Virus record (IMG/VR): IMGVR_UViG_3300035042_000139
Reading direction: 5' to 3' (one strand)
Length of the DNA: 64,000 nucleotides
DNA from: a virus
Taxonomy: Duplodnaviria > Heunggongvirae > Uroviricota > Caudoviricetes
The number at the start of each line of letters is the position of its first letter. Within the stretch, counting starts at the first letter, position 1. Below are positions 1 through 64,000 of this stretch, piece after piece. Below the pieces are notes generated by a model. It was given only the letters and a program-made list of their open reading frames with translations. It was not told the origin of the DNA and made no database searches. The position numbers and the translations under genes are program-made.

Positions 1-791
1 CTTTCGTCCCAATATGTATTTTTATTGCCTATTATTGTCTCTCTACCATCTACAAACATTTTTAATATTTCAACATTTTTAATTTTGTTACGGTCAACAC
101 TCATTAAAATATCTATAAGTCTATTCAGTACAAGCTCAGAACCAAGCTCTAAATTTGCTAGATATTCTCTTATCTCCTCTTCTGCACTGTAAACTATTCT
201 TGTTTTATCCTCAGCGTTAACATTAGAAAAGAATGTATACTGAAGAGTGAAATCTATGTACTTAAGTTTTGGGCTAAGTGCAAGGCCTTTAACCCCTGCT
301 GATTGAACGCTATCTATCTTTTCCTGAACCTCTGATATTACTTCGCTTGGTGTTTCAGGGTCTTCTGTAATAACATAAGCATCGAAAGTTCCTGTGCCTC
401 TTACATACTTTTTTATTTTGATATCTATCACTGAGTCTACTGATAGGCAGGCTAAGCGGACTGCTATCTCATTTGCTGCTGCTCTTGTTTCTGTCCAGCT
501 TTTAATCCTGTATCTAAAATTCCCGTCATCTTCTCCCTGCTCTCTTTCGATACCAAAAAGTAATGCCAGCTCATCTAAGTAAATCCCCTCAGTATCTGAG
601 ATGAAATACTTTTTAGCAACCTGAGATAAATCCCTGTAAAGGTCATCTAAGTCATCGTAAAAAACCTCTATTAGAGACCGTGCCAGAGAGCCTGCAGAAA
701 AGTCAGTAAGCTCAGTTTTATCTTTAAGTCTATCTATGGCATCTTCCACCATCGTATTATAATCTTTTAAAATCGCCTCATCATAAAGCAT
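1..791 (-). CDS. Baseplate J-like wedge protein (partial, runs off the left edge; absent from the ORF track)
   Basis: ATG at 791 after GGCGGTG; translates MLYDEAILKDYNTMVEDAIDRLKDKTELTDFSAGSLARSLIEVF...EGIYLDELALLFGIEREQGEDDGNFRYRI, a gpJ-type N-terminus; follows the gp25-like gene. Confidence 0.75.
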   Translation of the reverse strand, partial: MLYDEAILKDYNTMVEDAIDRLKDKTELTDFSAGSLARSLIEVFYDDLDDLYRDLSQVAKKYFISDTEGIYLDELALLFGIEREQGEDDGNFRYRIKSWTETRAAANEIAVRLACLSVDSVIDIKIKKYVRGTGTFDAYVITEDPETPSEVISEVQEKIDSVQSAGVKGLALSPKLKYIDFTLQYTFFSNVNAEDKTRIVYSAEEEIREYLANLELGSELVLNRLIDILMSVDRNKIKNVEILKMFVDGRETIIGNKNTYWDE

Positions 792-803
792 TTTATCACC
801 GCC

Positions 804-1184
804 TTAAGCTATATCTATTGGAAACTCCATTGTTATCTGTTCGTTGTAACCGAGTCTTACTGCAATATAATATGTAATTTCGGTTCCTCCTGTAGGTACC
901 GCCCTAACATTCAAGTCTTTTTCTTCAATAAAACCATCATGTGTCAGCGCTCTTACTATATTAGCCCGACCGGATTCTCCAGTCTGTCTTGTATTATCCA
1001 TACCTCTTAAATCTTCAAGGTCACTTCCTATATTAAAATGCCTGTACCAGTCTGGATTATCTGTCTTCAATCTTTTTTCTATACCTTGCTTTACCGTTTG
1101 TTTAAAATCTGCTAAAAGCAGTTTGCCTTCATCTATTATAATATCGCCAGAACTTGCCCCTTTGAAATCTCTGATAGAATCCAT
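804..1184 (-). CDS. Baseplate wedge subunit / sheath initiator, gp25/GPW/XkdS-like
   Basis: 126 aa, VKQGIEKRLKT...IGSDLEDLRG pattern; directly upstream of baseplate J. Confidence 0.6.
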   Translation of the reverse strand: MDSIRDFKGASSGDIIIDEGKLLLADFKQTVKQGIEKRLKTDNPDWYRHFNIGSDLEDLRGMDNTRQTGESGRANIVRALTHDGFIEEKDLNVRAVPTGGTEITYYIAVRLGYNEQITMEFPIDIA

Positions 1185-1766
1185 CTATACCAAATCCTTT
1201 ATATTTTCCATGTCTAAATCCTGAGCTATCCCGCTCATAGCGTTTTTTATAGTTCTAAGCATATTCAGCTTTTCCTCTCCGTTGTAAGCTCTTATTCCCT
1301 TAAACTCAAAGTTATTTAGAGACTTAACTGTTCCTGGGCTTACCGGGCCATCCTTGGCAACATAAGCACCTGATGATGTTAGGCTGTCAATTAAAGCTTC
1401 TGTACCCATAGGTGTTGTTGTCACAATCTCTCTTAAGGGGTCGCTTAAAGCCCTGTTAAAGGGTGTAAAGTTCCACTTTAGTCCGTTGTTATCTGTTAAA
1501 AAATGAATGCTTGAGCTGAACATATTTGTTTTATCAGCAAAGATATTGATTGAGTTATATTTTGGGTCAAGCCTGACTCCAGTCTTGCCGTTTGCAAACA
1601 TCTGAATTATACCATTATCTTTAATTCTGATATTGCTTTCATTGTCGGGGTGTTTAATAACTATATCATTATCGCTAGGAAGAGCTCTTTTTTTAAGCTC
1701 TTCTTCAGGATTGAAAGGGTCTCTTAATCTTTCTTTTCTTATTCTCCAGCTTCTTTTTTCTGCCAT
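1185..1766 (-). CDS. Putative baseplate spike beta-strand subunit
   Basis: Short beta-strand-like repeats (NIRIKDNGIIQMF, GVRLDPKYNSINIF); lies between the OB-fold gene and the wedge gene. Confidence 0.4.
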   Translation of the reverse strand: MAEKRSWRIRKERLRDPFNPEEELKKRALPSDNDIVIKHPDNESNIRIKDNGIIQMFANGKTGVRLDPKYNSINIFADKTNMFSSSIHFLTDNNGLKWNFTPFNRALSDPLREIVTTTPMGTEALIDSLTSSGAYVAKDGPVSPGTVKSLNNFEFKGIRAYNGEEKLNMLRTIKNAMSGIAQDLDMENIKDLV

Positions 1767-1781
1767 GACTTGTTGCAGGGA

Positions 1782-2183
1782 TTAAATTCTAGATGTGTAT
1801 TCGGGGGTGTAGTTTCCTGCATCTGATTTTAGGCTTTCATTTATCTCTTTGGGGTCTTCGTAGACCCTACCTTTAATTCTTGGATTTTTAGCATCTCCAC
1901 CCTCAAATGACATCGAAACTTTATCTCCTTTTTTAATCCTTGCGCCTTTCACACCTCCCATAGTCCCACTTATTATGATAGGAACTCTATGAAATATATG
2001 TTTAAAACCAGTGGAAGGCAGCACCACCTCAACATCTGCAGCGTTGTAATTTCTGGCCTCTACATCTGATGTTTCCTCGTCGTAATATGTTCTTACGACA
2101 GTACCACTAATAGTGTACATTTTTTCATCAAGAAGTGGCTTAACTATATTATCATTTATCGCTTTTTTTATTCTCTCATTCAT
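1782..2183 (-). CDS. Baseplate spike OB-fold protein (gpV/gp5 N-terminal-like)
   Basis: GTVV...RVPI...GARIKKGDKVSMSFEGGDAKNPRIKG; ATG at 2183 follows GGAGGGG RBS (track start 2207 is probably too early). Confidence 0.55.
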   Translation of the reverse strand: MNERIKKAINDNIVKPLLDEKMYTISGTVVRTYYDEETSDVEARNYNAADVEVVLPSTGFKHIFHRVPIIISGTMGGVKGARIKKGDKVSMSFEGGDAKNPRIKGRVYEDPKEINESLKSDAGNYTPEYTSRI

Positions 2184-2234
2184 TTGCTGCCCCTCCACTT
2201 TTTTCAATTAATTTCTTTTTCTACCTCTAATGTT

Positions 2235-2263
2235 ATTATATCACATATTGGTCCATTTTTCAA
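2235..2263 (-). promoter_or_regulatory. Sigma-A-like promoter for the spike/baseplate genes
   Basis: TTGAAA-17 nt-TATAAT with extended -10 TG on the minus strand. Confidence 0.7.
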
Positions 2264-5200
2264 CTTCCGTAACAGTCGTCAATAGTATTGTTGACAGTGT
2301 TTTTGGCACTTCCAAATGCTTTGTTATAAGTGTTGCTTTTTAGCTTTTTACTATCAAATAAAGGAAATAAATCAACCTGAACAGAGTTGTCTTTAAATAC
2401 CTTTACTGTTCCGAATCCGTTAACTGCTGCTTCCTTAATTATCTTTACTGTATCATTGATATCCATCTCTCCGGTTCTTGGCTCAAATCTGATTGCAAGT
2501 CCATTATCATAGAGGATTTTATCCTCATTATAGGAGCCGAAAGATTTTCCATCTACTAGAGCTATTACATTAGTAGAGCCTAAAGACCTTTTTACAGATT
2601 CAAAAAGTGTTATTATTTTAGGGTGAACTTTGTGCCCCTTGTAATCTGCTAGAATATCAGGATTGTCTTTTACAAAAAGAGAAGCTTTCATGGACCATCC
2701 AATTCTGCTATCTTCTTTGATATCGTATATTGACTTAAGCTCCTGAGTCTTTTTCTTTCCCTCGTCTTTATTTTTCTTATCTACATGAACGGCATCTTCT
2801 ACTTCTCTTTTCTTAGCTTCTTCTTTGGCCTCTTCTTCAATTTCTTTAGTGAAATTTAAGTTGTACGAGTCTTTATAGATTCCCTTAACATCATCTATAT
2901 TTGTTACTCCCATAACTTTTCTTGTCATTTCACTATTTTGTTTGGAACCATAAAGGCTTGCAGAGTTTGTGATTCTCTCACTATTGTCAATCATGTACTG
3001 CCTCATCTCATCTTTACTGATTGACTCTTCTGACTTTCCGATGAAGAAGTTTATTATACTGCTGTCCCAGAACTTATCCATCTTGCTTGGGTCGTCACCT
3101 ATGATACAGCCCTTGTGTCCTTCAAGTCCTGCCGTAAATTCTTTGCCATCTCTTTTGAGTGGCATTATTGTAAGAACTTCTCTATTAGCCCTCATATTTT
3201 TTAGAAACTTCATGATGTGGCTTACTATTACAAATTCCACAACCTCAGTCACGAGAAAGAACATTGGGCCTGACAGTATCTTAGCTACATCTTTGGCATT
3301 TGAAAGTCCGTAAGTTGTTAGCCTTCTAAAAACCCTGACATCGTCAAGTATATCTCCGACCTTCATTCCGGATTTTCTGAGCTTGCTGTACTTTCTCATA
3401 TCATTCATAAATCCGGGAAAATCGTCAGCATTTCTAGATGCAGTTTTTAGGTATTCTCCCATTCTTACATAACCGTTTCTGAAATCATTTAATCCGTCAC
3501 TTATCTTTTGTGCCCTGCTGGAAAACTTACCTGAAATCATCATCTTCCTCAAAGAGTCTACGTTCTTAAGCCCTTTTCCACCAAGCTTGGATATGTCGCT
3601 CATTTTATTTGCATTATCTAAAAATCTTGAAACCCAAATAACAAACTTATCTGTTTTTGTTCCGAGGTCCTTTATTCTTTCTAAAACATTTTTTCCTAAA
3701 AGAAATGGAAGGTAACCAAGATTTGAATGCTTTAAAGCGTCTGTTGTTACGTCAAGGTATTTAGTAGCTGCCATACCGGCATTTGTTGCCGGGAGAAGTG
3801 AGCCAGCTGCACTTGTTATCTTTAGTGATTCTAGAACGCTTTTCAGGCTTGCTAAAGCTGTGTATGTCGAAAGCCTTGCTACAACACTGTTAGCATAAAG
3901 ACTTGAGAACTTGGAGTTTGTCCACTTCCAAAAATCCTTGTCGTATTGAAGGCCCTCATTTACAGAAACTACCGGTGATGGATTGATTGATGTTACAAAA
4001 CCAGTTGTATCATTTAAGCTGTGGACAACTGATGAGACTTCAAAGGTTCCTGAAATTCTATCTCTTACATCTGCTAGGTATCCATAATCATATGGTTTAA
4101 CAGAAGGGTCTCCTGTAACTACTATCTCTCCGTCGTACATATTCTCTACTGCCTGTTTTAAGGCTCCAGCCCCATACCTTCTTGCATTTATCTCAGCGTT
4201 TTCTGGTGTAACCTGAAAGGTGTTTGTAAATTTCTTGACAAAATCAGGGGTTGGTATTGAAGTATCTATCTTTTTTAACCTCTGTCTATCAGGAAAAATA
4301 TCTGTGTCTACAAACATCTCATCAAGCTCTTTATAGATTCCGTCTTTTGAAAGGACAGGCTTAACTGCTGTGTACATATTCTTTTCTGTAGCTCTAATAT
4401 TATTTGCTATTATGTCATAATAGCTTGAATAGAAATGGTTCTGCCTGTAAGATTTTAACTTTTCTCTAACATTTAACGGCTCTATCTTTCCTCGAACCAA
4501 GGTTTTGAAGGTAAAAATTACATTTTTTACATCGTCTTTTGGAGGGGTACTGAAAATAACACGACCTAATCTATGGTCAATCTTGTCGATATTATCTGTT
4601 ATTTTTTTGTCTCCATCCCTAACTTCAAGACTTCCTTCAATTATATTCATTCTTAGTTCAAAGGTTTTTCTAGTTCCGTTACCTGTAAACGAAAGCTCAA
4701 CTTCTTCCTCTTTAGATTCTTCCCTGATATAGTTGCCCTTTTCATCCATTTCAGCTTCATAGTCATAAGCCAAATCAAAGTTTGGGTGGCCAAAAAAGAT
4801 TGTATTTCTAAAAGCAAATGGGTGGACTGCTGCTATATAGTTAGGTGCTACAAGAGCACATGTTTCCAAAACATCCCATACTGTCTTACCATAGAGATAC
4901 ATAGAGAAGTCTTTGTTTTCATAAAGAGATGAGTTTATGTTCTGTGTAACCTCATAAGTTCTTTCTTCATCCCTGACTGCTCTTTCCATCTTGTCGCTAG
5001 ACCTTGAGTTTTGATTTATATATATATCAGTTATTGGATGTCTTTTTGTTAAATACTGACTCTCATCCCACCACTTAGGCCTTTTGGGCTCTCCAAAATG
5101 CTGTATTCCGTAAGCACTCTCATTATAGAGTAAGTTACCTGAAATGTTATTCATAAACCTAGACCATAAGTTGCCTCTATCTCCTACTATCTTGCTGATT

Positions 5201-8200
5201 ATAGTTCTTGGTTCATCTAGCTGTCCAAATATGTCAAAATCAGTCTTTTCGTTGGGAGATGCTGGTATTGGTTTGTTTAACTCTATGCCGTCATTTTGAG
5301 CTACAAAGGTTATAGTATCACCAAGCTGAAGCTCTGTTATAGTTCCGTTGAATACAGTTGGAAGCTTATCTGGTGTTGAACCATAGCCCATTCTTAAATG
5401 AAGCCTGGCACCTGTTGCAAGCTGTACGCTTTCAAACTCTGAGTTTCTCTTAGCTTTTTCCCACTCAAATTCAGCAAAAGGTGTTAAAGACCATAAAGTC
5501 TCCATTACTCCTTTTTCCTGATAGTATTTATTTCTGTAACCACCAGAAGCATCTGATAATCTGCCCTTTGAGTTTGACATTGTAATCATACATGTATCTG
5601 ATATGTTCTTCTTATCTCTGACAACATCTATACTCTGTACACCATTGTAGTGGTAGAATAAATCCTGCATTTTCCAGAACATAAACTCTCTACCCTCATC
5701 AATCAGGAGCATGTAATAGGATGGAAAAGCTCTGATTAACCTTCCTTTTCTGTCATACTCAAGCATGTCGTTGAACGAACTTGCAAACCTAACATCTTCT
5801 CTTCTTGACTGCATGTATGTTCCTTCAGATGTTAAAACAAAATTATCTCCGTTAATAGATTCTAGAGATTTTTTAATTAACATCGCAAAGTTAGGTAGCA
5901 TATCAATCATTTCTGTAGGGTTTATATAAATACCCTTAGAGCCTATAATATTTTTAGCTGATTTTTCAAATCCTAAATATGCTTCCTTGACATTATTTGC
6001 AGACTCAGGATAACCTCCTTCGTAATTAGATATATCATTTAGTGAGATGCCTTTAACTAAAAAGTATGAAAGCATCTTGAACATATAGTCAACACTTTCT
6101 CTTTTAGAATAGTTCTCATAAAGATTGCTTACACCTGTGCCTTCGATTCTGTCAAAGTTTATTTGTGGAGATTTTTCTTTTAATATGTCATATATTTTTC
6201 CAGATTCAAGCTCATACTTTAGTATACTGGCCCTGTAATTAGAAGCTATTTTTTTCTTAACATCTTGGTTTAAATTATCTCCATTTAAATTTAAAACACC
6301 ATAATAGCTAGCTTCAGATAGTTCATCTACCAATTCTCCACTGCTGTTTCTGTAAAGGCTTTTCTTTGGAAACTCCAGGTAGTCATCATCTATGTAGTCC
6401 TTATCCCAGTTTCCTACAATAAAACCTGCTGCAATTATTCTTTCTATTTCACTAATATCTTTCTGAACAGTGCTATCAAGCCATTTAATAACATATGACT
6501 CCCAGAAGTCACTAATCTTTATTTTTTTATGTTTAACATTACTTACCATTTTATCTTCAGAGGCAAGGTAGCTTTTAAGCTCTTTGTCTGATACAAAAGA
6601 CATGTTGCTTCTATCCAAACTTCTATTATCCATAAACTCGCTTAACTCATTGTAGCCTACATCTCCTTTTTCGTATGCTATATCTGCAAGTGTTGGCTTG
6701 GAATCTCTTTTGTATTCGCTTTGAATATTAGAGTCAATTAAATTTATATTACCTTTATCATCAACTAAAGCTCTAACAGCATTACCCTCTGTGTCTCTAC
6801 CGATAATTACTGCATCATCTTCATCATATAAAGCCCTGATTACATCTTCTGAAAATACTTTTGGCACATCAAGAGCATAAAAATCAGGGTCTACAAAGCT
6901 GTCATCATTAGCATCAAATAGTTCGTGCCTTAATGGAAGCTCTGAATATCTAGGAAGCTCAAGGTCCGGATAAAGGTTGATGTATTTAAGTCTCTCTTTC
7001 ATATTGAAATAGTCTGTTAAATTATCGTGACCCATTTTTCCGTCGACACCAAGCTCCGAACGGTACTGAAGTGATAGAGAGTCTTTGTCTCCTGGCGCAC
7101 CAATATAGCCGAAAAATGAAATCTCAATTTGGAATAATCCCGGCATAGAAGGTACAGTATTTGTCTCTATATTTTTAATATAAGCACCATCTAATCCAAA
7201 CATATCAACTATATTGTTTTGGACTTTCATTACCGGATTATCTAAAACTTTTTTGTATCTAAGCTCCATAGCACTAGTATGAGATGCAAGAAAGTTAATG
7301 CTCTCTAATGTATGTTCGTTATCTGTGACAAAGCTAGTTGAAATAACTATATCTTTTGAGCCTAAATACTGATGAGTTGGTTTTGTGTGCATATTTAACT
7401 TTACGGTATTTACGCCGTTTGACATCGATACATTTATTTGGTTTAAATGAAGGTCGCTGTAATAATGTTTGTTCCACTCGTAATCATCCATCTGATTGTC
7501 GGTCATAGATACAGCTTCTTCTCTTTCTTTTAAGAGGTCTTTACCACCGGCTATTACTCTGTCTTTGATATATAAAAAGCTGTCTCTTGAGATTTTAATA
7601 TTAAAAGAATTAGCCTCTTTTATCCTCTCGATTTCTTTTTCAGTTGACTTAACTAAATCGAGTTCTGTTGGTATTAAATTATCTTCTTCTTTTTGCTTTA
7701 AGTAGTTGATTAAAAATTCTTTATTTTTCTCGCTTCTTAAAGCTATATCGAAATAGTCACCATCATAGCCTTCAATTTTAACAAGGTCTTCAATTAGATT
7801 ATCGTAGCGGCTAAGTCTTCCATTTTCCAAGAAATCAAGCTCGTTGTGGATATTAGGCTCATAATAGAGCCCATCGTTGAAGCTGTCATTTCTTCTTTCC
7901 TGTTTGTCAGCAATTTTTCTTATGTATTCTAGGTAAAGCTCTTTTTTTGAATCCTCATTATTAAGGTTATAACTTCCCTTTAGCTCATTAAAAAGTTCAT
8001 ACTGTTCCAGAGCTTCTGTAAACACCTCATATTCAAAGACTAGCTTTTCGTATTCTGTACTGCCTTCTTCAAGGTCTATCTGGTATTCTCTTAAGACATC
8101 TTCCAGTGAAGCTTCAAGGTTTTCTCTTTTCTGTAAGGACCAGCTATCTACTGTAAAGAAGGAAAAATCCTCTCCGTCTCTCTGGTAAAAGGGTAGTTTT

Positions 8201-9426
8201 GTACCCCTATGCTTTATTCCGGTACCATCTATAAGTCTCTGGTAGTAAAATCTAAATAAACCCCAGTCGAAGACATCTTTAAAAGGTCCAACCATATTTA
8301 TGTAAGCTTCATGATTAAACTCCAGTGCTATTAATGTAGCCTTAACAAGTCCCGGAAATCCCTCAACATTACTGATTGATAGGTTTTGAAGTGTTAAAGC
8401 TGAGATATCATGAGTTTTGTTTAGGTATTCATTTTCTATAGGTAAAAAAGGTGTCAATTTAAATTGGGCCATTAAAGGCCTCAATCCGTTTATGTAATAT
8501 ACTGGTCTAAATTCCTCTCCATCCTGCATGATAACTGCGCTTTTACCGGCAGCTAATTTAGGAAAGCCGTTAATCTGGTCACCTTCATAGGTTCTTCCCT
8601 TTATAAGTTCTTTTGTTCTTTTGTTGCTGTCGAAATAAAACTCCATCTGTACCTGTTTTTGCCTGTGGCCTGTTGAGGACATTAAAGTGCTTCCACCACG
8701 AATGACTGATGTTGGATTGACTTCATTTATGTCGTTTACCACAATAGCTTCAGGAGGTATCGGAAGAATGCTGTCACCTATTTTGATGTTTGTTTCAGGG
8801 TCAAAAGAACCTACAAACTCATCTAAGTCCTCTTCAATCTTTTCTGTTTCTTCTTCCATCTTCAGCATATCTGCTATAATAGATAGGTTAGACCACTCTT
8901 TTTTCTCGCTGTCACTTAAGTTCATAGCTTCAACATAATAAGGTGTCCCGAGAGAGTTTGTTAAAAGAGAAACGTTGGCATTTACATATTCTTCTCCCAT
9001 TTTAGCAAAGATAATTGCTATCGGCCGTGAAAACCTTCCTGTTATCAAGCTCCCGTTTTCTTTAGTCCTTAAATCAAGTATTACTTCCTTACCCAAAAGT
9101 AAGTCTTTCATAAAAAGAAAGGACTCTTCAGAAAACTCATCTTTTTCTTCATAACCTGTGTACCTATAATCATCATAATCTCTTAAGCCAGACTTATCAT
9201 CTTCCATATCCCAGAAAGATGTGCCCTCGGGAGCCTGAACACCCGAGAGTCTTATTGAATAAGTGCCATCAAATTCTTTTTCAGTACCCTTAAATATAGG
9301 GTCTGAACTGGTAACATATATAGTGTCACCATCCTGAACTCTTACGACTTTTGCTTTAACAGGCTTTGACTGAAGATTTTCTTTCATTATTATATTTTTA
9401 GTTGTTGCGTAATTGTACTTTGCCAT
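2260..9426 (-). CDS. Giant baseplate hub (gp27/gpD-like) protein with N-terminal SNase-like nuclease and C-terminal degenerate peptidase M15-like domain
   Basis: QDGDT/IRLSGVQAPE/FSRPIA nuclease motifs; hub-like segments LRMGYG...VFNGTITELQLGDTITFVAQ and GEIVVTGDPSVKP...FEVSSVVHSL; ATG at 9426 after GGGGTG. Confidence 0.7.
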   Translation of the reverse strand: MAKYNYATTKNIIMKENLQSKPVKAKVVRVQDGDTIYVTSSDPIFKGTEKEFDGTYSIRLSGVQAPEGTSFWDMEDDKSGLRDYDDYRYTGYEEKDEFSEESFLFMKDLLLGKEVILDLRTKENGSLITGRFSRPIAIIFAKMGEEYVNANVSLLTNSLGTPYYVEAMNLSDSEKKEWSNLSIIADMLKMEEETEKIEEDLDEFVGSFDPETNIKIGDSILPIPPEAIVVNDINEVNPTSVIRGGSTLMSSTGHRQKQVQMEFYFDSNKRTKELIKGRTYEGDQINGFPKLAAGKSAVIMQDGEEFRPVYYINGLRPLMAQFKLTPFLPIENEYLNKTHDISALTLQNLSISNVEGFPGLVKATLIALEFNHEAYINMVGPFKDVFDWGLFRFYYQRLIDGTGIKHRGTKLPFYQRDGEDFSFFTVDSWSLQKRENLEASLEDVLREYQIDLEEGSTEYEKLVFEYEVFTEALEQYELFNELKGSYNLNNEDSKKELYLEYIRKIADKQERRNDSFNDGLYYEPNIHNELDFLENGRLSRYDNLIEDLVKIEGYDGDYFDIALRSEKNKEFLINYLKQKEEDNLIPTELDLVKSTEKEIERIKEANSFNIKISRDSFLYIKDRVIAGGKDLLKEREEAVSMTDNQMDDYEWNKHYYSDLHLNQINVSMSNGVNTVKLNMHTKPTHQYLGSKDIVISTSFVTDNEHTLESINFLASHTSAMELRYKKVLDNPVMKVQNNIVDMFGLDGAYIKNIETNTVPSMPGLFQIEISFFGYIGAPGDKDSLSLQYRSELGVDGKMGHDNLTDYFNMKERLKYINLYPDLELPRYSELPLRHELFDANDDSFVDPDFYALDVPKVFSEDVIRALYDEDDAVIIGRDTEGNAVRALVDDKGNINLIDSNIQSEYKRDSKPTLADIAYEKGDVGYNELSEFMDNRSLDRSNMSFVSDKELKSYLASEDKMVSNVKHKKIKISDFWESYVIKWLDSTVQKDISEIERIIAAGFIVGNWDKDYIDDDYLEFPKKSLYRNSSGELVDELSEASYYGVLNLNGDNLNQDVKKKIASNYRASILKYELESGKIYDILKEKSPQINFDRIEGTGVSNLYENYSKRESVDYMFKMLSYFLVKGISLNDISNYEGGYPESANNVKEAYLGFEKSAKNIIGSKGIYINPTEMIDMLPNFAMLIKKSLESINGDNFVLTSEGTYMQSRREDVRFASSFNDMLEYDRKGRLIRAFPSYYMLLIDEGREFMFWKMQDLFYHYNGVQSIDVVRDKKNISDTCMITMSNSKGRLSDASGGYRNKYYQEKGVMETLWSLTPFAEFEWEKAKRNSEFESVQLATGARLHLRMGYGSTPDKLPTVFNGTITELQLGDTITFVAQNDGIELNKPIPASPNEKTDFDIFGQLDEPRTIISKIVGDRGNLWSRFMNNISGNLLYNESAYGIQHFGEPKRPKWWDESQYLTKRHPITDIYINQNSRSSDKMERAVRDEERTYEVTQNINSSLYENKDFSMYLYGKTVWDVLETCALVAPNYIAAVHPFAFRNTIFFGHPNFDLAYDYEAEMDEKGNYIREESKEEEVELSFTGNGTRKTFELRMNIIEGSLEVRDGDKKITDNIDKIDHRLGRVIFSTPPKDDVKNVIFTFKTLVRGKIEPLNVREKLKSYRQNHFYSSYYDIIANNIRATEKNMYTAVKPVLSKDGIYKELDEMFVDTDIFPDRQRLKKIDTSIPTPDFVKKFTNTFQVTPENAEINARRYGAGALKQAVENMYDGEIVVTGDPSVKPYDYGYLADVRDRISGTFEVSSVVHSLNDTTGFVTSINPSPVVSVNEGLQYDKDFWKWTNSKFSSLYANSVVARLSTYTALASLKSVLESLKITSAAGSLLPATNAGMAATKYLDVTTDALKHSNLGYLPFLLGKNVLERIKDLGTKTDKFVIWVSRFLDNANKMSDISKLGGKGLKNVDSLRKMMISGKFSSRAQKISDGLNDFRNGYVRMGEYLKTASRNADDFPGFMNDMRKYSKLRKSGMKVGDILDDVRVFRRLTTYGLSNAKDVAKILSGPMFFLVTEVVEFVIVSHIMKFLKNMRANREVLTIMPLKRDGKEFTAGLEGHKGCIIGDDPSKMDKFWDSSIINFFIGKSEESISKDEMRQYMIDNSERITNSASLYGSKQNSEMTRKVMGVTNIDDVKGIYKDSYNLNFTKEIEEEAKEEAKKREVEDAVHVDKKNKDEGKKKTQELKSIYDIKEDSRIGWSMKASLFVKDNPDILADYKGHKVHPKIITLFESVKRSLGSTNVIALVDGKSFGSYNEDKILYDNGLAIRFEPRTGEMDINDTVKIIKEAAVNGFGTVKVFKDNSVQVDLFPLFDSKKLKSNTYNKAFGSAKNTVNNTIDDCYGS

Positions 9427-9437
9427 AAAAAACACCC

Positions 9438-12400
9438 CTATTCAAGTGCAGCAAGAATTCTATCTTCTATCCAGCTTTGGTTTATTGAACCTCGATTATC
9501 ACTGGCGTTGACATTTATGTTAACCGGTATATTCATTGCAGAACCTACGCTTTGTGATACAACTCCTGCCAATTCGTTTACATCTTTATCTATTGTTGTG
9601 TTTCCATTAATTATGATATCCATACCCTGATTATTTACTATATTCTGGATGCTGTTCATATCCATCATGGGCTGTCTTGAGCCTGCACCAGAAACGGCAT
9701 TCATTGCCGGATTATTCATGTAGTCCATAGGTAGAGGCTGTGTGCTCATTGCAGCTCCAGCACCCATTATAGCTCCACCTATAGCTAATCCTGCGGCCGC
9801 CATAGGACCGAAAGCCTTATGCTGTGCTACTTCTGATGACATAATTGCTGCAGTTTTGGTATTTGCTACCTTTAAAAATTCCGAAGCTGCATTGCCTGTA
9901 TAGTTGATTCCGTTTTCAGCTATATGACCAGCATTTTTTGATAAGTTTTGATTGCCCTTGTAGATATTTCTGCCCGGGCCAGTTGTATAAACACTTGCCA
10001 TTTCTTTTTCTAAACTATCTACCATTGTATCTTTTATCATGGAATAATCTGCAACGTTAACTTCTCTTGCAACTTTCTCACTTAAAAATATCTTGTTTGC
10101 CACATTTTCAAGCGGATTATTTGCATCTTTTCTCATTCTAAAGTGGACATCGTTCATCGCCTGTATCTCTTCTGGTGATAGGTCCATCATGCCTTCAAAG
10201 TTGCTGAACTTACCTTCTCTAACCCATTTTATAATCTGGTCTGTTGATACTGATGAGCCGGACTTTTTAGTCATTGAGTGTTTACCCGATACAGCTTCCT
10301 GAGTGATTAATCCAAGCCCAGAAGCAAAATTAACAAGCTCTTTGTCGGATGTTGCATAACCCTTACCAAGTCTTTTGATTTCATCTGTCAGGTTATTAAT
10401 CATACCTGTATAAGTTGCATTTGTAAGTTTAGCTTTAGAAAGCCTTGTTGCATAATTTTCAAGCTCTGATTTTGTCATTTGCCTTGTATCCCAGACATCA
10501 AGTTTGCCCTTAAAGTCTGAATTTGATTCTATTGTTTCAAATACTGAATCTACATAATTCTTCTTACCTAAAGTTACATCTTTTTCTAGGGCTACCATAT
10601 TCCTTTTAACCCATGGCCCTTTTGAGTTGTATGAAGTGTTTCTCATTTCATCAGCAACTCTGGCTACTTCTTCTTCCATTTTTTTGGCATTTGTTCTGAC
10701 ACCTTGTTTATTATAGGCCATTACAAAAGATACCCTGTCACCATCAGAATCACCAAATTGAGCAGCTGCCATTGTTGATGATATTCTAACAGTATCATAA
10801 TCAAGCTCATCATCTATTCTGTATTCAACAGGTATTGCTGACTCTGTATGGATTACAGGTGAGCGGAACATCATTCCAGGCATTCCTTTACCTTCTTCAA
10901 GTCCTGACATTATATTGTCAAACTGTTTTTTGTCTGTTTTTTCCAAACCTTTAAGCATGTCTTTTGCTCTATCTCGACTGATATAAATAGCATTAGATTT
11001 GTCAAGGCCTTTGTAGCCAGCACCCTTTACCCCTGCATATGCTTTTTTTATTACTTTTTCATCTATATCAAATTTTCTTGCTACCTTTGATATTTTCTCT
11101 TCTGTAGTGCCGCTTGCTCTATTAACCTCATCTGCAATTTCTAGAGCTGGAGACATAATCTGCAGGTTAAGCCTTCCCGAGCCTTTAAACCTTGCCGATA
11201 ATGCCCTGTTATATTTTTGCCCGTGAGAGCTTGTAGACTGATGGAAGATTGCGTTATAGTAATTTTTGATACCTGTTTTCATACTTCTTAAAGCTTTTTC
11301 TTTAGCCTCCCTTGCTGAAAGGTCTCCAGCAAGTTGCGAGGAGTTTTGGACTGCTGTATTATATTCCCTCATCGCATTAAAGATGTCTGATTCTGCCCTA
11401 CCTATTTCTCCTAAAGAGTAAAGGGCTTCTCCATTTTTTTTCTTGGACATCTCAATTGCCGTATCTGAAAGGAATATTTCGTTTAATTTAACCCTTGTTC
11501 TTCCTGTTTTTTCGTTTCCAAACTCTATCTCAAGTTCTTCTGGCAGTGAAATATAAAGGCCGTTTTTCCCTCTTCTTCTGTATTCGGGGTCAAAAACTGT
11601 CTTTGTTAAATCCGATTTAGAGAAAAGGCCTTTTTCCTGCCCCTGAGTTCCACCTTCTCTTAACTCGCTTAACTCTTCTAGAACTTCTGTGTATTCATTT
11701 ATTCTGGAACCATCTGGTACTGCACCTTCACCTCGAGCTGCTCTTGCAAGCAGTTCCATAGCTCTTGATTGGCCTTCAAGTGCTCCATTTAAGCCTCTTG
11801 TTCCAGGTAGTGATGAAATCCTGTTTGCCTGTTTTGCTTCTTCTAAAACTGAGTCTTTTAGCCATCTGGCGTATTCTGTGTAACCCTTGTCCATCATGAC
11901 TCCGATATGTCTTGGACCTACTTTTACGCCTTTTTTGCCGTAGCCTCCGACTGACATGAAGTTTATGTCTTCACTGTTTTGAGCTAAGACTGCCTCTAGG
12001 TTTAAGATATTATCTTTTAATCCTAGGTTGAAGGATTTTATGTTGTTTAAGTTAGTTCTTAAATCTTTGATACTTAAGGCACCTTTGTTTCTAACTACGT
12101 TGGCAACTCTTGGGTCAATATTTTTAAGACCTAGATTTGCCTGGTCTATTCCTCCTTCGGCTACCATCAGGTGCTTGAATCCGGCTTTGTTGTTGTTGAT
12201 TACAAGTCTAAACTTACCGCTACCTGTTTTGCCCTCTTCTTTGATTGTTGTTGCCAGACCAAAGGTTCTATCTACAATATCCTGAACTTCCTGTATAGCT
12301 TCCTGTTTGATTTGTCTATCTATATTTGAATGGTTTATTTTATTTATCGACTCTTTGATTAAGCCCTCTGCTACTTCTCCATAACCCTGATGTCCTGCGT

Positions 12401-15400
12401 GGTTTATATTACCTGCAACATGAACGCCTTCGCCGAATGCTGCCTTCATAATTTCATCAGGCACAATATTTCTGACAGTAACCTTCTCTGAAGCCAAAAA
12501 TAGTTTGGTTACCCCAGCCCTTGTGCTGAAGTTCTCTTCGAACTTGAAGCTTATCTTGCCGTCATTGATGTTGAATCCTGTAATGAAGTGTTCAACCCCA
12601 TCTTTTCTGGATACCCTTTTAAATATCTCGTCAGGACCCATCTGCTCCATGTAACCCATTCTGTAACCTGAGCCGCCATCTTTAAGTGAACGTTTAACTT
12701 TATTAATAAAGCCTTCATCTAAATCAGACAGCTTGTAGTCTTTTGTATATGAGTTTACTGAATGTAGCGAGTCTGCAAAACTTTGAGATACAATAGCCTG
12801 GTTTTCCCAGAAAGAAGGGAAGTTAGCTGGAGATTTACCAAAAACACCTTCCATAGTGTATTTGTCGCTTTTATCAAAGGCATTTTTTAGCTTCTCTATT
12901 CCCTCAAGCTCATCAACATTTGCTATGCTGACATTAACGCCTGGATATTTAGCAAAAGCATTATCAGTATCTCTTAAAAACTGTTCGGACTGTGTGATAA
13001 GTAAGGGGTCCATAGAGAGTCCTGAATAACCCTTAGCTTTATTTATATTGTCCTGTATTGACTCTATAGCCTTTTTAGAAAGTGTTCTTTTATTTCTCAT
13101 CTGTATCATGTTGTCACGACCGGGAGAGTTGTACATCCCGAAGTTAACAAAATTTCTGTTTTCGATTGAGCTTAAAAAGAACTGATTTACTGCGTGTGCA
13201 CCTCTTGTCGATTCTAAGGATGCATCAATTCCTAATTTATTTTTAATCATTTTTTGAACTGAGCCATCAGCAAACATGTTAAACTTTTTAGATGGGTACA
13301 ATGTTTCACCATCAAGCCCTACCTGTTCGCCTTGATTTTCAAAGACACCTCTAAATAGCACATATCCTTTTTTAAGAAAGTCGGCTTCTGCTGTTGAAGA
13401 ATACATCTTCTCTGCGTCTCTTACATACTTGTTTGAGCCCGAGAGATAGCCTAAAGATTTTTGTATCTTACCGTTTGCTATCATTTCTATTCTTCTAAAG
13501 TCGCCTTCCTGAGCTGCCTTAATCATACTGTTGGCCTCTCCGTTAAGCTCATGCATCATGTAGCTGAAAGAGGTTCCTGTTTTTATATCGGCTCCTGCAC
13601 TGAATTTATCCCTATAAAGGAGTGCAAGTGGTGATATTTTTTTCTGGTTTCCGTAATGAATATACTGGTCTGCATTAACCAGAGGTATATCTATTATAGC
13701 AGCATTTTTATTTGCTTTTAATGCATCAAGTGTGAGCACATCATCTGAGCCCTGCTTGAAAATAGCCATTGATACCTGCGGCTTTTCTACCGTACCTGTG
13801 TTGAAGAGCTCAAAGCCTAAGTCGATATCTCCTTTGCTTGAGAACGCTGTCCCAAATTTGCGTATGGTGCTATTTAGCGAGCTTTCCATTGTAGGTATAT
13901 TTGAAACGAATTCTTTTTTAACTCCCAGTGCCATATAGTTTTTCTGCAAAGCTTCATCTAAAGCCCTTACAGTAGTTAAAACACTGTTGTTAGCTCCACC
14001 TGAAAGACCCTTAGCAAAGCCGTGATTGATGGTTATTCCACTAGCATAGTCTAAACCTTTTCTTAAATATGTATCCACATTATCCATCATCTTTTGGGTT
14101 GTGAAAGCATTTCTTGCTCCAAGTCCCTCAACTTCCATCACGCTTTTTTTAAGTCCCGGTATTTTATCTCTATAATCAACCAGTAGGTCTGAAAGTGCAT
14201 TTATCTGGGTGAAGGCATTGTCCTGACTTTTAGCCATAGGTCTTATAATTTCGTCAAGCCTGTACATAAAGCCCTCATAATCTTTGTTGGCCATATTCTT
14301 CTGGTACTGACTTGCATGGTCTTTTACGCTGTCTAAAACTTCAATAAAAAATCCGTCAGCTGTTTTGAAGTTTCTTCCTGCTGTTGACTCTGTATAGTTA
14401 AATAGTCTTCTTAAGTCACGTCTTGCATTTGATTTTCTCGCAAGTGAGATTCTTGTGTTTCTACCATCTGGCCCCAGAAGGTCTATTCCGTAAGCCTTGT
14501 TGCTTTTAAGGTTTATAATATCTTTATTTTTTCCAAAATCTTTTTGCATTTCCTGATAGGCATTTACAACTGCTGCGTGTCTTTTTTGCACCGGCCAGTA
14601 GTTTGGGTTTTCTTTATCTCCACCATGCAGTGCTTCTACTTCCTTAACAAGCTTGTCTAGTATAGGAGCATCACTTGTAAGTCTGCCCCTCATTCTTCTG
14701 TAGTTTTCTTTCCAGTTGCCCCTTATAATTTTAGAGCCGCTTTTATCTGTATATGAGAATATTTCATCAAGTTCGTTATTTAAAAGACTTCTTCCCTGTG
14801 CTTTTTCTAAGTTATAGGCCTTTAATGTTGCCTGTAAGTTTTTGTAGTTTTTAAAGCTGATATTGTTTGTCATCTGTCTGAACTTAGAACGAGCGATATC
14901 GTTTCTGGTATTCATATACATTCTCTGCATATCGGTATTTGAATACTTTGCAGCATTGTCAAATTTGGAATAGATAAACTGTCTTAATTCCTTCTCGTTT
15001 GACTTATTGACATAGACATTTTCCCCTGTCATAGCATTCTGCAGCTTAACTCCGACCGAGTCTTTATTCCTAAAACTTCCTACAAATCTGTATTTTGTGT
15101 GTGAACTTATGTAAAATTTGCTTCCATCTACTACTTCTTTGCCGTCATTGAATGCCGTAACAAAACTCAATGGACCTTTACCTGTATCCATTGCCCCTGC
15201 TGTAGAAAACAGCTCGTCTCCGGGTTTTAGGGAGCTTATATTAAAGTTCTTTGAAAAATCTCCACCACTAGATAAGATGTTTTTATTTATGTGGTCGAGG
15301 CCCTCTTGGCTGAAAAATAAGTTTGAGACTACGTTAAAAGCTTTTCTTGTATCATCAGCTGCTGAGTGAGTATAGTTTCCAAAACCCATAACTTTGGTCA

Positions 15401-16502
15401 GGTTCTCCATTTTTAAATGACCTGAGTTAAGTCTTGTTAACTGCCCTGTATCTACACTGCTTAATTTCTGCAGGTCAAGCGGTGTGGAATAAAAGGCGTT
15501 TGCTAAATCCAGTGTATCTATATACTGTTTTGGTTTAAATCCGTTATCAAAGCCGTTAGCCTGCATGAATTTTGTCAGGCCTATATTATCAAAATTTTCT
15601 ATATTGTGACCCATAAAGAAGGCATTTGAATTTGCATTCTGTTCGGCAAGATAGTAGCTTAAGTTTTGAGCTACACTACTTGCATCTTTACCATATTTTT
15701 GTAAGTTGCCCAAACCCTCTCTTGCTAGGGCCAGCATCTTTTTACCTGAACTTGCAGAGCTTAATCTTTTAAGCTGACCTCCATCAGTAACAAACTGTTT
15801 GTACATATTAGAAGCTTTTCCTAGTTCTGTCATAGAATTTTTCTGTACAAACTCTGCACCGTTTGAGTATTTGATTAAATCTCCGAGAGTCCTTCTTTCG
15901 GAGTCGCTGAGCATTGGAGTTCTGCCGTTTTCGTAAAAAGCCTGTACTTTATCAAATAGCTCGTTGATATTATCAACAGAAGCTCTATTTGGTGCTACAA
16001 TAAATGAACGCTCTAAGGCTCTTTTAGAAAGCTCATCACCGTTCATTGTGGCAGAGTAGAAGGAGATTTCTGTCGGTGTAAAAATATTACCTTCATTCAT
16101 ATCTCCTAAACTCTCTATATCGAAACCAATTATTTTTGAGTTCGTGTTGATAGCCTTCTGCCAGTTCCTAATAGCTCTATGTGGGTTTCTGCCGTAAGTT
16201 ACTGCATTTACATCCTTGAAAATATCAAGTGTTCCTCTTTTAACACCATTTTCTGTCATGGCATTTTTTATTTTACCAAGGTCATTATATATTGCATTTA
16301 TCTCTTCAAAGTTGTGCGAATACTGAACGGCTTTATTGGCAGCTTTATCAAGCTTTGCCTTAGCCTTTCTTTGACTGCTTACTTGAAAGAGAAAGGAAGG
16401 CTGAGGGTCAGAGACCCTATTTGTAACCTTTAAACCGTATTTATTATACATTTCTTCTTTGTAATCCGACGAGACTGCCGGCATGTTATCAAAATCGTAC
16501 AT
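9438..16502 (-). CDS. Single-chain two-barrel RNA polymerase (putative virion RNAP) with N-terminal DEDDh exonuclease
   Basis: beta-like motifs (GVNVSIA, WENQAIVS, K1333/K1340) followed by beta'-like motifs (RFKGSGR, RSPVIH, DSDGD 1918-1922); ExoI/II/III motifs at aa 128-384. Confidence 0.85.
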   Translation of the reverse strand: MYDFDNMPAVSSDYKEEMYNKYGLKVTNRVSDPQPSFLFQVSSQRKAKAKLDKAANKAVQYSHNFEEINAIYNDLGKIKNAMTENGVKRGTLDIFKDVNAVTYGRNPHRAIRNWQKAINTNSKIIGFDIESLGDMNEGNIFTPTEISFYSATMNGDELSKRALERSFIVAPNRASVDNINELFDKVQAFYENGRTPMLSDSERRTLGDLIKYSNGAEFVQKNSMTELGKASNMYKQFVTDGGQLKRLSSASSGKKMLALAREGLGNLQKYGKDASSVAQNLSYYLAEQNANSNAFFMGHNIENFDNIGLTKFMQANGFDNGFKPKQYIDTLDLANAFYSTPLDLQKLSSVDTGQLTRLNSGHLKMENLTKVMGFGNYTHSAADDTRKAFNVVSNLFFSQEGLDHINKNILSSGGDFSKNFNISSLKPGDELFSTAGAMDTGKGPLSFVTAFNDGKEVVDGSKFYISSHTKYRFVGSFRNKDSVGVKLQNAMTGENVYVNKSNEKELRQFIYSKFDNAAKYSNTDMQRMYMNTRNDIARSKFRQMTNNISFKNYKNLQATLKAYNLEKAQGRSLLNNELDEIFSYTDKSGSKIIRGNWKENYRRMRGRLTSDAPILDKLVKEVEALHGGDKENPNYWPVQKRHAAVVNAYQEMQKDFGKNKDIINLKSNKAYGIDLLGPDGRNTRISLARKSNARRDLRRLFNYTESTAGRNFKTADGFFIEVLDSVKDHASQYQKNMANKDYEGFMYRLDEIIRPMAKSQDNAFTQINALSDLLVDYRDKIPGLKKSVMEVEGLGARNAFTTQKMMDNVDTYLRKGLDYASGITINHGFAKGLSGGANNSVLTTVRALDEALQKNYMALGVKKEFVSNIPTMESSLNSTIRKFGTAFSSKGDIDLGFELFNTGTVEKPQVSMAIFKQGSDDVLTLDALKANKNAAIIDIPLVNADQYIHYGNQKKISPLALLYRDKFSAGADIKTGTSFSYMMHELNGEANSMIKAAQEGDFRRIEMIANGKIQKSLGYLSGSNKYVRDAEKMYSSTAEADFLKKGYVLFRGVFENQGEQVGLDGETLYPSKKFNMFADGSVQKMIKNKLGIDASLESTRGAHAVNQFFLSSIENRNFVNFGMYNSPGRDNMIQMRNKRTLSKKAIESIQDNINKAKGYSGLSMDPLLITQSEQFLRDTDNAFAKYPGVNVSIANVDELEGIEKLKNAFDKSDKYTMEGVFGKSPANFPSFWENQAIVSQSFADSLHSVNSYTKDYKLSDLDEGFINKVKRSLKDGGSGYRMGYMEQMGPDEIFKRVSRKDGVEHFITGFNINDGKISFKFEENFSTRAGVTKLFLASEKVTVRNIVPDEIMKAAFGEGVHVAGNINHAGHQGYGEVAEGLIKESINKINHSNIDRQIKQEAIQEVQDIVDRTFGLATTIKEEGKTGSGKFRLVINNNKAGFKHLMVAEGGIDQANLGLKNIDPRVANVVRNKGALSIKDLRTNLNNIKSFNLGLKDNILNLEAVLAQNSEDINFMSVGGYGKKGVKVGPRHIGVMMDKGYTEYARWLKDSVLEEAKQANRISSLPGTRGLNGALEGQSRAMELLARAARGEGAVPDGSRINEYTEVLEELSELREGGTQGQEKGLFSKSDLTKTVFDPEYRRRGKNGLYISLPEELEIEFGNEKTGRTRVKLNEIFLSDTAIEMSKKKNGEALYSLGEIGRAESDIFNAMREYNTAVQNSSQLAGDLSAREAKEKALRSMKTGIKNYYNAIFHQSTSSHGQKYNRALSARFKGSGRLNLQIMSPALEIADEVNRASGTTEEKISKVARKFDIDEKVIKKAYAGVKGAGYKGLDKSNAIYISRDRAKDMLKGLEKTDKKQFDNIMSGLEEGKGMPGMMFRSPVIHTESAIPVEYRIDDELDYDTVRISSTMAAAQFGDSDGDRVSFVMAYNKQGVRTNAKKMEEEVARVADEMRNTSYNSKGPWVKRNMVALEKDVTLGKKNYVDSVFETIESNSDFKGKLDVWDTRQMTKSELENYATRLSKAKLTNATYTGMINNLTDEIKRLGKGYATSDKELVNFASGLGLITQEAVSGKHSMTKKSGSSVSTDQIIKWVREGKFSNFEGMMDLSPEEIQAMNDVHFRMRKDANNPLENVANKIFLSEKVAREVNVADYSMIKDTMVDSLEKEMASVYTTGPGRNIYKGNQNLSKNAGHIAENGINYTGNAASEFLKVANTKTAAIMSSEVAQHKAFGPMAAAGLAIGGAIMGAGAAMSTQPLPMDYMNNPAMNAVSGAGSRQPMMDMNSIQNIVNNQGMDIIINGNTTIDKDVNELAGVVSQSVGSAMNIPVNINVNASDNRGSINQSWIEDRILAALE

Positions 16503-16505
16503 TTA

Positions 16506-19500
16506 CTAGCCCCCCAGTGCTCTCTGTATTTCAAGCTGTATTTTTCCTGTTACATCCTGTACCATATCGAAATTTATATTTATACTGTTATCTTCTCTTG
16601 GAGTTATTTTAATATCCACATCTCTGATATCATAATCTGTTAATACTTCTTCTAATCTTGTTCTGATAAATCCGGATGACTTTCTGTCGAAACGCCTACC
16701 ATACTCAACTGGAGCTGGTGTTAGCTCTTCCTCTACAGTGTAATCCTTCCAGAGTCCGAAATCTTTAGGGTCATAACCATTATTTTCAATGAGTTTTATC
16801 ATTGAATCTTCAAGGTCTGCCCCTTCCCTCCAGCCAAACCAATTTTCATCTGGCAGTGCATACTCTCCGAACATATCTATTAGAGATTCTTTTTCTGTTT
16901 CCATACCCCATAGAATTTTGTAAGCTCTCTTCTGGTTGTCAGGAACAATTTTTAGTATTTCTTCTCTTTCCTTTTCGTCTGTAACCTTAGAGAAATGCTG
17001 TAAATATTCCCTATCCTTACTTGGAAAAGCAGAAAACATCTGCTGGAAAGTTGAACTTCCATCAAGTCCAAATAGTGTAGAGCGGTATTCCTGTCTGTAT
17101 TTAACCGCCATTCTTGCATAAGGGCCTAAGCCAACAAGTACTTCTTCTGCTTTTGTATCCCTTAATTCTTGAAGTATTTCTTTTCTTTTTGATTCTATAA
17201 ACTCTTTTTCTGTGACTAAATTGTATTCGACCCTACCCTCTGAGTTTATTCGTTTTTGGACAGTGTCTTCTTTACTGATGCCGTATCTTAGTAAGTGTTT
17301 TGAAAAGCCTTCAAGCATTTCTTCTTTCTTTTTTAGCCTTTCGTCAATCTCTTCCATTTCACTTATTATCTTTTCAACATCAACATTTTCTTCTTTTTTA
17401 GCTACGTCTACATATTTATTATATAGCCTCTTATTTTTAACAAACTTTAAGAGGTCGTAGTATTCCCATATCTTTCTTTCTTCTTCTCTTCTTTCCGGTA
17501 TCCACGCCTTACCCGTCTCCAACTCGTACTGTGAGCGAGCAATAGAACCGACACCTGCAGCTACCGCACCGAAGCCACTCATTGCCTTTCTAACTCCGGG
17601 ACCTCCAAGCAGAAGTCCTGTTATAGCTCCTGCTGTAGCACCAGATAATGTAGCCCAGAAAGGATTTCTGGCCCAGGCACTCTGGAATGACGGTACTAAA
17701 AGGTCGTCAACTGGCTCGTTCCATGACTGCCATTCTTTGCCGTAAACTTGATAGTCTTTGTAGTGTTCCATAGGTGAGCGTACATTGAAGAATTTATTAT
17801 GGACTATAGGGATTGGGGCGTGTGCTACTCCTTCCCATATCCTTCCTAAAGCCCTTCCTCCTACGCCTAAGTTTACATAAGTATCAATAGCCCCATCTTC
17901 TTCTTTGGCCTGAACTCCGCTGTCTAAAAGCCTTCTATTTACATTTGAGTCCTGACTGTAGACAACGGCTGGAGTTGAGGCGTTGGGGTTGCTGTCTTTT
18001 GATGCTAGAAGTGTTATTTCGCTTCCAGGCATCATTGTCTGTTCTAATATGTTTAGGGTGTTTTTGCCCTCTTCGGTCTCTGCATTGAAGTTGGTGTTAA
18101 CACCTGCAAGGCGGTATATTCTGTCTGAACCTTTAACTGTGAAGCGGCTGGAGTCTAAAAACTTCTCTACAATAGCTGATTCTCTCTCTATATCCTGACC
18201 CAAAAACTTATATGGTGTCATATGATATTTTTTGTTTGCCTCTTCTTTTTGTTCCTTAGCCTGAGCTAAGAACTCTTTGGCCTCCTGTGAGAGATTCTGT
18301 TCTGAAGCTATTTTAGACCAAAGCTTATATTCCTGTGAATATGGTGCTATATCAGCTAAGATGGCTGCTCTATCAACTGCTCCATACCTTCCATACTCAT
18401 CTGGGTGGAGCTTATTCATTGACTCGTAAGCTTCTCCTGGGAGCCTTATTTCGCCGCGGTTTACTTCTGTATAAGGGTCTCCAGTGCGGAACCTATCAGG
18501 CATCCAGCCGGGCATTGTATTTGGTATGTCGTTTATTACCTTATATAATCCAGGTCTTTTGTTGATAAATCTTCTGAAAATCTCTGAAAGCTCTCCACCA
18601 CGGCCACCAAGCCCTGTATCCCAGAACCTTGATGATGCAGCGTAAGCATCAGATGCTGTCGCTAAAACAGCCTGACCTTCACCGTAATCGTCTCCTCCAG
18701 TTACCATAGAAGCTAAGAATCCTCTTGCACCTGTGATATCCTTGAAGATGTCTAATGTTCTTTCCATACTGTAGCCGATATCAGTTGGGCTTTGCACATC
18801 TAAAGCAAGTTCGCCCTCTTCTCTCGGCTCGTAATATGACATTGTAAATCCTGTATTTAAAATGTTCTTTTTGTTTATCCTGCTTATCTTACCTGATTTA
18901 TCTATAATTGATTGGTTTATATTCTTTAAATCTTTTAGTGAGTAGTTCTGGCCGTTTACTACAAGACCACTGCTTTCAGGGTTTTCAGTAAGCCTAATAG
19001 CAGCTCCTGAACCTCCCGGACCACCACCTTGAACACCAACTGCATTTGAATTTGCCTTATTGCCTGCAACACCATTTACCATGACATTACCCGAACCTAT
19101 TCTTCCTCCACCTGTGGCAACGCCAACATTTGTTGACATTGTATATTTAGGTATATAGGTTGAAAGCTGCAAATCTCCACCTGAAAATCTGGCTATTACA
19201 TCTTTGGCATAAGCATTATTTTTCTCTATTCTTTCTAAGTCTTCATCTGTTGCACCTGCAGACAGTTTAATTTGTGGTTTTAATATCCTGCCTATTGTTG
19301 GATTTAAGAGTGTGCCCCACGGTGTATTAGGGTCAAACATTTCTCCTGTTAGAGGGTATGGTCTGTCTTTTAAGTGCATCTTTTCAAACCAGTACCTGTC
19401 CGTCACGAAGCGTTTAACTGGTGCAAGAGGTTCTGTTGGAGTAGGCATCCAGCTGTGAGCCCAGTAATTTTCTCTTGAGCCGTAAACCGTATCTGTATAT

Positions 19501-22331
19501 TCCCACTGACTCATAGCCTGTCTATAGCTATTTGGTTCGTAGTGGTCTATACTTTCACCCATCCATGGAGTTGAACCTAATATCCAGTACCTACCCTTTC
19601 TGACCGGGTCCTCTCCTGTATTGAAGTAATCTACCCACTCTTTTTCAGTTCTGCCGCTGAATGTTCCGACAGAATTTAGGGCTTCCATACCTATTGTTAA
19701 AGGAGCTAAAGGTCCCATGAAAGGAAGCTTATTAACACTTGCCTTTATACCTTCATTTCCCGGAGTTACCCTATCAAAAAATTTGAAAGCACTTGTAAGG
19801 CCTGTTGCATCTTTAAACTTTGATAGTCTTAAGGTTGCATTTGCCTTTGTTCTTTCTTTGTGCTGTTCTAGTGTGTATCCACTACCTGATATTTCAGACC
19901 AGTAATCGCTTGTATATTTTAAAGCTGTAACACCAGCGTAAATCGGCATAACTCTTTTAGCCATAATGTTGCCAAATGTTGATAAAGGTGAGCCCATACT
20001 GTCATCTGACATAGCAAGAGGCATAAAATCAAAATGCCTTACCATATCATTTAGTCTGTGCATCATACCGTAAGTTAAAAGAGTTCCCTTATTAACTTTG
20101 GACATGTCATTTCGTCCGCCGGTTATAACTGACTTCCAGTCGTTTAAAATCTTAGGGTTGAACTTCTTTACCGGAAGTACATCTCCGTGGAAGTTTTCTT
20201 GGAATTCCTTAACCCTTCCGAAGCCAAAAGCAGGGTGTGTTTCTTTTAGTGAATCTTCAATAGCAAGCCTTACATAAGGGTCTTTCTTGCCTGCTAGAAT
20301 CTTAGTGATTTCAGCTCCATCAAATGATGAGCCGTCCATAGAACCGCTTATTTTAAAGCTTGCAACTGATTTATTTATTTCAACAAATTGGGCCCCTGAT
20401 ATCTCCTTATTTTTATACATTGATTCTGCAATCTCTAGGGTTCTGTCACTACCCCTTAGATTAGTTACCTTCTCTGAGATATCTCTTAAGAGCCTGTCTT
20501 TACCTTCGTTCAGTTTGTTTCCGGCAAATATTCTTTTATTTTTTCTCTGAGTTGATGTATTAAGAATATTATAAGCCCTTGCCCTAAGAGATGTATCATC
20601 TGGCATCTTAGCGCCTTGTTTACCTAGATGCTCTTTTGTAACTTTAATATATGATTCAACAAGGTCATCTTCTGTATCAAATTTTAATCCCTTTAGTTTT
20701 GAGCTGATTTCTGTACCATCTAAATCACGAAGGACCTTTTCTAACATCTCATGACCAAAGCCTGATGATTGATGTCTCATATACTGTTCTAGGTCTTTCA
20801 TCATTCTGTAATCTATTTCCGGTAGAACAGATAATGCTGTGCCGGACTGTATTTTTTGAGCCATATCTTCTGTTACTGTAAAGAGCCTGTTCATTTCATT
20901 TTTGAAATATAGTGGGTCTTTAGATTTTGTAAAAATAGATTTAAACTTTGTTAAAAGCCCCGGCTGTCTCTTGCCCCCTACATCTAAAAGCCAATTGTAT
21001 GCCCTTTCATTACTCCAGTCAGGAGCGTTAACTCCAGACATACTTGACACTAATCTCTTAGTAGAGCCGTACCTTCCTGAAGCTAGGTGGAAGCCTTCAG
21101 CCAGAGGTTTTGACATATCATTTAGTCTGTATATGTTATCTCCAACAGAAATTAATGACTCTTTTAAAACTCCGTCTTTTCCTAAAACTCCATAGCCTTC
21201 AAGTGTTGGTACATTGTAGCCTGAACGAATCAGTGTTCCAGCTCTCTTAGAGAAATCATTCATGGCCATTAAGTCTCTCTGGTAAGTTAAGTGACCTAAA
21301 ATACCACCAGAAAATCCTGAGCGAATATTTCTGCCAAGCTTTTTGAAGTTTCTGGAATCAACAACCTTACCTTTGTACATGTATAGGCTGTCATCTACTA
21401 CAAACTTTTTAAAGTCAGCACCGTGGTTTATCTTTAAAGTGTTTAAAAACTTTCTGCTCTCATCATCTAAAAAGTCGTCACCATAATTTAAAAGGTCATC
21501 CACCGTTGCGTTTTTGTATCCAAAAATATTATTAAACTTTTTCTTTATAAATGAACTCTGGGACTGCTGGTTTTCTACAATCTCATCCATCATTTTCTTT
21601 AAGGCATCTGCCTGAATATTATCTACATTCTTTGGTCTGGCCTCTGAAGCCCCTGATATACTGTCAAATATCATTTTTTGTGCACTATCTCTAATTTCTT
21701 TATTAGCTTCATTAAATGAGTCTAATTTTGCAAGTGCATAGTTAACTTCTTTTTTATCGCCAGAACTTAGCTTTGAAAGTCTGTACTGGTTTTTTTTCTG
21801 AAAATCAGAGGCTATTTTGGCTAAGTCGCCTTCATTATCTTCGATAAATTTATTTAAATTCTTATTTGCCTGAGTGCTGATAGCATCTCTTTTTAATGCC
21901 TTTTTAATTCCGTCAATAACATTTGTTTTCTGTTTTCTTAAAATATCTATATGTAAGTCGTCTGTTCTTTTTGCAATACTTTTATATGTACTTCTAAAAT
22001 GGTCTACTGCACCCTTTGGATTATTAAATACATCAACAGCGTTTATAGCTGTATCAACACCCTTTAAAACTCCGTGCCCGGAACCTGACACATATCTATC
22101 CATTGTGCTTTTGAAGGCTCCAAAGGCAGCATTTGTGGGCTTTGCTACACTCTCTAAAGCTCCTATTATACCTTTGGGGTGAAGTGTGTGGGCTGCAAAT
22201 GCACCTGCTGTAATTGCGGCTGCACCTGTTAGAAATTTATTTGTTTTAGACCAGGCCATTTTAGACTGTCTTTTTTCTTCTCTTTGCTGGAGGCCTTTTT
22301 TATACCTCTCTATGTATCTGTTTGCAGCCAT
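16506..22331 (-). CDS. Giant tail protein in the tape-measure position, with Gly-rich hydrophobic segments and a degenerate SNase-like domain
   Basis: 1941 aa immediately after two tail chaperones; FWATLSGATAGAITGLLLGG...FGAVAAGVG segment. Confidence 0.55.
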   Translation of the reverse strand: MAANRYIERYKKGLQQREEKRQSKMAWSKTNKFLTGAAAITAGAFAAHTLHPKGIIGALESVAKPTNAAFGAFKSTMDRYVSGSGHGVLKGVDTAINAVDVFNNPKGAVDHFRSTYKSIAKRTDDLHIDILRKQKTNVIDGIKKALKRDAISTQANKNLNKFIEDNEGDLAKIASDFQKKNQYRLSKLSSGDKKEVNYALAKLDSFNEANKEIRDSAQKMIFDSISGASEARPKNVDNIQADALKKMMDEIVENQQSQSSFIKKKFNNIFGYKNATVDDLLNYGDDFLDDESRKFLNTLKINHGADFKKFVVDDSLYMYKGKVVDSRNFKKLGRNIRSGFSGGILGHLTYQRDLMAMNDFSKRAGTLIRSGYNVPTLEGYGVLGKDGVLKESLISVGDNIYRLNDMSKPLAEGFHLASGRYGSTKRLVSSMSGVNAPDWSNERAYNWLLDVGGKRQPGLLTKFKSIFTKSKDPLYFKNEMNRLFTVTEDMAQKIQSGTALSVLPEIDYRMMKDLEQYMRHQSSGFGHEMLEKVLRDLDGTEISSKLKGLKFDTEDDLVESYIKVTKEHLGKQGAKMPDDTSLRARAYNILNTSTQRKNKRIFAGNKLNEGKDRLLRDISEKVTNLRGSDRTLEIAESMYKNKEISGAQFVEINKSVASFKISGSMDGSSFDGAEITKILAGKKDPYVRLAIEDSLKETHPAFGFGRVKEFQENFHGDVLPVKKFNPKILNDWKSVITGGRNDMSKVNKGTLLTYGMMHRLNDMVRHFDFMPLAMSDDSMGSPLSTFGNIMAKRVMPIYAGVTALKYTSDYWSEISGSGYTLEQHKERTKANATLRLSKFKDATGLTSAFKFFDRVTPGNEGIKASVNKLPFMGPLAPLTIGMEALNSVGTFSGRTEKEWVDYFNTGEDPVRKGRYWILGSTPWMGESIDHYEPNSYRQAMSQWEYTDTVYGSRENYWAHSWMPTPTEPLAPVKRFVTDRYWFEKMHLKDRPYPLTGEMFDPNTPWGTLLNPTIGRILKPQIKLSAGATDEDLERIEKNNAYAKDVIARFSGGDLQLSTYIPKYTMSTNVGVATGGGRIGSGNVMVNGVAGNKANSNAVGVQGGGPGGSGAAIRLTENPESSGLVVNGQNYSLKDLKNINQSIIDKSGKISRINKKNILNTGFTMSYYEPREEGELALDVQSPTDIGYSMERTLDIFKDITGARGFLASMVTGGDDYGEGQAVLATASDAYAASSRFWDTGLGGRGGELSEIFRRFINKRPGLYKVINDIPNTMPGWMPDRFRTGDPYTEVNRGEIRLPGEAYESMNKLHPDEYGRYGAVDRAAILADIAPYSQEYKLWSKIASEQNLSQEAKEFLAQAKEQKEEANKKYHMTPYKFLGQDIERESAIVEKFLDSSRFTVKGSDRIYRLAGVNTNFNAETEEGKNTLNILEQTMMPGSEITLLASKDSNPNASTPAVVYSQDSNVNRRLLDSGVQAKEEDGAIDTYVNLGVGGRALGRIWEGVAHAPIPIVHNKFFNVRSPMEHYKDYQVYGKEWQSWNEPVDDLLVPSFQSAWARNPFWATLSGATAGAITGLLLGGPGVRKAMSGFGAVAAGVGSIARSQYELETGKAWIPERREEERKIWEYYDLLKFVKNKRLYNKYVDVAKKEENVDVEKIISEMEEIDERLKKKEEMLEGFSKHLLRYGISKEDTVQKRINSEGRVEYNLVTEKEFIESKRKEILQELRDTKAEEVLVGLGPYARMAVKYRQEYRSTLFGLDGSSTFQQMFSAFPSKDREYLQHFSKVTDEKEREEILKIVPDNQKRAYKILWGMETEKESLIDMFGEYALPDENWFGWREGADLEDSMIKLIENNGYDPKDFGLWKDYTVEEELTPAPVEYGRRFDRKSSGFIRTRLEEVLTDYDIRDVDIKITPREDNSININFDMVQDVTGKIQLEIQRALGG

Positions 22332-22342
22332 CTATTTCACCT

Positions 22343-22975
22343 CTATCTTTGTCCGAAAAATGAGGAGCCTCTGTTTTGCGGCTCTTGAACCTCATCGCTT
22401 TGCTGATGTGGAAGCTGGTGCATAGGCATTAAATTCTGGATAATCCATTCAGCCCTAGTAAAATAATCTAAAAGTTTATACATGTCCCAGCCCCTAATCT
22501 CTTCTAAAGTTACATGAGGAAAGGCTGTTATTATAATGTTTTCCATTTGTTTGTCAAAATCATTTGCTATCACGGAACGATACTCATTTGCTTTTGCTTT
22601 TAAAAGGTCGTTATTTGTAAAACCAGATACCTCTTTTATTTCCTTAAATAGCACATCAGGAATCCCTGCATAGTCCGGATTTTTGAAATCGTAATCCCTT
22701 GGATATAATACACAGATTTCCGATATTTTCTCTGCAAGACAAACTTCTTTAACACCTGGATTATTTAAAATATACTCAAAATATTCAAATTTTGTAAGGG
22801 GCCTGAAAACAAATTCAAGCCCTTTGATGTTTATTACAAAAATATCTTTATGCTCTCTTTTAAGCTCTACTATTTTCGTCTTACTTTCAAGAAGAGAACT
22901 ACTTTCAGTTTTTTGAGGTTTTATGCCGTCATCTTTTATTAAAGATTTTAAAAATCTCTTAATTTTTTTTAGCAT
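22343..22975 (-). CDS. Tail assembly chaperone (G-like domain plus T-like extension)
   Basis: FVFRPLTKFEY...EICVLYP...AGIPDVL...SGF is paralogous to the next ORF; precedes the tape-measure-position gene. Confidence 0.6.
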   Translation of the reverse strand: MLKKIKRFLKSLIKDDGIKPQKTESSSLLESKTKIVELKREHKDIFVINIKGLEFVFRPLTKFEYFEYILNNPGVKEVCLAEKISEICVLYPRDYDFKNPDYAGIPDVLFKEIKEVSGFTNNDLLKAKANEYRSVIANDFDKQMENIIITAFPHVTLEEIRGWDMYKLLDYFTRAEWIIQNLMPMHQLPHQQSDEVQEPQNRGSSFFGQR

Positions 22976-22989
22976 ATTAAATCCCCTCT

Positions 22990-23361
22990 TTACAGCTTTT
23001 TAGCTCCTGTTGTTGGTAAGAAGCCTGATTTATTCATAATCTGGTCTGCTAAAACAGCAGGAACACCAGCTTTACCGTCAATAATATCATCATGGCTGTA
23101 GTTTTCTGGCCATAACACACATAGCTCTGTTACTCTTTCTTCTCTGTAGAAGTCGTCCTGATTACCTTCTGCATTAACAATCTTTTTAAACTCAAGTCTT
23201 GAGATTGGTCTCCAGATAAAAGTCTCTGTATCGAATTCTGTCATGTAAATATCTCCACCGAATTGGTTCTTCCAGTTTTCTACAGCGTCTTTTGTTGGCC
23301 CACCCTCAAATACCTTGTCTGTTCCTTTTTCCATCTGATTGTTGAATTGTTCTTTTGCCAT
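22990..23361 (-). CDS. Tail assembly chaperone (gpG-like)
   Basis: FIWRPISRLEF...ELCVLWP...AGVPAVL...SGF; between the tube genes and the tape-measure-position gene. Confidence 0.65.
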   Translation of the reverse strand: MAKEQFNNQMEKGTDKVFEGGPTKDAVENWKNQFGGDIYMTEFDTETFIWRPISRLEFKKIVNAEGNQDDFYREERVTELCVLWPENYSHDDIIDGKAGVPAVLADQIMNKSGFLPTTGAKKL

Positions 23362-23393
23362 TAATATAACCCCCTTAAGGTTATGTAATATTT

Positions 23394-24134
23394 TTATGCT
23401 CTATCTAAATCTTGTGCTAGAAAATTATAAACTTCTTTGATTGGTTTACCACTGCCATCAATGACCTGTGATAAGCCTGTTATCTGTATATTATTTATTG
23501 AACGGACTGTGCCGTTATTAACATTTTGGTAATAGTTTAATTCTTTCTGATTGCCAAAACCCTCTTTAGCATAGAGTCTATCTTTGCTGTAAGGACCGTA
23601 AGTTATTAGAATGTCAAAGGTTTCATCTGAATTATCTTTTGACTGAAAAAATGCTTTATTATCTCTGCTGTAGTTTATATTCTTGTTGACTCCGCCCCAG
23701 ATTTTATCTTCATATTCTGTGGCCATCCTGTCGAATTTTGTGCTCCAGCCTCTTTCAAGGTATTCATAAAGCTTATCTCTTTCTTCAAGCTCGTCTTCTA
23801 AATAGCCCTCATTTACATCCTGCTCTTTTGCTATATAGTTTTGAGAGATATCAAACTCACTTTTATCTTCTATAACCTCTCTGATAGCCTTTCTTAAATA
23901 GTCAGCTTCTTTGAAGTTGATTGCAAATGTGCCCTGTACTATTCTTGAACCTCTTGCTACAGCATCATAGGTAAAAGAATTATAGCCGTGTATAGGTAAA
24001 ACCCTTTCCTCCATCACGAACTGTAAGTCTGTGATTTCATCGATTAGTATATCTTCAAAATATACCCTGATATCACTGCCAGAAAAGTATTCACTTGGAA
24101 ATCTTTCGTAATTAACGCTTGGTTGTGGTTGCAA
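23394..24134 (-). CDS. Tail tube-like paralog 3 (tube initiator candidate)
   Basis: YFSGSDIRVYF...ARGSRIVQGTF matches the tube motif FSGSDI...RGRRGIAGSL. Confidence 0.6.
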   Translation of the reverse strand: MQPQPSVNYERFPSEYFSGSDIRVYFEDILIDEITDLQFVMEERVLPIHGYNSFTYDAVARGSRIVQGTFAINFKEADYLRKAIREVIEDKSEFDISQNYIAKEQDVNEGYLEDELEERDKLYEYLERGWSTKFDRMATEYEDKIWGGVNKNINYSRDNKAFFQSKDNSDETFDILITYGPYSKDRLYAKEGFGNQKELNYYQNVNNGTVRSINNIQITGLSQVIDGSGKPIKEVYNFLAQDLDRA

Positions 24135-24139
24135 TATTA

Positions 24140-25249
24140 TCAGCTCCCATAAATATATTTAGTAACGTTTGGATACCAGTTCTCATTAAGATGGTGAGCA
24201 TCTCCAGGAGCGTAATTGCTTCCAAGATAATAAAGAAAATCTTTCTGTTCTGACTCGCTCAAATCATTAAAGTTGGTACTCAAGCTTCTGTTGTTGTTTT
24301 CAAGCCAACCTTCCCACCAGTCAGTTACAGTAGTTGCAGAGCTTGCGGCAAACCAGGCATTTGTATTATCTTTTAAGTCTAGGTTGTCGACCACATTATT
24401 AAAAAAGTCATTGTTTGACTGATGGACAAATTTATATCCGTTAGATTTAAAGCCTGTTGTTCCGTAAGGAACTGAGGCCCTTTTTTCAGGGTTTTGATGG
24501 TTTATGTCACCCTCTGCATAGTTAATAGCAGCAAGTACTGTTGCCAAACCTTCATTTCCTATAAACTCTTCTATTCTCTTTTCATTGCTTGCTCTAATTT
24601 CATCATACGGAGTGTTCTCATTAACTTTTGATGCTACTTTTGTTTCTTCAATTTTTTGATTTTCTGGTACCTGATATGTGTAGTGGAACTCTTTTTCCAA
24701 CTCTCTTAGTGTCATATCCTTATCGATATTGACCTCTCTGCTTTCTGTTACCGGGTTATAATAGGATAAAACTCCAGGCTTTTTTTCGGAGTCTACCAAA
24801 ACAATATCTTGAGCAACGAAAGAATACTGCTCATTTGTCTGCAGATTATCAACTGTCATGACCTGATTTCCCTCTACAATCTCAACACCAAATAATGCTA
24901 TATGGGTTTTGTTGCCGTACTCATTAGCCATTGTTATATCTATTGAAAATGCAGGCAGTTCATCAGGTATAATATTAAACTTTTTTGAATATATTTCTTC
25001 TACAATTTGATTTATTATTGACTTTTCAAACATCGTAAAGATTAAAGACCCGGCTACTGTTCTGCCAGCTTTTGTATAGCCCTTTGCATTAACATGGCCC
25101 AGTGCTCTTACAGGAAATTTATCCCTGTAGGTACTAAAGCTTATTGTTGCAAGTTCTCCAAAAACTAAGGGTTCTTTTTTTACAAAGTCAGGAAATTTAA
25201 AAACACAGACTATATCAGTACCTGCATATCCACTTTGATAAGTAGGCAT
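24140..25249 (-). CDS. Tail tube-like paralog 2 with C-terminal lysozyme-like domain
   Basis: N-terminal YAGTDIVCVF...GRTVAGSLIF; C-terminal LAAINYAEG...YAPGD...NENWYPNV. Confidence 0.6.
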   Translation of the reverse strand: MPTYQSGYAGTDIVCVFKFPDFVKKEPLVFGELATISFSTYRDKFPVRALGHVNAKGYTKAGRTVAGSLIFTMFEKSIINQIVEEIYSKKFNIIPDELPAFSIDITMANEYGNKTHIALFGVEIVEGNQVMTVDNLQTNEQYSFVAQDIVLVDSEKKPGVLSYYNPVTESREVNIDKDMTLRELEKEFHYTYQVPENQKIEETKVASKVNENTPYDEIRASNEKRIEEFIGNEGLATVLAAINYAEGDINHQNPEKRASVPYGTTGFKSNGYKFVHQSNNDFFNNVVDNLDLKDNTNAWFAASSATTVTDWWEGWLENNNRSLSTNFNDLSESEQKDFLYYLGSNYAPGDAHHLNENWYPNVTKYIYGS

Positions 25250-25267
25250 TCAAACACCTCTTTTCTT

Positions 25268-25302
25268 AAAAAAAGGGCATGAAACTCTCGCCTCACACCC
25301 TT
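25268..25302 (-). terminator. Intrinsic terminator after the major tube gene
   Basis: AAGGGTGTGAG/TTTCATGCCCTT stem followed by a T run on the minus strand. Confidence 0.55.
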
Positions 25303-25322
25303 AAGTTTTGTCAATTATTTTT

Positions 25323-26003
25323 CTATCCTACTGTTGTAAATGGGTCTGGATTGTATGTGCTTGGTCTGTCCTGACGATTTCCAATTCTATCAACAGGAGT
25401 TAGTTCCTGAATGTCACGGCAGACGAATGTATAGTTTTGACTTGTTGCTAAATCATCAACACTAACACCCATACCCTGATTTAAAATTTCTACATCTGTA
25501 AGAGTAAGTTTAGCTCTTGCTCCCGTCTCATTAACGAAGTTTACTGTTATGTCGAAGGGCATTAGCTGGTCTGCATACTCTACATCATTTGTAAACTCAG
25601 TAGCTTCTAGTAAGCCCTGGTTGTTTGCTGTTCTGCTCATCATATCGTTAAATGATTCTGGCTGATAAAGGTCTCTTCCACCAGGAAGTTCTACGAATCT
25701 TTCTCCTGTTTCAGAAGATGCTTTATAGGAGTAGTATCTTGCAGCTTCTCCATCTATAAGTGAACTACGTCCACCCTTTCTCATTTCAGCAAGCAGTGCG
25801 TTTCTATCAAAAACACCAAACACCAAAGAACCTGCAATACCTCTGCGTCCACGAGCAAATCCTCTTGGGTTTTTAAAGCCCATTGTATAGTTTGGAGCTT
25901 TTTCTCTAGTGACACTCCAATTGATACTTAAAAGTTCACCAATTACACGACCGCCAAAGGTCGCTGTTATATCTGAACCTGAAAAACTCTGATAGCTAGG
26001 CAT
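25323..26003 (-). CDS. Major tail tube protein
   Basis: Directly after the sheath; SFSGSDITATFGG...RGFARGRRGIAGSLVF. Confidence 0.75.
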   Translation of the reverse strand: MPSYQSFSGSDITATFGGRVIGELLSINWSVTREKAPNYTMGFKNPRGFARGRRGIAGSLVFGVFDRNALLAEMRKGGRSSLIDGEAARYYSYKASSETGERFVELPGGRDLYQPESFNDMMSRTANNQGLLEATEFTNDVEYADQLMPFDITVNFVNETGARAKLTLTDVEILNQGMGVSVDDLATSQNYTFVCRDIQELTPVDRIGNRQDRPSTYNPDPFTTVG

Positions 26004-26069
26004 AATTTTCCTCCTTCTACTTTTTAGAGAGGGGGGCTGCCCCTCCCTTATTTGTGTTTAAAATATTAC

Positions 26070-28718
26070 TTAGTCAAGCTGAGCATTGATGGAAACAACT
26101 GTATGAATCTTCTGTAATTCTCCAATAGGTACTATATCCAGCTCGACAACCATTCTTCCCATTACTTTATCTGAAGGACTCTGAATTAAAGTATAATCAA
26201 AGTCTGCAATAGTATTTTTCTTTTTCAGGGCATTATAAATATCGGAATCAAGAGAGTTTCTCTTCTCGATTGTGTTACCCTGTCCGATATATGGGTCATA
26301 GATATCTCTTAATAAGTTGATTGCATTAAAGACAATGTCAACTGTCAAGTATCTTGTCCATCCTGAATTTGGCTGTGCACATGTCAAAGCAGAAGCTACT
26401 TTTGGTACTCCGCCTTTAACCATAAATACTACAAGTTTGTTTCCTGCTAAGAGGTTAGCCTGTGTATTTGACAGTTTGTATGCTGAGCGTGCTCCAGGAA
26501 CCTTCTCGTTTGTAGGAGAGTTTGTCTCTGCAAGTTGTGAAGCTAATCCAGCATATAGTGCTGCTCCGTTTTCTGGTGATGCTACAGCTAAGTTTCTGTC
26601 AGCAACCAAGAAGTCATGAGCCACAACTGAGATAAATTTACCTACATCAACTTTATTTCCTTCTCTGTCTCTGATTTCGTTCCCGTTATCATCTGTCAGG
26701 AAGTAGTTTGTATCAAACAACTGCAGTTCTTTAACTCTGTTGATTACATTAATTCTGCTTGGCTTGCTTAAAGGCTTAGTTCCGATAATACCTCGGATTT
26801 CATTGTTTCTAAAGAACGCCTTGGCACAGAAGTTTGCAAGCTGCTGGTCGAATTTCTTAAACTCGCTGGCAAGCATATCATCTGCATAAACGCCCAATGG
26901 AACAACAATGTCAGCTTCTTCATCTTCTAAGAGGATATCGTAAGCTCCAGGTCTCTCTTCAGAGCCTCCTAAAAGCTCGTAGATTTCTTCTTTTGTGATG
27001 TTGATGCCGTCTTTACCTTTGCTTAAGTAAGTTGCTGTTCTAGCTGTATTACCTTCTGCATTGATTTTGACATCAGGTGTTTTTAGGTTCATTGCTGAAA
27101 TAGCTACATACTCTTCAGGAATGCTTAATCTTACAACATTGTTTGAAGGATGAGCGTTTACAGCTGCAACCAGTTCACCTAGAGTGTTAATTACATCTCC
27201 AACAGGGAATTCAATAACTAAATCCTCTGTTTCGATTCTCTTTTCTTCAGGCTTATAAAGCTTTAATACCTTTGAACTTACATTGTAATATTCGTAAGCA
27301 TCAGCTGTTGCTGAAATATCATCAGGTCTAAAAGCTAAGGCATTGTCTAAAATTGTGATAATACCATTTGCCCAGTTAACACTGATATCGCCGTTGGCTA
27401 CTGTTAAGGTGCTTTCTGAAGCATCAGTTCTTGTGATAGTTATTCCAAAAGCGTCATTTGGAACAATGTATTCATTGTTAAGTCTTGCTTTTGTAGAAGA
27501 GATAACATTCAACTCTTCACCAGCCTCAACTGACTCAGTTTTGTTTCCTAATTCATCCTCATATAAAACATCCTGCATCTCGAATTTAACCTTGTTGTAT
27601 AGGTTACCTCCGTAAACACTTTCTGCTTCTATTTCTGGCTGAATTAACTCTTCTTTAGAGTAGTAGTACTTAACATAAACATCTTCATTAAGCTCTCCTA
27701 CACCAGCATCAATAAAGACTCTGGATGTGTCATAGCTTGTGTAGTTTACGTTGTAATGTACTGGGTCTACCTCAATTCCTCCGACTGTAACAACCATAGC
27801 TTTAGAAGCGTCAGCTGTATGTTCTAGGTCAACAAAGAAGCCGCTTCCTTCTGCATCAAATGAAGCCTGAGCTTCTTCTTCTGTTAAATCCTTCCAGTCA
27901 TACTCGAATTCGATAGTTTCTGTTTCTTCGATAGCTCTTTCAAATGTTACAATACCAGCCTGATAGTCAATGCTGTAAGCTGGCTCTTCTAAGACACCAG
28001 TGTCGCTCCAGGTTAAAATATCGCTTCCTTCGATTAAGTTTTCATTGTCAAGCTTAAACTGAACACCCTCTCCAGTCATATCTTCTGGAGTGGCAGCTGT
28101 TACATTATAGATATTTACATCTACTTCTTTGTAATAAATATCAATAACTGCACCAGAGTTTGCTGCATCTTCATGAAGTGTTACTGTACCAGCATTGCTG
28201 TTTACAGTGTACTTGTATGAATTAAGCATTGCTCCATCTGCATATACTGAAACATCGTTAGCATAAACATCATCAAAGCCCTCTTTTACAACAAGCTCTA
28301 AATCAAATGTCTGCTCAACATTCCCTGCATACTTACCCGCATATTCTCTAGCCTGATAAGTTTTTGTCTTAAGCTCCTCGTTCATTTTGATAGAAGCTGA
28401 TGCATGACTTCCAGATACTCTTAAGAGAGTTACGTTTGTAGCACCCGCTCTTAAAGCTCTTTCATAACCTTTCATCAAACTAGCACCATTATAAGTTTTT
28501 GTTGCCTTGTCATAATAGCGACCGAATGTTTTTTCACCATCGTTAAAGGATTCTGGACTGATTGGCTCTAAAACAGGTCCATCGATTGCTGTACCAATTA
28601 AGTACACGTTCTTGCCACTAAGACTGTTGTTTTGCATGTTTTTAATCCCGTCTCTTAATTCCATAACACTACCAGGTAGGTTATTGTAAAAATCGGGATA
28701 AATTCCGGTTCCAGGCAT
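26070..28718 (-). CDS. Tail sheath protein with inserted beta-sandwich modules
   Basis: N-terminal LIGTAIDGPVLEP; C-terminal VASALTC...RYLTVDIV...PYIGQGN...VELDIVPIGELQKI. Confidence 0.85.
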   Translation of the reverse strand: MPGTGIYPDFYNNLPGSVMELRDGIKNMQNNSLSGKNVYLIGTAIDGPVLEPISPESFNDGEKTFGRYYDKATKTYNGASLMKGYERALRAGATNVTLLRVSGSHASASIKMNEELKTKTYQAREYAGKYAGNVEQTFDLELVVKEGFDDVYANDVSVYADGAMLNSYKYTVNSNAGTVTLHEDAANSGAVIDIYYKEVDVNIYNVTAATPEDMTGEGVQFKLDNENLIEGSDILTWSDTGVLEEPAYSIDYQAGIVTFERAIEETETIEFEYDWKDLTEEEAQASFDAEGSGFFVDLEHTADASKAMVVTVGGIEVDPVHYNVNYTSYDTSRVFIDAGVGELNEDVYVKYYYSKEELIQPEIEAESVYGGNLYNKVKFEMQDVLYEDELGNKTESVEAGEELNVISSTKARLNNEYIVPNDAFGITITRTDASESTLTVANGDISVNWANGIITILDNALAFRPDDISATADAYEYYNVSSKVLKLYKPEEKRIETEDLVIEFPVGDVINTLGELVAAVNAHPSNNVVRLSIPEEYVAISAMNLKTPDVKINAEGNTARTATYLSKGKDGINITKEEIYELLGGSEERPGAYDILLEDEEADIVVPLGVYADDMLASEFKKFDQQLANFCAKAFFRNNEIRGIIGTKPLSKPSRINVINRVKELQLFDTNYFLTDDNGNEIRDREGNKVDVGKFISVVAHDFLVADRNLAVASPENGAALYAGLASQLAETNSPTNEKVPGARSAYKLSNTQANLLAGNKLVVFMVKGGVPKVASALTCAQPNSGWTRYLTVDIVFNAINLLRDIYDPYIGQGNTIEKRNSLDSDIYNALKKKNTIADFDYTLIQSPSDKVMGRMVVELDIVPIGELQKIHTVVSINAQLD

Positions 28719-28743
28719 TTTATTCCTCCTTACTGAATTTTAA

Positions 28744-29316
28744 TTACTTTATTCTGTCTTTTATATATTGATAATTATCAACACTATCGTTTACTGCTGT
28801 ATCAATAGAGCTGATATTTTCAACTGGTAATTCTAAAACCCTCTCATTTCTAAAATAGTAATGAAGTGGTTGTTTTATAAAATTATTGTCTTTAACCTCT
28901 ACTATCTTATCCTCAAGCTGTTCTTGAAATATAACTTCAAGCATCCCCTCTTCCCTAAACTTATCTGTATATCTGAGCATAAACTTCTCAAACCACTCTC
29001 TTTTATCATCGACAGTCTTATAGTCTTTGCCCCAAATAGCAAATTCTATTGTTCCTGCAAACATCTGAGAGTATTTAAGCATTGTATTGTCTTTGTCATT
29101 TTTATCAGGGTAGCTGTCTTTTCTTCTGGGCTTATGGCCCTGATATGGCTTTCTTTCTTTTATCCTGTAGGTTATACAGGGAAAGCTTATATCTTCGATT
29201 AGGTAGATTGATGTCTCGGGATAAAAAGTAAAATCCTGATTTATTTTCTTTCCTATGCTGTTTATTAGACTTAAAAAATGCTTGACTGTTGTTCCTTCTT
29301 TAATCTCTGTAGTCAC
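28744..29316 (-). CDS. Putative tail completion/terminator protein
   Basis: Position between the two sheath genes; FPCITYR...IEFAIWGKD pattern. Confidence 0.45.
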   Translation of the reverse strand: MTTEIKEGTTVKHFLSLINSIGKKINQDFTFYPETSIYLIEDISFPCITYRIKERKPYQGHKPRRKDSYPDKNDKDNTMLKYSQMFAGTIEFAIWGKDYKTVDDKREWFEKFMLRYTDKFREEGMLEVIFQEQLEDKIVEVKDNNFIKQPLHYYFRNERVLELPVENISSIDTAVNDSVDNYQYIKDRIK

Positions 29317-29329
29317 TTACTCACCACCT

Positions 29330-30844
29330 TTAACTCCCGGATACGATTCCTGCTTTGAGAGTTTTTACTTCATTGATAAGCTTTAACTCAACTTCTGTTT
29401 TGATATAGCTTGTTGTTGCATTTACTATCTTGAAGCTGTAATCATCAATCTTTCCCTCTATCACAAGGTTATCCAGAAGCTCTACTGATTTTGAGTAAAG
29501 CTTTGACTGTATATTAATGTTGCCCCTGCCGATGAAGACATCAGTTATTTCCTTCAGTCTTTTTTTCACTTCTTTAACCACTCTCACATTTTTTAGCGAC
29601 TTAAATTCTGTAGTCTCCGATAATGTAACAGCTTTGTAAGGGACAATACCATTCCTGATTGAGTTGTAGGCGAAAGTATAACCATCCTCTGTCAGCTTTT
29701 TAATTTCTAAGTTGCTAAACTCATCCTTTACTTCAACAACAATCTCTGAGTTTTTGTTTGTAGGACTTATGCTGCTTGGGAAGCTTCCAAGAATGCCTGT
29801 AAAAGCTTTCTCGTAACCTGTTTTATAGCTGCTTGAGTTGATACGGTATAAACAATCAGATGCTACTGCAACTACATTTTTGCCGTAGTTTCTTTTTTCG
29901 TTTAGCATTGCTTTAATATCAAGTATATTTTCTGACATAGCTAGGTAATCTTTGCTTGATTTTTTAATAACCCCAACCGAATTTGTAAGCTCTGCAATTT
30001 GAGCCAGCTTCTCTACAAAATATTTATACTCTGTGTTATCTGAGATATATTTTTGGTAGTCAAATTCAGCATAAACAAGACCTTCTCCATCTTTTTGAGT
30101 GTAGACATTAAAGGCTTCATTCTTACATCTTGCTACATAAACAGCCTCCTCATCACCGTAGAAGAACTCTTTGGCCTTCTTTTCTGTTAGAACACTGTTT
30201 TTAATATCAACATTGATGTTTTTATTAAGGGTTATACTATTTTCTATTCTTCCGTTTAAAAACTTCAAAATTTCAAACTCAATCTCTAGATTCTTTATAC
30301 AGTTGTAATCTATAGTTATGGTGTCTCCTCTATCTAAATCAAAGTCCTCTCTGCTTAAAATAACAGCATCAAAGTTACCATTTACTCCGCTATCTCTTAA
30401 AGAGTAAAACTTTGTTTTTTCTCCTTTTACTTTGACGTAGTTGATTGACTCCATTATTCTCTCTGTTTCAAACATCAGGTCTCCGTTGTAGGAAAATTCC
30501 TCTTTGTAATTAAAGATGTTTGGATATTCAACTATCTTATCAGTAAGCGATATTCCAAGAGGCAGGATGACATCTACATCTCCCATGCTCTCTAAAACAA
30601 AGTATGCATTTATTAAATCGTAGTATCTTTCGTATTCGTTTTCGGGGTCTATTCTGATTAAGTAGATATACTCAGTGCCGGCATTTATAATCTCTCTGGC
30701 AGATTCTACAAGCTCTCCACCACCAAAAATATCGTATGCATCCTCTATTGATTCTATAAATACAGGCTCAAGAATCTCTCCTTTTTGAGACTCTCCAATC
30801 AAAACAACCGAGCGACTGTAGTAGTTTCTGTAATTTTTAGCCAT
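29330..30844 (-). CDS. Second, divergent tail sheath-like protein
   Basis: VVLIGESQKGEILEP...FGGGEL N-terminus and KAVTLS...NVRVVKEVK...FIG C-terminus parallel the main sheath. Confidence 0.65.
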   Translation of the reverse strand: MAKNYRNYYSRSVVLIGESQKGEILEPVFIESIEDAYDIFGGGELVESAREIINAGTEYIYLIRIDPENEYERYYDLINAYFVLESMGDVDVILPLGISLTDKIVEYPNIFNYKEEFSYNGDLMFETERIMESINYVKVKGEKTKFYSLRDSGVNGNFDAVILSREDFDLDRGDTITIDYNCIKNLEIEFEILKFLNGRIENSITLNKNINVDIKNSVLTEKKAKEFFYGDEEAVYVARCKNEAFNVYTQKDGEGLVYAEFDYQKYISDNTEYKYFVEKLAQIAELTNSVGVIKKSSKDYLAMSENILDIKAMLNEKRNYGKNVVAVASDCLYRINSSSYKTGYEKAFTGILGSFPSSISPTNKNSEIVVEVKDEFSNLEIKKLTEDGYTFAYNSIRNGIVPYKAVTLSETTEFKSLKNVRVVKEVKKRLKEITDVFIGRGNINIQSKLYSKSVELLDNLVIEGKIDDYSFKIVNATTSYIKTEVELKLINEVKTLKAGIVSGS

Positions 30845-30847
30845 TTA

Positions 30848-31360
30848 TTACACCTTCCCTAAATCTTTTGAAGTTATATTTCTTAGGGCTTTTTGCATTA
30901 CGTCCTGTTCTATAAGGACTTTATTGGCTATAAATGACTTGAATGCAGCTGTTCCTCCATCACCCTCATTAAGTTTGTCATTTTTGATAAAATATAATGG
31001 ATACTTATCTCTACCTTCACTGTTCATGAACTCTATAATGAAGTCATAAGAACTTACGTCACATTCTGTTTTAAAATAATATTTAAAATTTAAAGTGCTT
31101 ATATCAAACGGAAGCCTAAAATCTATCTTGTCATTTGATGCTGATATACCTGTTGAGCCCTGGCTTCTTCTTGCCTTTGTCAAAAACCAGTCATACTTCC
31201 AGCCGGTACCAAAACATTTATGACATTTAGGGTCTGCATTTTCTCCATCAAAGCAGGTGCAGTGGTTTTTTCTTTTAGTATGCCCTACAAGTCTTAGAGT
31301 TCCGTGCTTTTCTGAAAATCTGTCAAATTCATTTTTTGTAAAGCTCAAATTAACCACCAC
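30848..31360 (-). CDS. Head closure/neck protein with Zn-binding motif
   Basis: HCTC...KCHKCFGTGW; position after the connector gene. Confidence 0.5.
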   Translation of the reverse strand: MVVNLSFTKNEFDRFSEKHGTLRLVGHTKRKNHCTCFDGENADPKCHKCFGTGWKYDWFLTKARRSQGSTGISASNDKIDFRLPFDISTLNFKYYFKTECDVSSYDFIIEFMNSEGRDKYPLYFIKNDKLNEGDGGTAAFKSFIANKVLIEQDVMQKALRNITSKDLGKV

Positions 31361-33076
31361 CTAGAAAGTTCTATCGCTTAGAGAATATGTGCCTTCTGAT
31401 TTTGTTACACTTAGAGGACTGGCAAAACTGCTTTCATTTCCTCTTAAGACACCTTCCCAGTAGTCTATCTGCTCTCTTAATTCATCAAGTATTGGACTTA
31501 TCTCCTCAAACTTAAAGGCATCAACTGAAAAGTCTCCAAGTGTTGTTGACTTTGTACTTGTTTTTTGGAGATACAAAGCATACAAGAGGTCAAGCTCGGA
31601 CTTTAATGTCGTATATTTAACTGCCTCAAAAGAGGGTTTATCAATATCTATTTCGTTCCCACTTGATTCTGCTATATCAATAGCAAGCACTGAGTTATCA
31701 TAAATGCTGTAGAGTACAATTTCATCATTTATATCTTTTAAAAAGGACCCGACATTACTGTTTTTTATAATCTTTATGGTTGTAAGTGCAGGGCTTATTT
31801 TAGATATCAATTTAAATGTTTGTTCATTACCTAAAGCATTTACTTTTAGTGTGTATTCATTATTCTCAAAAAGTTCTGGCACTGAATAACTCAAACTTAG
31901 ATAATTATCTTCTCTGCTTAAGAGGCTTAAAGTGCCTGAAACTTCTCCATGTCCTTCTATATATGGAATGTCATTTATAGCAAGACCATCAAGCTCAACT
32001 GAAATATCTTCAATACTTTCTGCACCATAAACCTTAAATTTTATTTCACTTATGTCGGTCTTTACATTTACAAGGCTTTTAGGTGATACTATCTCTACGT
32101 CTCCAACTGACATACCTTCGAGAGAGCTTAGTATGGAATTTTTAAAATCTTCCTCTATTTTTTTCTCGTAATAGAATGAAACTGTCTCAGACCAGCTGCT
32201 GTTGTCTTTTTTAATTCCATAATCCATATCAACCAGAACTGACTCTAGCTTTATATTGCCTGCATCTATCAGGATGCTTTCCATCTGTGGGCCTATTTCG
32301 AAATTTTCAGGCTTTAGATTATAAGCATTGTTTAGCTCATCAAATGCTGTGACCGAATTGATTGTTTCTACAGGTGTGTACTTATCATCTATTACAACTT
32401 TTCTTTTTGTATCCTCGTAATAGTAGATATCACCTTTTTCTATTTCAGTCTCTATATTTGCCGTATCATAGATTACATCAAGCGCTCTAACTCTTAGGAA
32501 ATACTCTTTATCGAATTCAAGATTCTTAGGAGTTATGCCAACTTTATCTTTGTCTGAATCAATAACTATCTGGTAGTCATTAATAAAATTATTTGAATAG
32601 ACAAGTCTTTTGAAGTTAGGGTCTTCGGCAATCTCTACTCCATAAGCTTCAGCAAGGTCTGTTTTTTCCCAGACTACATCGGTATTATTTATTATGGACT
32701 GATTTAAGGGCTTTATAATTTCTGGAGATTTTAAAATATCCAGGTCGTTTGTTTTAAATTCAAAGAACTTATCTTTTTCTAAACTCTCACCTGAAATATT
32801 TTGTATCTCAGAATCAAGCTTTAAAGTGTACTCTTCGCCAGAAATTAATCTATTATCCGGACTTACTGTAAGCATTCTCTTTTCGCTATCATAATCAAGA
32901 TTTACCTTAAGATAATCTAAAGAGCTTGAGAATATTACAGTCCTTTGGTTTAAAGTTGCCCTATCGACATCGTCAGAGAAAATTATCTTTATATCAGTGC
33001 CTACATCAACATTTTGAGCTTTGTTTTCTGGTTCAATACTCTCTACAAATAGTGTCGAATAGGCTAGATTTGGCAT
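31361..33076 (-). CDS. Ig-like (Big_5/FN3-like) virion protein with C-terminal head-tail connector-like domain
   Basis: VESIEPEN...IKIIFSDDVDRATL...LTVSPDNRLISGEEYTLKL; C-terminal TTLGDFSV...LREQIDYWE. Confidence 0.55.
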   Translation of the reverse strand: MPNLAYSTLFVESIEPENKAQNVDVGTDIKIIFSDDVDRATLNQRTVIFSSSLDYLKVNLDYDSEKRMLTVSPDNRLISGEEYTLKLDSEIQNISGESLEKDKFFEFKTNDLDILKSPEIIKPLNQSIINNTDVVWEKTDLAEAYGVEIAEDPNFKRLVYSNNFINDYQIVIDSDKDKVGITPKNLEFDKEYFLRVRALDVIYDTANIETEIEKGDIYYYEDTKRKVVIDDKYTPVETINSVTAFDELNNAYNLKPENFEIGPQMESILIDAGNIKLESVLVDMDYGIKKDNSSWSETVSFYYEKKIEEDFKNSILSSLEGMSVGDVEIVSPKSLVNVKTDISEIKFKVYGAESIEDISVELDGLAINDIPYIEGHGEVSGTLSLLSREDNYLSLSYSVPELFENNEYTLKVNALGNEQTFKLISKISPALTTIKIIKNSNVGSFLKDINDEIVLYSIYDNSVLAIDIAESSGNEIDIDKPSFEAVKYTTLKSELDLLYALYLQKTSTKSTTLGDFSVDAFKFEEISPILDELREQIDYWEGVLRGNESSFASPLSVTKSEGTYSLSDRTF

Positions 33077-33084
33077 TTAACCAC

Positions 33085-33498
33085 CTACTCTTCGTCTTTT
33101 TTATGTGTTCCGCAGTATTTTGGGTCCTCTTCAGGGTATTTAGCAGCGTTTTTGCACTGGCTTCCAGAGCCTGTAATCTCCTGACATCTAGGGTCACCAT
33201 CGTCAGTAAACTCTTCTAAAGCCAACTCTTCTTCCTGCAAAACTTCTTCTGTTTCTTCCTTCACAGGTTCTTCAGTTACTTCCTGTTTAACTTCATTTGT
33301 TTCTTCCTGCACTACTTCTTCTGCATCTACTTCAGTTTTTTTAAGTACATTTACATTTATAGCAAACTCAATATTTTCCATATCAAGTCTTTCAAGCTCT
33401 TCATCGCTAAAAGTTCTTGTCTTTTTGCTGAGCTTTAAGCTTGTATTTGTCTTTGGGTCAAAATAAGATGTTCCTTTATTTAAAGTTACTTTATACAT
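33085..33498 (-). CDS. Small capsid-adjacent protein with acidic linker and C-x3-T-x2-G-x2-C motif
   Basis: RCQEITGSGSQCKN...YCGTH. Confidence 0.55.
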   Translation of the reverse strand: MYKVTLNKGTSYFDPKTNTSLKLSKKTRTFSDEELERLDMENIEFAINVNVLKKTEVDAEEVVQEETNEVKQEVTEEPVKEETEEVLQEEELALEEFTDDGDPRCQEITGSGSQCKNAAKYPEEDPKYCGTHKKDEE

Positions 33499-33519
33499 TT
33501 TTTACCCCCCGTAAATTTG

Positions 33520-33555
33520 ATAAAATAATAGGGGCTTAAGTTAAAAGCCCCTATT
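33520..33555 (-). terminator. Terminator after the major capsid gene
   Basis: 11-bp inverted repeat AATAGGGGCTT/AAGCCCCTATT with adjacent T-rich tail. Confidence 0.65.
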
Positions 33556-33571
33556 TAGTTGTTATTTATTT

Positions 33572-34696
33572 CTAGTTCTGAGTTACATCTAAAGTACGAA
33601 CAAGCTGTGGCTTTTCGTAAGTTGTATCAAGAGCAATATTCTTAGCTACACTAATAGCTTTACCCTCGTCCAGAATTCCTAATCCATAACGCTCTTTGAA
33701 CTTTAAGTTATAGATATCTTTATATGGGTCAGTAAACTGGTCAGTTGTCATATCTTCACGCTGTACGATTACACCAACATTGTTTCTGTCGATTGCGTAC
33801 ATATCGAAAGTTTTGTCCACCTGGTTGAAAGGAATAAATGGTGAAGCAGTAATATTTAAACTGAAAGGTAATCTACCCTTAGTTGCATCTCTATCGATAG
33901 TACCAATACTAGCGTCTCCACCTAAAGCAGGCTTACTGAATAAATCGATAAGACCATTCTTAGCAAAAACACCCCATGTCAGCGGATGTACTAAAATATC
34001 AGTTGGCATATACTCGTTGTTCATTAGAGCAAGAACGATATCGAACATATCCTCTGTGCTTAATGTATTGTTTAGATTACCATACTCATCTAAACCAGTA
34101 GTTCCAGCTTCAGGATACTTTTCTCTTCTATCGTTGTCGAAAGTTGTCCATCCGTGCTTGGTCATAGCCTTAAAGATTAACTCTTCTTTAAGTCTGGCTA
34201 GTGCACGTCCAGCTGCCTCAACGTGAAGTCCGATAACTTCCCACTGAGAATCGTCAATCATTTCTTCGGTGATTCCTACCATTACACCTTTCTTTGTAAC
34301 AGTAACCTCAGTAGCACGCTCTTTGAGCATGATGTCTAAAGATTCCTGTCTGTAGGATTCACCTTCACCCATTTCGTGAGCTCTTAAAGCTCCGATTGCA
34401 GGAAATACGATTCTGTTTCCACTATCAAGGTTAATCTTTTTGAAGAACTTAGAACCGATATAGAGTGGCTCTGCAGCCTTTTCCATTGTTCCTTCCATTA
34501 CTTTTGTCATTAAAACAGCAGCATCAGAAGTAGATAGTGCTTCTTTAACACCCTTTGGGCTTTCGCCTAAGTCAAAATTACTCATGTCACCTTCACTCAT
34601 TAAAGGTGTATATTTTTTTACAAATTCAATGGCTTTTTTCGCTTTTTTGGAATCTGCCTTAGCGCAGAATTCACGGAAATTATTTGTTTTTCCCAT
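33572..34696 (-). CDS. Major capsid protein (HK97 fold)
   Basis: 374 aa; KKGVMVGITEEMIDDSQWEV...AGRALARLKEE; strong codon bias; follows the protease and decoration genes. Confidence 0.88.
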   Translation of the reverse strand: MGKTNNFREFCAKADSKKAKKAIEFVKKYTPLMSEGDMSNFDLGESPKGVKEALSTSDAAVLMTKVMEGTMEKAAEPLYIGSKFFKKINLDSGNRIVFPAIGALRAHEMGEGESYRQESLDIMLKERATEVTVTKKGVMVGITEEMIDDSQWEVIGLHVEAAGRALARLKEELIFKAMTKHGWTTFDNDRREKYPEAGTTGLDEYGNLNNTLSTEDMFDIVLALMNNEYMPTDILVHPLTWGVFAKNGLIDLFSKPALGGDASIGTIDRDATKGRLPFSLNITASPFIPFNQVDKTFDMYAIDRNNVGVIVQREDMTTDQFTDPYKDIYNLKFKERYGLGILDEGKAISVAKNIALDTTYEKPQLVRTLDVTQN

Positions 34697-34765
34697 TATT
34701 TTTGTTCCTCCTTAAAATTTTTGTAAGAGCCTCCGTTTTTCAGAAGGCTCAATATTTTTTATTTA

Positions 34766-36118
34766 TTAAAGCTGTAGTAAAATGTCTGCGTCTCCATATA
34801 CTCCAGAGAAATCATACTGACTTGGTAGACCTGCAAGCTGCTGTTTAGCAGAGAAGTCAACTGTTACTTCAACAGTTTCTCCAGCTGCTGTAGCGTTAGC
34901 TGCATCAAGTTTAATCATAATTAAACCAGCATCAGCATCAATGTGCTCAACTACATCTGCAGTAACATCTACACCGTCGAATTTAACTACTACTGTTTCT
35001 CTTAAAATAGGAGTTTCAGTAGGTAGCACACGGAAGTTAAAGCTTTCGCCCTCTGCCATGTTTTCAGGGATTGTTCCTAGAGGCTTGTCAGCATAAGGAA
35101 CTGTGATGTTATAACCATCTGTTAGACCAGGGATTCCTGTAGGAGCCATAGTCTTGTCGTCGAAACCTTCAAAGTACTGAGGGTCATAAGGATGGCCGTC
35201 AGCAGATAAATCTTCTGGACGATATCCGGAAGCATCTACATATTTACCTTCTGGCATAACCCAGTTTAACCAGCCAGCATAGTTAACCATACCGTCATTT
35301 ACATGAGCGTTTAGGTTCTGTACCTGTCCAACAATCTGCTCAGCGTTGGATAATACGGAGCGGTAAGTTACTTCAACTTCAGTATCAGTAGCGTCAACAG
35401 TAACTTGACCAGCTTTGTGGTCTACTGCTGTAACTGTAACTGCTGTACCGTCAGCTGTTGTAACAACTGCAAAATCTTCTGCAGCTTCTCCAGGGAAAAT
35501 TGCAACATCTAAGTCAACAATACCTGAAGCGTCAGAAGTTTTTACTTCAGTTTTTAATTTACCTTCTTTCCATTTAACAAAACGGCCATTCTCATCAGCC
35601 ATAACTTTATCTCCTGGCTTCAATGGACCGTAAACACTACCCCACTCTGTCTTTTCAGCATCTGCTTTAAGAGCAAAGTATGGTAAGTTAATATTGCTTC
35701 TTGTGTAGTAAACTGGAACATTACCTCTAAAGCTGTCATCGATATCCTCATATACGTTAACTGTGGACACACCTGCAGGTTTATTGGCTGCTCTTACATA
35801 GTCTTCTCCATCAGGATTAGCTTCTGTTACTTTTTTACCACCGTTAGCTAATGTAGCCACGTTGTAGTACATTTCATCGTCAAATGACTTTCTTTCAAAG
35901 TCAGGGTCAATCGCTACGATACGACCTTTAGGAATAACTACCCAGCCGTTCTGCCCACCGAAGTGGAACTTGAATTTCTTTTCTAGTCTTGGGTCAACTG
36001 CCTTTCTTCCAGAAGGAGCATCCCCCTCATCCTTGATTAAATTAGTCTGAGTTCTGTTATACTCGTCTGCGTTACTTTCAATAATGGAAGGTTCAGGATT
36101 CATGTTATATAATGCCAT
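34766..36118 (-). CDS. Capsid decoration/auxiliary protein with inserted beta modules
   Basis: Between protease and MCP; VVIPKGRIVA...LKPGDKVMADENGRFVKW. Confidence 0.55.
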   Translation of the reverse strand: MALYNMNPEPSIIESNADEYNRTQTNLIKDEGDAPSGRKAVDPRLEKKFKFHFGGQNGWVVIPKGRIVAIDPDFERKSFDDEMYYNVATLANGGKKVTEANPDGEDYVRAANKPAGVSTVNVYEDIDDSFRGNVPVYYTRSNINLPYFALKADAEKTEWGSVYGPLKPGDKVMADENGRFVKWKEGKLKTEVKTSDASGIVDLDVAIFPGEAAEDFAVVTTADGTAVTVTAVDHKAGQVTVDATDTEVEVTYRSVLSNAEQIVGQVQNLNAHVNDGMVNYAGWLNWVMPEGKYVDASGYRPEDLSADGHPYDPQYFEGFDDKTMAPTGIPGLTDGYNITVPYADKPLGTIPENMAEGESFNFRVLPTETPILRETVVVKFDGVDVTADVVEHIDADAGLIMIKLDAANATAAGETVEVTVDFSAKQQLAGLPSQYDFSGVYGDADILLQL

Positions 36119-36162
36119 TATTAAATTTCCTCCTTGCTTTCTTTTAGTATTTTTTTAAATTA

Positions 36163-37404
36163 TTATAAGTTTTTTAGCTCTTCGTTAATATCGAACTTAT
36201 CGTCTAAATCTTCGTCTTCTTCAACAGTCTCTACATTCTCTTCACCCTCAGCATTGTGTAGGCCTTCTTTGTCAGTTGGCTCGCCGGGTTCTGTAATTTC
36301 TGTTTCTCCTTCAGACTCTTCAGCAAGCATTTCAGCTTCTTTTTCTAAGTCTTTTAGAGTATCTTTTAAAGACTCTTCTTTTCTGCCTACATGCTCCTTA
36401 ATAGCATCTTCAAGCTCTTCTTCTTTTAGCTTATTCATACCGATTTTTTTCTGAACAACTTTCTCAGCTAAAATCTTATGCTGTTTGTCTTTCAACTCAG
36501 CATTTTCAGCAGTAAGGTCGTCAAGTTCATTTTCTAGATTTGTAAGCTTAATCTCAAGATTACTATTTTTCTCCGATAAAGTTTTGCTTTCTTCTAAGGC
36601 TGCATCTCTTTCACTTTCGATGTTTTCAACCTGTTTTTCTAAAAGAGTTACTCTTTCTTCTTTAGTTTTATATGACTCATTTAGTTTGTCATATTTAGAC
36701 TGTAATTCTTTTAAATCCATTTCTTTACCTCCTTGCATATTTTCTTCAACAGCTTTCCCATTTGTTGTTATATAAAATTCTTCTGTTGTTTTTGCACCCT
36801 GTGATTCATCGACATCTATTATTTTTGCGTAGCTGTCTGCCGGCACATTAACAAATGAAACTTCAACAAAAGTTAAATCAGCCATTTCAAGTGTTGCTGT
36901 CTTTCCATCATATTCATAACCTGGCCAGTGTTCACATCTTCCTTCTTCCAACCAGTCATTACCACATATACTGCAGTATGCATGTTCTGCACTGCCACCA
37001 ATGGATACAGTAACATATCTTCCATCTTTGACCTTTTCTATAGCGTCTTTATCTGTTATCTCAACAGTTAAGACTATAACAGGTGGTCCAGCCTGTGAAC
37101 TTTCTTGATATTTAGCTTCTATTACTCTACCAATTGGCTCTCCATTGTATGAGTTGTGATGTGTTAATACTGGCTTATTGTAAGGGTGTGTCCAGGAAAA
37201 TGCACCAGTTCTCTTGGTTACATCTCCTCTAAGCTCCTTTGCAGGATAAGTATTGTAATTTCCTGTAGTTATTGCATGTATTGCTTCGATTTTTACTGTA
37301 AGCTTATCCTCTTTGTCGTTTAAAAAAGACTCTTTGACTTTTGGATTTTTTAAATCTTTTGACTCGTTTATCTTGAAGTTTTCCTTAAATTCAAGCCTCT
37401 TCAC
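36163..37404 (-). CDS. Prohead protease fused to coiled-coil scaffold
   Basis: KPVLTHH...PIGRV...TVSIG...CSICG...EVSFVNVPAD, then an acidic coiled coil. Confidence 0.8.
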   Translation of the reverse strand: MKRLEFKENFKINESKDLKNPKVKESFLNDKEDKLTVKIEAIHAITTGNYNTYPAKELRGDVTKRTGAFSWTHPYNKPVLTHHNSYNGEPIGRVIEAKYQESSQAGPPVIVLTVEITDKDAIEKVKDGRYVTVSIGGSAEHAYCSICGNDWLEEGRCEHWPGYEYDGKTATLEMADLTFVEVSFVNVPADSYAKIIDVDESQGAKTTEEFYITTNGKAVEENMQGGKEMDLKELQSKYDKLNESYKTKEERVTLLEKQVENIESERDAALEESKTLSEKNSNLEIKLTNLENELDDLTAENAELKDKQHKILAEKVVQKKIGMNKLKEEELEDAIKEHVGRKEESLKDTLKDLEKEAEMLAEESEGETEITEPGEPTDKEGLHNAEGEENVETVEEDEDLDDKFDINEELKNL

Positions 37405-39337
37405 TAGCTTCCCCCCTTTCTTTGAGGGGTTTTATATTTTCAATTCTATATTGTGGTACCGTATTTAGCATATTTTCATCTACATCTAATTCTATGTTTT
37501 CGCCTTTTTTGAAGCTTATATCTAATTTTTCATTACTTCCTTTAAAGGCTTCTATAGCTCCTGTGTTGTAGGCTTCATTGTTTTGGATATTAAAGCCTTT
37601 GCTGAATTCACTTTCGAAAGATTTAAGGAATATTTTCTTATCTCCCTCATCTAAATTTCTTAGCTTCTCTATGAACTCATTCTTTAAGGAGTTTAGTTTA
37701 ACTTCGACAGCTTCTACAAGTTCTTGCAGGTTTTTACTTTCTTCAAAGTCAAAGTCTGAATACTCTTCAAAACCAGAGCTGAAAGATTTTCTGACACTGT
37801 TTCTCACATAAAATAGCGACTTCTGGAAAAACTGTTCTGTTATTGACTCAAGGGCATCAAGCTCCTCGGCTTCAATAAACTTTTCTTTAAAGTCGATATA
37901 TAGTCGCTTTATTCTACTCTCGTATGGATAATAAATGTCTACCTTATTTTCAGATTCAGCATTTGAGTGCTGATTTTGTGGCTGATTTTTATTATCTGTA
38001 TCTGCCTGATTTTCTACATCGTTAAACATGTTAGACTGCAGTCTAGATTCATCAGCAACAGGTTCTTTGCCAAGAGCTTTTCTCATTTCTTCATGAGTCC
38101 AGGCGTTGTGCTCAAACATGTATACCGCATGGTTTTGAGTTTTGATTTTTAAGTCTGCATCTATTTCTTCAAACTCAAAATCTACATCATGGTCAGGATT
38201 TAAAAGCGGGTCATATCCACCTTCTAAAAGTAATTCCCTAATAATAAAGTGATTTACATAGTCCTCTATTACTGTCTGGAAAGCACGAACTCTATCTCTC
38301 ATCTCTGAAGACTGATTTTCGGCTGTTGAGCGGTTTGAAGTGTCTGCCCTTCCCATTAGGGTCTGGCTTACTCCAAGCCCTGTAAATACCCGCTTTTCGT
38401 AGTATTCAAGGTACTTTTCTGCCGGAATGCTTCCGTTTGTGTTTAGAAGTTCAACATTATGCCTTTCTGGTAGAACAAGCCCACCATCAATCGGCATATT
38501 TCGTATTTCCTGCTGCATCTTTTGTATCTCTTCATCTGTTGATTCATAGCCTGCCTTATCAAGACCTACTTTGTAAATAAATAAAGGATACAAAAATCGG
38601 TATAAAAGTCGAGCAACATTATCCTCTACCTGCCTTAAAAGTTTTACATCATCTATAACAGGTACTAAAAACGGTACCCCGAAAAACTTTCCTGCCGGCT
38701 TCTTATACGGGATGTGAATTACATCCATCGGATTAAACTCAACCTGCTCTTCTCCATTATCCTGCTGGTATTTTTTTATTGTTCCATTTATATCTACTTT
38801 TATCTTCATTGTTTCTGCAGGAAGTATAAAGTATGCTCCAACAGGTTTTTTCTTGCCGAGCCCTTTGTATGTTAACCCATTAACCTTCGGCATTTTCGAA
38901 GGGTCCATCCTCTTTTTAACAATAAAAACATTGTGATGTTTTACTAATGAATCAGCTATATCCTTCCAGAACTGGTTCATAGGAAGTCCCATCATGTCAG
39001 ATAAAATTGAAAATCTTTTATTGATATAATCTTTAACATTTTCATCCTTACCGACAAAGTGAAAACCTGCTTTAAACATCAATTCTATGTGCTTATCAAT
39101 AGCCTGTCTTACATAAGAATCTGTGTTGTAAGCCCTGTTTATTTCTTCTAAGTCAAAGTCAGGGCCACTAAACTCATCAGCTCTTGCATCTCCGTCAAAC
39201 ATCGCATAGCCTATCTTTTTTATAGCTCGGGCAAATGGGTTTTCATCATCAGCTGCTTGCTTAAAGTATTTTACCGGATGTTTGACAAATTCTTTAACTT
39301 TATCAAAAAATGATTTTTTTATTTTTTTTCTTCTCAC
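37391..39337 (-). CDS. Portal protein with C-terminal helical extension
   Basis: VRQAIDKHIELMFK...DVIHIPY...FGVPFL...VFTGLGVS...TSNRSTA. Confidence 0.85.
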   Translation of the reverse strand: MRRKKIKKSFFDKVKEFVKHPVKYFKQAADDENPFARAIKKIGYAMFDGDARADEFSGPDFDLEEINRAYNTDSYVRQAIDKHIELMFKAGFHFVGKDENVKDYINKRFSILSDMMGLPMNQFWKDIADSLVKHHNVFIVKKRMDPSKMPKVNGLTYKGLGKKKPVGAYFILPAETMKIKVDINGTIKKYQQDNGEEQVEFNPMDVIHIPYKKPAGKFFGVPFLVPVIDDVKLLRQVEDNVARLLYRFLYPLFIYKVGLDKAGYESTDEEIQKMQQEIRNMPIDGGLVLPERHNVELLNTNGSIPAEKYLEYYEKRVFTGLGVSQTLMGRADTSNRSTAENQSSEMRDRVRAFQTVIEDYVNHFIIRELLLEGGYDPLLNPDHDVDFEFEEIDADLKIKTQNHAVYMFEHNAWTHEEMRKALGKEPVADESRLQSNMFNDVENQADTDNKNQPQNQHSNAESENKVDIYYPYESRIKRLYIDFKEKFIEAEELDALESITEQFFQKSLFYVRNSVRKSFSSGFEEYSDFDFEESKNLQELVEAVEVKLNSLKNEFIEKLRNLDEGDKKIFLKSFESEFSKGFNIQNNEAYNTGAIEAFKGSNEKLDISFKKGENIELDVDENMLNTVPQYRIENIKPLKERGEASEEA

Positions 39338-39369
39338 ATTTATTTCACCACCTGCCTCGTAAAAGATAT

Positions 39370-40875
39370 TTATTGTATGTTGTCAAAAAATACATTATGT
39401 TCATCTGTCAGCCCTTCTCCGTCTTCTACCACGAAAATCTGCTGGCCCGGTCTTGCTCCAGTCTGCATCATGTTAGCAGAAAGCCTATCTCCTCCAACGA
39501 GGCTTGGTAAAAGAATTCTTCTGTAAGAAGGCCCTTCAGCTGCTCTGTGATGTAAGTGTCCCTGACATAAGTAACTTCTCTTTTTAGGAAGCCCTTCAAG
39601 CTCTAATATGCTTAAGGCTTGTTTTTGTGCTGTAGGACTGTCCACTTTTGTTGTCAGGAAGTTGCCGTGGAACTGTACAAGATAATAGTCGTAAATCTCA
39701 TGTACTTTGTATTCTATGTTTTCAGAATCTACTTTGATATCTTCATAATCTTTAAGTAATTCCTTAATGAACATATTAGCTAAAACATCCCAGTTGATAT
39801 TGCCTTTTGAGTGGTTTCCTGGCACTCCAGCATACTCTACATGCTGATGGTGCTGGTGGATTGTTAGGATAAAATCAACAACATCCTGAACATAACCCAT
39901 TACCTGCTCTTCGTACAATACGTCCTGATGTTCTCTCTGGCCCGGGTAAACATCTGCATTAGGAGAGTCTGGGCCATCACCGTAGTTTAAAATTAATACC
40001 TTTTCCGGTTTATGTCTCTCTAGCATCATTAAAACTTTTTCTATGAATTTATCTATTCTCTGCTGGTATATAACTTTGTTTAACTCATTGTTTCCTAAAA
40101 TCTTGGCACTTAAAACAGTTTTACCTTTGTGCCAGTCAGAGATATTAACTACTAAAGTGTTTTTGTTCAGCTTCTTTTCTTCATTTAAGTGAACAATTTC
40201 TGGAGGCCTGTACTCTACTTGTTCTAAGTTTTCTAAAATTCTATCGGCCTGTTTTTTTAGAAGATAATCTTTTTCTTTGTATTTCTTGTTTTCTCTGATA
40301 GCTTTTTTGTACTGTTTTTGCTCTATCTCTCTGTAGTATAACGCTTCCTTTTGCTCAAGACTTAAGTCTGCCATCTCCTGTGGAGTTAGCTCTCTTTGAA
40401 CTTCTTTTCTAAAAGGAATGCTGTCGTGGATTACTCCGTAGCCTTTTAAGATTACATGAACTTCCTTAATTGAAAGTCCTACATCTCTTGCGGTTTCCTT
40501 TTTGGTAAGCCCTATATTGCAGTAATCTTCCAAGACTCTATCCAAGATATCCTTGCTTACATCAAACTCTCCGAAAGGAGCTCTAAAAATGTAAATGTCA
40601 TCTATCTTCTCATAAGGATATTTGTTTTCATCATTTAGATAGTAGTCGCCATCTAGTTCTTCTTCAGTAAAATCTACATATTTCTCTTTACCAGAAAACT
40701 CCAACTCATCTTCATACTGTTCATAATCCTCAACTGTAATACCATACTTATCCATCCAGTACTTAATTGCTTTATGGTCGCAGTCAAGCTCTCTTGCGAG
40801 AGGTCTCTGGCCACCATACTCTCTAAGTAAGGACAGTAAAGTTTCCCTGTCTTTTTTAGCCTCGTTATAATCCAA
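39370..40875 (-). CDS. Calcineurin-like metallophosphoesterase with N-terminal HTH region
   Basis: SDWHKG, YGDGPD, PGNH, FHG, QGHLHH motifs in canonical order. Confidence 0.75.
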   Translation of the reverse strand: MDYNEAKKDRETLLSLLREYGGQRPLARELDCDHKAIKYWMDKYGITVEDYEQYEDELEFSGKEKYVDFTEEELDGDYYLNDENKYPYEKIDDIYIFRAPFGEFDVSKDILDRVLEDYCNIGLTKKETARDVGLSIKEVHVILKGYGVIHDSIPFRKEVQRELTPQEMADLSLEQKEALYYREIEQKQYKKAIRENKKYKEKDYLLKKQADRILENLEQVEYRPPEIVHLNEEKKLNKNTLVVNISDWHKGKTVLSAKILGNNELNKVIYQQRIDKFIEKVLMMLERHKPEKVLILNYGDGPDSPNADVYPGQREHQDVLYEEQVMGYVQDVVDFILTIHQHHQHVEYAGVPGNHSKGNINWDVLANMFIKELLKDYEDIKVDSENIEYKVHEIYDYYLVQFHGNFLTTKVDSPTAQKQALSILELEGLPKKRSYLCQGHLHHRAAEGPSYRRILLPSLVGGDRLSANMMQTGARPGQQIFVVEDGEGLTDEHNVFFDNIQ

Positions 40876-40887
40876 ACCTATTCCCCC

Positions 40888-42630
40888 TTAATAGTTTAGG
40901 TCCTTATTTTCTATATAATTTGCTGCCAATATCGGTACATCTTTATCGGCAATATCTATATCTTTTTTGAGTTTCTCTAATAGATTTTTGTTCTCTTCAT
41001 TTTTTGCATCTGTATTCAACTCACATGAGAAGCTAACAGCTTTATCATCTTTAATCCATTTTTTATATTCTTGGTTATTTGCGAATTCTATTCTTGGTAT
41101 ATCTGAAGGGTACTCTGGTATGAAGTTGTTGTAAGAGCCGTCATAATCAAAAGGACTTATACAACCTCCAACATTTACATTTTTATAAGTACCTGATTCA
41201 TTGTCGTAGTAGGTTCCAAAACCACTATCAACCAGGAATCCTTCTATCCACTGTTCTATCCCCTGGCTTAGCGAGAATTTATCTAATGTATTCAATACCT
41301 TAGAGAACTTGGTTAAAAGGTCGTAAACAGCCTGTGTTTTTGCCTTCTCAAAAAGCTTTACAGAATCCTCATCGTAAATATCTATCTGTTGATGGATGGC
41401 TCTGTAGATATCTAAAAGGCATTCTTCTATTTCCTCAAATACCTCATCCATTTTGTCAAAAGTAAAATCCATCAGCTCTTCTAAATATATACAGTCTAAT
41501 ATATTATCTGGATTATCAAAATCACCGCTTACACTGTCGAAAAGTTTATATACATTTCTAAATGCTGATATTTCTAAATCCCTCAGCATACTTATTGACT
41601 TTCCAAGCAGAGCTTTTAGCGGAGCTGTGAGTATGTCTATCAGCTCATTTTCTATTTGTGCCAGAATTTTAGACGCATCATTATAAGATAGGGCAAGAAG
41701 CGCCCTTATCGTATCAACCGCATCCTTTAACTCTTTGATGTTTAATCTCTCCAGCCTATCATCGATATCCTCTATATCGTCATCTAATCCTGCCTGCTTT
41801 AAAAGTGCCTTTAACATACAGCAGACAGTACCATCAAAGTTGTCATAAGGTGAAGCTACAACCATATATCCTATTTTTTGAACAAAACTATCTGTTTTTT
41901 CTAATTTTTTGTAGATGCTGTAAGAATGGCTTGCTGTATAACCTAAGCTGTTTTTAGTTCTTGAAATTTCTTTTCTAACTCTATCCATTTCAAACTGAAT
42001 TGAGCGGGCTTTATCAGCATTACCTCTTCTACTTTCTTTTTTAAATTCTTCTTTCAAATTCTCTCTTTTTCTTTCCAACTCTAAAAATATATCATTTAAA
42101 ATCTCAATCTTTTTCTTTGAGTCATCTATTACATCCTGTCTGTAGATTATGTCTAAATAATCTTCCTCTAGGTCAAACTCATAAGCTAAATCTTTTATAT
42201 AATTTTTAAGACCCTTAGCCTCAAATTTCATCAAGTCTAAAATAGCATCAAGGTCATTTTCGTTCTCTCTTTTTAAGCTTAAGAGTCTTTTGTAATAATC
42301 AATAGCCATATTGCCAGTTATGTCAGACTGTCTTCCTTCAAACTCTGTGACATAGCTATTGTCCTCATCGCTTAAGATTTGCTGGCAATAATATTTTTTT
42401 ACAGCTTTTGGCTTGTAATCTTCAAAACCATCTTCTTTTGCAAGTTCTTTTTCTGTTTTGTCAATTAGAAAGTCGATTTTTACATTAAGCTCTTCAACTT
42501 TTTCTTCATTATCTTTTGAGCTTACATAATTTTCGGATTTGATTATCCTTTTTTTATACTGGTTTGGAGGAGCCTCATCCAGCTTGTAAAAAATGTTCGG
42601 ACTGTATTCAATTCCGTAGTTTTTAGCCAA
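40888..42630 (-). CDS. Hypothetical helical protein between terL and portal
   Basis: 580-aa ORF, TTG start after AGGGTG; no motif recognised. Confidence 0.6.
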   Translation of the reverse strand: MAKNYGIEYSPNIFYKLDEAPPNQYKKRIIKSENYVSSKDNEEKVEELNVKIDFLIDKTEKELAKEDGFEDYKPKAVKKYYCQQILSDEDNSYVTEFEGRQSDITGNMAIDYYKRLLSLKRENENDLDAILDLMKFEAKGLKNYIKDLAYEFDLEEDYLDIIYRQDVIDDSKKKIEILNDIFLELERKRENLKEEFKKESRRGNADKARSIQFEMDRVRKEISRTKNSLGYTASHSYSIYKKLEKTDSFVQKIGYMVVASPYDNFDGTVCCMLKALLKQAGLDDDIEDIDDRLERLNIKELKDAVDTIRALLALSYNDASKILAQIENELIDILTAPLKALLGKSISMLRDLEISAFRNVYKLFDSVSGDFDNPDNILDCIYLEELMDFTFDKMDEVFEEIEECLLDIYRAIHQQIDIYDEDSVKLFEKAKTQAVYDLLTKFSKVLNTLDKFSLSQGIEQWIEGFLVDSGFGTYYDNESGTYKNVNVGGCISPFDYDGSYNNFIPEYPSDIPRIEFANNQEYKKWIKDDKAVSFSCELNTDAKNEENKNLLEKLKKDIDIADKDVPILAANYIENKDLNY

Positions 42631-42706
42631 AATAAATCACCCTTTTCATTTTTAAATCTATATAAACACGGGAGGAAGGGGGAGGAAACCTCCCATGTCT
42701 ATAACA

Positions 42707-44455
42707 TTAAATGTTCTTTCTTCCCGGGGGTCGTCTTTGCGTGCCACGAGAGCCCCAGGTATTATTACTCTTTCTAAAATTTCCATACTCTATTGATTTC
42801 ATGTGTTTAACATATTCCGGCTCTCCCTCAAGCTCTTTTTCAAGCTGCCTTTGTTTCTTTGTTTTATTCCGGTCATTGTTAAACTGTAATTTCTCTTTTA
42901 CACTTTCAAGCCGTTTGTTTACCTTGGCCATGATTGTTGCTTTTCTTCTTTTTTCTAAAAGTTTTGTGATATCAGGAAACTCCTGGTTGAAGGCAAGCAC
43001 TGTCAATACAAAAGCATCATGAGCGTGCTCGTTTTCAGAAGTATATATCGGCTTACCGACAGAACTTCTTTTGACAACCTGATAGTTTTCCATCTGCTTT
43101 ACTAGAAGGTCATCATGTGCTGAAAACATCAACTGGTCTCTTTCTAAAAGTATCTGAGCCTGTGTAATCATGAAGTGCTTTGTTTCTTTTTTGTCTATTG
43201 TGTTATCTGCCGGGTCTAAAACTTCTATCTTAGAGTTAAAGGCTATACCTTTTACGATATCTTTACCTATACTCTTTTTTAAGACCTCAACCTGATACTC
43301 ACCATAACCTCTATCGAGGTAGATTTTGTCAGGTTTCCAGAAATTATTTAACTCCTGTATCTTTTTAACCGCATTATCAAATGTATATTCAGTTGAGGGT
43401 ATCTCTGCTCTTTCGATAACCCTTATCTTTTTATTTTCTTCATCATATTCGGAAACAACAATTTCTGTTGCGGCTCCGTATTTATCCCAGTCAGAAGCGA
43501 TAATCCTAACTCTCTGTGGCATCGGAGAACGCTGTCTCATTTCTTCATATGTGTAATCATATTTTGAGTCATCTAATTTTGATTTGTTGTAAACGCCTGT
43601 TGTGGCATCACCAAAATCAGCATCAACCTCGTGCACATAACCCTGAGCACTAAACATGGCCTTAAGTTCTTTATCCATATCATCAGACCATTTAGGGTTA
43701 ACCCATGATGGATAATGATACTGAACCCAGCCGTTTGCAAGGTTGTCATCTCTTTCAATATAATTTTCGCATCGGTCAATATCTTTAGTTTGAAGCCATA
43801 ATTCTTTATCATCCACGGTATAGGTCTTACTTGCGTAAGTACACCACTCCCAGAACATCTTTCTCTGTCCTGTTGGAGTTGAAGAACACCAGATACCAAT
43901 CGACTCCATATCTTCAAGCTGCATACCCATGATGGAGTTGATATCGCCTTCTGTTAAATAATCTGTCTCGTCAAGGAAGATGTATGTTGCTCCCTGTCCA
44001 CGAATAGAGCTTGCACCCTTACCTGAACCAGAGCCTGCTGATAGACCCATTATCATCGAGCCGTTTCCAAACTCAATCCTTTGTGGACTTTGGACACTTC
44101 TTGTGACCGAAGCCTGCAGTATAGGAGAGTTCTGGATAAGCTTTCTCAGCTCATCAAAGATTGTGTCTACCTGAATTCCGTATGGACCGATAACTAAAAG
44201 TCTTTCATCCTTGCCATCTGGCTGAACAAAAGCCCTCCATATCATATATAAAACCATGCCAAAAGTTTTTCCTGAACGGCGGCCCCAACGGGCAACCTTC
44301 TTTAAATTCTTATCCCTCAGTATCTTCTTCTGATACCAGCGAGGGTTAATTCCTAAAACAGCCTTTGAGAATACAACAGGGTCATCAAAAATACCGCTTA
44401 ACTCAGGGTCGTTCATTAATTCCTCTATTAAGCTATGCATTTCATTTTTTGCCAT
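42707..44455 (-). CDS. terL: Terminase large subunit
   Basis: Walker A GRRSGKT, Walker B IFLDE, RNase H-like nuclease motifs ASDWD and HAHDA. Confidence 0.92.
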   Translation of the reverse strand: MAKNEMHSLIEELMNDPELSGIFDDPVVFSKAVLGINPRWYQKKILRDKNLKKVARWGRRSGKTFGMVLYMIWRAFVQPDGKDERLLVIGPYGIQVDTIFDELRKLIQNSPILQASVTRSVQSPQRIEFGNGSMIMGLSAGSGSGKGASSIRGQGATYIFLDETDYLTEGDINSIMGMQLEDMESIGIWCSSTPTGQRKMFWEWCTYASKTYTVDDKELWLQTKDIDRCENYIERDDNLANGWVQYHYPSWVNPKWSDDMDKELKAMFSAQGYVHEVDADFGDATTGVYNKSKLDDSKYDYTYEEMRQRSPMPQRVRIIASDWDKYGAATEIVVSEYDEENKKIRVIERAEIPSTEYTFDNAVKKIQELNNFWKPDKIYLDRGYGEYQVEVLKKSIGKDIVKGIAFNSKIEVLDPADNTIDKKETKHFMITQAQILLERDQLMFSAHDDLLVKQMENYQVVKRSSVGKPIYTSENEHAHDAFVLTVLAFNQEFPDITKLLEKRRKATIMAKVNKRLESVKEKLQFNNDRNKTKKQRQLEKELEGEPEYVKHMKSIEYGNFRKSNNTWGSRGTQRRPPGRKNI

Positions 44456-44529
44456 AATAATCCCCTGCTGTTTTAATATTTATGTTTAGTTAAGATGTCT
44501 TTACTATACTAAACAACCTAGTTAAATTT

Positions 44530-44850
44530 TTAAGTAAGCTCTTCAGTTAGTATGTCTTCTATATTTTCAAAGTCCCAATACGGAATCTCTATTAGCTTAT
44601 ATTCGTTTTCTTTGCAAAATTCTTTTTTTCTTTTATCATGTTCTTTTTGCTTTTTTAATTTTTCATACCCGCCCCAAGCCTTTATAGGCTCATAATGCTG
44701 TCTTCCATTATATTCTATAAACCAGTATAAATCATATAAAACATCTCTTTTTTCCATATTAAATACCTCCGATAGTATTTTCCGAATTTTATTAGAGGGC
44801 AAGAAATCAGTTCGGAATCTGACTTTCGGTAATGAGCCTATCTTGCCCAT
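44530..44850 (-). pseudogene. Truncated DUF559/Vsr-like endonuclease remnant
   Basis: IEYNGRQHY...WGG...IPYWDF resembles the 50.2 kb endonuclease, but the FEDC-LRFDF segment and the DNA-binding N-terminus are missing and no RBS is evident. Confidence 0.55.
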
Positions 44851-44871
44851 ATATGTAATTACATCATATTT

Positions 44872-45417
44872 TTAAGTTCGGTGATGCCGACGGGCTTCTC
44901 CTCCGACGCTGCTGGCAATCGTTGAGCGGCTTCTTTTAATTTGCTCTAAAGCCCTTGCTCTGCTGCTGTGGTTAGATTGAGCGTCTAAATAGTTGCCACC
45001 TAAATAATTCATGTTTTTAGAGTAGTACTCTTTTTGAGAAGCAGCATCCTTGATTGCAGGATATGCCTGAACAGCAGCCTTACCTATCATTCCAATCATA
45101 AGCTGTGGGGCAACACCATAAACTGCGTTCTCTACAAGCTCTTTACCTAAAGAGGGAAGTAATGCTTCGCCCTGCTTTAACCTGTAGTTAGTACCCCAAA
45201 TAGTACCTGCTGTTTCTGCTATTAACCCAAAACCACCAATACCGAAATTTAAATCATCAATCTTGCTTGATAGTGTTTTGTATCCGTCAGATGTCAGAAA
45301 AGATTTGGCCGCTTTTTTGCCGCTACTTGCAGTAGCTTTGCCAAGTCCTGCGGCTTCACTTCCTGTTTCTCTTGCGTAATCAATACCTCTATTAAGATAA
45401 TCTTTTGGATTAATCAT
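44872..45417 (-). CDS. Gly/Ala-rich hypothetical protein (possible internal virion protein)
   Basis: Hydrophobic segments FGIGGFGLIA and VYGVAPQLMIGMIG. Confidence 0.6.
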   Translation of the reverse strand: MINPKDYLNRGIDYARETGSEAAGLGKATASSGKKAAKSFLTSDGYKTLSSKIDDLNFGIGGFGLIAETAGTIWGTNYRLKQGEALLPSLGKELVENAVYGVAPQLMIGMIGKAAVQAYPAIKDAASQKEYYSKNMNYLGGNYLDAQSNHSSRARALEQIKRSRSTIASSVGGEARRHHRT

Positions 45418-45423
45418 TAATTA

Positions 45424-45708
45424 TCATCTCGTTTCAAATCCGTATTTGCTGAGTGCTAATGTTAAATCTCCAGATGTTCCAAGAGCCGTATTTTGCCTTA
45501 AGTCATAGCTCATTGACTCAGCCTGAGATATTCCCGGCTGAACATTAGAAATTGTTGGCTTGCCGTATTTGTTCTGCATAACAGCTCCTCCAATCATTCC
45601 GGCAGAAGCACCAAAACCAACAGCATGACCAAGACCTGTAAGTTTAACACCGCTTAAAGCATTGTTTATTGTTCTTTTATGACCGCCTGTTGCTAATCTC
45701 CAATCCAT
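45424..45708 (-). CDS. Small Gly-rich hypothetical protein
   Basis: LTGLGHAVGFGASAGMIGGAV segment; GAGG RBS. Confidence 0.6.
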   Translation of the reverse strand: MDWRLATGGHKRTINNALSGVKLTGLGHAVGFGASAGMIGGAVMQNKYGKPTISNVQPGISQAESMSYDLRQNTALGTSGDLTLALSKYGFETR

Positions 45709-45722
45709 TTAAATCAGCCTCC

Positions 45723-45998
45723 CTATAAGAAAGGAACTAAAGGAACATTATGGCCAGGGTCTCTTACTTTTCTGTAGCCCTGATAACCAGCAGCAACAGT
45801 CATTGCTTTACCTGTTTTAGACATTCCTGGAGCAAAAGTTTTTATGCCACCAGACTGTTTTACAAGACCACCTTTCCAGCTTTTACTCATCTGCTTTCTG
45901 GCTCCTGTAAGCCCATTTTCAAGTAATTCAGAGCCAGTTCTTCTGTAAAAGTCTGCAACTTCGCCAACTCCTCTTCTGAAACCATTAATAAGACCCAT
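45723..45998 (-). CDS. Small basic Gly-rich hypothetical protein
   Basis: 91-aa ORF tightly coupled to its neighbours. Confidence 0.6.
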   Translation of the reverse strand: MGLINGFRRGVGEVADFYRRTGSELLENGLTGARKQMSKSWKGGLVKQSGGIKTFAPGMSKTGKAMTVAAGYQGYRKVRDPGHNVPLVPFL

Positions 45999-46000
45999 CT

Positions 46001-46690
46001 TTATTCCTCCTCTATTTCAGCTTCATTTGTTACATCTATAGTGTTTTCTTTTTCCTGTTTAAATTTATCCAGTTGTGCTCTCATATCAGAAATAACTGAG
46101 CTTGGGTCAAGGTTATTAGCCCTTCCAGCTTCAGCCTTATCTTTTCTTGTACCCTGCAGAAGCTTTAATGTGTCCTGTCTTCTTTTTAATAGTCTGCTCT
46201 GCAGTTCATAAGCTTTGTTTATCTGAGGCTGTCTTATAGGCTGACCTTCTTCGGTAAGCCCGATAATTATATCCTGTACAATCTCAGCATCCTTAGCTAA
46301 TTTTTTATTACATCTTAAAAGTGATATATCCAAGTCAACTAAATTTCTAATCATTGTGATATCTACCATATCCTTTTCCTCAACCTCAAATTCAACCATG
46401 TATCTTTTTACAAGGTCTTCTATAGTTGAGATTTCTATAGGACACGGGTCTTTATAAGGAGCATTGCCGTTTTTTGCTAGATGGCATACATCAGCATATG
46501 GGCAGTCCTGACCTTTGCACCTGATTGGTACGTTGGCATACAATCCGTGTTTTAAATTGACCATTTGGTCTGATATTTTTTTAGCTTTTCTTCCTTCTGG
46601 CGACATATCCCAAACATCTTTTGGCAAATTCTTAGCACAAATTGCTTTGCCCTGTTCAGTGAAAGGCCCTGTTTGGCCTGTATTAGCCAT
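46001..46690 (-). CDS. Putative terminase small subunit
   Basis: Upstream of terL; Cys cluster CKGQDCPYADVC...CPIE followed by a helical oligomerisation-like region. Confidence 0.45.
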   Translation of the reverse strand: MANTGQTGPFTEQGKAICAKNLPKDVWDMSPEGRKAKKISDQMVNLKHGLYANVPIRCKGQDCPYADVCHLAKNGNAPYKDPCPIEISTIEDLVKRYMVEFEVEEKDMVDITMIRNLVDLDISLLRCNKKLAKDAEIVQDIIIGLTEEGQPIRQPQINKAYELQSRLLKRRQDTLKLLQGTRKDKAEAGRANNLDPSSVISDMRAQLDKFKQEKENTIDVTNEAEIEEE

Positions 46691-46706
46691 AAAAACACCC
46701 CCGTTT

Positions 46707-47384
46707 CTACTTAATAGCTCTTACTATATCCGGATAAACAAAAAACCTTTTATCTGCTACCTCTCTTAGTAGGTCCTTACCTATTAAAAGGCAGACCGGC
46801 TTTTCCGGCAGACTTTCAGAGTAGCAGTAGTCAAAATGTTTGTGGCCCTGTTTTGACCTGCCACCAATGTTTTTGTCTACAATATTTTTTGTATCCGAAA
46901 TCATTCGCTCTTTTGTGTATCCTAAATCGTTTAATTTATTTAACAGCTTCCTTTTATCAATCATTAAGATGTCCAGCTGGGCTATATTTTTTGTTCTAAA
47001 TTTGTTTATTTTACCTCTATGCCAACCTTTTCCCTCTTTCGAAAAAGGGAATATCACAAAATAGAATTCTGTTTCAAGCTCTTCATCAACAAACCAGCCA
47101 CCAACTCTTTTGTCTAATCTCTGGTGAAAAAAGCTTATTTCAAAAGCATTGGTCTGTAAGTTCTTATCTATATAATGTGACTGTATCTTCTCGTCAATCT
47201 TAATATTTTCATAAAAAGAGCCATCCTGAAATTTAAAGGTGGCAACTGTATCAATTCCTGCTAGCTGTTTATCTCTGTCAAATACTCTTTGATATGAACT
47301 TGCCACCATACTATAAAAGTTCTCATCTAAATATCTGCTAAATTGGTTGTCTAAACTTAAATCTATTCCATACTGTGCCCCCAC
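46707..47384 (-). CDS. PD-(D/E)xK restriction-endonuclease-like protein
   Basis: QLAGID...IDEK...AFEIS; GTG start at 47384 after AAGGGG. Confidence 0.6.
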   Translation of the reverse strand: MGAQYGIDLSLDNQFSRYLDENFYSMVASSYQRVFDRDKQLAGIDTVATFKFQDGSFYENIKIDEKIQSHYIDKNLQTNAFEISFFHQRLDKRVGGWFVDEELETEFYFVIFPFSKEGKGWHRGKINKFRTKNIAQLDILMIDKRKLLNKLNDLGYTKERMISDTKNIVDKNIGGRSKQGHKHFDYCYSESLPEKPVCLLIGKDLLREVADKRFFVYPDIVRAIK

Positions 47385-47386
47385 TA

Positions 47387-48001
47387 TTAATAACCCCTTT
47401 GTTTTTTGTATTCGAATCCCGGATAAAACCACACCCCTCTAAATGCGGCATCGTTTGTATAATCCTGAAGCATATGGTCCCTTACAACTTCAAGCCAGGC
47501 CTCTCTTTTCTTCCTTCTAAAATTTATTCTTTTGGGTTCTCTTATAATTTCAACCCCACCTATTGGTACAAATCCGTTTTCCCACTTTAAATTATCAAGG
47601 TCAACTTCTATATACCCCATAAACGGAAGAACATCACTCTCTTTTATATGAGAATCCTTAGTAGTTATGATGTAGTTTAAATCTCCTGAAGTACAATACC
47701 CATTCTCTAAGTCAGCAAATGTCATTTTTGCCTCAATATTCCTAACTATAAACTCATAGTCTTTAGTTTTTTTAATATATTTTCTCTGGATACCAACTGC
47801 ATCAGCTACTTTTTTCTTCCACTTAAAATCTCTGTATTTTTCTCTGAGCTCCGTGTTATAAAAAAGCCCAAGCTCAACTTCTGTTCCGGCAAACTTTGAG
47901 CTAAACTTAGTTTTAAGCAGTGATAATGCTACATGTTTTAGTAGGAAGTGTTTTTCAGTTTCGTTTCTCGGAATCCTAATATCAGTATTTGGTTTTAACA
48001 T
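47387..48001 (-). CDS. PD-(D/E)xK-like nuclease (MmcB-like)
   Basis: VADAVG...IEAKMTFADL...NYII. Confidence 0.5.
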   Translation of the reverse strand: MLKPNTDIRIPRNETEKHFLLKHVALSLLKTKFSSKFAGTEVELGLFYNTELREKYRDFKWKKKVADAVGIQRKYIKKTKDYEFIVRNIEAKMTFADLENGYCTSGDLNYIITTKDSHIKESDVLPFMGYIEVDLDNLKWENGFVPIGGVEIIREPKRINFRRKKREAWLEVVRDHMLQDYTNDAAFRGVWFYPGFEYKKQRGY

Positions 48002-48029
48002 TGTAAATCACCACTTATCCTTTTTATCT

Positions 48030-48188
48030 TTAAAACATTCTGTACAATTCTATTTGCTCCATAGTCGATAAACTGTCTGAAACACCTTTGCTTGTGCTCG
48101 GGTAGTTGTAATTAGAACCGTAATCTTTTGAAATGTCTTCTTTTTTGTTTCTTTTAAACGCCTTAACTATTTTTGATAGATTAATCAA
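48030..48188 (-). CDS. 52-aa hypothetical protein (absent from the track)
   Basis: TTG start after GGTGG; MINLSKIVKAFKRNKKEDISK...ELYRMF. Confidence 0.4.
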   Translation of the reverse strand: MINLSKIVKAFKRNKKEDISKDYGSNYNYPSTSKGVSDSLSTMEQIELYRMF

Positions 48189-48272
48189 AATTACCACCGT
48201 CCTTTTATAAAGACTAGCGGCTACTAGTTACGTTTCTACTCTGCCGTAATTAAATTTCTACTCTTTTACTTT

Positions 48273-48364
48273 TGGCAGAAGGAGAGGGATTCGAACCCCC
48301 GATACCCATTAGGGTATAACAGATTTCAAATCTGTCTTCTTTAACCAGACTCGAACATCCTTCT
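48273..48364 (-). tRNA. tRNA-Ser(TGA)
   Basis: Acceptor AGAAGGA/TCCTTCT, loop TT-TGA-AA, long variable arm, TTCGAAT, G73 and encoded CCA. Confidence 0.92.
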
Positions 48365-48368
48365 GTAT

Positions 48369-48443
48369 TGGCGGAGATAAAGAGAATCGAACTCTTACTC
48401 TATGCTTGACAAGCACACGTGCTAACCGTTACACCATACCTCC
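48369..48443 (-). tRNA. tRNA-Asp(GTC)
   Basis: Acceptor GGAGGTA/TATCTCC, loop TT-GTC-AA, G73 and encoded CCA. Confidence 0.9.
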
Positions 48444-48448
48444 ATAAT

Positions 48449-48524
48449 TGGAGCTAACAAAAGGAATCGAACCTACAACCTGATGATTAACAGTCATCTG
48501 CTCTACCAGTTGAGCTATGCTACA
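48449..48524 (-). tRNA. tRNA-Asn(GTT)-like, degenerate acceptor (possible pseudo-tRNA)
   Basis: Perfect D arm and anticodon arm (CT-GTT-AA); pairs 1:72 and 2:71 mismatched, weak T stem, U73, CCA. Confidence 0.7.
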
Positions 48525-48532
48525 GTATTTAT

Positions 48533-48611
48533 TGGAAGCGGGAGCGGGAATCGAACCCGCGTTAAAAGGGATATGAACCCTTCTTGGAAGCCAGCATCCT
48601 TCCCGCCCGCT
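48533..48611 (-). tRNA. Atypical tRNA-Met(CAT), initiator-like anticodon stem
   Basis: AAGGG-TTCATAT-CCCTT, GCGGG-TTCGATT-CCCGC, encoded CCA; extra 3 nt after the D arm. Confidence 0.75.
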
Positions 48612-48613
48612 AT

Positions 48614-48703
48614 CTAAATCAAATCGTTACTACACTTTCTGCAGAAATGGTCTACATTATGCCTGTTCTCTGCTCCACAATCTTCACAAATTACTTTTCT
48701 CAT
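48614..48703 (-). CDS. 29-aa zinc-ribbon peptide (absent from the track)
   Basis: Strong RBS AAGGAGG; MRKVICEDCGAENRHNVDHFCRKCSNDLI. Confidence 0.7.
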   Translation of the reverse strand: MRKVICEDCGAENRHNVDHFCRKCSNDLI

Positions 48704-48732
48704 TTTTTATTCCTCCTTATAGTCTTATAAAC

Positions 48733-48846
48733 TTATTGGAAATATCCGAACCTGAACGCTTTTCTTAAACTGTCTTCTTTTGCTTCTTCCACTCTGTCGT
48801 GGTAATCACTGCCGGCCAATAAAAATTCCTTGATTCTTTTAATCAT
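48733..48846 (-). CDS. 37-aa hypothetical peptide (absent from the track)
   Basis: RBS AAGGTG; MIKRIKEFLLAGSDYHDRVEEAKEDSLRKAFRFGYFQ. Confidence 0.5.
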   Translation of the reverse strand: MIKRIKEFLLAGSDYHDRVEEAKEDSLRKAFRFGYFQ

Positions 48847-49058
48847 AGCTTTACACCTTCTTATATTGTTATATTCTTATAATGTTTAATTTTAAAATTC
48901 TTAAATTCTTAAGTTCTTATCCATCACGATTAATAGAGTCTTTTTTAAATAAGACCAAAGGCTGAGGGCTCATACCCTCACCGCCCTATGGCCTTGTCTA
49001 CTTCCAAAAAACATCTGAAGCTTTATTCCTAAATTACAAACTTCAAAACTTCCTAGTT

Positions 49059-49973
49059 TCAAACATTCATATCAACCTTTAACCTGTAGCCGTCCTCATC
49101 TTCATCAAAAAGAGAATCAGTACTAAGATTGTTGCTGTCGTAATATGCCATAGTTTTTACATTCATGGTTTGACTTGCACTTCTCATGCCAGCACTTGTA
49201 GCTTCAAACTCAAGCATATTATCTTTAGGAATCGCAATCATATCTGAAAGCTCATCAAGGTTTTGATTCGCTCCCATATAAGTGAAGGTCCAATTTCCTT
49301 CTTCCTTTAATCCATCTATCTTTTTTCTTATATCCTCAAAACTGTAATCTAAAGAACAGTTCTCATTACCGTCTGAGATAATTATTACTAAAAATCTGTG
49401 TTTAAACCCATCATCAAAATCTCTTTTGTTAACTAAATCTAATGTATGCCCTACTGCATCAAGCATAGCTGTTGTTCCGCTTGGCTGATAATTGAGTTTA
49501 TTTCTTGGCTTAACTTCTCTTGCATCCTTTTCTACAAATTCAACATGTATATTGTTGTTAAATGTAGTAAAGGTAACCTTCGCATTCTTTTCTTTTTCGT
49601 TTATTGTTTCTAACTGCTCATTGAATGCATCACGAGCTTCTTTTTCAATTGAGGTCATTGAACCTGATTTATCGAGTATAAATAAAACATGTGTCTTTAA
49701 ATTAGAATCTTCCTTCTTTAACCAGACACCATCCTCGAATCGATATTCATCAGCTTTTAAGAAAAAATCCTCAGCCATGGTCACTGTGTGTGTTTGATAA
49801 CCAAAACCTCCAGCATCTTCTCTTCTGTACTCAGCAGTAATTTGAACTCCGCTTTTATCTTTCGAAATCTTTATTACCTTGCCTGGTTCATTTAAGCTAG
49901 AACCAAATGTCTTAGTCTTTTCTCCTTTTAATAGAACCTCATCACCGATTTCAAATTTCAAACTTAAACTCAT
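49059..49973 (-). CDS. von Willebrand factor A domain protein
   Basis: MIDAS motif DKSGS, GTTAMLDAVG, ISDGNEN. Confidence 0.85.
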   Translation of the reverse strand: MSLSLKFEIGDEVLLKGEKTKTFGSSLNEPGKVIKISKDKSGVQITAEYRREDAGGFGYQTHTVTMAEDFFLKADEYRFEDGVWLKKEDSNLKTHVLFILDKSGSMTSIEKEARDAFNEQLETINEKEKNAKVTFTTFNNNIHVEFVEKDAREVKPRNKLNYQPSGTTAMLDAVGHTLDLVNKRDFDDGFKHRFLVIIISDGNENCSLDYSFEDIRKKIDGLKEEGNWTFTYMGANQNLDELSDMIAIPKDNMLEFEATSAGMRSASQTMNVKTMAYYDSNNLSTDSLFDEDEDGYRLKVDMNV

Positions 49974-50237
49974 TTTTAATCCCCCTGTCTTACTTTTTTG
50001 CTTCTTTTATTCTTACCTTCATAGTAATTTAACAATATATATTCAAAAGCATAAGGGGGCAAGAATTGATATTTCAGCATTTTAATTTTGAAAATCAAAC
50101 CGAGTTTTAAAGGTGAAAGGTGAAGTCGGTTTAGTTTGATTAACTTTACTAAACAAGGTAGCCGTAGAAAAAGGTCACGCCAATGCCGCGGACCTTAATT
50201 ATAGCTTTTTTATTTAGTTTTGCCCCCTAAATCTTTT

Positions 50238-50945
50238 TTAAACTTTAATAAAATCATCTATTAAAACATCTATGTTATCAAAATCCCAGTATGGAATTCT
50301 GAGCAAGTCTATATTATTTTCTTTACAGTATTTATCTTTTATTTTGTCGTTTTCCTGTAGTAAATTAAAATACTTTTCTCCGCCCCAGCATTCAATTGGT
50401 TCAAAGTGTTGTTTTCCATCATACTCTATCATTTTAATATCTTCGTCGTTAATGAAAACTGCAAAATCAAATCTGAGTTTTTTATCTTTTTTACCTATGC
50501 AGTCTTCGAAAACAAATTCTTTTTCAAAATCATATTTGGCATCAGAAAGTTTTTTATATATCTTCCTTTCGCCATTTGATGCATTTAACATTGGGTGACC
50601 AGTTCCTTGATAAAGAAAATTTTCAAGTCTAACTTCAAATTTCCTATTATAATTACTGGATATAAAATCTCCGTTATATTTGAATGTGTATTTATATGCA
50701 ATACCTTTAGAACCATCTTTAGGCCCAGATACAAGTTCGTATTCGGGTCTTTCATTTTTGCAGAATTCTCTTATCTTTTCATCTGTCCAGTCAGTAAAAT
50801 TAGTATCAATGCCAAACTCTTTTAGTTTTTTACTAATATCTGTTTGTCTCATACCACACATCTTGCCGATAGACTTTTGGGACAAACCATCAACTTCATA
50901 AGCCTGCCTTAAGAAATCTTCTGTGGGCTCAAAATAGTATTCCAT
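50238..50945 (-). CDS. Homing-type endonuclease, HTH plus DUF559/Vsr-like nuclease
   Basis: LRFDF...IEYDGKQHF...NDKIKDKYCKEN...IPYW; N-terminal LSQKSIGKMCG HTH; ATG at 50945 is best spaced from AGGAGA. Confidence 0.75.
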   Translation of the reverse strand: MEYYFEPTEDFLRQAYEVDGLSQKSIGKMCGMRQTDISKKLKEFGIDTNFTDWTDEKIREFCKNERPEYELVSGPKDGSKGIAYKYTFKYNGDFISSNYNRKFEVRLENFLYQGTGHPMLNASNGERKIYKKLSDAKYDFEKEFVFEDCIGKKDKKLRFDFAVFINDEDIKMIEYDGKQHFEPIECWGGEKYFNLLQENDKIKDKYCKENNIDLLRIPYWDFDNIDVLIDDFIKV

Positions 50946-50987
50946 ATTTAACATCTCCTGTAATGTGATTTCCTGATGTATAAATAA

Positions 50988-51029
50988 GGCAGGCAGTCAG
51001 GATACTGCTTTTCGGGAGCTACCCTAGCC
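50988..51029 (-). promoter_or_regulatory. Structured 5' leader upstream of the endonuclease gene
   Basis: GGCTAGGGTAGCTCCCGAAAAGCAGTATCCTGACTGCCTGCC folds into an enclosing stem with two hairpins. Confidence 0.5.
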
Positions 51030-51224
51030 ATATTTTTTTGTTATAAAAAGGGCAAAACTTATCCCCTCTCGATTTACGGGTATAGAAAAACACCCCATTT
51101 GTTGCAGGTTCATGTTAATAGAATATGAGAGATAATCTGACATATCAGGCATTTAAAGTCTTTTATTCTGCTTTTTGTACCTACAATTAATATTAATAGT
51201 GGGTACAAAGGTTTTAAGCTTACA

Positions 51225-52011
51225 AACTTCACACCTTCCTGTGAATTTAAGATTATATGACGGTGATGACGCTTGTGACGGTGGATTTTATATTTTCTAA
51301 TGACGCAATGACGCGATGACGGCATTATATTTGATTTTAAATTATAAGCCTTACTTTAACCTTACTTTACTGCTCATCCTCTAGTAAGGTGGCTCCTTCC
51401 CTAAATAGCGGGCGGGAGAGCTATTTTCTTACTAATCTTACCGCAAATTTAAATGTTTATAATATATATCATAATAACTGGCTGGTATCTAAAAAAACGG
51501 TAAGGTCGGTAAGGTTTTGGCTATAAGCTCTGTCATGACAGTAAGGAGACGTCTTACCGCAAAGAGTAAGATTCTTACTCTTAAAAGTAAGGTTTTTGCA
51601 TTTAAAACCTAAAACCCTCCATCACGAAAAAGTATGTCTGACCTTTTAATGCTAAAGCACCGTCATCACCGTCATCACCGTCACAAAGTTTTTTGTCATG
51701 ATAGACGATTTTAAGATTTAATAACTAAAACCTCACGCTTAACTGTTATTTCTCACACTCAACTGTGAGCTTTAGATGACTGAAGTAACAGGGTTTTTGG
51801 CAGTTTCTCACACTTCTCACACTTAAAATTAACTTCATGCTAAATAAATTATCATATATACTCTGAAGTTAAGAATAGCTGTGAGGTGAGTTAATTTAAA
51901 TTAAAATTAGAAACAACGCCGTCATCGCGTCATCGCGTCATTACAATAACAAAAGTTCTTTTTCGTGATAGACAGGGTTGTGAAGTAAGGAAGGTGTGAA
52001 GTTATGAAGTT
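51225..52011. repeat. Repeat mosaic with nested inverted repeats, candidate partition centromere (parS/parC)
   Basis: Four TGACG/CGTCA triplets, at least 11 CTTAC/GTAAG, about 7 CTCAC/GTGAG and several CTTCA/TGAAG; IRs 51225-51240/51988-52003 and 51298-51323/51918-51943. Confidence 0.75.
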
Positions 52012-52030
52012 AAGATTATAAAAATAAAGA

Positions 52031-52059
52031 TTGCTTACAAACTAAAAATATGGTAATAT
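52031..52059 (+). promoter_or_regulatory. Sigma-A-like promoter of parA
   Basis: TTGCTT-17 nt-TAATAT with extended -10 TG. Confidence 0.55.
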
Positions 52060-52097
52060 AAGGTCAAAGAAAACTAAAAAGGGGTGAATATAAGAAT

Positions 52098-52901
52098 ATG
52101 AATCGCACTAGGATAATTTCAATCTGTAATGAAAAGGGTGGAGTTGGAAAGACTACTACTGCTATTAACTTAGCTTACGGGCTTGCTAACAGGGGTAAAA
52201 AGGTACTTCTTATTGACTTTGACCCACAGGCTAACTCAACAACTGGGCTTGGATTCTACGATACTGTGAGCCCTAATCTGTACGAGGTTATTAAAAGTGA
52301 TAAGGATATAAGTGATGTAATCTATGAGACTGAGTTTGAAAACTTAGATTTGGTTCCTGCCGACAAGGAGTTAAAAGAACTTATAATTAAACTCAACTCC
52401 CAGGGTATAGGTAGAGAGTTTGCTCTGGCTAAATCCATGGTTCGTGATGGAGGAAGTAAATTATCAACTTATGATTTTATCTTTATTGATAACAATCCGA
52501 GTTTAGGAGTATTGGCCGTTAATTCGATGGCTGTTAGTGACTATGTTTTAATCCCGCTTGAGGCTTCAGCCTTTTCTGCCGAAGGTTTAAATGGTTTAAT
52601 TGAGGTTATTAGAGATGTGCAGTCTATTAATGATAAGCTAAAAATATTGGGGCTTGTGTTTTTAATGGTTTCAAAAAGGGAGAATTTAGAGGAATCTTTT
52701 AGAGAGGGCTTTGAAAGCATTGCTGATTCTATCTTTAAAACATCAATCAGGAGAAGTGTTGCTGTCCACCGTTCTCAGGGTGCTGGTGAGCCGCTTTTAG
52801 AATATGATGATACCGCAATTGCTGCCGTTGACTTTGAGGACTTTACAAATGAATTCTTAGAACGTATCGAAAATATCGAAAAAGAAGCGGAGGTTGTTTA
52901 A
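52098..52901 (+). CDS. parA: ParA/Soj family partition ATPase
   Basis: Deviant Walker A KGGVGKTT, LIDFDPQAN, DFIFIDNNP; no N-terminal HTH. Confidence 0.93.
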   Translation: MNRTRIISICNEKGGVGKTTTAINLAYGLANRGKKVLLIDFDPQANSTTGLGFYDTVSPNLYEVIKSDKDISDVIYETEFENLDLVPADKELKELIIKLNSQGIGREFALAKSMVRDGGSKLSTYDFIFIDNNPSLGVLAVNSMAVSDYVLIPLEASAFSAEGLNGLIEVIRDVQSINDKLKILGLVFLMVSKRENLEESFREGFESIADSIFKTSIRRSVAVHRSQGAGEPLLEYDDTAIAAVDFEDFTNEFLERIENIEKEAEVV

Positions 52902-52902
52902 G

Positions 52903-53247
52903 ATGGCAAATGATAAAAAGGATTTTAATGAAGGTAGAATGAAAGATATTATGAGTAACTCTGAAGATATCTTGAATCCGAAAAAGAGTGAGAAAAACGA
53001 AACAAATAAAGAAAATAAAAATAATTTGAAGTCTAAAAATATTGACTTCGGCCCTTATAATGACCTGGTGTATACTGAAGACTTTGAAAAAGAAATTAGA
53101 AGAACTTATAAAATAACTAAAAAGCATATTAATATCCTAAACTTAATTAAAATGAAATCAGAGAATGAACTTGATTTAAGAGAAGCTGTCATGGAAGCGA
53201 TTGAGCTTTTATGGAAGGTTAAGTTTGAAACAGAAGCTAAAAGCTAA
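52903..53247 (+). CDS. Small type Ib ParB-like adaptor with C-terminal ribbon-helix-helix
   Basis: Coupled to parA; disordered N-terminus, then RRTYKITKKHINILNLI...LREAVMEAIELL; ATG at 52903 after GGAGG. Confidence 0.65.
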   Translation: MANDKKDFNEGRMKDIMSNSEDILNPKKSEKNETNKENKNNLKSKNIDFGPYNDLVYTEDFEKEIRRTYKITKKHINILNLIKMKSENELDLREAVMEAIELLWKVKFETEAKS

Positions 53248-53321
53248 AGTTCGTCCATCACGAGAAAAGATGGTTTGGGATTTTTGACCCCTGCCGTTTA
53301 AAATTTAATATATAATTTTTG

Positions 53322-53348
53322 AGGTCGCCTTAATTGGCGGCCTTTTTT
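53322..53348 (+). terminator. Terminator of the par operon
   Basis: AGGTCGCC/GGCGGCCT stem plus T run. Confidence 0.8.
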
Positions 53349-53389
53349 GTTTGTATATATCTAGCCCCACCCCCTTTGGTAATTAAAGG

Positions 53390-53470
53390 AATTTACCCCC
53401 CTGGGTTGCTGGTTAGTTGGTGAGTTGAAAAAATTTACCCCCCTGGGTCGTTGGTTAGTTGGTGAGTTGA
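53390..53470. repeat. Two 39-bp direct repeats, 42-bp period
   Basis: AATTTACCCCCCTGGGT(TGC/CGT)TGGTTAGTTGGTGAGTTGA at 53390 and 53432. Confidence 0.9.
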
Positions 53471-53589
53471 GTGCAACTATTATGATTAATAAGGGTTTGT
53501 GAATCTTTCGGAGCCCGACCCCTTAACTATGCTACACCATAAAGGGTAGACCAAGTTAGCAAGGGTAAAATTAAGGAGATGTTTATATT

Positions 53590-53751
53590 ATGACAGATTT
53601 AACAAAGGCAATTATTAAAAAGGACATTGCTGAGCTGGAGGATGCTATTCATGAAGTCTATCTTAGTGGTGCAGATGTAACAGATGAGGGTAGTAAAGAG
53701 ATAGCAAGATTAGAAGAATCAATAAGAGAACTAGAAGCTTTATTAGAATAA
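53590..53751 (+). CDS. 53-aa acidic hypothetical protein (absent from the track)
   Basis: RBS TAAGGAGA; MTDLTKAIIKKDIAELEDAIHEV...LEALLE. Confidence 0.65.
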   Translation: MTDLTKAIIKKDIAELEDAIHEVYLSGADVTDEGSKEIARLEESIRELEALLE

Positions 53752-53920
53752 ATGGGGGTTAGATACTTTAAAGAACTTCCATTTGTTTAAATTAAGACTA
53801 ATGGAGCTCATCTATAACTAGGTGGGCTCTAATGAGTTTTAATTAACTCTAGCCTGTATTATGCCTGACTCTTAGAGCAGGAACAAGTTAATGCAGACAA
53901 AAATTAAGGAGATGTTTTAA

Positions 53921-54088
53921 ATGTTAAAGATTAATGAGGTATTAGCACTAATGGACTTTTTGGAGAAAGAACCTAAGAATGAGTTTTTAAGATTAGAAAT
54001 TGAGGCATGGTTAGATTATATGTCTGCTTTTGCTGATGTATGGTCATTAGAGGCTAGATATGCAGCAATTATAAAGGAGGTGAAATAG
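53921..54088 (+). CDS. 55-aa hypothetical protein (absent from the track)
   Basis: RBS TAAGGAGA; MLKINEVLALMDFLEK...AAIIKEVK. Confidence 0.65.
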   Translation: MLKINEVLALMDFLEKEPKNEFLRLEIEAWLDYMSAFADVWSLEARYAAIIKEVK

Positions 54089-54181
54089 ATGACTAAATTA
54101 AAGCTATTTGTTGGCTCTGCTCTTGTTGTTGGTACTCTTAATGCTGTATGGACTAGTCTTATTGTAATCGCAAACATATAA
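54089..54181 (+). CDS. 30-aa single-pass membrane peptide (absent from the track)
   Basis: RBS AGGAGGTG; MTKLKLFVGSALVVGTLNAVWTSLIVIANI. Confidence 0.6.
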   Translation: MTKLKLFVGSALVVGTLNAVWTSLIVIANI

Positions 54182-54196
54182 AAAGGAGTGGTAAAT

Positions 54197-54490
54197 ATGA
54201 AAAAATTAATTATTATTATGTTGTTAGCAGGTATGTTCTTTGGTGTTATTGGTGGAGCTATGAACAGTTGGGCAAAAGATGTAAATCAGTCAGTTGAGGA
54301 TTATGAGACATATGAGTACACAGTGCGTTCAGGAGATACCTTGAATGGTATTGTGTATCGAGAGTATTCAGAACATTCTGGATATGATGTAAGAGAAGTA
54401 GTGTGGGAGATACGTAATGTATATAATGATGAGCTTGATGCAATGCTTAGTGTTGGCCAGACAATAAATCTACCAAAGGAGTTGAATTAA
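54197..54490 (+). CDS. Membrane-anchored LysM protein, YneA-like
   Basis: N-terminal TM segment, then YTVRSGDTLNGIV...LSVGQTINLP. Confidence 0.8.
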   Translation: MKKLIIIMLLAGMFFGVIGGAMNSWAKDVNQSVEDYETYEYTVRSGDTLNGIVYREYSEHSGYDVREVVWEIRNVYNDELDAMLSVGQTINLPKELN

Positions 54491-54814
54491 ATGTATAAAC
54501 TTAAACATTTCTTAGCTGGTGAAGAGTTAGACCATGAGTTCTGTACAGTAGGGTTTAGTAACGGTTCTATCAACAATATGAAAGGCATAGATGAGGACCA
54601 GATACTGGATACACTGTGTCATAAGGGTGACAAAGTGATTCAGTTTGACAGGTTTGCTATTGTTAATAAGGCCACTCAGAGCTATGCCGTATGCAGTATC
54701 AGGGATAATATATCAGGCCTCGGCTATTTTGTCAAGGTCTATTTCATAGGTAATATCAAGAAGAATGGGCCAACAAGGGGGATTAAGCATGAAGCTATAT
54801 TCTTTTGTGACTAA
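54491..54814 (+). CDS. Hypothetical protein
   Basis: 107-aa ORF coupled to the LysM gene. Confidence 0.6.
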   Translation: MYKLKHFLAGEELDHEFCTVGFSNGSINNMKGIDEDQILDTLCHKGDKVIQFDRFAIVNKATQSYAVCSIRDNISGLGYFVKVYFIGNIKKNGPTRGIKHEAIFFCD

Positions 54815-54961
54815 GCTACTATGTTGGTGTGAAGGTATATTCTTAGAATGGTGTAATGGTGAGAGCAGACATTGGTAGCGTCCTATGGTCCTGAGCACGA
54901 CCTTAAAAGGCTCAAACTCTACCTGAATTTTAGGAGAGTAAATTTTAAGGAGATGATAGAT

Positions 54962-55369
54962 ATGAAAAACGAAACTCTTTTTCCACAAAACAGAACAGAA
55001 GAGGATATTAGAAATCAATACATGCACTTTGCAGCAGAATTTGCAATGTGTCAACTTCTCTCTAAAGATACATCTCATGCAGGAAACTGGATGTATGACT
55101 TAGAGAAAAATTATGGCGAAATTTCTTTTACTATAGACGATGTTAGGAGGGCTATTTCTGAAGCCGAAGAGAGATATGAGTATTACTCAGAAATGATAAA
55201 GCAAAAGGAGGAGAGGGAAAGAAAAGCTGCTCCAAAAACTTATGAGCAGATACTGAACGAAATAGATGACCCCTGCCCGAGCTTAGAGTATGAACTACAA
55301 AGCAACGAGAGGAATGCTATAGATAATCTGTCGGTTCTCTTAACAAAAATGAAAAAGGAGATGAAGTAA
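54962..55369 (+). CDS. Hypothetical protein
   Basis: ATG at 54962 after TAAGGAGA. Confidence 0.65.
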   Translation: MKNETLFPQNRTEEDIRNQYMHFAAEFAMCQLLSKDTSHAGNWMYDLEKNYGEISFTIDDVRRAISEAEERYEYYSEMIKQKEERERKAAPKTYEQILNEIDDPCPSLEYELQSNERNAIDNLSVLLTKMKKEMK

Positions 55370-55950
55370 TGAAGAATATATTAATGTTTGAAGATGACAA
55401 AAGAGTTATGGATATGGTGGAAGAAGCTAATAGTATTGGGGCTGCTGTAATTTACAACGACGTAGAGGCCCTTATAGACTATCAGAAAAATCTTGAAATT
55501 TCTTCTCTTGCTGAGGTAAGGGATAAATTTCTGAAAGAAGATAAAACATTCGGGATGATGAACACAAAGGTTAGCGAGGATAAGAGAAGCCTTAGTCATC
55601 AGTTTGTGTTTGTAACATCAAGAAAAGACCAGAAAGAATACTCTATAATTACTATGGCTCATGAGATTGGTCATTTGCTGGACCTAAATAGAAGGGGTGA
55701 TGAATTCTTAGCTTACCATATCTCGACTCCACAATTTGAAATCGAGATAAATGCCTGGAAAGAAGGGTTTAAGTTACTAAAAAGAAAGGGGGTGAGGTTA
55801 AATCTAAGCCTTAACGAAATACTAATGGACTTTTTAACTTCAATAGATACTTACAGTCTTGAATTTAGCAATGACTATGAAGAACTTTTAAAATCTGAGG
55901 TTGCAGAATTAATAAAGGACTACTACAAGGAGGTAGTTATTAATGGCTAA
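55369..55950 (+). CDS. ImmA/IrrE-like zinc metallopeptidase
   Basis: TMAHEIGHLLD (HExxH) followed by FEIEINAW. Confidence 0.65.
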   Translation: MKNILMFEDDKRVMDMVEEANSIGAAVIYNDVEALIDYQKNLEISSLAEVRDKFLKEDKTFGMMNTKVSEDKRSLSHQFVFVTSRKDQKEYSIITMAHEIGHLLDLNRRGDEFLAYHISTPQFEIEINAWKEGFKLLKRKGVRLNLSLNEILMDFLTSIDTYSLEFSNDYEELLKSEVAELIKDYYKEVVING

Positions 55951-57076
55951 AAATATTCAGAATCTTCAAAAAGAAAACGACAATGCTGTAAAGTCTTTTA
56001 ATAATAAAAAGGAGGAGTTAAATATGAAAAATGTTAAGGTTAGATTTTTAGAGGGTTTTGAGGCAGAGGTACTTGGAATTAACACAGAATACAAAAAGGG
56101 CGATGAAGAGGATATGAAGTTAAGAGAGGATGGAGATGTTCAATTAGTTCTGGGAGATGAAGTATTCTTCTTTACTCCTGGTGAAGATGTGAAAGTTTTA
56201 GAGTCTGAAGAAAATGCTGATGTTGATGAGTCTAAAAATAATAAGGAGGAAAATAAAATGAAAGAAATTAATGCAAGTATCGAGAAACTGGAAGCTCTTA
56301 ACAATGGTGAGGTTATTGCACTTATGAAAGAGGGTATTGAGTTTGTCAATCAGGAGACATATGAAGCTGTTGTTTCCGTTATCGGTAGTGACAGACTATT
56401 AGAGGTACTTGAATCATATGTACCAGAAGAAAAGGAGGTGGAAAATAAGATGGAGATTACAAGTAAGGAATATGTTGAGAAGTCAGAGTATAAGATTGAG
56501 CTATCTGAAGTTGGATTCATGACTAACAGAGAGGCTATTAACCTTGGTCTTAAGGGAATTAAGTATTTAACTCCCGAAAACTTAGACGATGTAGTAGAGG
56601 TAATAGGAGATAAAGCACACAAATTACTGCCTAATCCTAAGAAATATGTAGAGTATGCTAAAGAAGGTACTCCATTCTGCTTAATTATTAACAATATGCA
56701 TGAGAAAGTTGGTGCAGTTGAGTGGAATTTCTTATCAATTACAGAAGCATCTGAAGCCAAATTAGATAAATTCAAAGCTTTAGAGTCTATTGATGGTATC
56801 GACTACCTTGGAAAACTTAAAGGTAAATCTTCAAAGAAAGAATGGGAGGTTGATTTCATGGTAGAGGTAGATGGACAAATTAGCTTCTTTAATTCTAAGT
56901 TTAATGTTGGTAAATCCAGAGTCCGGGCCAGCGTTAGAAAGCTAAGAACTATTGTTGCAGAAGCTCAGTCAAGATTAATGCAAGCTGAGGCTGAAGCACT
57001 TAGTGATGCTAGCTTTGATAAATTAGAAGCTGAAATTAATAAAGAGGCTGAAGTAGAGGAGACTGTAAATGCATAG
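55943..57076 (+). CDS. Acidic hypothetical protein with an internal repeat
   Basis: 377 aa; two copies of a G-I-x-F/Y...VV-x-VIG module. Confidence 0.7.
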   Translation: MAKNIQNLQKENDNAVKSFNNKKEELNMKNVKVRFLEGFEAEVLGINTEYKKGDEEDMKLREDGDVQLVLGDEVFFFTPGEDVKVLESEENADVDESKNNKEENKMKEINASIEKLEALNNGEVIALMKEGIEFVNQETYEAVVSVIGSDRLLEVLESYVPEEKEVENKMEITSKEYVEKSEYKIELSEVGFMTNREAINLGLKGIKYLTPENLDDVVEVIGDKAHKLLPNPKKYVEYAKEGTPFCLIINNMHEKVGAVEWNFLSITEASEAKLDKFKALESIDGIDYLGKLKGKSSKKEWEVDFMVEVDGQISFFNSKFNVGKSRVRASVRKLRTIVAEAQSRLMQAEAEALSDASFDKLEAEINKEAEVEETVNA

Positions 57077-57112
57077 TGTTATCCGGACACATTGGCATTT
57101 ATTTATAGATGG

Positions 57113-57142
57113 AGCTGGTGCTAGCCTTCGGCACCGGCTTTT
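57113..57142 (+). terminator. Intrinsic terminator
   Basis: AGCTGGTGC/GCACCGGCT stem plus TTTT. Confidence 0.7.
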
Positions 57143-57378
57143 AAGTACTCCCTCTAACGTTCAGCCTTCGGCACCAGCTTTAACAGCACCTGACCGAAAA
57201 ACAAACGGACCAGAGTGATGCAAAGCTGCTAAGTAGTGGACAGGGTGAGAGGAAATTAAGCTAGCAAAATTGGAGATTTATTTAGCTTAAACGAACCAAT
57301 CACCCTACCCATTACTATTTTATCATTTTTAAAGTAATAGTCAATACTGCACACAAAGACTTAACAAATAAAAAGGAG

Positions 57379-57864
57379 ATGTTAATTATGATTGATGTTA
57401 AACAGGTAATATTCGCAAAGAGTTGGGGTAACAAGCTAATGGAAAGACTAATAGATGCAGGGATAGAAGTAATCAGCCTTGACAATTTAGATGAAGTCCG
57501 GGCCATCAAGTATGTAGGTTCTAAAAGGATGTGGCAGCTTAGGAAGTATTTAGCCTGGTATGGAAAGTATGAGAGGTATTTAGTAGAGAGAACGAACCAG
57601 CATGAGCTATATAGGATGGATGACGGCAAGGTTATTATCCGTTTTAATCTTGAATTTAATAATGGTTTTACTGTTAATAAGGTAGTAGCTAAGCCTTCTT
57701 CCTCTGATGTAGTTGAAGGTAGATTGTTTGGTGAATATAATGATAGACTTGTTTCTTTCTCATTCAGGGTTAGTAGTGCTAGTTGCTGGATGGAAAATAT
57801 GAGCATCCCTCGGGCACTCCAAGCTGTATTCAAACGAACCCGAGAGGTCACTCTTCAGAAGTAA
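57379..57864 (+). CDS. Hypothetical protein
   Basis: RBS AAGGAGA; 161 aa. Confidence 0.65.
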   Translation: MLIMIDVKQVIFAKSWGNKLMERLIDAGIEVISLDNLDEVRAIKYVGSKRMWQLRKYLAWYGKYERYLVERTNQHELYRMDDGKVIIRFNLEFNNGFTVNKVVAKPSSSDVVEGRLFGEYNDRLVSFSFRVSSASCWMENMSIPRALQAVFKRTREVTLQK

Positions 57865-57985
57865 ATACTCTATTAAAGGTAAGGCTACGTTTTTAACCCC
57901 TCGCATTAAATTGAAGGGGTTAAAAGCCTCGCCATCAGCATATATCAAGGTTTACAAATACAATCATTTTAAGGAGATGATTAGG

Positions 57986-59332
57986 TTGACAAAATTAGAA
58001 ATGGTATTAGATTATTCAGACAAGGCTTACAAGGCAGAGTTATTTGGTGAGGAATTTGGTAATGTCCCGCTGATTACTAATGAGGTATCAGAGGTTATAA
58101 AAGAGTTAAAGGGACAATATGGTAAGGCTAAAGATGATGATGATAAGGCCCGGGCCATCGCAGACAAGATAAGAAAGGCTAAGTATTTATACGATAAGCT
58201 AGTAAAACAGGAAGAGAAATTGTTTTTAAAGGGAGACGCTGAGGTATTTAAGGTTGAGAGATTGATTGAGCAGAACCCTAATAACAGGGCATTATTATAT
58301 AAGATGGATGTTAGAGTAGGTGAGAGTCCATTCTCTATGAGGGTAAGTGTTATTAATCCTCATGGTAAGAATAAAGATACAGGTGAGAATTATGACTACT
58401 TCAAGATAGTTTTACCATTTGAGAGAAGTTGGAAGGAAGAATACACTGTTGGAGAAGGTAAAAATAAAGAAGTTAAGGAGCGTACTGTTTATGACTATAA
58501 TGGCATGCAGCTTAATAGAACTGGTGATGAGTGGTATAGAGATATCAATCGCACCTGGGAGAATGTTAAGGGAGCTTTATTGAGTGGTTTCTTTAAGATA
58601 TCTGGTATTTATGATAGAGAGTATAAGAAAGTCTACAGTGCTAAGCGCAAGAAGATGGAGTCTAAGAAATATTCTCAAAGTTGTGAGAACTGCCGCTGGC
58701 ATCATTCAGAAGAGATACCTGCTGAGACTGAGAGTGGGGTTACTACTAGCTTCTGGAGACACAAATGCTATCTAACAGGAGATACTGTTGACGATACAGC
58801 TCATAAGTTTTTAGACCAGGATGGCAAGGAAGATAAAGGTCCACTGCAGAGAGGTAAGGATATCATCGTTAACAAAAACTCCTTTGAAGAGGCAGACTAT
58901 CGCCCACACACACAGCGTAAAAAGTATTTGAAACGTAATGCTTTATACGACTTTGGAGAAGATTGTCCCTACCACCTGTTCTTTACTAACTTTGGTGGAA
59001 CAATAGACGGCTTCTACGACGAGAAGACAACTAAAGGTATTATGCCTTCGCTACAGGAGATAACAGAAGATGATGAGGCTCCTGTTGAGTTTCTGCTGCC
59101 TGACAATATTATAGTTGACTTTGATGATGTTGAATATGTTGAGTGGAAGCAGTTTAAAGAACTTGACGAGTCTGATAAGTGTCCTGAGATACCTGAAGGA
59201 ATGAAAGTTTTAAAGAAGGTAATCGGAGACGATGAAAAGAAGCTACGTAATGCCGCTTCAGAATACGCTAAACGCAAAGAATTCACCGCAAAAGAGACAG
59301 AGAACTTCATCAAGGCATATTTAGCACTCTAA
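57986..59332 (+). CDS. Hypothetical protein with Cys/His Zn-binding motif
   Basis: TTG at 57986 after TAAGGAGA; CENC...HKC...DCPYH. Confidence 0.7.
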   Translation: MTKLEMVLDYSDKAYKAELFGEEFGNVPLITNEVSEVIKELKGQYGKAKDDDDKARAIADKIRKAKYLYDKLVKQEEKLFLKGDAEVFKVERLIEQNPNNRALLYKMDVRVGESPFSMRVSVINPHGKNKDTGENYDYFKIVLPFERSWKEEYTVGEGKNKEVKERTVYDYNGMQLNRTGDEWYRDINRTWENVKGALLSGFFKISGIYDREYKKVYSAKRKKMESKKYSQSCENCRWHHSEEIPAETESGVTTSFWRHKCYLTGDTVDDTAHKFLDQDGKEDKGPLQRGKDIIVNKNSFEEADYRPHTQRKKYLKRNALYDFGEDCPYHLFFTNFGGTIDGFYDEKTTKGIMPSLQEITEDDEAPVEFLLPDNIIVDFDDVEYVEWKQFKELDESDKCPEIPEGMKVLKKVIGDDEKKLRNAASEYAKRKEFTAKETENFIKAYLAL

Positions 59333-59434
59333 AGAATAACACGCTCTCAGAGGTCAATAAAAGGCTTCTGGGAGCTTTCTTATATATATGTAAGTTGTCT
59401 AAAATTATAAATCATTTTAAGGAGATGATTAGTA

Positions 59435-60370
59435 ATGCAATTAAATCATGAAATTTTATCAGAAAAGTTGGTAGAGGATAAGTTAGTTGGGATGTCAATC
59501 ATTATGATATCTGATGTTGTTGAGGAGCTAAGAGATGACCCCGACTTTAATGAAGAAGCTTATCGCAGTATCTTAACAGCTGAGCTTGAGACTATCCACA
59601 AGGAAATGAAAGATACCTGCCGGATGTGTCAGCTTGAAGATGAGAAGGCTTGTTGTGAAAGTGACTGCAAGTTATTCGAAAAGGCTGTTGAGTATCATGA
59701 GAATATCAACGCTGATTATGATATATGTTATCACTGTCCTGAAAAGGATAAAGGTTGTTTAGGTTTTGACTACTGCAGATTTAGAAACCTAGATGAGAAG
59801 TTGTCTATAAAGGATGTCCATTTATCCGCAGACGCTTTACTCTGGGCTTCCGTTATTACAGAGGACGATTACTTCGCTCTCTGCGATAAAGGACTTCGTT
59901 TTATCTTCTGTTTCGATTATGAAAGTGTCTTAGATGTTGTTGGCCCGGATGTTATGCGAAAGGTTCAACAAAACTTCTTTATCCTGATGGAGAGGCACTT
60001 TGGTTCTTATCTACCAGGACTTGTTGAAGCTGTTGGTGAGAGTGAATCGAAAGTATCTAAGCGGGTCGTCCAGTTTGAAGAAGATTTCAAGGAGTACATT
60101 GCTTCCAAGCGGGCCATCTCTCGCAAGGAAACTTCAGCATCTAAAAACTTCACTATCGCTATCAAAAAGACTTCAGCTAAAAACAGCTTTATCGGAGTCC
60201 TGACAGACAACAGCAGTGAATCTCGCAAGCCTCTAAAGTTTATCATTAAGAGTGAGTACATCTCAGTTAAAGGTAGTTTACCAGAAGGTGCGCTCAATCT
60301 TATAGAATCTAAAATACGTAATGAATTCAATGAAAATTTCAAGATGCCGAGTAGAGTAATGCGCTACTAA
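59435..60370 (+). CDS. Cys-rich hypothetical protein
   Basis: CRMC...CCESDC, CYHC...C...C clusters. Confidence 0.7.
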   Translation: MQLNHEILSEKLVEDKLVGMSIIMISDVVEELRDDPDFNEEAYRSILTAELETIHKEMKDTCRMCQLEDEKACCESDCKLFEKAVEYHENINADYDICYHCPEKDKGCLGFDYCRFRNLDEKLSIKDVHLSADALLWASVITEDDYFALCDKGLRFIFCFDYESVLDVVGPDVMRKVQQNFFILMERHFGSYLPGLVEAVGESESKVSKRVVQFEEDFKEYIASKRAISRKETSASKNFTIAIKKTSAKNSFIGVLTDNSSESRKPLKFIIKSEYISVKGSLPEGALNLIESKIRNEFNENFKMPSRVMRY

Positions 60371-60399
60371 AAACGCTTTAAACTTTACTCTGCCGCGAT

Positions 60400-60462
60400 A
60401 AAAAGCGATGATTTTCTACAAAACTTTCCACTTGACTTTTCTCTAGAAAATTATCGCTTTTT
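60400..60462. terminator. Bidirectional terminator-like hairpin
   Basis: 18/19 inverted repeat 60400-60418 / 60444-60462 with T runs on both strands. Confidence 0.65.
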
Positions 60463-61026
60463 CCTTTTTTCTCTCTTTAACTTAAGTCATTAGACATAGA
60501 TTACCCTAAGTGGCGTGAAATACACTTAGAATAAAGAATCTGTGTTTTTTTAATATTCTGCACAGACAGTATAAATACTCAACAGGCTTAGGTATAGTGA
60601 CTGTCCATATACCATAATTGCCTTGTTGTACCCTAATCCCAATGCGACTACCAGTCTTCCCCCGAGCTATGTTCGTTTTACCTGGATATGAGCTCAACAA
60701 TCCAGTTACGCACGGGAATATTGGCCAGAATAACCTCACCTGCCGGCTCTACTTATTGCATCGGCTAGAGCTCACCTTATACGTTTTAGGGTGTAACGGC
60801 ATCCACCACCTCAAAAGAGGGCTCATCTAAAAGAGATTCACCAGCCCCTCGCTCCCGGTCACAGCATTGGTAGACCATAGGGTTAAAGAACACTAATGAA
60901 TATTAAAGACTGTTTATATTTAGTTGTATAGGTTAAACTAAACCAAGTTAGCTTAGCAAAGCCTACCGGCCCATTAATCCGATAGGCGAAGCTAAACTTG
61001 AAAAAAGTTGCCAAAACTCATTTCCT
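60400..61026 (-). ncRNA. Candidate structured non-coding RNA
   Basis: Bounded by tandem minus-strand promoters and the 60400 hairpin; nested helices at 60630-60883; no credible ORF. Confidence 0.4.
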
Positions 61027-61032
61027 AATATT

Positions 61033-61128
61033 AGTATACCACAAGCCACTTCATTTTTCAAGTGTTTTGTTTATTATACTAAACTTTTAACCTAATATTA
61101 TTATAGCACAAAGCTAACCATTTTTCAA
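61033..61128 (-). promoter_or_regulatory. Tandem leftward sigma-A-like promoters
   Basis: TTGAAA(61056-61061)-17-TATACT(61033-61038) and TTGAAA(61123-61128)-17-TATAAT(61100-61105), both with extended -10 TG. Confidence 0.75.
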
Positions 61129-61188
61129 GTTTTAAGTCGTGAAGGTTGTCAAAACAAGGATTACAAAAAATCAAAAGGAGTGATTTAG

Positions 61189-61671
61189 ATGAAACTTAGT
61201 ACACTTAAAGAAAAAGGTATTGCAAATGAGCAGGAGATTTTGGAACTGGCTATGAACGATGTGGCTGAGGTTACTATGGAGAATGTAGAAAAGGTGCCGC
61301 TGACAGCTAAGTCTAAAAGAAAGTTTAAGGATTATTCCGCCCGGGCCAAAGCAAAGAAAGTCCCTTATCAATTCCTGACCGATGAAAATGATAAGATTTA
61401 CGGTGTAGAGATGGATGTCTCTTTAACTTTTCCATCAGGAAAGGCTGAGTTAAAGCTGCAGGAAAGCGACTGGGACGAGACAGACTACTACGGCCACACT
61501 AAATGTACCTTCAAGGGAAGAACAATCACAACCCTCGTGGCTGTCAGCTTAAATACAAATGTCTCCTTCGGCGATTATAACTTCCCATCTAAAAAGCTAG
61601 AACATCAGGTGGCTAAGTTCATTCAGAAGGTAGCAAATAGACTTGACGAAAGAATTAAATCTCAAAAATAA
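61189..61671 (+). CDS. Hypothetical protein
   Basis: RBS AAGGAG; 160 aa. Confidence 0.7.
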   Translation: MKLSTLKEKGIANEQEILELAMNDVAEVTMENVEKVPLTAKSKRKFKDYSARAKAKKVPYQFLTDENDKIYGVEMDVSLTFPSGKAELKLQESDWDETDYYGHTKCTFKGRTITTLVAVSLNTNVSFGDYNFPSKKLEHQVAKFIQKVANRLDERIKSQK

Positions 61672-61683
61672 AGGAGTGGTAAT

Positions 61684-62067
61684 TTGCTGTTTTGGATTTT
61701 AGTTGCAGGATTTTTGTTCGTTTTGTATAAAAACTATAAGGAGGAAGAAAAAATGTCAAACAATAAAAATAAGAGCGCAGTTGTAAAAGAAGAAACAGAC
61801 TTTCAGGACAGCCAGGAGTATATTGAGCTAATTAAAAAAGAAACTATAAAAACTGTCGAAGAAGGCAACCTGAAGAAAACAGAGGAGTTAGTCAAGTTGT
61901 GGTCGAAAAAGGAAAAACAGATGGAGGCAGCTAAGTCATTTAAAAAGCAATTAAAAGAAAAACAAATTGATAATGACGAGGAAAAGAAAACTATAGGCTA
62001 TAGATTAGGTAAATCTGTAGGTTCACTATTTTCAGGATTCAAAGAAGGAATTAATCAAAAAAACTAA
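61684..62067 (+). CDS. N-terminally membrane-anchored hypothetical protein
   Basis: MLFWILVAGFLFVLYK followed by a charged helical region. Confidence 0.65.
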   Translation: MLFWILVAGFLFVLYKNYKEEEKMSNNKNKSAVVKEETDFQDSQEYIELIKKETIKTVEEGNLKKTEELVKLWSKKEKQMEAAKSFKKQLKEKQIDNDEEKKTIGYRLGKSVGSLFSGFKEGINQKN

Positions 62068-62079
62068 AGGAGTGATTTA

Positions 62080-62424
62080 ATGCCAGAATATGAATATATT
62101 CCAGAAGGACACAGTAAATTATTAGATAAATGGATGAGTGATGAAAGCCGGATTGTCACCCTGATTGATAATACTAAAGAATATAGTAACTATACAGATA
62201 ACTCAGCTTTATATATTACAGCTAACCTTAACAAAAACAATAAAATAACAGCTCTCAGAGCTTATTATATCTTCCCGGTACCAACCCCGGGCCAGCAAAC
62301 AAAGAAAGAATATCAACTGTCCGTAGACATAGACAAAAGATTAAACGAACCAATGAACTATGAAAATTTCAAGCTGATTGTAGGTGGTCTCTGTAAAATA
62401 TTTGAACGCAGATTTAATCTTTAG
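62080..62424 (+). CDS. Hypothetical protein
   Basis: RBS AAGGAG; 114 aa. Confidence 0.65.
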   Translation: MPEYEYIPEGHSKLLDKWMSDESRIVTLIDNTKEYSNYTDNSALYITANLNKNNKITALRAYYIFPVPTPGQQTKKEYQLSVDIDKRLNEPMNYENFKLIVGGLCKIFERRFNL

Positions 62425-62571
62425 ACAAAAACACCCCCTGCGGGTGTGATTAGATGCGCATTCTGCTAAAGAAAATCTTTTTTAAACTTCACACACACCA
62501 TGCAGGTGGGCTACATTTTAGTGGGAGGGGCCTTAAATACTAATTTTTCACTTAAATTTGCCCCTCTTTTT

Positions 62572-63025
62572 ATACTTTTACCCGTAAAAAACACCATTTT
62601 TTATGATTTACACCGTAAAAAACACCATTTTTTATGTTTCAACCCGTAAAAATCACCATAAATTCTAAAATGTAGAATGAAAACAAGCGTATCCGGGCGT
62701 ACAGAGCGAAGTGACGGAGTATCCTACTCCTAATCGAGCGATGTGGGCTTATTCAAGGGCTTCGGGCGGTATATGAGCCTTTTTTCATCTCCTTAACTCT
62801 AATGCTGAGCTGGAGCCTTTAAATATTCCTATATTTCTCCCTTTTTATTCTCTTTAAAGCTCATTTCTATGCTTTTACCCGCATATTACACCATTTTTTA
62901 TGGTTTACACCGTAAAAAACATCATTTTTTATACTTTACACCGTGGAAATCACCATTTTTAGTGTTTCAAGGCGTAGAAATCAGCATAATCTGTGTTTCA
63001 AGCCGTGAAAAACATCATAAACTAG
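62572..63025. repeat. Eight iteron-like 31-bp repeats in two blocks (3 + 5)
   Basis: Consensus TTTACACCGTAAAAAACACCATTTTTTATG; cores at 62582, 62613, 62644, 62879, 62910, 62941, 62972, 63003. Confidence 0.85.
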
Positions 63026-63218
63026 TCTTAAATGATATCCATCCGCATCTCTCTTCTATTTTTCTGGCCTATTTTATGCCGTGAGGCTTTGAAGTGATGT
63101 AATTGCCGTTTAAAAGGGCTAAATCGTCCATTCTAGACGCTTAGGCGTTAGAGGAAGGGGGTAGGTAGGCTTTAGCGGGGACTATCTAAATCCACACAAT
63201 TAACGTCTCAAATTCAAT

Positions 63219-63320
63219 CTATTTTAGATTGTTTTAAGCTATTTTAGATTGTTTTAATCTATTTTAGATTGTTTTAAGCTATTTTAGATTGTTTTAATCT
63301 ATTTTAGATTGTTTTAAGCT
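63219..63320. repeat. AT-rich 20-bp tandem repeat x5
   Basis: ATTTTAGATTGTTTTAA(G/T)CT at 63221, 63241, 63261, 63281, 63301 with alternating G/T. Confidence 0.95.
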
Positions 63321-63384
63321 AATCCGCATATTTAACACTCTAAATTAAAAGTTTATCCGCACATTTAAAAGAAGTTTATCCGCA
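63320..63384 (+). promoter_or_regulatory. DnaA-box-like 9-mers
   Basis: TTATCCGCA at 63353 and 63376 (1 mismatch to TTATCCACA); TAATCCGCA at 63320. Confidence 0.5.
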
Positions 63385-63492
63385 CATTTTACACTAGAAG
63401 GAGGGTTTATACTTTTTCTCATTTCAGTTTTTAACTTTTCAATTTCAAATTAGGTTTCAATTTCTTTGTTGTAACAGGGATTATAAGGGTAG

Positions 63493-63538
63493 GTTGTAAG
63501 AATAATCGACATACGAAGTTGTAAGAATAATCGACATA
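63493..63538. repeat. 21-bp direct repeat x2
   Basis: GTTGTAAGAATAATCGACATA at 63493 and 63518. Confidence 0.9.
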
Positions 63539-63567
63539 TGAAATAAATATACGAAAGGGGTTTTAAT

Positions 63568-63885
63568 ATGTTAATGGAACTAAAAAACGTTGAAGAGGTA
63601 GAAAGTATTAAGAGTAAAAGTCTTGTAAATAATAAGTATGGCTTAATAGAGGATTCTCGCATATATCTTTTAACTTTAAATGATGATGGTTCTTATATTT
63701 GGAAGGATTTAAATTTTATTTTAGAAGGGACTGAAATTAATAGAGGTTTAAGACATAACAGTATTGAGACTGCATTAGAGTTTGTTATTAAGCGTAAGGA
63801 GACTAGGGGTTGTATATTATATAGTAGTAATGATATTGATAGTTTGTTATATAAGTTATTAAGTTTAAAGAAAAGGGGGTGTTAG
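63568..63885 (+). CDS. Hypothetical protein
   Basis: RBS AAGGGGG; 105 aa. Confidence 0.6.
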   Translation: MLMELKNVEEVESIKSKSLVNNKYGLIEDSRIYLLTLNDDGSYIWKDLNFILEGTEINRGLRHNSIETALEFVIKRKETRGCILYSSNDIDSLLYKLLSLKKRGC

Positions 63886-63887
63886 TA

Positions 63888-63992
63888 TTGATACCTAATG
63901 ATATTGTTGCTTTATTTACTATTATTGGTAAGGGATTTTCTTTTCTTATTTTTGTTTTTATAGTATTGGTTATTATAGGTGGTAAGGAGTAA
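63888..63992 (+). CDS. 34-aa membrane peptide (absent from the track)
   Basis: TTG start after AAGGGGGT; MIPNDIVALFTIIGKGFSFLIFVFIVLVIIGGKE. Confidence 0.45.
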   Translation: MIPNDIVALFTIIGKGFSFLIFVFIVLVIIGGKE

Positions 63993-64000
63993 TTATAGAG

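Follow-up and report, generated by a model that had tools for sequence, protein, structure and literature searches.

A giant tail-module protein of a large myovirus joins a predicted DEDDh exonuclease to a single-chain two-barrel RNA polymerase

The stretch of DNA analysed here (the window, 64,000 nucleotides) encodes a giant protein, P0001, which we assign with high confidence to the tail module of an uncultured myovirus of approximately 200 kb, akin to the Bacillus phage group of 0305phi8-36 and WH1. The protein combines a DEDDh exonuclease with catalytic residues predicted to be intact, a region of approximately 770 residues, a single-chain two-barrel RNA polymerase (RNAP) and a tape-measure-like C-terminus, and this fusion is fixed across the whole protein family. 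A DEDDh exonuclease at the N-terminus of a two-barrel RNAP had been proposed in the initial annotation, and its presence is borne out by the fold, profile similarity, catalytic residues and conservation described below. The gene is tightly packed in its operon, 3 nt from the upstream giant and 2 nt from the downstream hub gene, and is divided as follows.

9438–16502, minus strand: whole P0001 gene (2,354 residues), comprising exonuclease, middle region, two-barrel RNAP and tape-measure-like C-terminus
16152–16502, minus strand: N-terminal leader (residues 1–117), with no Pfam match and no fold assigned
15288–16151, minus strand: predicted DEDDh (DnaQ/epsilon-like) 3'–5' exonuclease domain (residues ~118–405), from fold, profile and motifs
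12963–15287, minus strand: middle region (residues ~406–1180), conserved in the family and without a recognisable domain
11841–12962, minus strand: predicted beta-like half of the RNAP core (residues ~1181–1554), from model and conservation
10329–11747, minus strand: predicted beta'-like half of the RNAP core (residues ~1586–2058), from model and motifs
9441–9962, minus strand: C-terminal module (residues 2181–2354), homologous to the C-terminus of 0305phi8-36 gp146

Three motifs of the leader (MPAVSS, NAVTYGRNP and NWQ) are kept in close homologues. The middle region, for which an ESM Atlas look-up with residues 430–1175 returned no usable match, sets the exonuclease and the RNAP approximately 770 residues apart. 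The sole hydrophobic segment of the protein (residues ~2230–2254) is rich in glycine and alanine and lies in the C-terminal module, which also has a conserved tail.

Exonuclease domain and polymerase core

Codon translation places the ExoI motif DIE (D128 and E130) at 16113–16121, the ExoII motif GHNIENFD at 15588–15611 (D305 at 15588–15590), the aspartate of the DTL motif, D329, within YID at 15516–15524 (codon 15516–15518), and the ExoIII motif HSAADD (H379 and D384) at 15351–15368. The complete set of DnaQ-family motifs reported in the initial annotation is therefore present at the same residues, in agreement with the fold and with their conservation in all 55 full-length relatives; the span originally assigned, 15320–16140, corresponds to residues ~122–394, the catalytic core of the domain. 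ExoIII has a histidine rather than a tyrosine, which places the domain in the DEDDh subclass.

An AlphaFold2 model of residues 92–425 (pLDDT 82) matched DEDDh exonucleases only, with a Foldseek probability of 1.0 for ExoI, RNase T, TREX2, PolC and KapD. The RNase H-like DEDD fold that was looked for in the prediction is present: VIA-align gave Z-scores of 14.8 with the PolC exonuclease domain, 14.1 with the DinG exonuclease, 14.0 with ExoI and 13.6 with Pol III epsilon (r.m.s.d. of 2.7 over 168 of 176 residues). These enzymes and the P0001 domain share, besides the fold (Z-scores of 13.6–14.8), the DxE of ExoI, the NxxxFD of ExoII, the 'DTL' aspartate and the Hx4D of ExoIII. The P0001 domain differs from them in a family-specific insert of approximately 100–170 residues between ExoI and ExoII, and in being joined to an RNA polymerase, not to a DNA polymerase or a helicase. 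In the same comparison, the RNA-acting DEDDh enzymes RNase T, 3'hExo and ERI scored only about 2 Z units below the DNA-acting ones, so the fold does not tell a DNA from an RNA substrate.

At the sequence level, the domain was recognised through its family. Full-length P0001 gave nothing useful with Pfam and PHROGs, scoring 14.7 bits against a threshold of 24 for Pfam RNase_T (PF00929), and residues 90–430 gave sub-threshold matches only (Pfam RNase_T, E = 0.046; PHROG 'DNA polymerase exonuclease subunit', E = 1e-3). Searches of PDB sequences with P0001, with residues 90–430 and with a four-sequence full-length profile found no match; a 55-sequence profile of the domain (A5) alone succeeded, reaching the PolC exonuclease (E = 9.5e-9) and the enzyme ExoI (E = 1.5e-8) with the motifs ExoI, ExoII and ExoIII aligned. 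In the alignment of this profile to PolC, FDIES pairs with LDFETTG and HSAADD with HRALDD, and hhalign of the domain to the PF00929 member P0066 gave a probability of 96.9. Model and profile confirm residues ~118–405 as a predicted DEDDh exonuclease, far beyond chance, and metal-dependent 3'–5' exonuclease activity is predicted from the fold and the residues.

The RNAP core was modelled with AF2 over residues 1173–2058 (pLDDT 87). Its best structural match by VIA-align is QDE-1, with a Z-score of 11.6 across both barrels; the beta-like half matches an ASFV RPB2-like structure (Z-score of 9.6 on model residues 9–382) and the beta'-like half vaccinia Rpo147 (Z-score of 10.0 on model residues 414–886). 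Foldseek retrieved beta' subunits at E = 4e-8, with the AR9 nvRNAP and bacterial beta' ranking first. The Z-score is 8.0 with the structure of P23-45 gp96 and weak, at 5.9, with PolD. The modelled core appears at least as similar to QDE-1 and to cellular and AR9-type beta' as it is to P74 gp62 and P23-45 gp96, the other solved phage single-chain RNAPs listed.

The beta'-like half contains R1771..SG, R1880-x-P1882 (FRSPVIH) and DSDGD (residues 1918–1922, at 10737–10751), the last predicted to bind Mg. R1880, P1882, D1918, D1920 and D1922 are invariant in 55 of 55 homologues, and this conservation and the fold rule out DSDGD as a chance motif. In the beta-like half, E1233 is glutamate or aspartate and T1342 is kept in 54 homologues each, K1333 is lysine in 52 and arginine in two, and K1340 is lysine or arginine in all 55; motif order and the model suggest K1333, K1340 and E1233 as basic and acidic residues of the active site. 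A Pfam scan of P0001 matched no RNAP family. The eukaryotic RdRP-like phage RNAPs YonO of SPbeta and 0305phi8-36 gp99 (PF05183), and QDE-1, have single-chain two-barrel cores with FRSP.IH...DxDGD, as does P0001, but are proteins of 800–1,400 residues that are not tail-borne. Fold and residues confirm residues ~1181–2058 as a two-barrel (double-psi beta-barrel) RNA polymerase, predicted to carry out template-dependent RNA synthesis.

Conservation across the protein family

Among 1.84 billion proteins, in clusters cut at 50% identity, a profile search recovered 55 full-length relatives, each 2,100–2,600 residues long (at least 55 sequence clusters). Every one of them has both the N-terminal exonuclease and RxP...DxDxD, and domain order and architecture are fixed throughout, with polymerase cores that are mostly only 15–25% identical to that of P0001. 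D128, E130, D305, D329, H379 and D384 are invariant in all 55, and N300 is kept in 54. Rather than an isolated case, the exonuclease–RNAP fusion is the defining trait of a protein family. The family includes members in the cultured Bacillus jumbo phages WH1, Edson and KLEB27-3, and its database labels are 'structural', 'minor tail' or 'hypothetical' protein, with WH1 gp095 entered as 'virion structural protein' and KLEB27-3 gp034 as 'structural protein'. Narrower searches gave less: word-seeded searches of proteins repeatedly recovered one set of four close relatives, an IMG/VR pattern scan matched only the phage itself, and no phage record matched the giant-gene region by megablast. The initial annotation knew of no characterised two-barrel phage RNAP with such a fusion, which agrees with our literature and database searches. 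It also allowed that the fusion might prove common and already described; the fusion is indeed kept in all 55 relatives, and no description of it was found in the full-text literature searched.

With both active sites absolutely conserved and the fusion obligatory in 55 of 55 relatives, the family fits a mechanistically coupled pair. One form that such coupling could take is editing of transcript 3' ends, in which the exonuclease would proofread, rescue backtracked or arrested complexes or trim nascent RNA. Editing would stand in for Gre/TFIIS-assisted cleavage, which a minimal polymerase may lack, and would follow the logic of DNA polymerase proofreading and of the coronavirus nsp14 ExoN. Where a DEDD exonuclease is fused to a polymerase, it almost always serves in proofreading (Pol I, PolB, PolC and epsilon), which supports editing, and the proofreading domains of PolC and epsilon are among the nearest structural neighbours of the P0001 domain. 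We nevertheless regard transcript editing as unlikely. In two-barrel RNAPs, the polymerase active site itself cleaves RNA, we know of no DNA-dependent RNAP with a separate exonuclease, and to our knowledge YonO has no exonuclease domain; all three points count against it. So do the approximately 770 residues that lie between the two modules and the consideration that a few early transcripts seem not to need high fidelity. Archaeal PolD (the two-barrel polymerase DP2 with the exonuclease DP1) and nsp14 ExoN are functional analogies only: the PolD exonuclease is Mre11-like, and nsp14 serves an unrelated palm-type RdRp. PolD does provide, in favour of editing, a case of a two-barrel polymerase with a dedicated exonuclease, which PMC4996933 describes as a separate subunit.

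Tail-module setting and related phages

The gene order around P0001 is sheath, tube paralogues, two chaperones, a giant of approximately 2,000 residues, P0001, a lysin-bearing hub giant and baseplate. It is common to the window and three to four other loci, three of them divergent, and also to WH1 and KLEB27-3. Of the giants that follow the chaperones, P0001 comes second. The neighbouring features are as follows.

22990–23361 and 22343–22975: two chaperone-like genes, before P0002, P0001 and the hub gene P0071
16506–22331, minus strand: P0002, the upstream neighbour (1,941 residues), orthologous to gp145, a virion protein of 0305phi8-36, and to WH1 gp096 (E = 4e-89 and 1e-149)
2260–9435, minus strand: P0071, the downstream neighbour (2,391 residues), orthologue of the 0305phi8-36 baseplate hub gp147 (E = 9e-40)

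The N-terminus of P0071 gives a weak SNase-like signal. A plasmid-prophage, as the initial annotation had envisaged, finds no support and is rejected on the myovirus tail module and the genome size; the element is a myovirus of approximately 200 kb.

In 0305phi8-36, the slot of P0001, between the gp145 orthologue and the hub, is occupied by gp146 (ABS83704.1), whose C-terminus matches the last ~170 residues of P0001 only (E = 1e-5), a match that is weak but consistent across the family; the gp146 tape measure is itself labelled 'hypothetical'. GenBank notes record the detection of gp145 and gp146 in virions by mass spectrometry. From gene context and annotation, we infer that P0001 is carried in the tail lumen of the virion. 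The two proteins differ in that gp146 has no DxDxD and no polymerase signal. Residues 1209–1288 of gp146, in the middle of the protein, match the ExoI part of the family exonuclease profile significantly; the match is significant over ExoI only, with an hhalign probability of 29%, and in this region Pfam, hhalign, hmmalign and PDB phmmer backed the ExoI segment alone. The phage also encodes gp99, a YonO-like RNAP (PF05183, E = 1e-20) that is an early, non-tail gene product without an exonuclease. Phage 0305phi8-36 thus offers a natural comparison, in which the polymerase is a separate early gene and the exonuclease-like segment appears to be kept in the tail giant.

An early RNAP without an exonuclease, and a tail giant with an ExoI-like segment but no polymerase motif, argue for a role of the exonuclease that is linked to genome entry. 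Conversely, the Pfam RdRP model PF05183 has no match in WH1, KLEB27-3 or the nearest database record (G001, which holds a close copy of P0001), and G001 encodes its own Pol III alpha replicase and no paralogue of the P0001-type polymerase; this argues for an entry-linked role as well. The PolA, PolB, sigma70_r2 and Rpb1 Pfam models had no match in G001. The same comparison weighs against transcript editing, since gp99 has no such domain and the exonuclease-like segment of 0305phi8-36 seems to have stayed in a tail giant that has no polymerase; the papers on crAss-like gp66 and P23-45 gp96 likewise mention none. The context evidence tilts towards a DNA-entry role over generic transcript proofreading.

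A polymerase-less segment of this kind in gp146 would also suit an independent injected effector. The exonuclease would then be cargo co-delivered against host or defence nucleic acids. Host DNA or RNA, retron RNAs, CRISPR RNAs and nucleotide signals are conceivable targets, and the fusion would merely ensure delivery of the exonuclease. DEDDh enzymes are known from defence systems, and Cap18 and Cas2-DEDDh count among the neighbours of the domain in structure and sequence; the hub neighbour may, on a weak signal, carry a second, SNase-like nuclease. Injected phage proteins often combine enzymes that are unrelated to each other, for use in the opening minutes of infection (polyvalent proteins, PMC5512222). 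Polyvalent proteins, however, vary their domain sets among relatives, and the architecture of the P0001 family is the same in 55 of 55 despite the divergence of the cores (mostly 15–25% identity). A processive host-shutoff nuclease would also be an unusual job for a DnaQ-type domain, and we consider this reading improbable, to the same degree as transcript editing.

Two further proteins are among the closest known systems to P0001. P23-45 gp96 (PDB entries 8H2M and 8H2N) is likewise a two-barrel RNAP within a giant protein of the tail lumen whose C-terminal part is hydrophobic, and is presumed to leave the virion and transcribe during DNA entry (PMC10770324). It differs in having the RNAP at the N-terminus of a true tape measure of 5,002 residues in a siphovirus, its paper makes no mention of an exonuclease domain, and no sequence similarity to P0001 was detectable. 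The gp66 protein of crAss-like phage phi14:2 is, like P0001, a single-chain two-barrel RNAP of more than 2,000 residues encoded among structural genes beside other giants; it is virion-delivered and prefers single-stranded DNA (ssDNA) templates in vitro (bioRxiv 10.1101/2020.03.07.982082). Its virion is of another type, no DEDDh domain has been reported for it, and it showed no sequence similarity to P0001 and was absent from the top structural matches, which leaves room for a relationship.

Genome entry and the proposed role of the fusion

Our leading reading, held tentatively, is that the exonuclease processes the 3' end of the entering genome and so provides a single-stranded template for the fused RNAP. 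By analogy with P23-45, P0001 would ride in the tail lumen and be ejected before the DNA; its C-terminus would stay attached at the end next to the hub or membrane. The N-terminal exonuclease would meet the leading end of the linear genome and remove the 3'-ended strand, leaving the 5'-ended strand single-stranded; on this template, the polymerase of the same polypeptide would produce the earliest transcripts, or primers. Protection of the end from host end-dependent nucleases may be a further effect of the ssDNA overhang. Resection would require early genes that point towards a genome end. As a rule, DnaQ-type domains nibble at ssDNA or frayed termini rather than resecting duplex DNA processively, which counts against the resection model. 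In its favour, a two-barrel RNAP fused to a tape measure has a precedent in P23-45 (PMC10770324). The exposed strand would also be the type of template on which related sigma-less single-chain two-barrel RNAPs work efficiently in vitro, with very little use of duplex DNA: phi14:2 gp66 accepts ssDNA and denatured DNA as templates but does not transcribe duplex DNA, with QDE-1 also preferring ssDNA (bioRxiv 10.1101/2020.03.07.982082).

Strong host sigmaA-type promoters are found in both strand blocks, and the host RNAP therefore probably carries out much of the transcription. Their abundance probably leaves the targets of the phage polymerase less evident, which also weighs against resection, and it means that a role in transcription is not compulsory for the polymerase. 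The exonuclease could instead serve genome-end maturation, baring the strands of terminal repeats for annealing or trimming ends for a replication primer laid by the polymerase, with gene transcription not the main output. Geometrically, 3'–5' resection at both ends of a terminally redundant genome would bare complementary strands, and the relative 0305phi8-36 has terminal repeats of 6.5 kb. The 'direct terminal repeat' of G001 is merely a 59-bp assembly overlap, and the annotation of the WH1 and KLEB27-3 records shows no terminal repeat within the first 14 kb; we guess that these two records may start at arbitrary points. The Pol III alpha of G001 and the primase annotated in 0305phi8-36 both speak against maturation, no precedent was found for a phage two-barrel RNAP acting as a replication primase, and we rate this role as very unlikely.

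We see about an even chance that exonuclease and polymerase form one coupled machine of an undescribed kind: either an RNAP with dedicated DEDDh proofreading or backtrack rescue, or a promoter-independent 'resect-and-transcribe' enzyme. If so, P0001 would be the first DNA-dependent two-barrel RNAP with a dedicated DEDDh nuclease, or one that makes its own ssDNA template, and fidelity control or template opening would have been handed to a fused exonuclease.

Virion-delivered two-barrel RNAPs, such as crAss-like gp66 and P23-45 gp96, are a recent discovery, and have to locate or open their template with no sigma-like factor. The P0001 family adds a further, unannotated family of putative RNAPs of this kind, encoded in tail modules of jumbo phages whose hosts are of the Bacillota type. 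The intact DnaQ-type exonuclease in every full-length member found points to a nucleolytic step in the working of the enzyme. Proteins of more than 2,000 residues that were labelled 'structural' or 'minor tail' can be re-labelled as predicted enzymes and, since the cultured phages WH1, Edson and KLEB27-3 encode members of the family, the fusion is open to ordinary biochemistry and phage genetics.

Exonuclease and polymerase domains of P0001

The giant protein P0001 (2354 aa) is encoded by the minus-strand ORF at 9438-16502. The initial annotation, read from sequence alone, placed a DEDDh 3'-5' exonuclease fused to the N-terminus of an RNA polymerase (RNAP) at 15320-16140, which corresponds to residues ~122-394. 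Codon-by-codon translation confirms all the motifs it listed.

Exonuclease motifs of P0001 (codon translation)
16113-16121, minus strand, ExoI DIE (D128, E130)
15588-15611, minus strand, ExoII GHNIENFD (D305)
15516-15524, minus strand, DTL motif YID(TLD) (D329)
15351-15368, minus strand, ExoIII HSAADD (H379, D384)

Library models alone barely detect the domain (Pfam RNase_T, E 0.046; PHROG 'DNA polymerase exonuclease subunit', E 1e-3), and structure comparison and a family profile were therefore used to test it. The AlphaFold2 model of residues 92-425 (pLDDT 82) is similar solely to DEDDh enzymes, with Foldseek matches to ExoI, RNase T, TREX2, PolC, KapD and NEN (each with a probability of 1.0) and VIA-align matches to the exonuclease domain of PolC (Z 14.8), the DinG exonuclease (Z 14.1), ExoI (Z 14.0) and Pol III epsilon (Z 13.6 and r.m.s.d. 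of 2.7 Å, 168/176 residues). A5, the exonuclease-domain profile built from 55 relatives of P0001, finds the PolC exonuclease (E 9.5e-9) and ExoI (E 1.5e-8) among PDB sequences, with the motifs ExoI, ExoII, DTL and ExoIII in register, residue by residue, and hhalign pairs the domain with a bona fide PF00929 protein at 96.9% probability. An insert peculiar to the P0001 family, modelled as helices and a hairpin, sits between ExoI and ExoII. Fold, profile matches, catalytic residues and conservation thus bear out the DEDDh assignment. In VIA-align, DNA-acting enzymes are ahead of RNA-acting ones by just ~2 Z units, so that neither DNA nor RNA is singled out as substrate by the structural neighbours.

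The segment FRSPVIH...AAAQFGDSDGDRVSF of P0001 is similar to the RxPxxH...NADFDGD region of beta'. Among PDB entries, Foldseek ranks the non-virion RNAP of phage AR9 (its beta' N-terminal subunit) and bacterial beta' highest for the structure model of residues 1173-2058 (55 sequences as input; pLDDT 87, pTM 0.83), at E 4e-8 to 1e-6 and probability 1.0. QDE-1 ranks first in an independent all-against-representatives search, with both halves covered (Z 11.6); it is followed by vaccinia Rpo147, matching the C-terminal half (Z 10.0), the ASFV RPB2-like subunit, matching the N-terminal half (Z 9.6), and also by AR9 and phiKZ subunits, while P74 gp62 and P23-45 gp96 score Z 9.1 and Z 8.0. Residues R1880, P1882, D1918, D1920 and D1922 are invariant in the 55-sequence alignment, position 1333 (K in P0001) is K/R in 54/55, K1340 is K/R in 55/55 and E1233 is acidic in 54/55. 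These fold matches and conserved residues show that P0001 has both barrels and, going by motif order and the model, the canonical set of active-site residues, and the polymerase originally placed downstream of the exonuclease stands, with a two-barrel fold and invariant RxP and DxDxD motifs. Between exonuclease and polymerase, residues 406-1180 (12963-15287, minus strand) form the largest stretch of P0001 lacking an assigned domain, ~770 conserved residues for which Pfam, PHROGs, PDB sequence search and Atlas features gave none.

Conservation of the fusion

The exonuclease profile was run against 1.84 billion representative proteins (representatives clustered at 50% identity) and gave 66 matches, 55 of them 2100-2600 aa in length. 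The domain is near the N-terminus in these 55, starting mostly at residues ~60-145 and in one case at 258, and the RxP...DxDxD polymerase motif is present in every one, at ~80% of protein length. Exonuclease and polymerase motif thus occur together in all full-length relatives recovered by this exonuclease-seeded search. D128, E130, D305, D329, H379 and D384 are invariant in 55/55 and N300 is kept in 54/55. As these residues are invariant although the polymerase cores of most relatives are just 15-25% identical to that of P0001, the alignments indicate that both active sites are kept under joint selection through long divergence.

None of the relatives carries a functional name in any database source examined, and the best viral structural match in BFVD is labelled 'minor tail protein'. 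Three cultured phages carry the fusion protein.

Cultured phages with the fusion protein and its current label
Bacillus phage vB_BceM_WH1, gp095, 'virion structural protein'
Bacillus phage Edson, 'hypothetical protein'
Bacillus phage vB_BauM_KLEB27-3, gp034, 'structural protein'

Translation of WH1 gp095 and KLEB27-3 gp034 gives RYPTIN...ADHDGD and ADYDGD; the Edson protein is 94% identical to WH1 gp095.

Tail-module setting and the contrast with phage 0305phi8-36

Most of the window aligns at 97-99% identity with part of G001, a 203.6-kb IMG/VR record; identity is ~91-92% or lost in short stretches at 48360-51200, near the strand switch, and 63250-63890, near the window end. The setting of P0001 is a myovirus structural module in which the major head protein, the sheath, tube paralogues and a pair of chaperone-like genes are followed by three giants with hardly any intergenic gaps: P0002 (1941 aa), P0001 and P0071 (2391 aa). 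Three divergent loci from metagenomes and the cultured phages share this gene order, and the layout of the well-studied relative, Bacillus phage 0305phi8-36, is alike, with chaperonins gp143 and gp144 and then gp145, gp146 and gp147. P0002 (16506-22331, minus strand), in which neither Pfam nor PHROGs recognises a domain, is a clear orthologue of the virion protein gp145 (E 4e-89) and of WH1 gp096, and P0071 is an orthologue of the baseplate hub gp147 (E 9e-40). The C-terminal ~170 residues of P0001, containing its sole hydrophobic segment (residues 2230-2254), are similar to the C-terminus of gp146, which is annotated 'hypothetical tape measure protein'; gp145 and gp146 are recorded in virions by mass spectrometry. 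Gene order, orthologous neighbours and the gp146-like C-terminus together put P0001 where a tail-lumen or ejection protein would be expected, a position paralleled in Thermus phage P23-45, whose virion RNAP is fused to the tape measure (PMC10770324), and we infer a virion location for P0001 itself.

Residues 1-230 of the hub P0071 (8746-9435, minus strand) show a weak sub-threshold Pfam SNase match (E 0.016, 16 versus 21 bits); if real, it would put two nucleases in adjacent tail giants.

Unlike P0001, gp146 lacks DxDxD and gives no polymerase signal. Instead, 0305phi8-36 encodes a separate 1218-aa YonO/RdRP-like polymerase, gp99 (18026-21682 of record part L027), with FRSPLIH...GADTDGD, a PF05183 match (E 1e-20) and no exonuclease domain. 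Its gene, taken to be early, is just inside the right terminal repeat, within a same-strand gene run continuing out of the repeat. Because PF05183 has no match in G001, WH1 or KLEB27-3, the polymerase takes one of two forms in the four genomes compared, encoded by its own gene next to the terminal repeat or built into the tail giant; G001 contains no paralogue of the P0001 polymerase core.

The exonuclease profile matches gp146 (16623-24236 of record part L023) at residues 1209-1288, MTYLDIETTG...PLEV (E 3e-4 when the whole record is searched in six frames, 1.8e-5 with the protein). Downstream, GQNVADAD, VLDTL and HLARAD can be picked out by eye in the expected order; profile-profile and forced alignments support the ExoI part alone. 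A complete exonuclease in gp146 is slightly more likely than not, and this tail giant may hold a cryptic mid-protein DEDDh domain in the absence of a polymerase motif. The comparison links the exonuclease with the tail giant and not with transcription as such. Transcript proofreading or backtrack rescue is an unlikely role: polymerase-fused DEDD domains proofread as a general rule and the fusion is obligatory in the P0001 family, but other phage two-barrel RNAPs do without such a domain, and gp146 has its exonuclease-like segment. If the gp146 exonuclease is real, the activity would travel with the tail-delivered giant, polymerase fused or not.

A possible role at genome entry

The data show that P0001 combines, within a single protein of the tail module, two enzymes whose active-site motifs are intact. 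We tentatively favour a reading in which both act at entry on the phage's own DNA. P0001 would probably be ejected just ahead of the DNA; tape-measure C-termini generally anchor at the hub, and such anchoring would leave the N-terminal exonuclease nearest the DNA end. At the leading end of the genome, the exonuclease would strip the 3'-ended strand and so expose the other strand for use by the polymerase, the geometry being such that this loss would leave a template for genes reading towards that end. DnaQ-type domains are usually not processive duplex-resecting enzymes, which weighs against this entry-stage role, as do the 'DTR' of G001, a 59-bp circular assembly overlap, and strong sigmaA-like promoters in both strand blocks.

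Copies of the sigmaA-like promoter with extended -10, TTGAAAARTG-N10-TGNTATAMT
2235-2263, minus strand
61033-61061, minus strand
61100-61128, minus strand

Chance expectation for these three copies is none, and ~10 similar intergenic sites are distributed over both strand blocks of G001. This suggests that many operons are transcribed by the host RNAP, which probably does much of the transcription. G001 yields no PolA, PolB, sigma70 region 2 or Rpb1-type Pfam matches; beyond the window (165558-166337, plus strand) it has a 1016-aa Pol III alpha-type replicase (PF07733, E 2e-91).

The entry-stage role is favoured because of the expected ejection ahead of the DNA, the comparison with 0305phi8-36 and the single-stranded templates of related sigma-less single-chain enzymes: phi14:2 gp66 is efficient on ssDNA and denatured DNA, inactive on double-stranded M13 DNA and weak on the native phage genome, and QDE-1 prefers ssDNA (bioRxiv 10.1101/2020.03.07.982082). 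An independent injected nuclease directed against host or defence nucleic acids would be in line with the polyvalent-protein theme (PMC5512222) but sits poorly with the rigid architecture throughout the family, and we consider it improbable; end maturation, for the annealing of terminal repeats or for priming, is less likely still.

Each part of P0001 is already of a known kind, namely the DEDDh fold, the two-barrel RNAP and an RNAP inside a tape-measure-like protein. The initial annotation named no characterised two-barrel phage RNAP with an exonuclease fusion, and no such fusion was found in the full-text literature searched, mostly outside the subscription journals; the fusion is absent from Iyer et al. 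2021 on jumbo phages, from Ruprich-Robert and Thuriaux 2010, from the P23-45 and crAss RNAP papers and from the polyvalent-protein survey (PMC5512222). What is new is that jumbo myoviruses carry a separate family of tail-module RNAPs that had gone unannotated, that the fusion of these RNAPs to an intact exonuclease is invariant, and that this family contrasts with 0305phi8-36.
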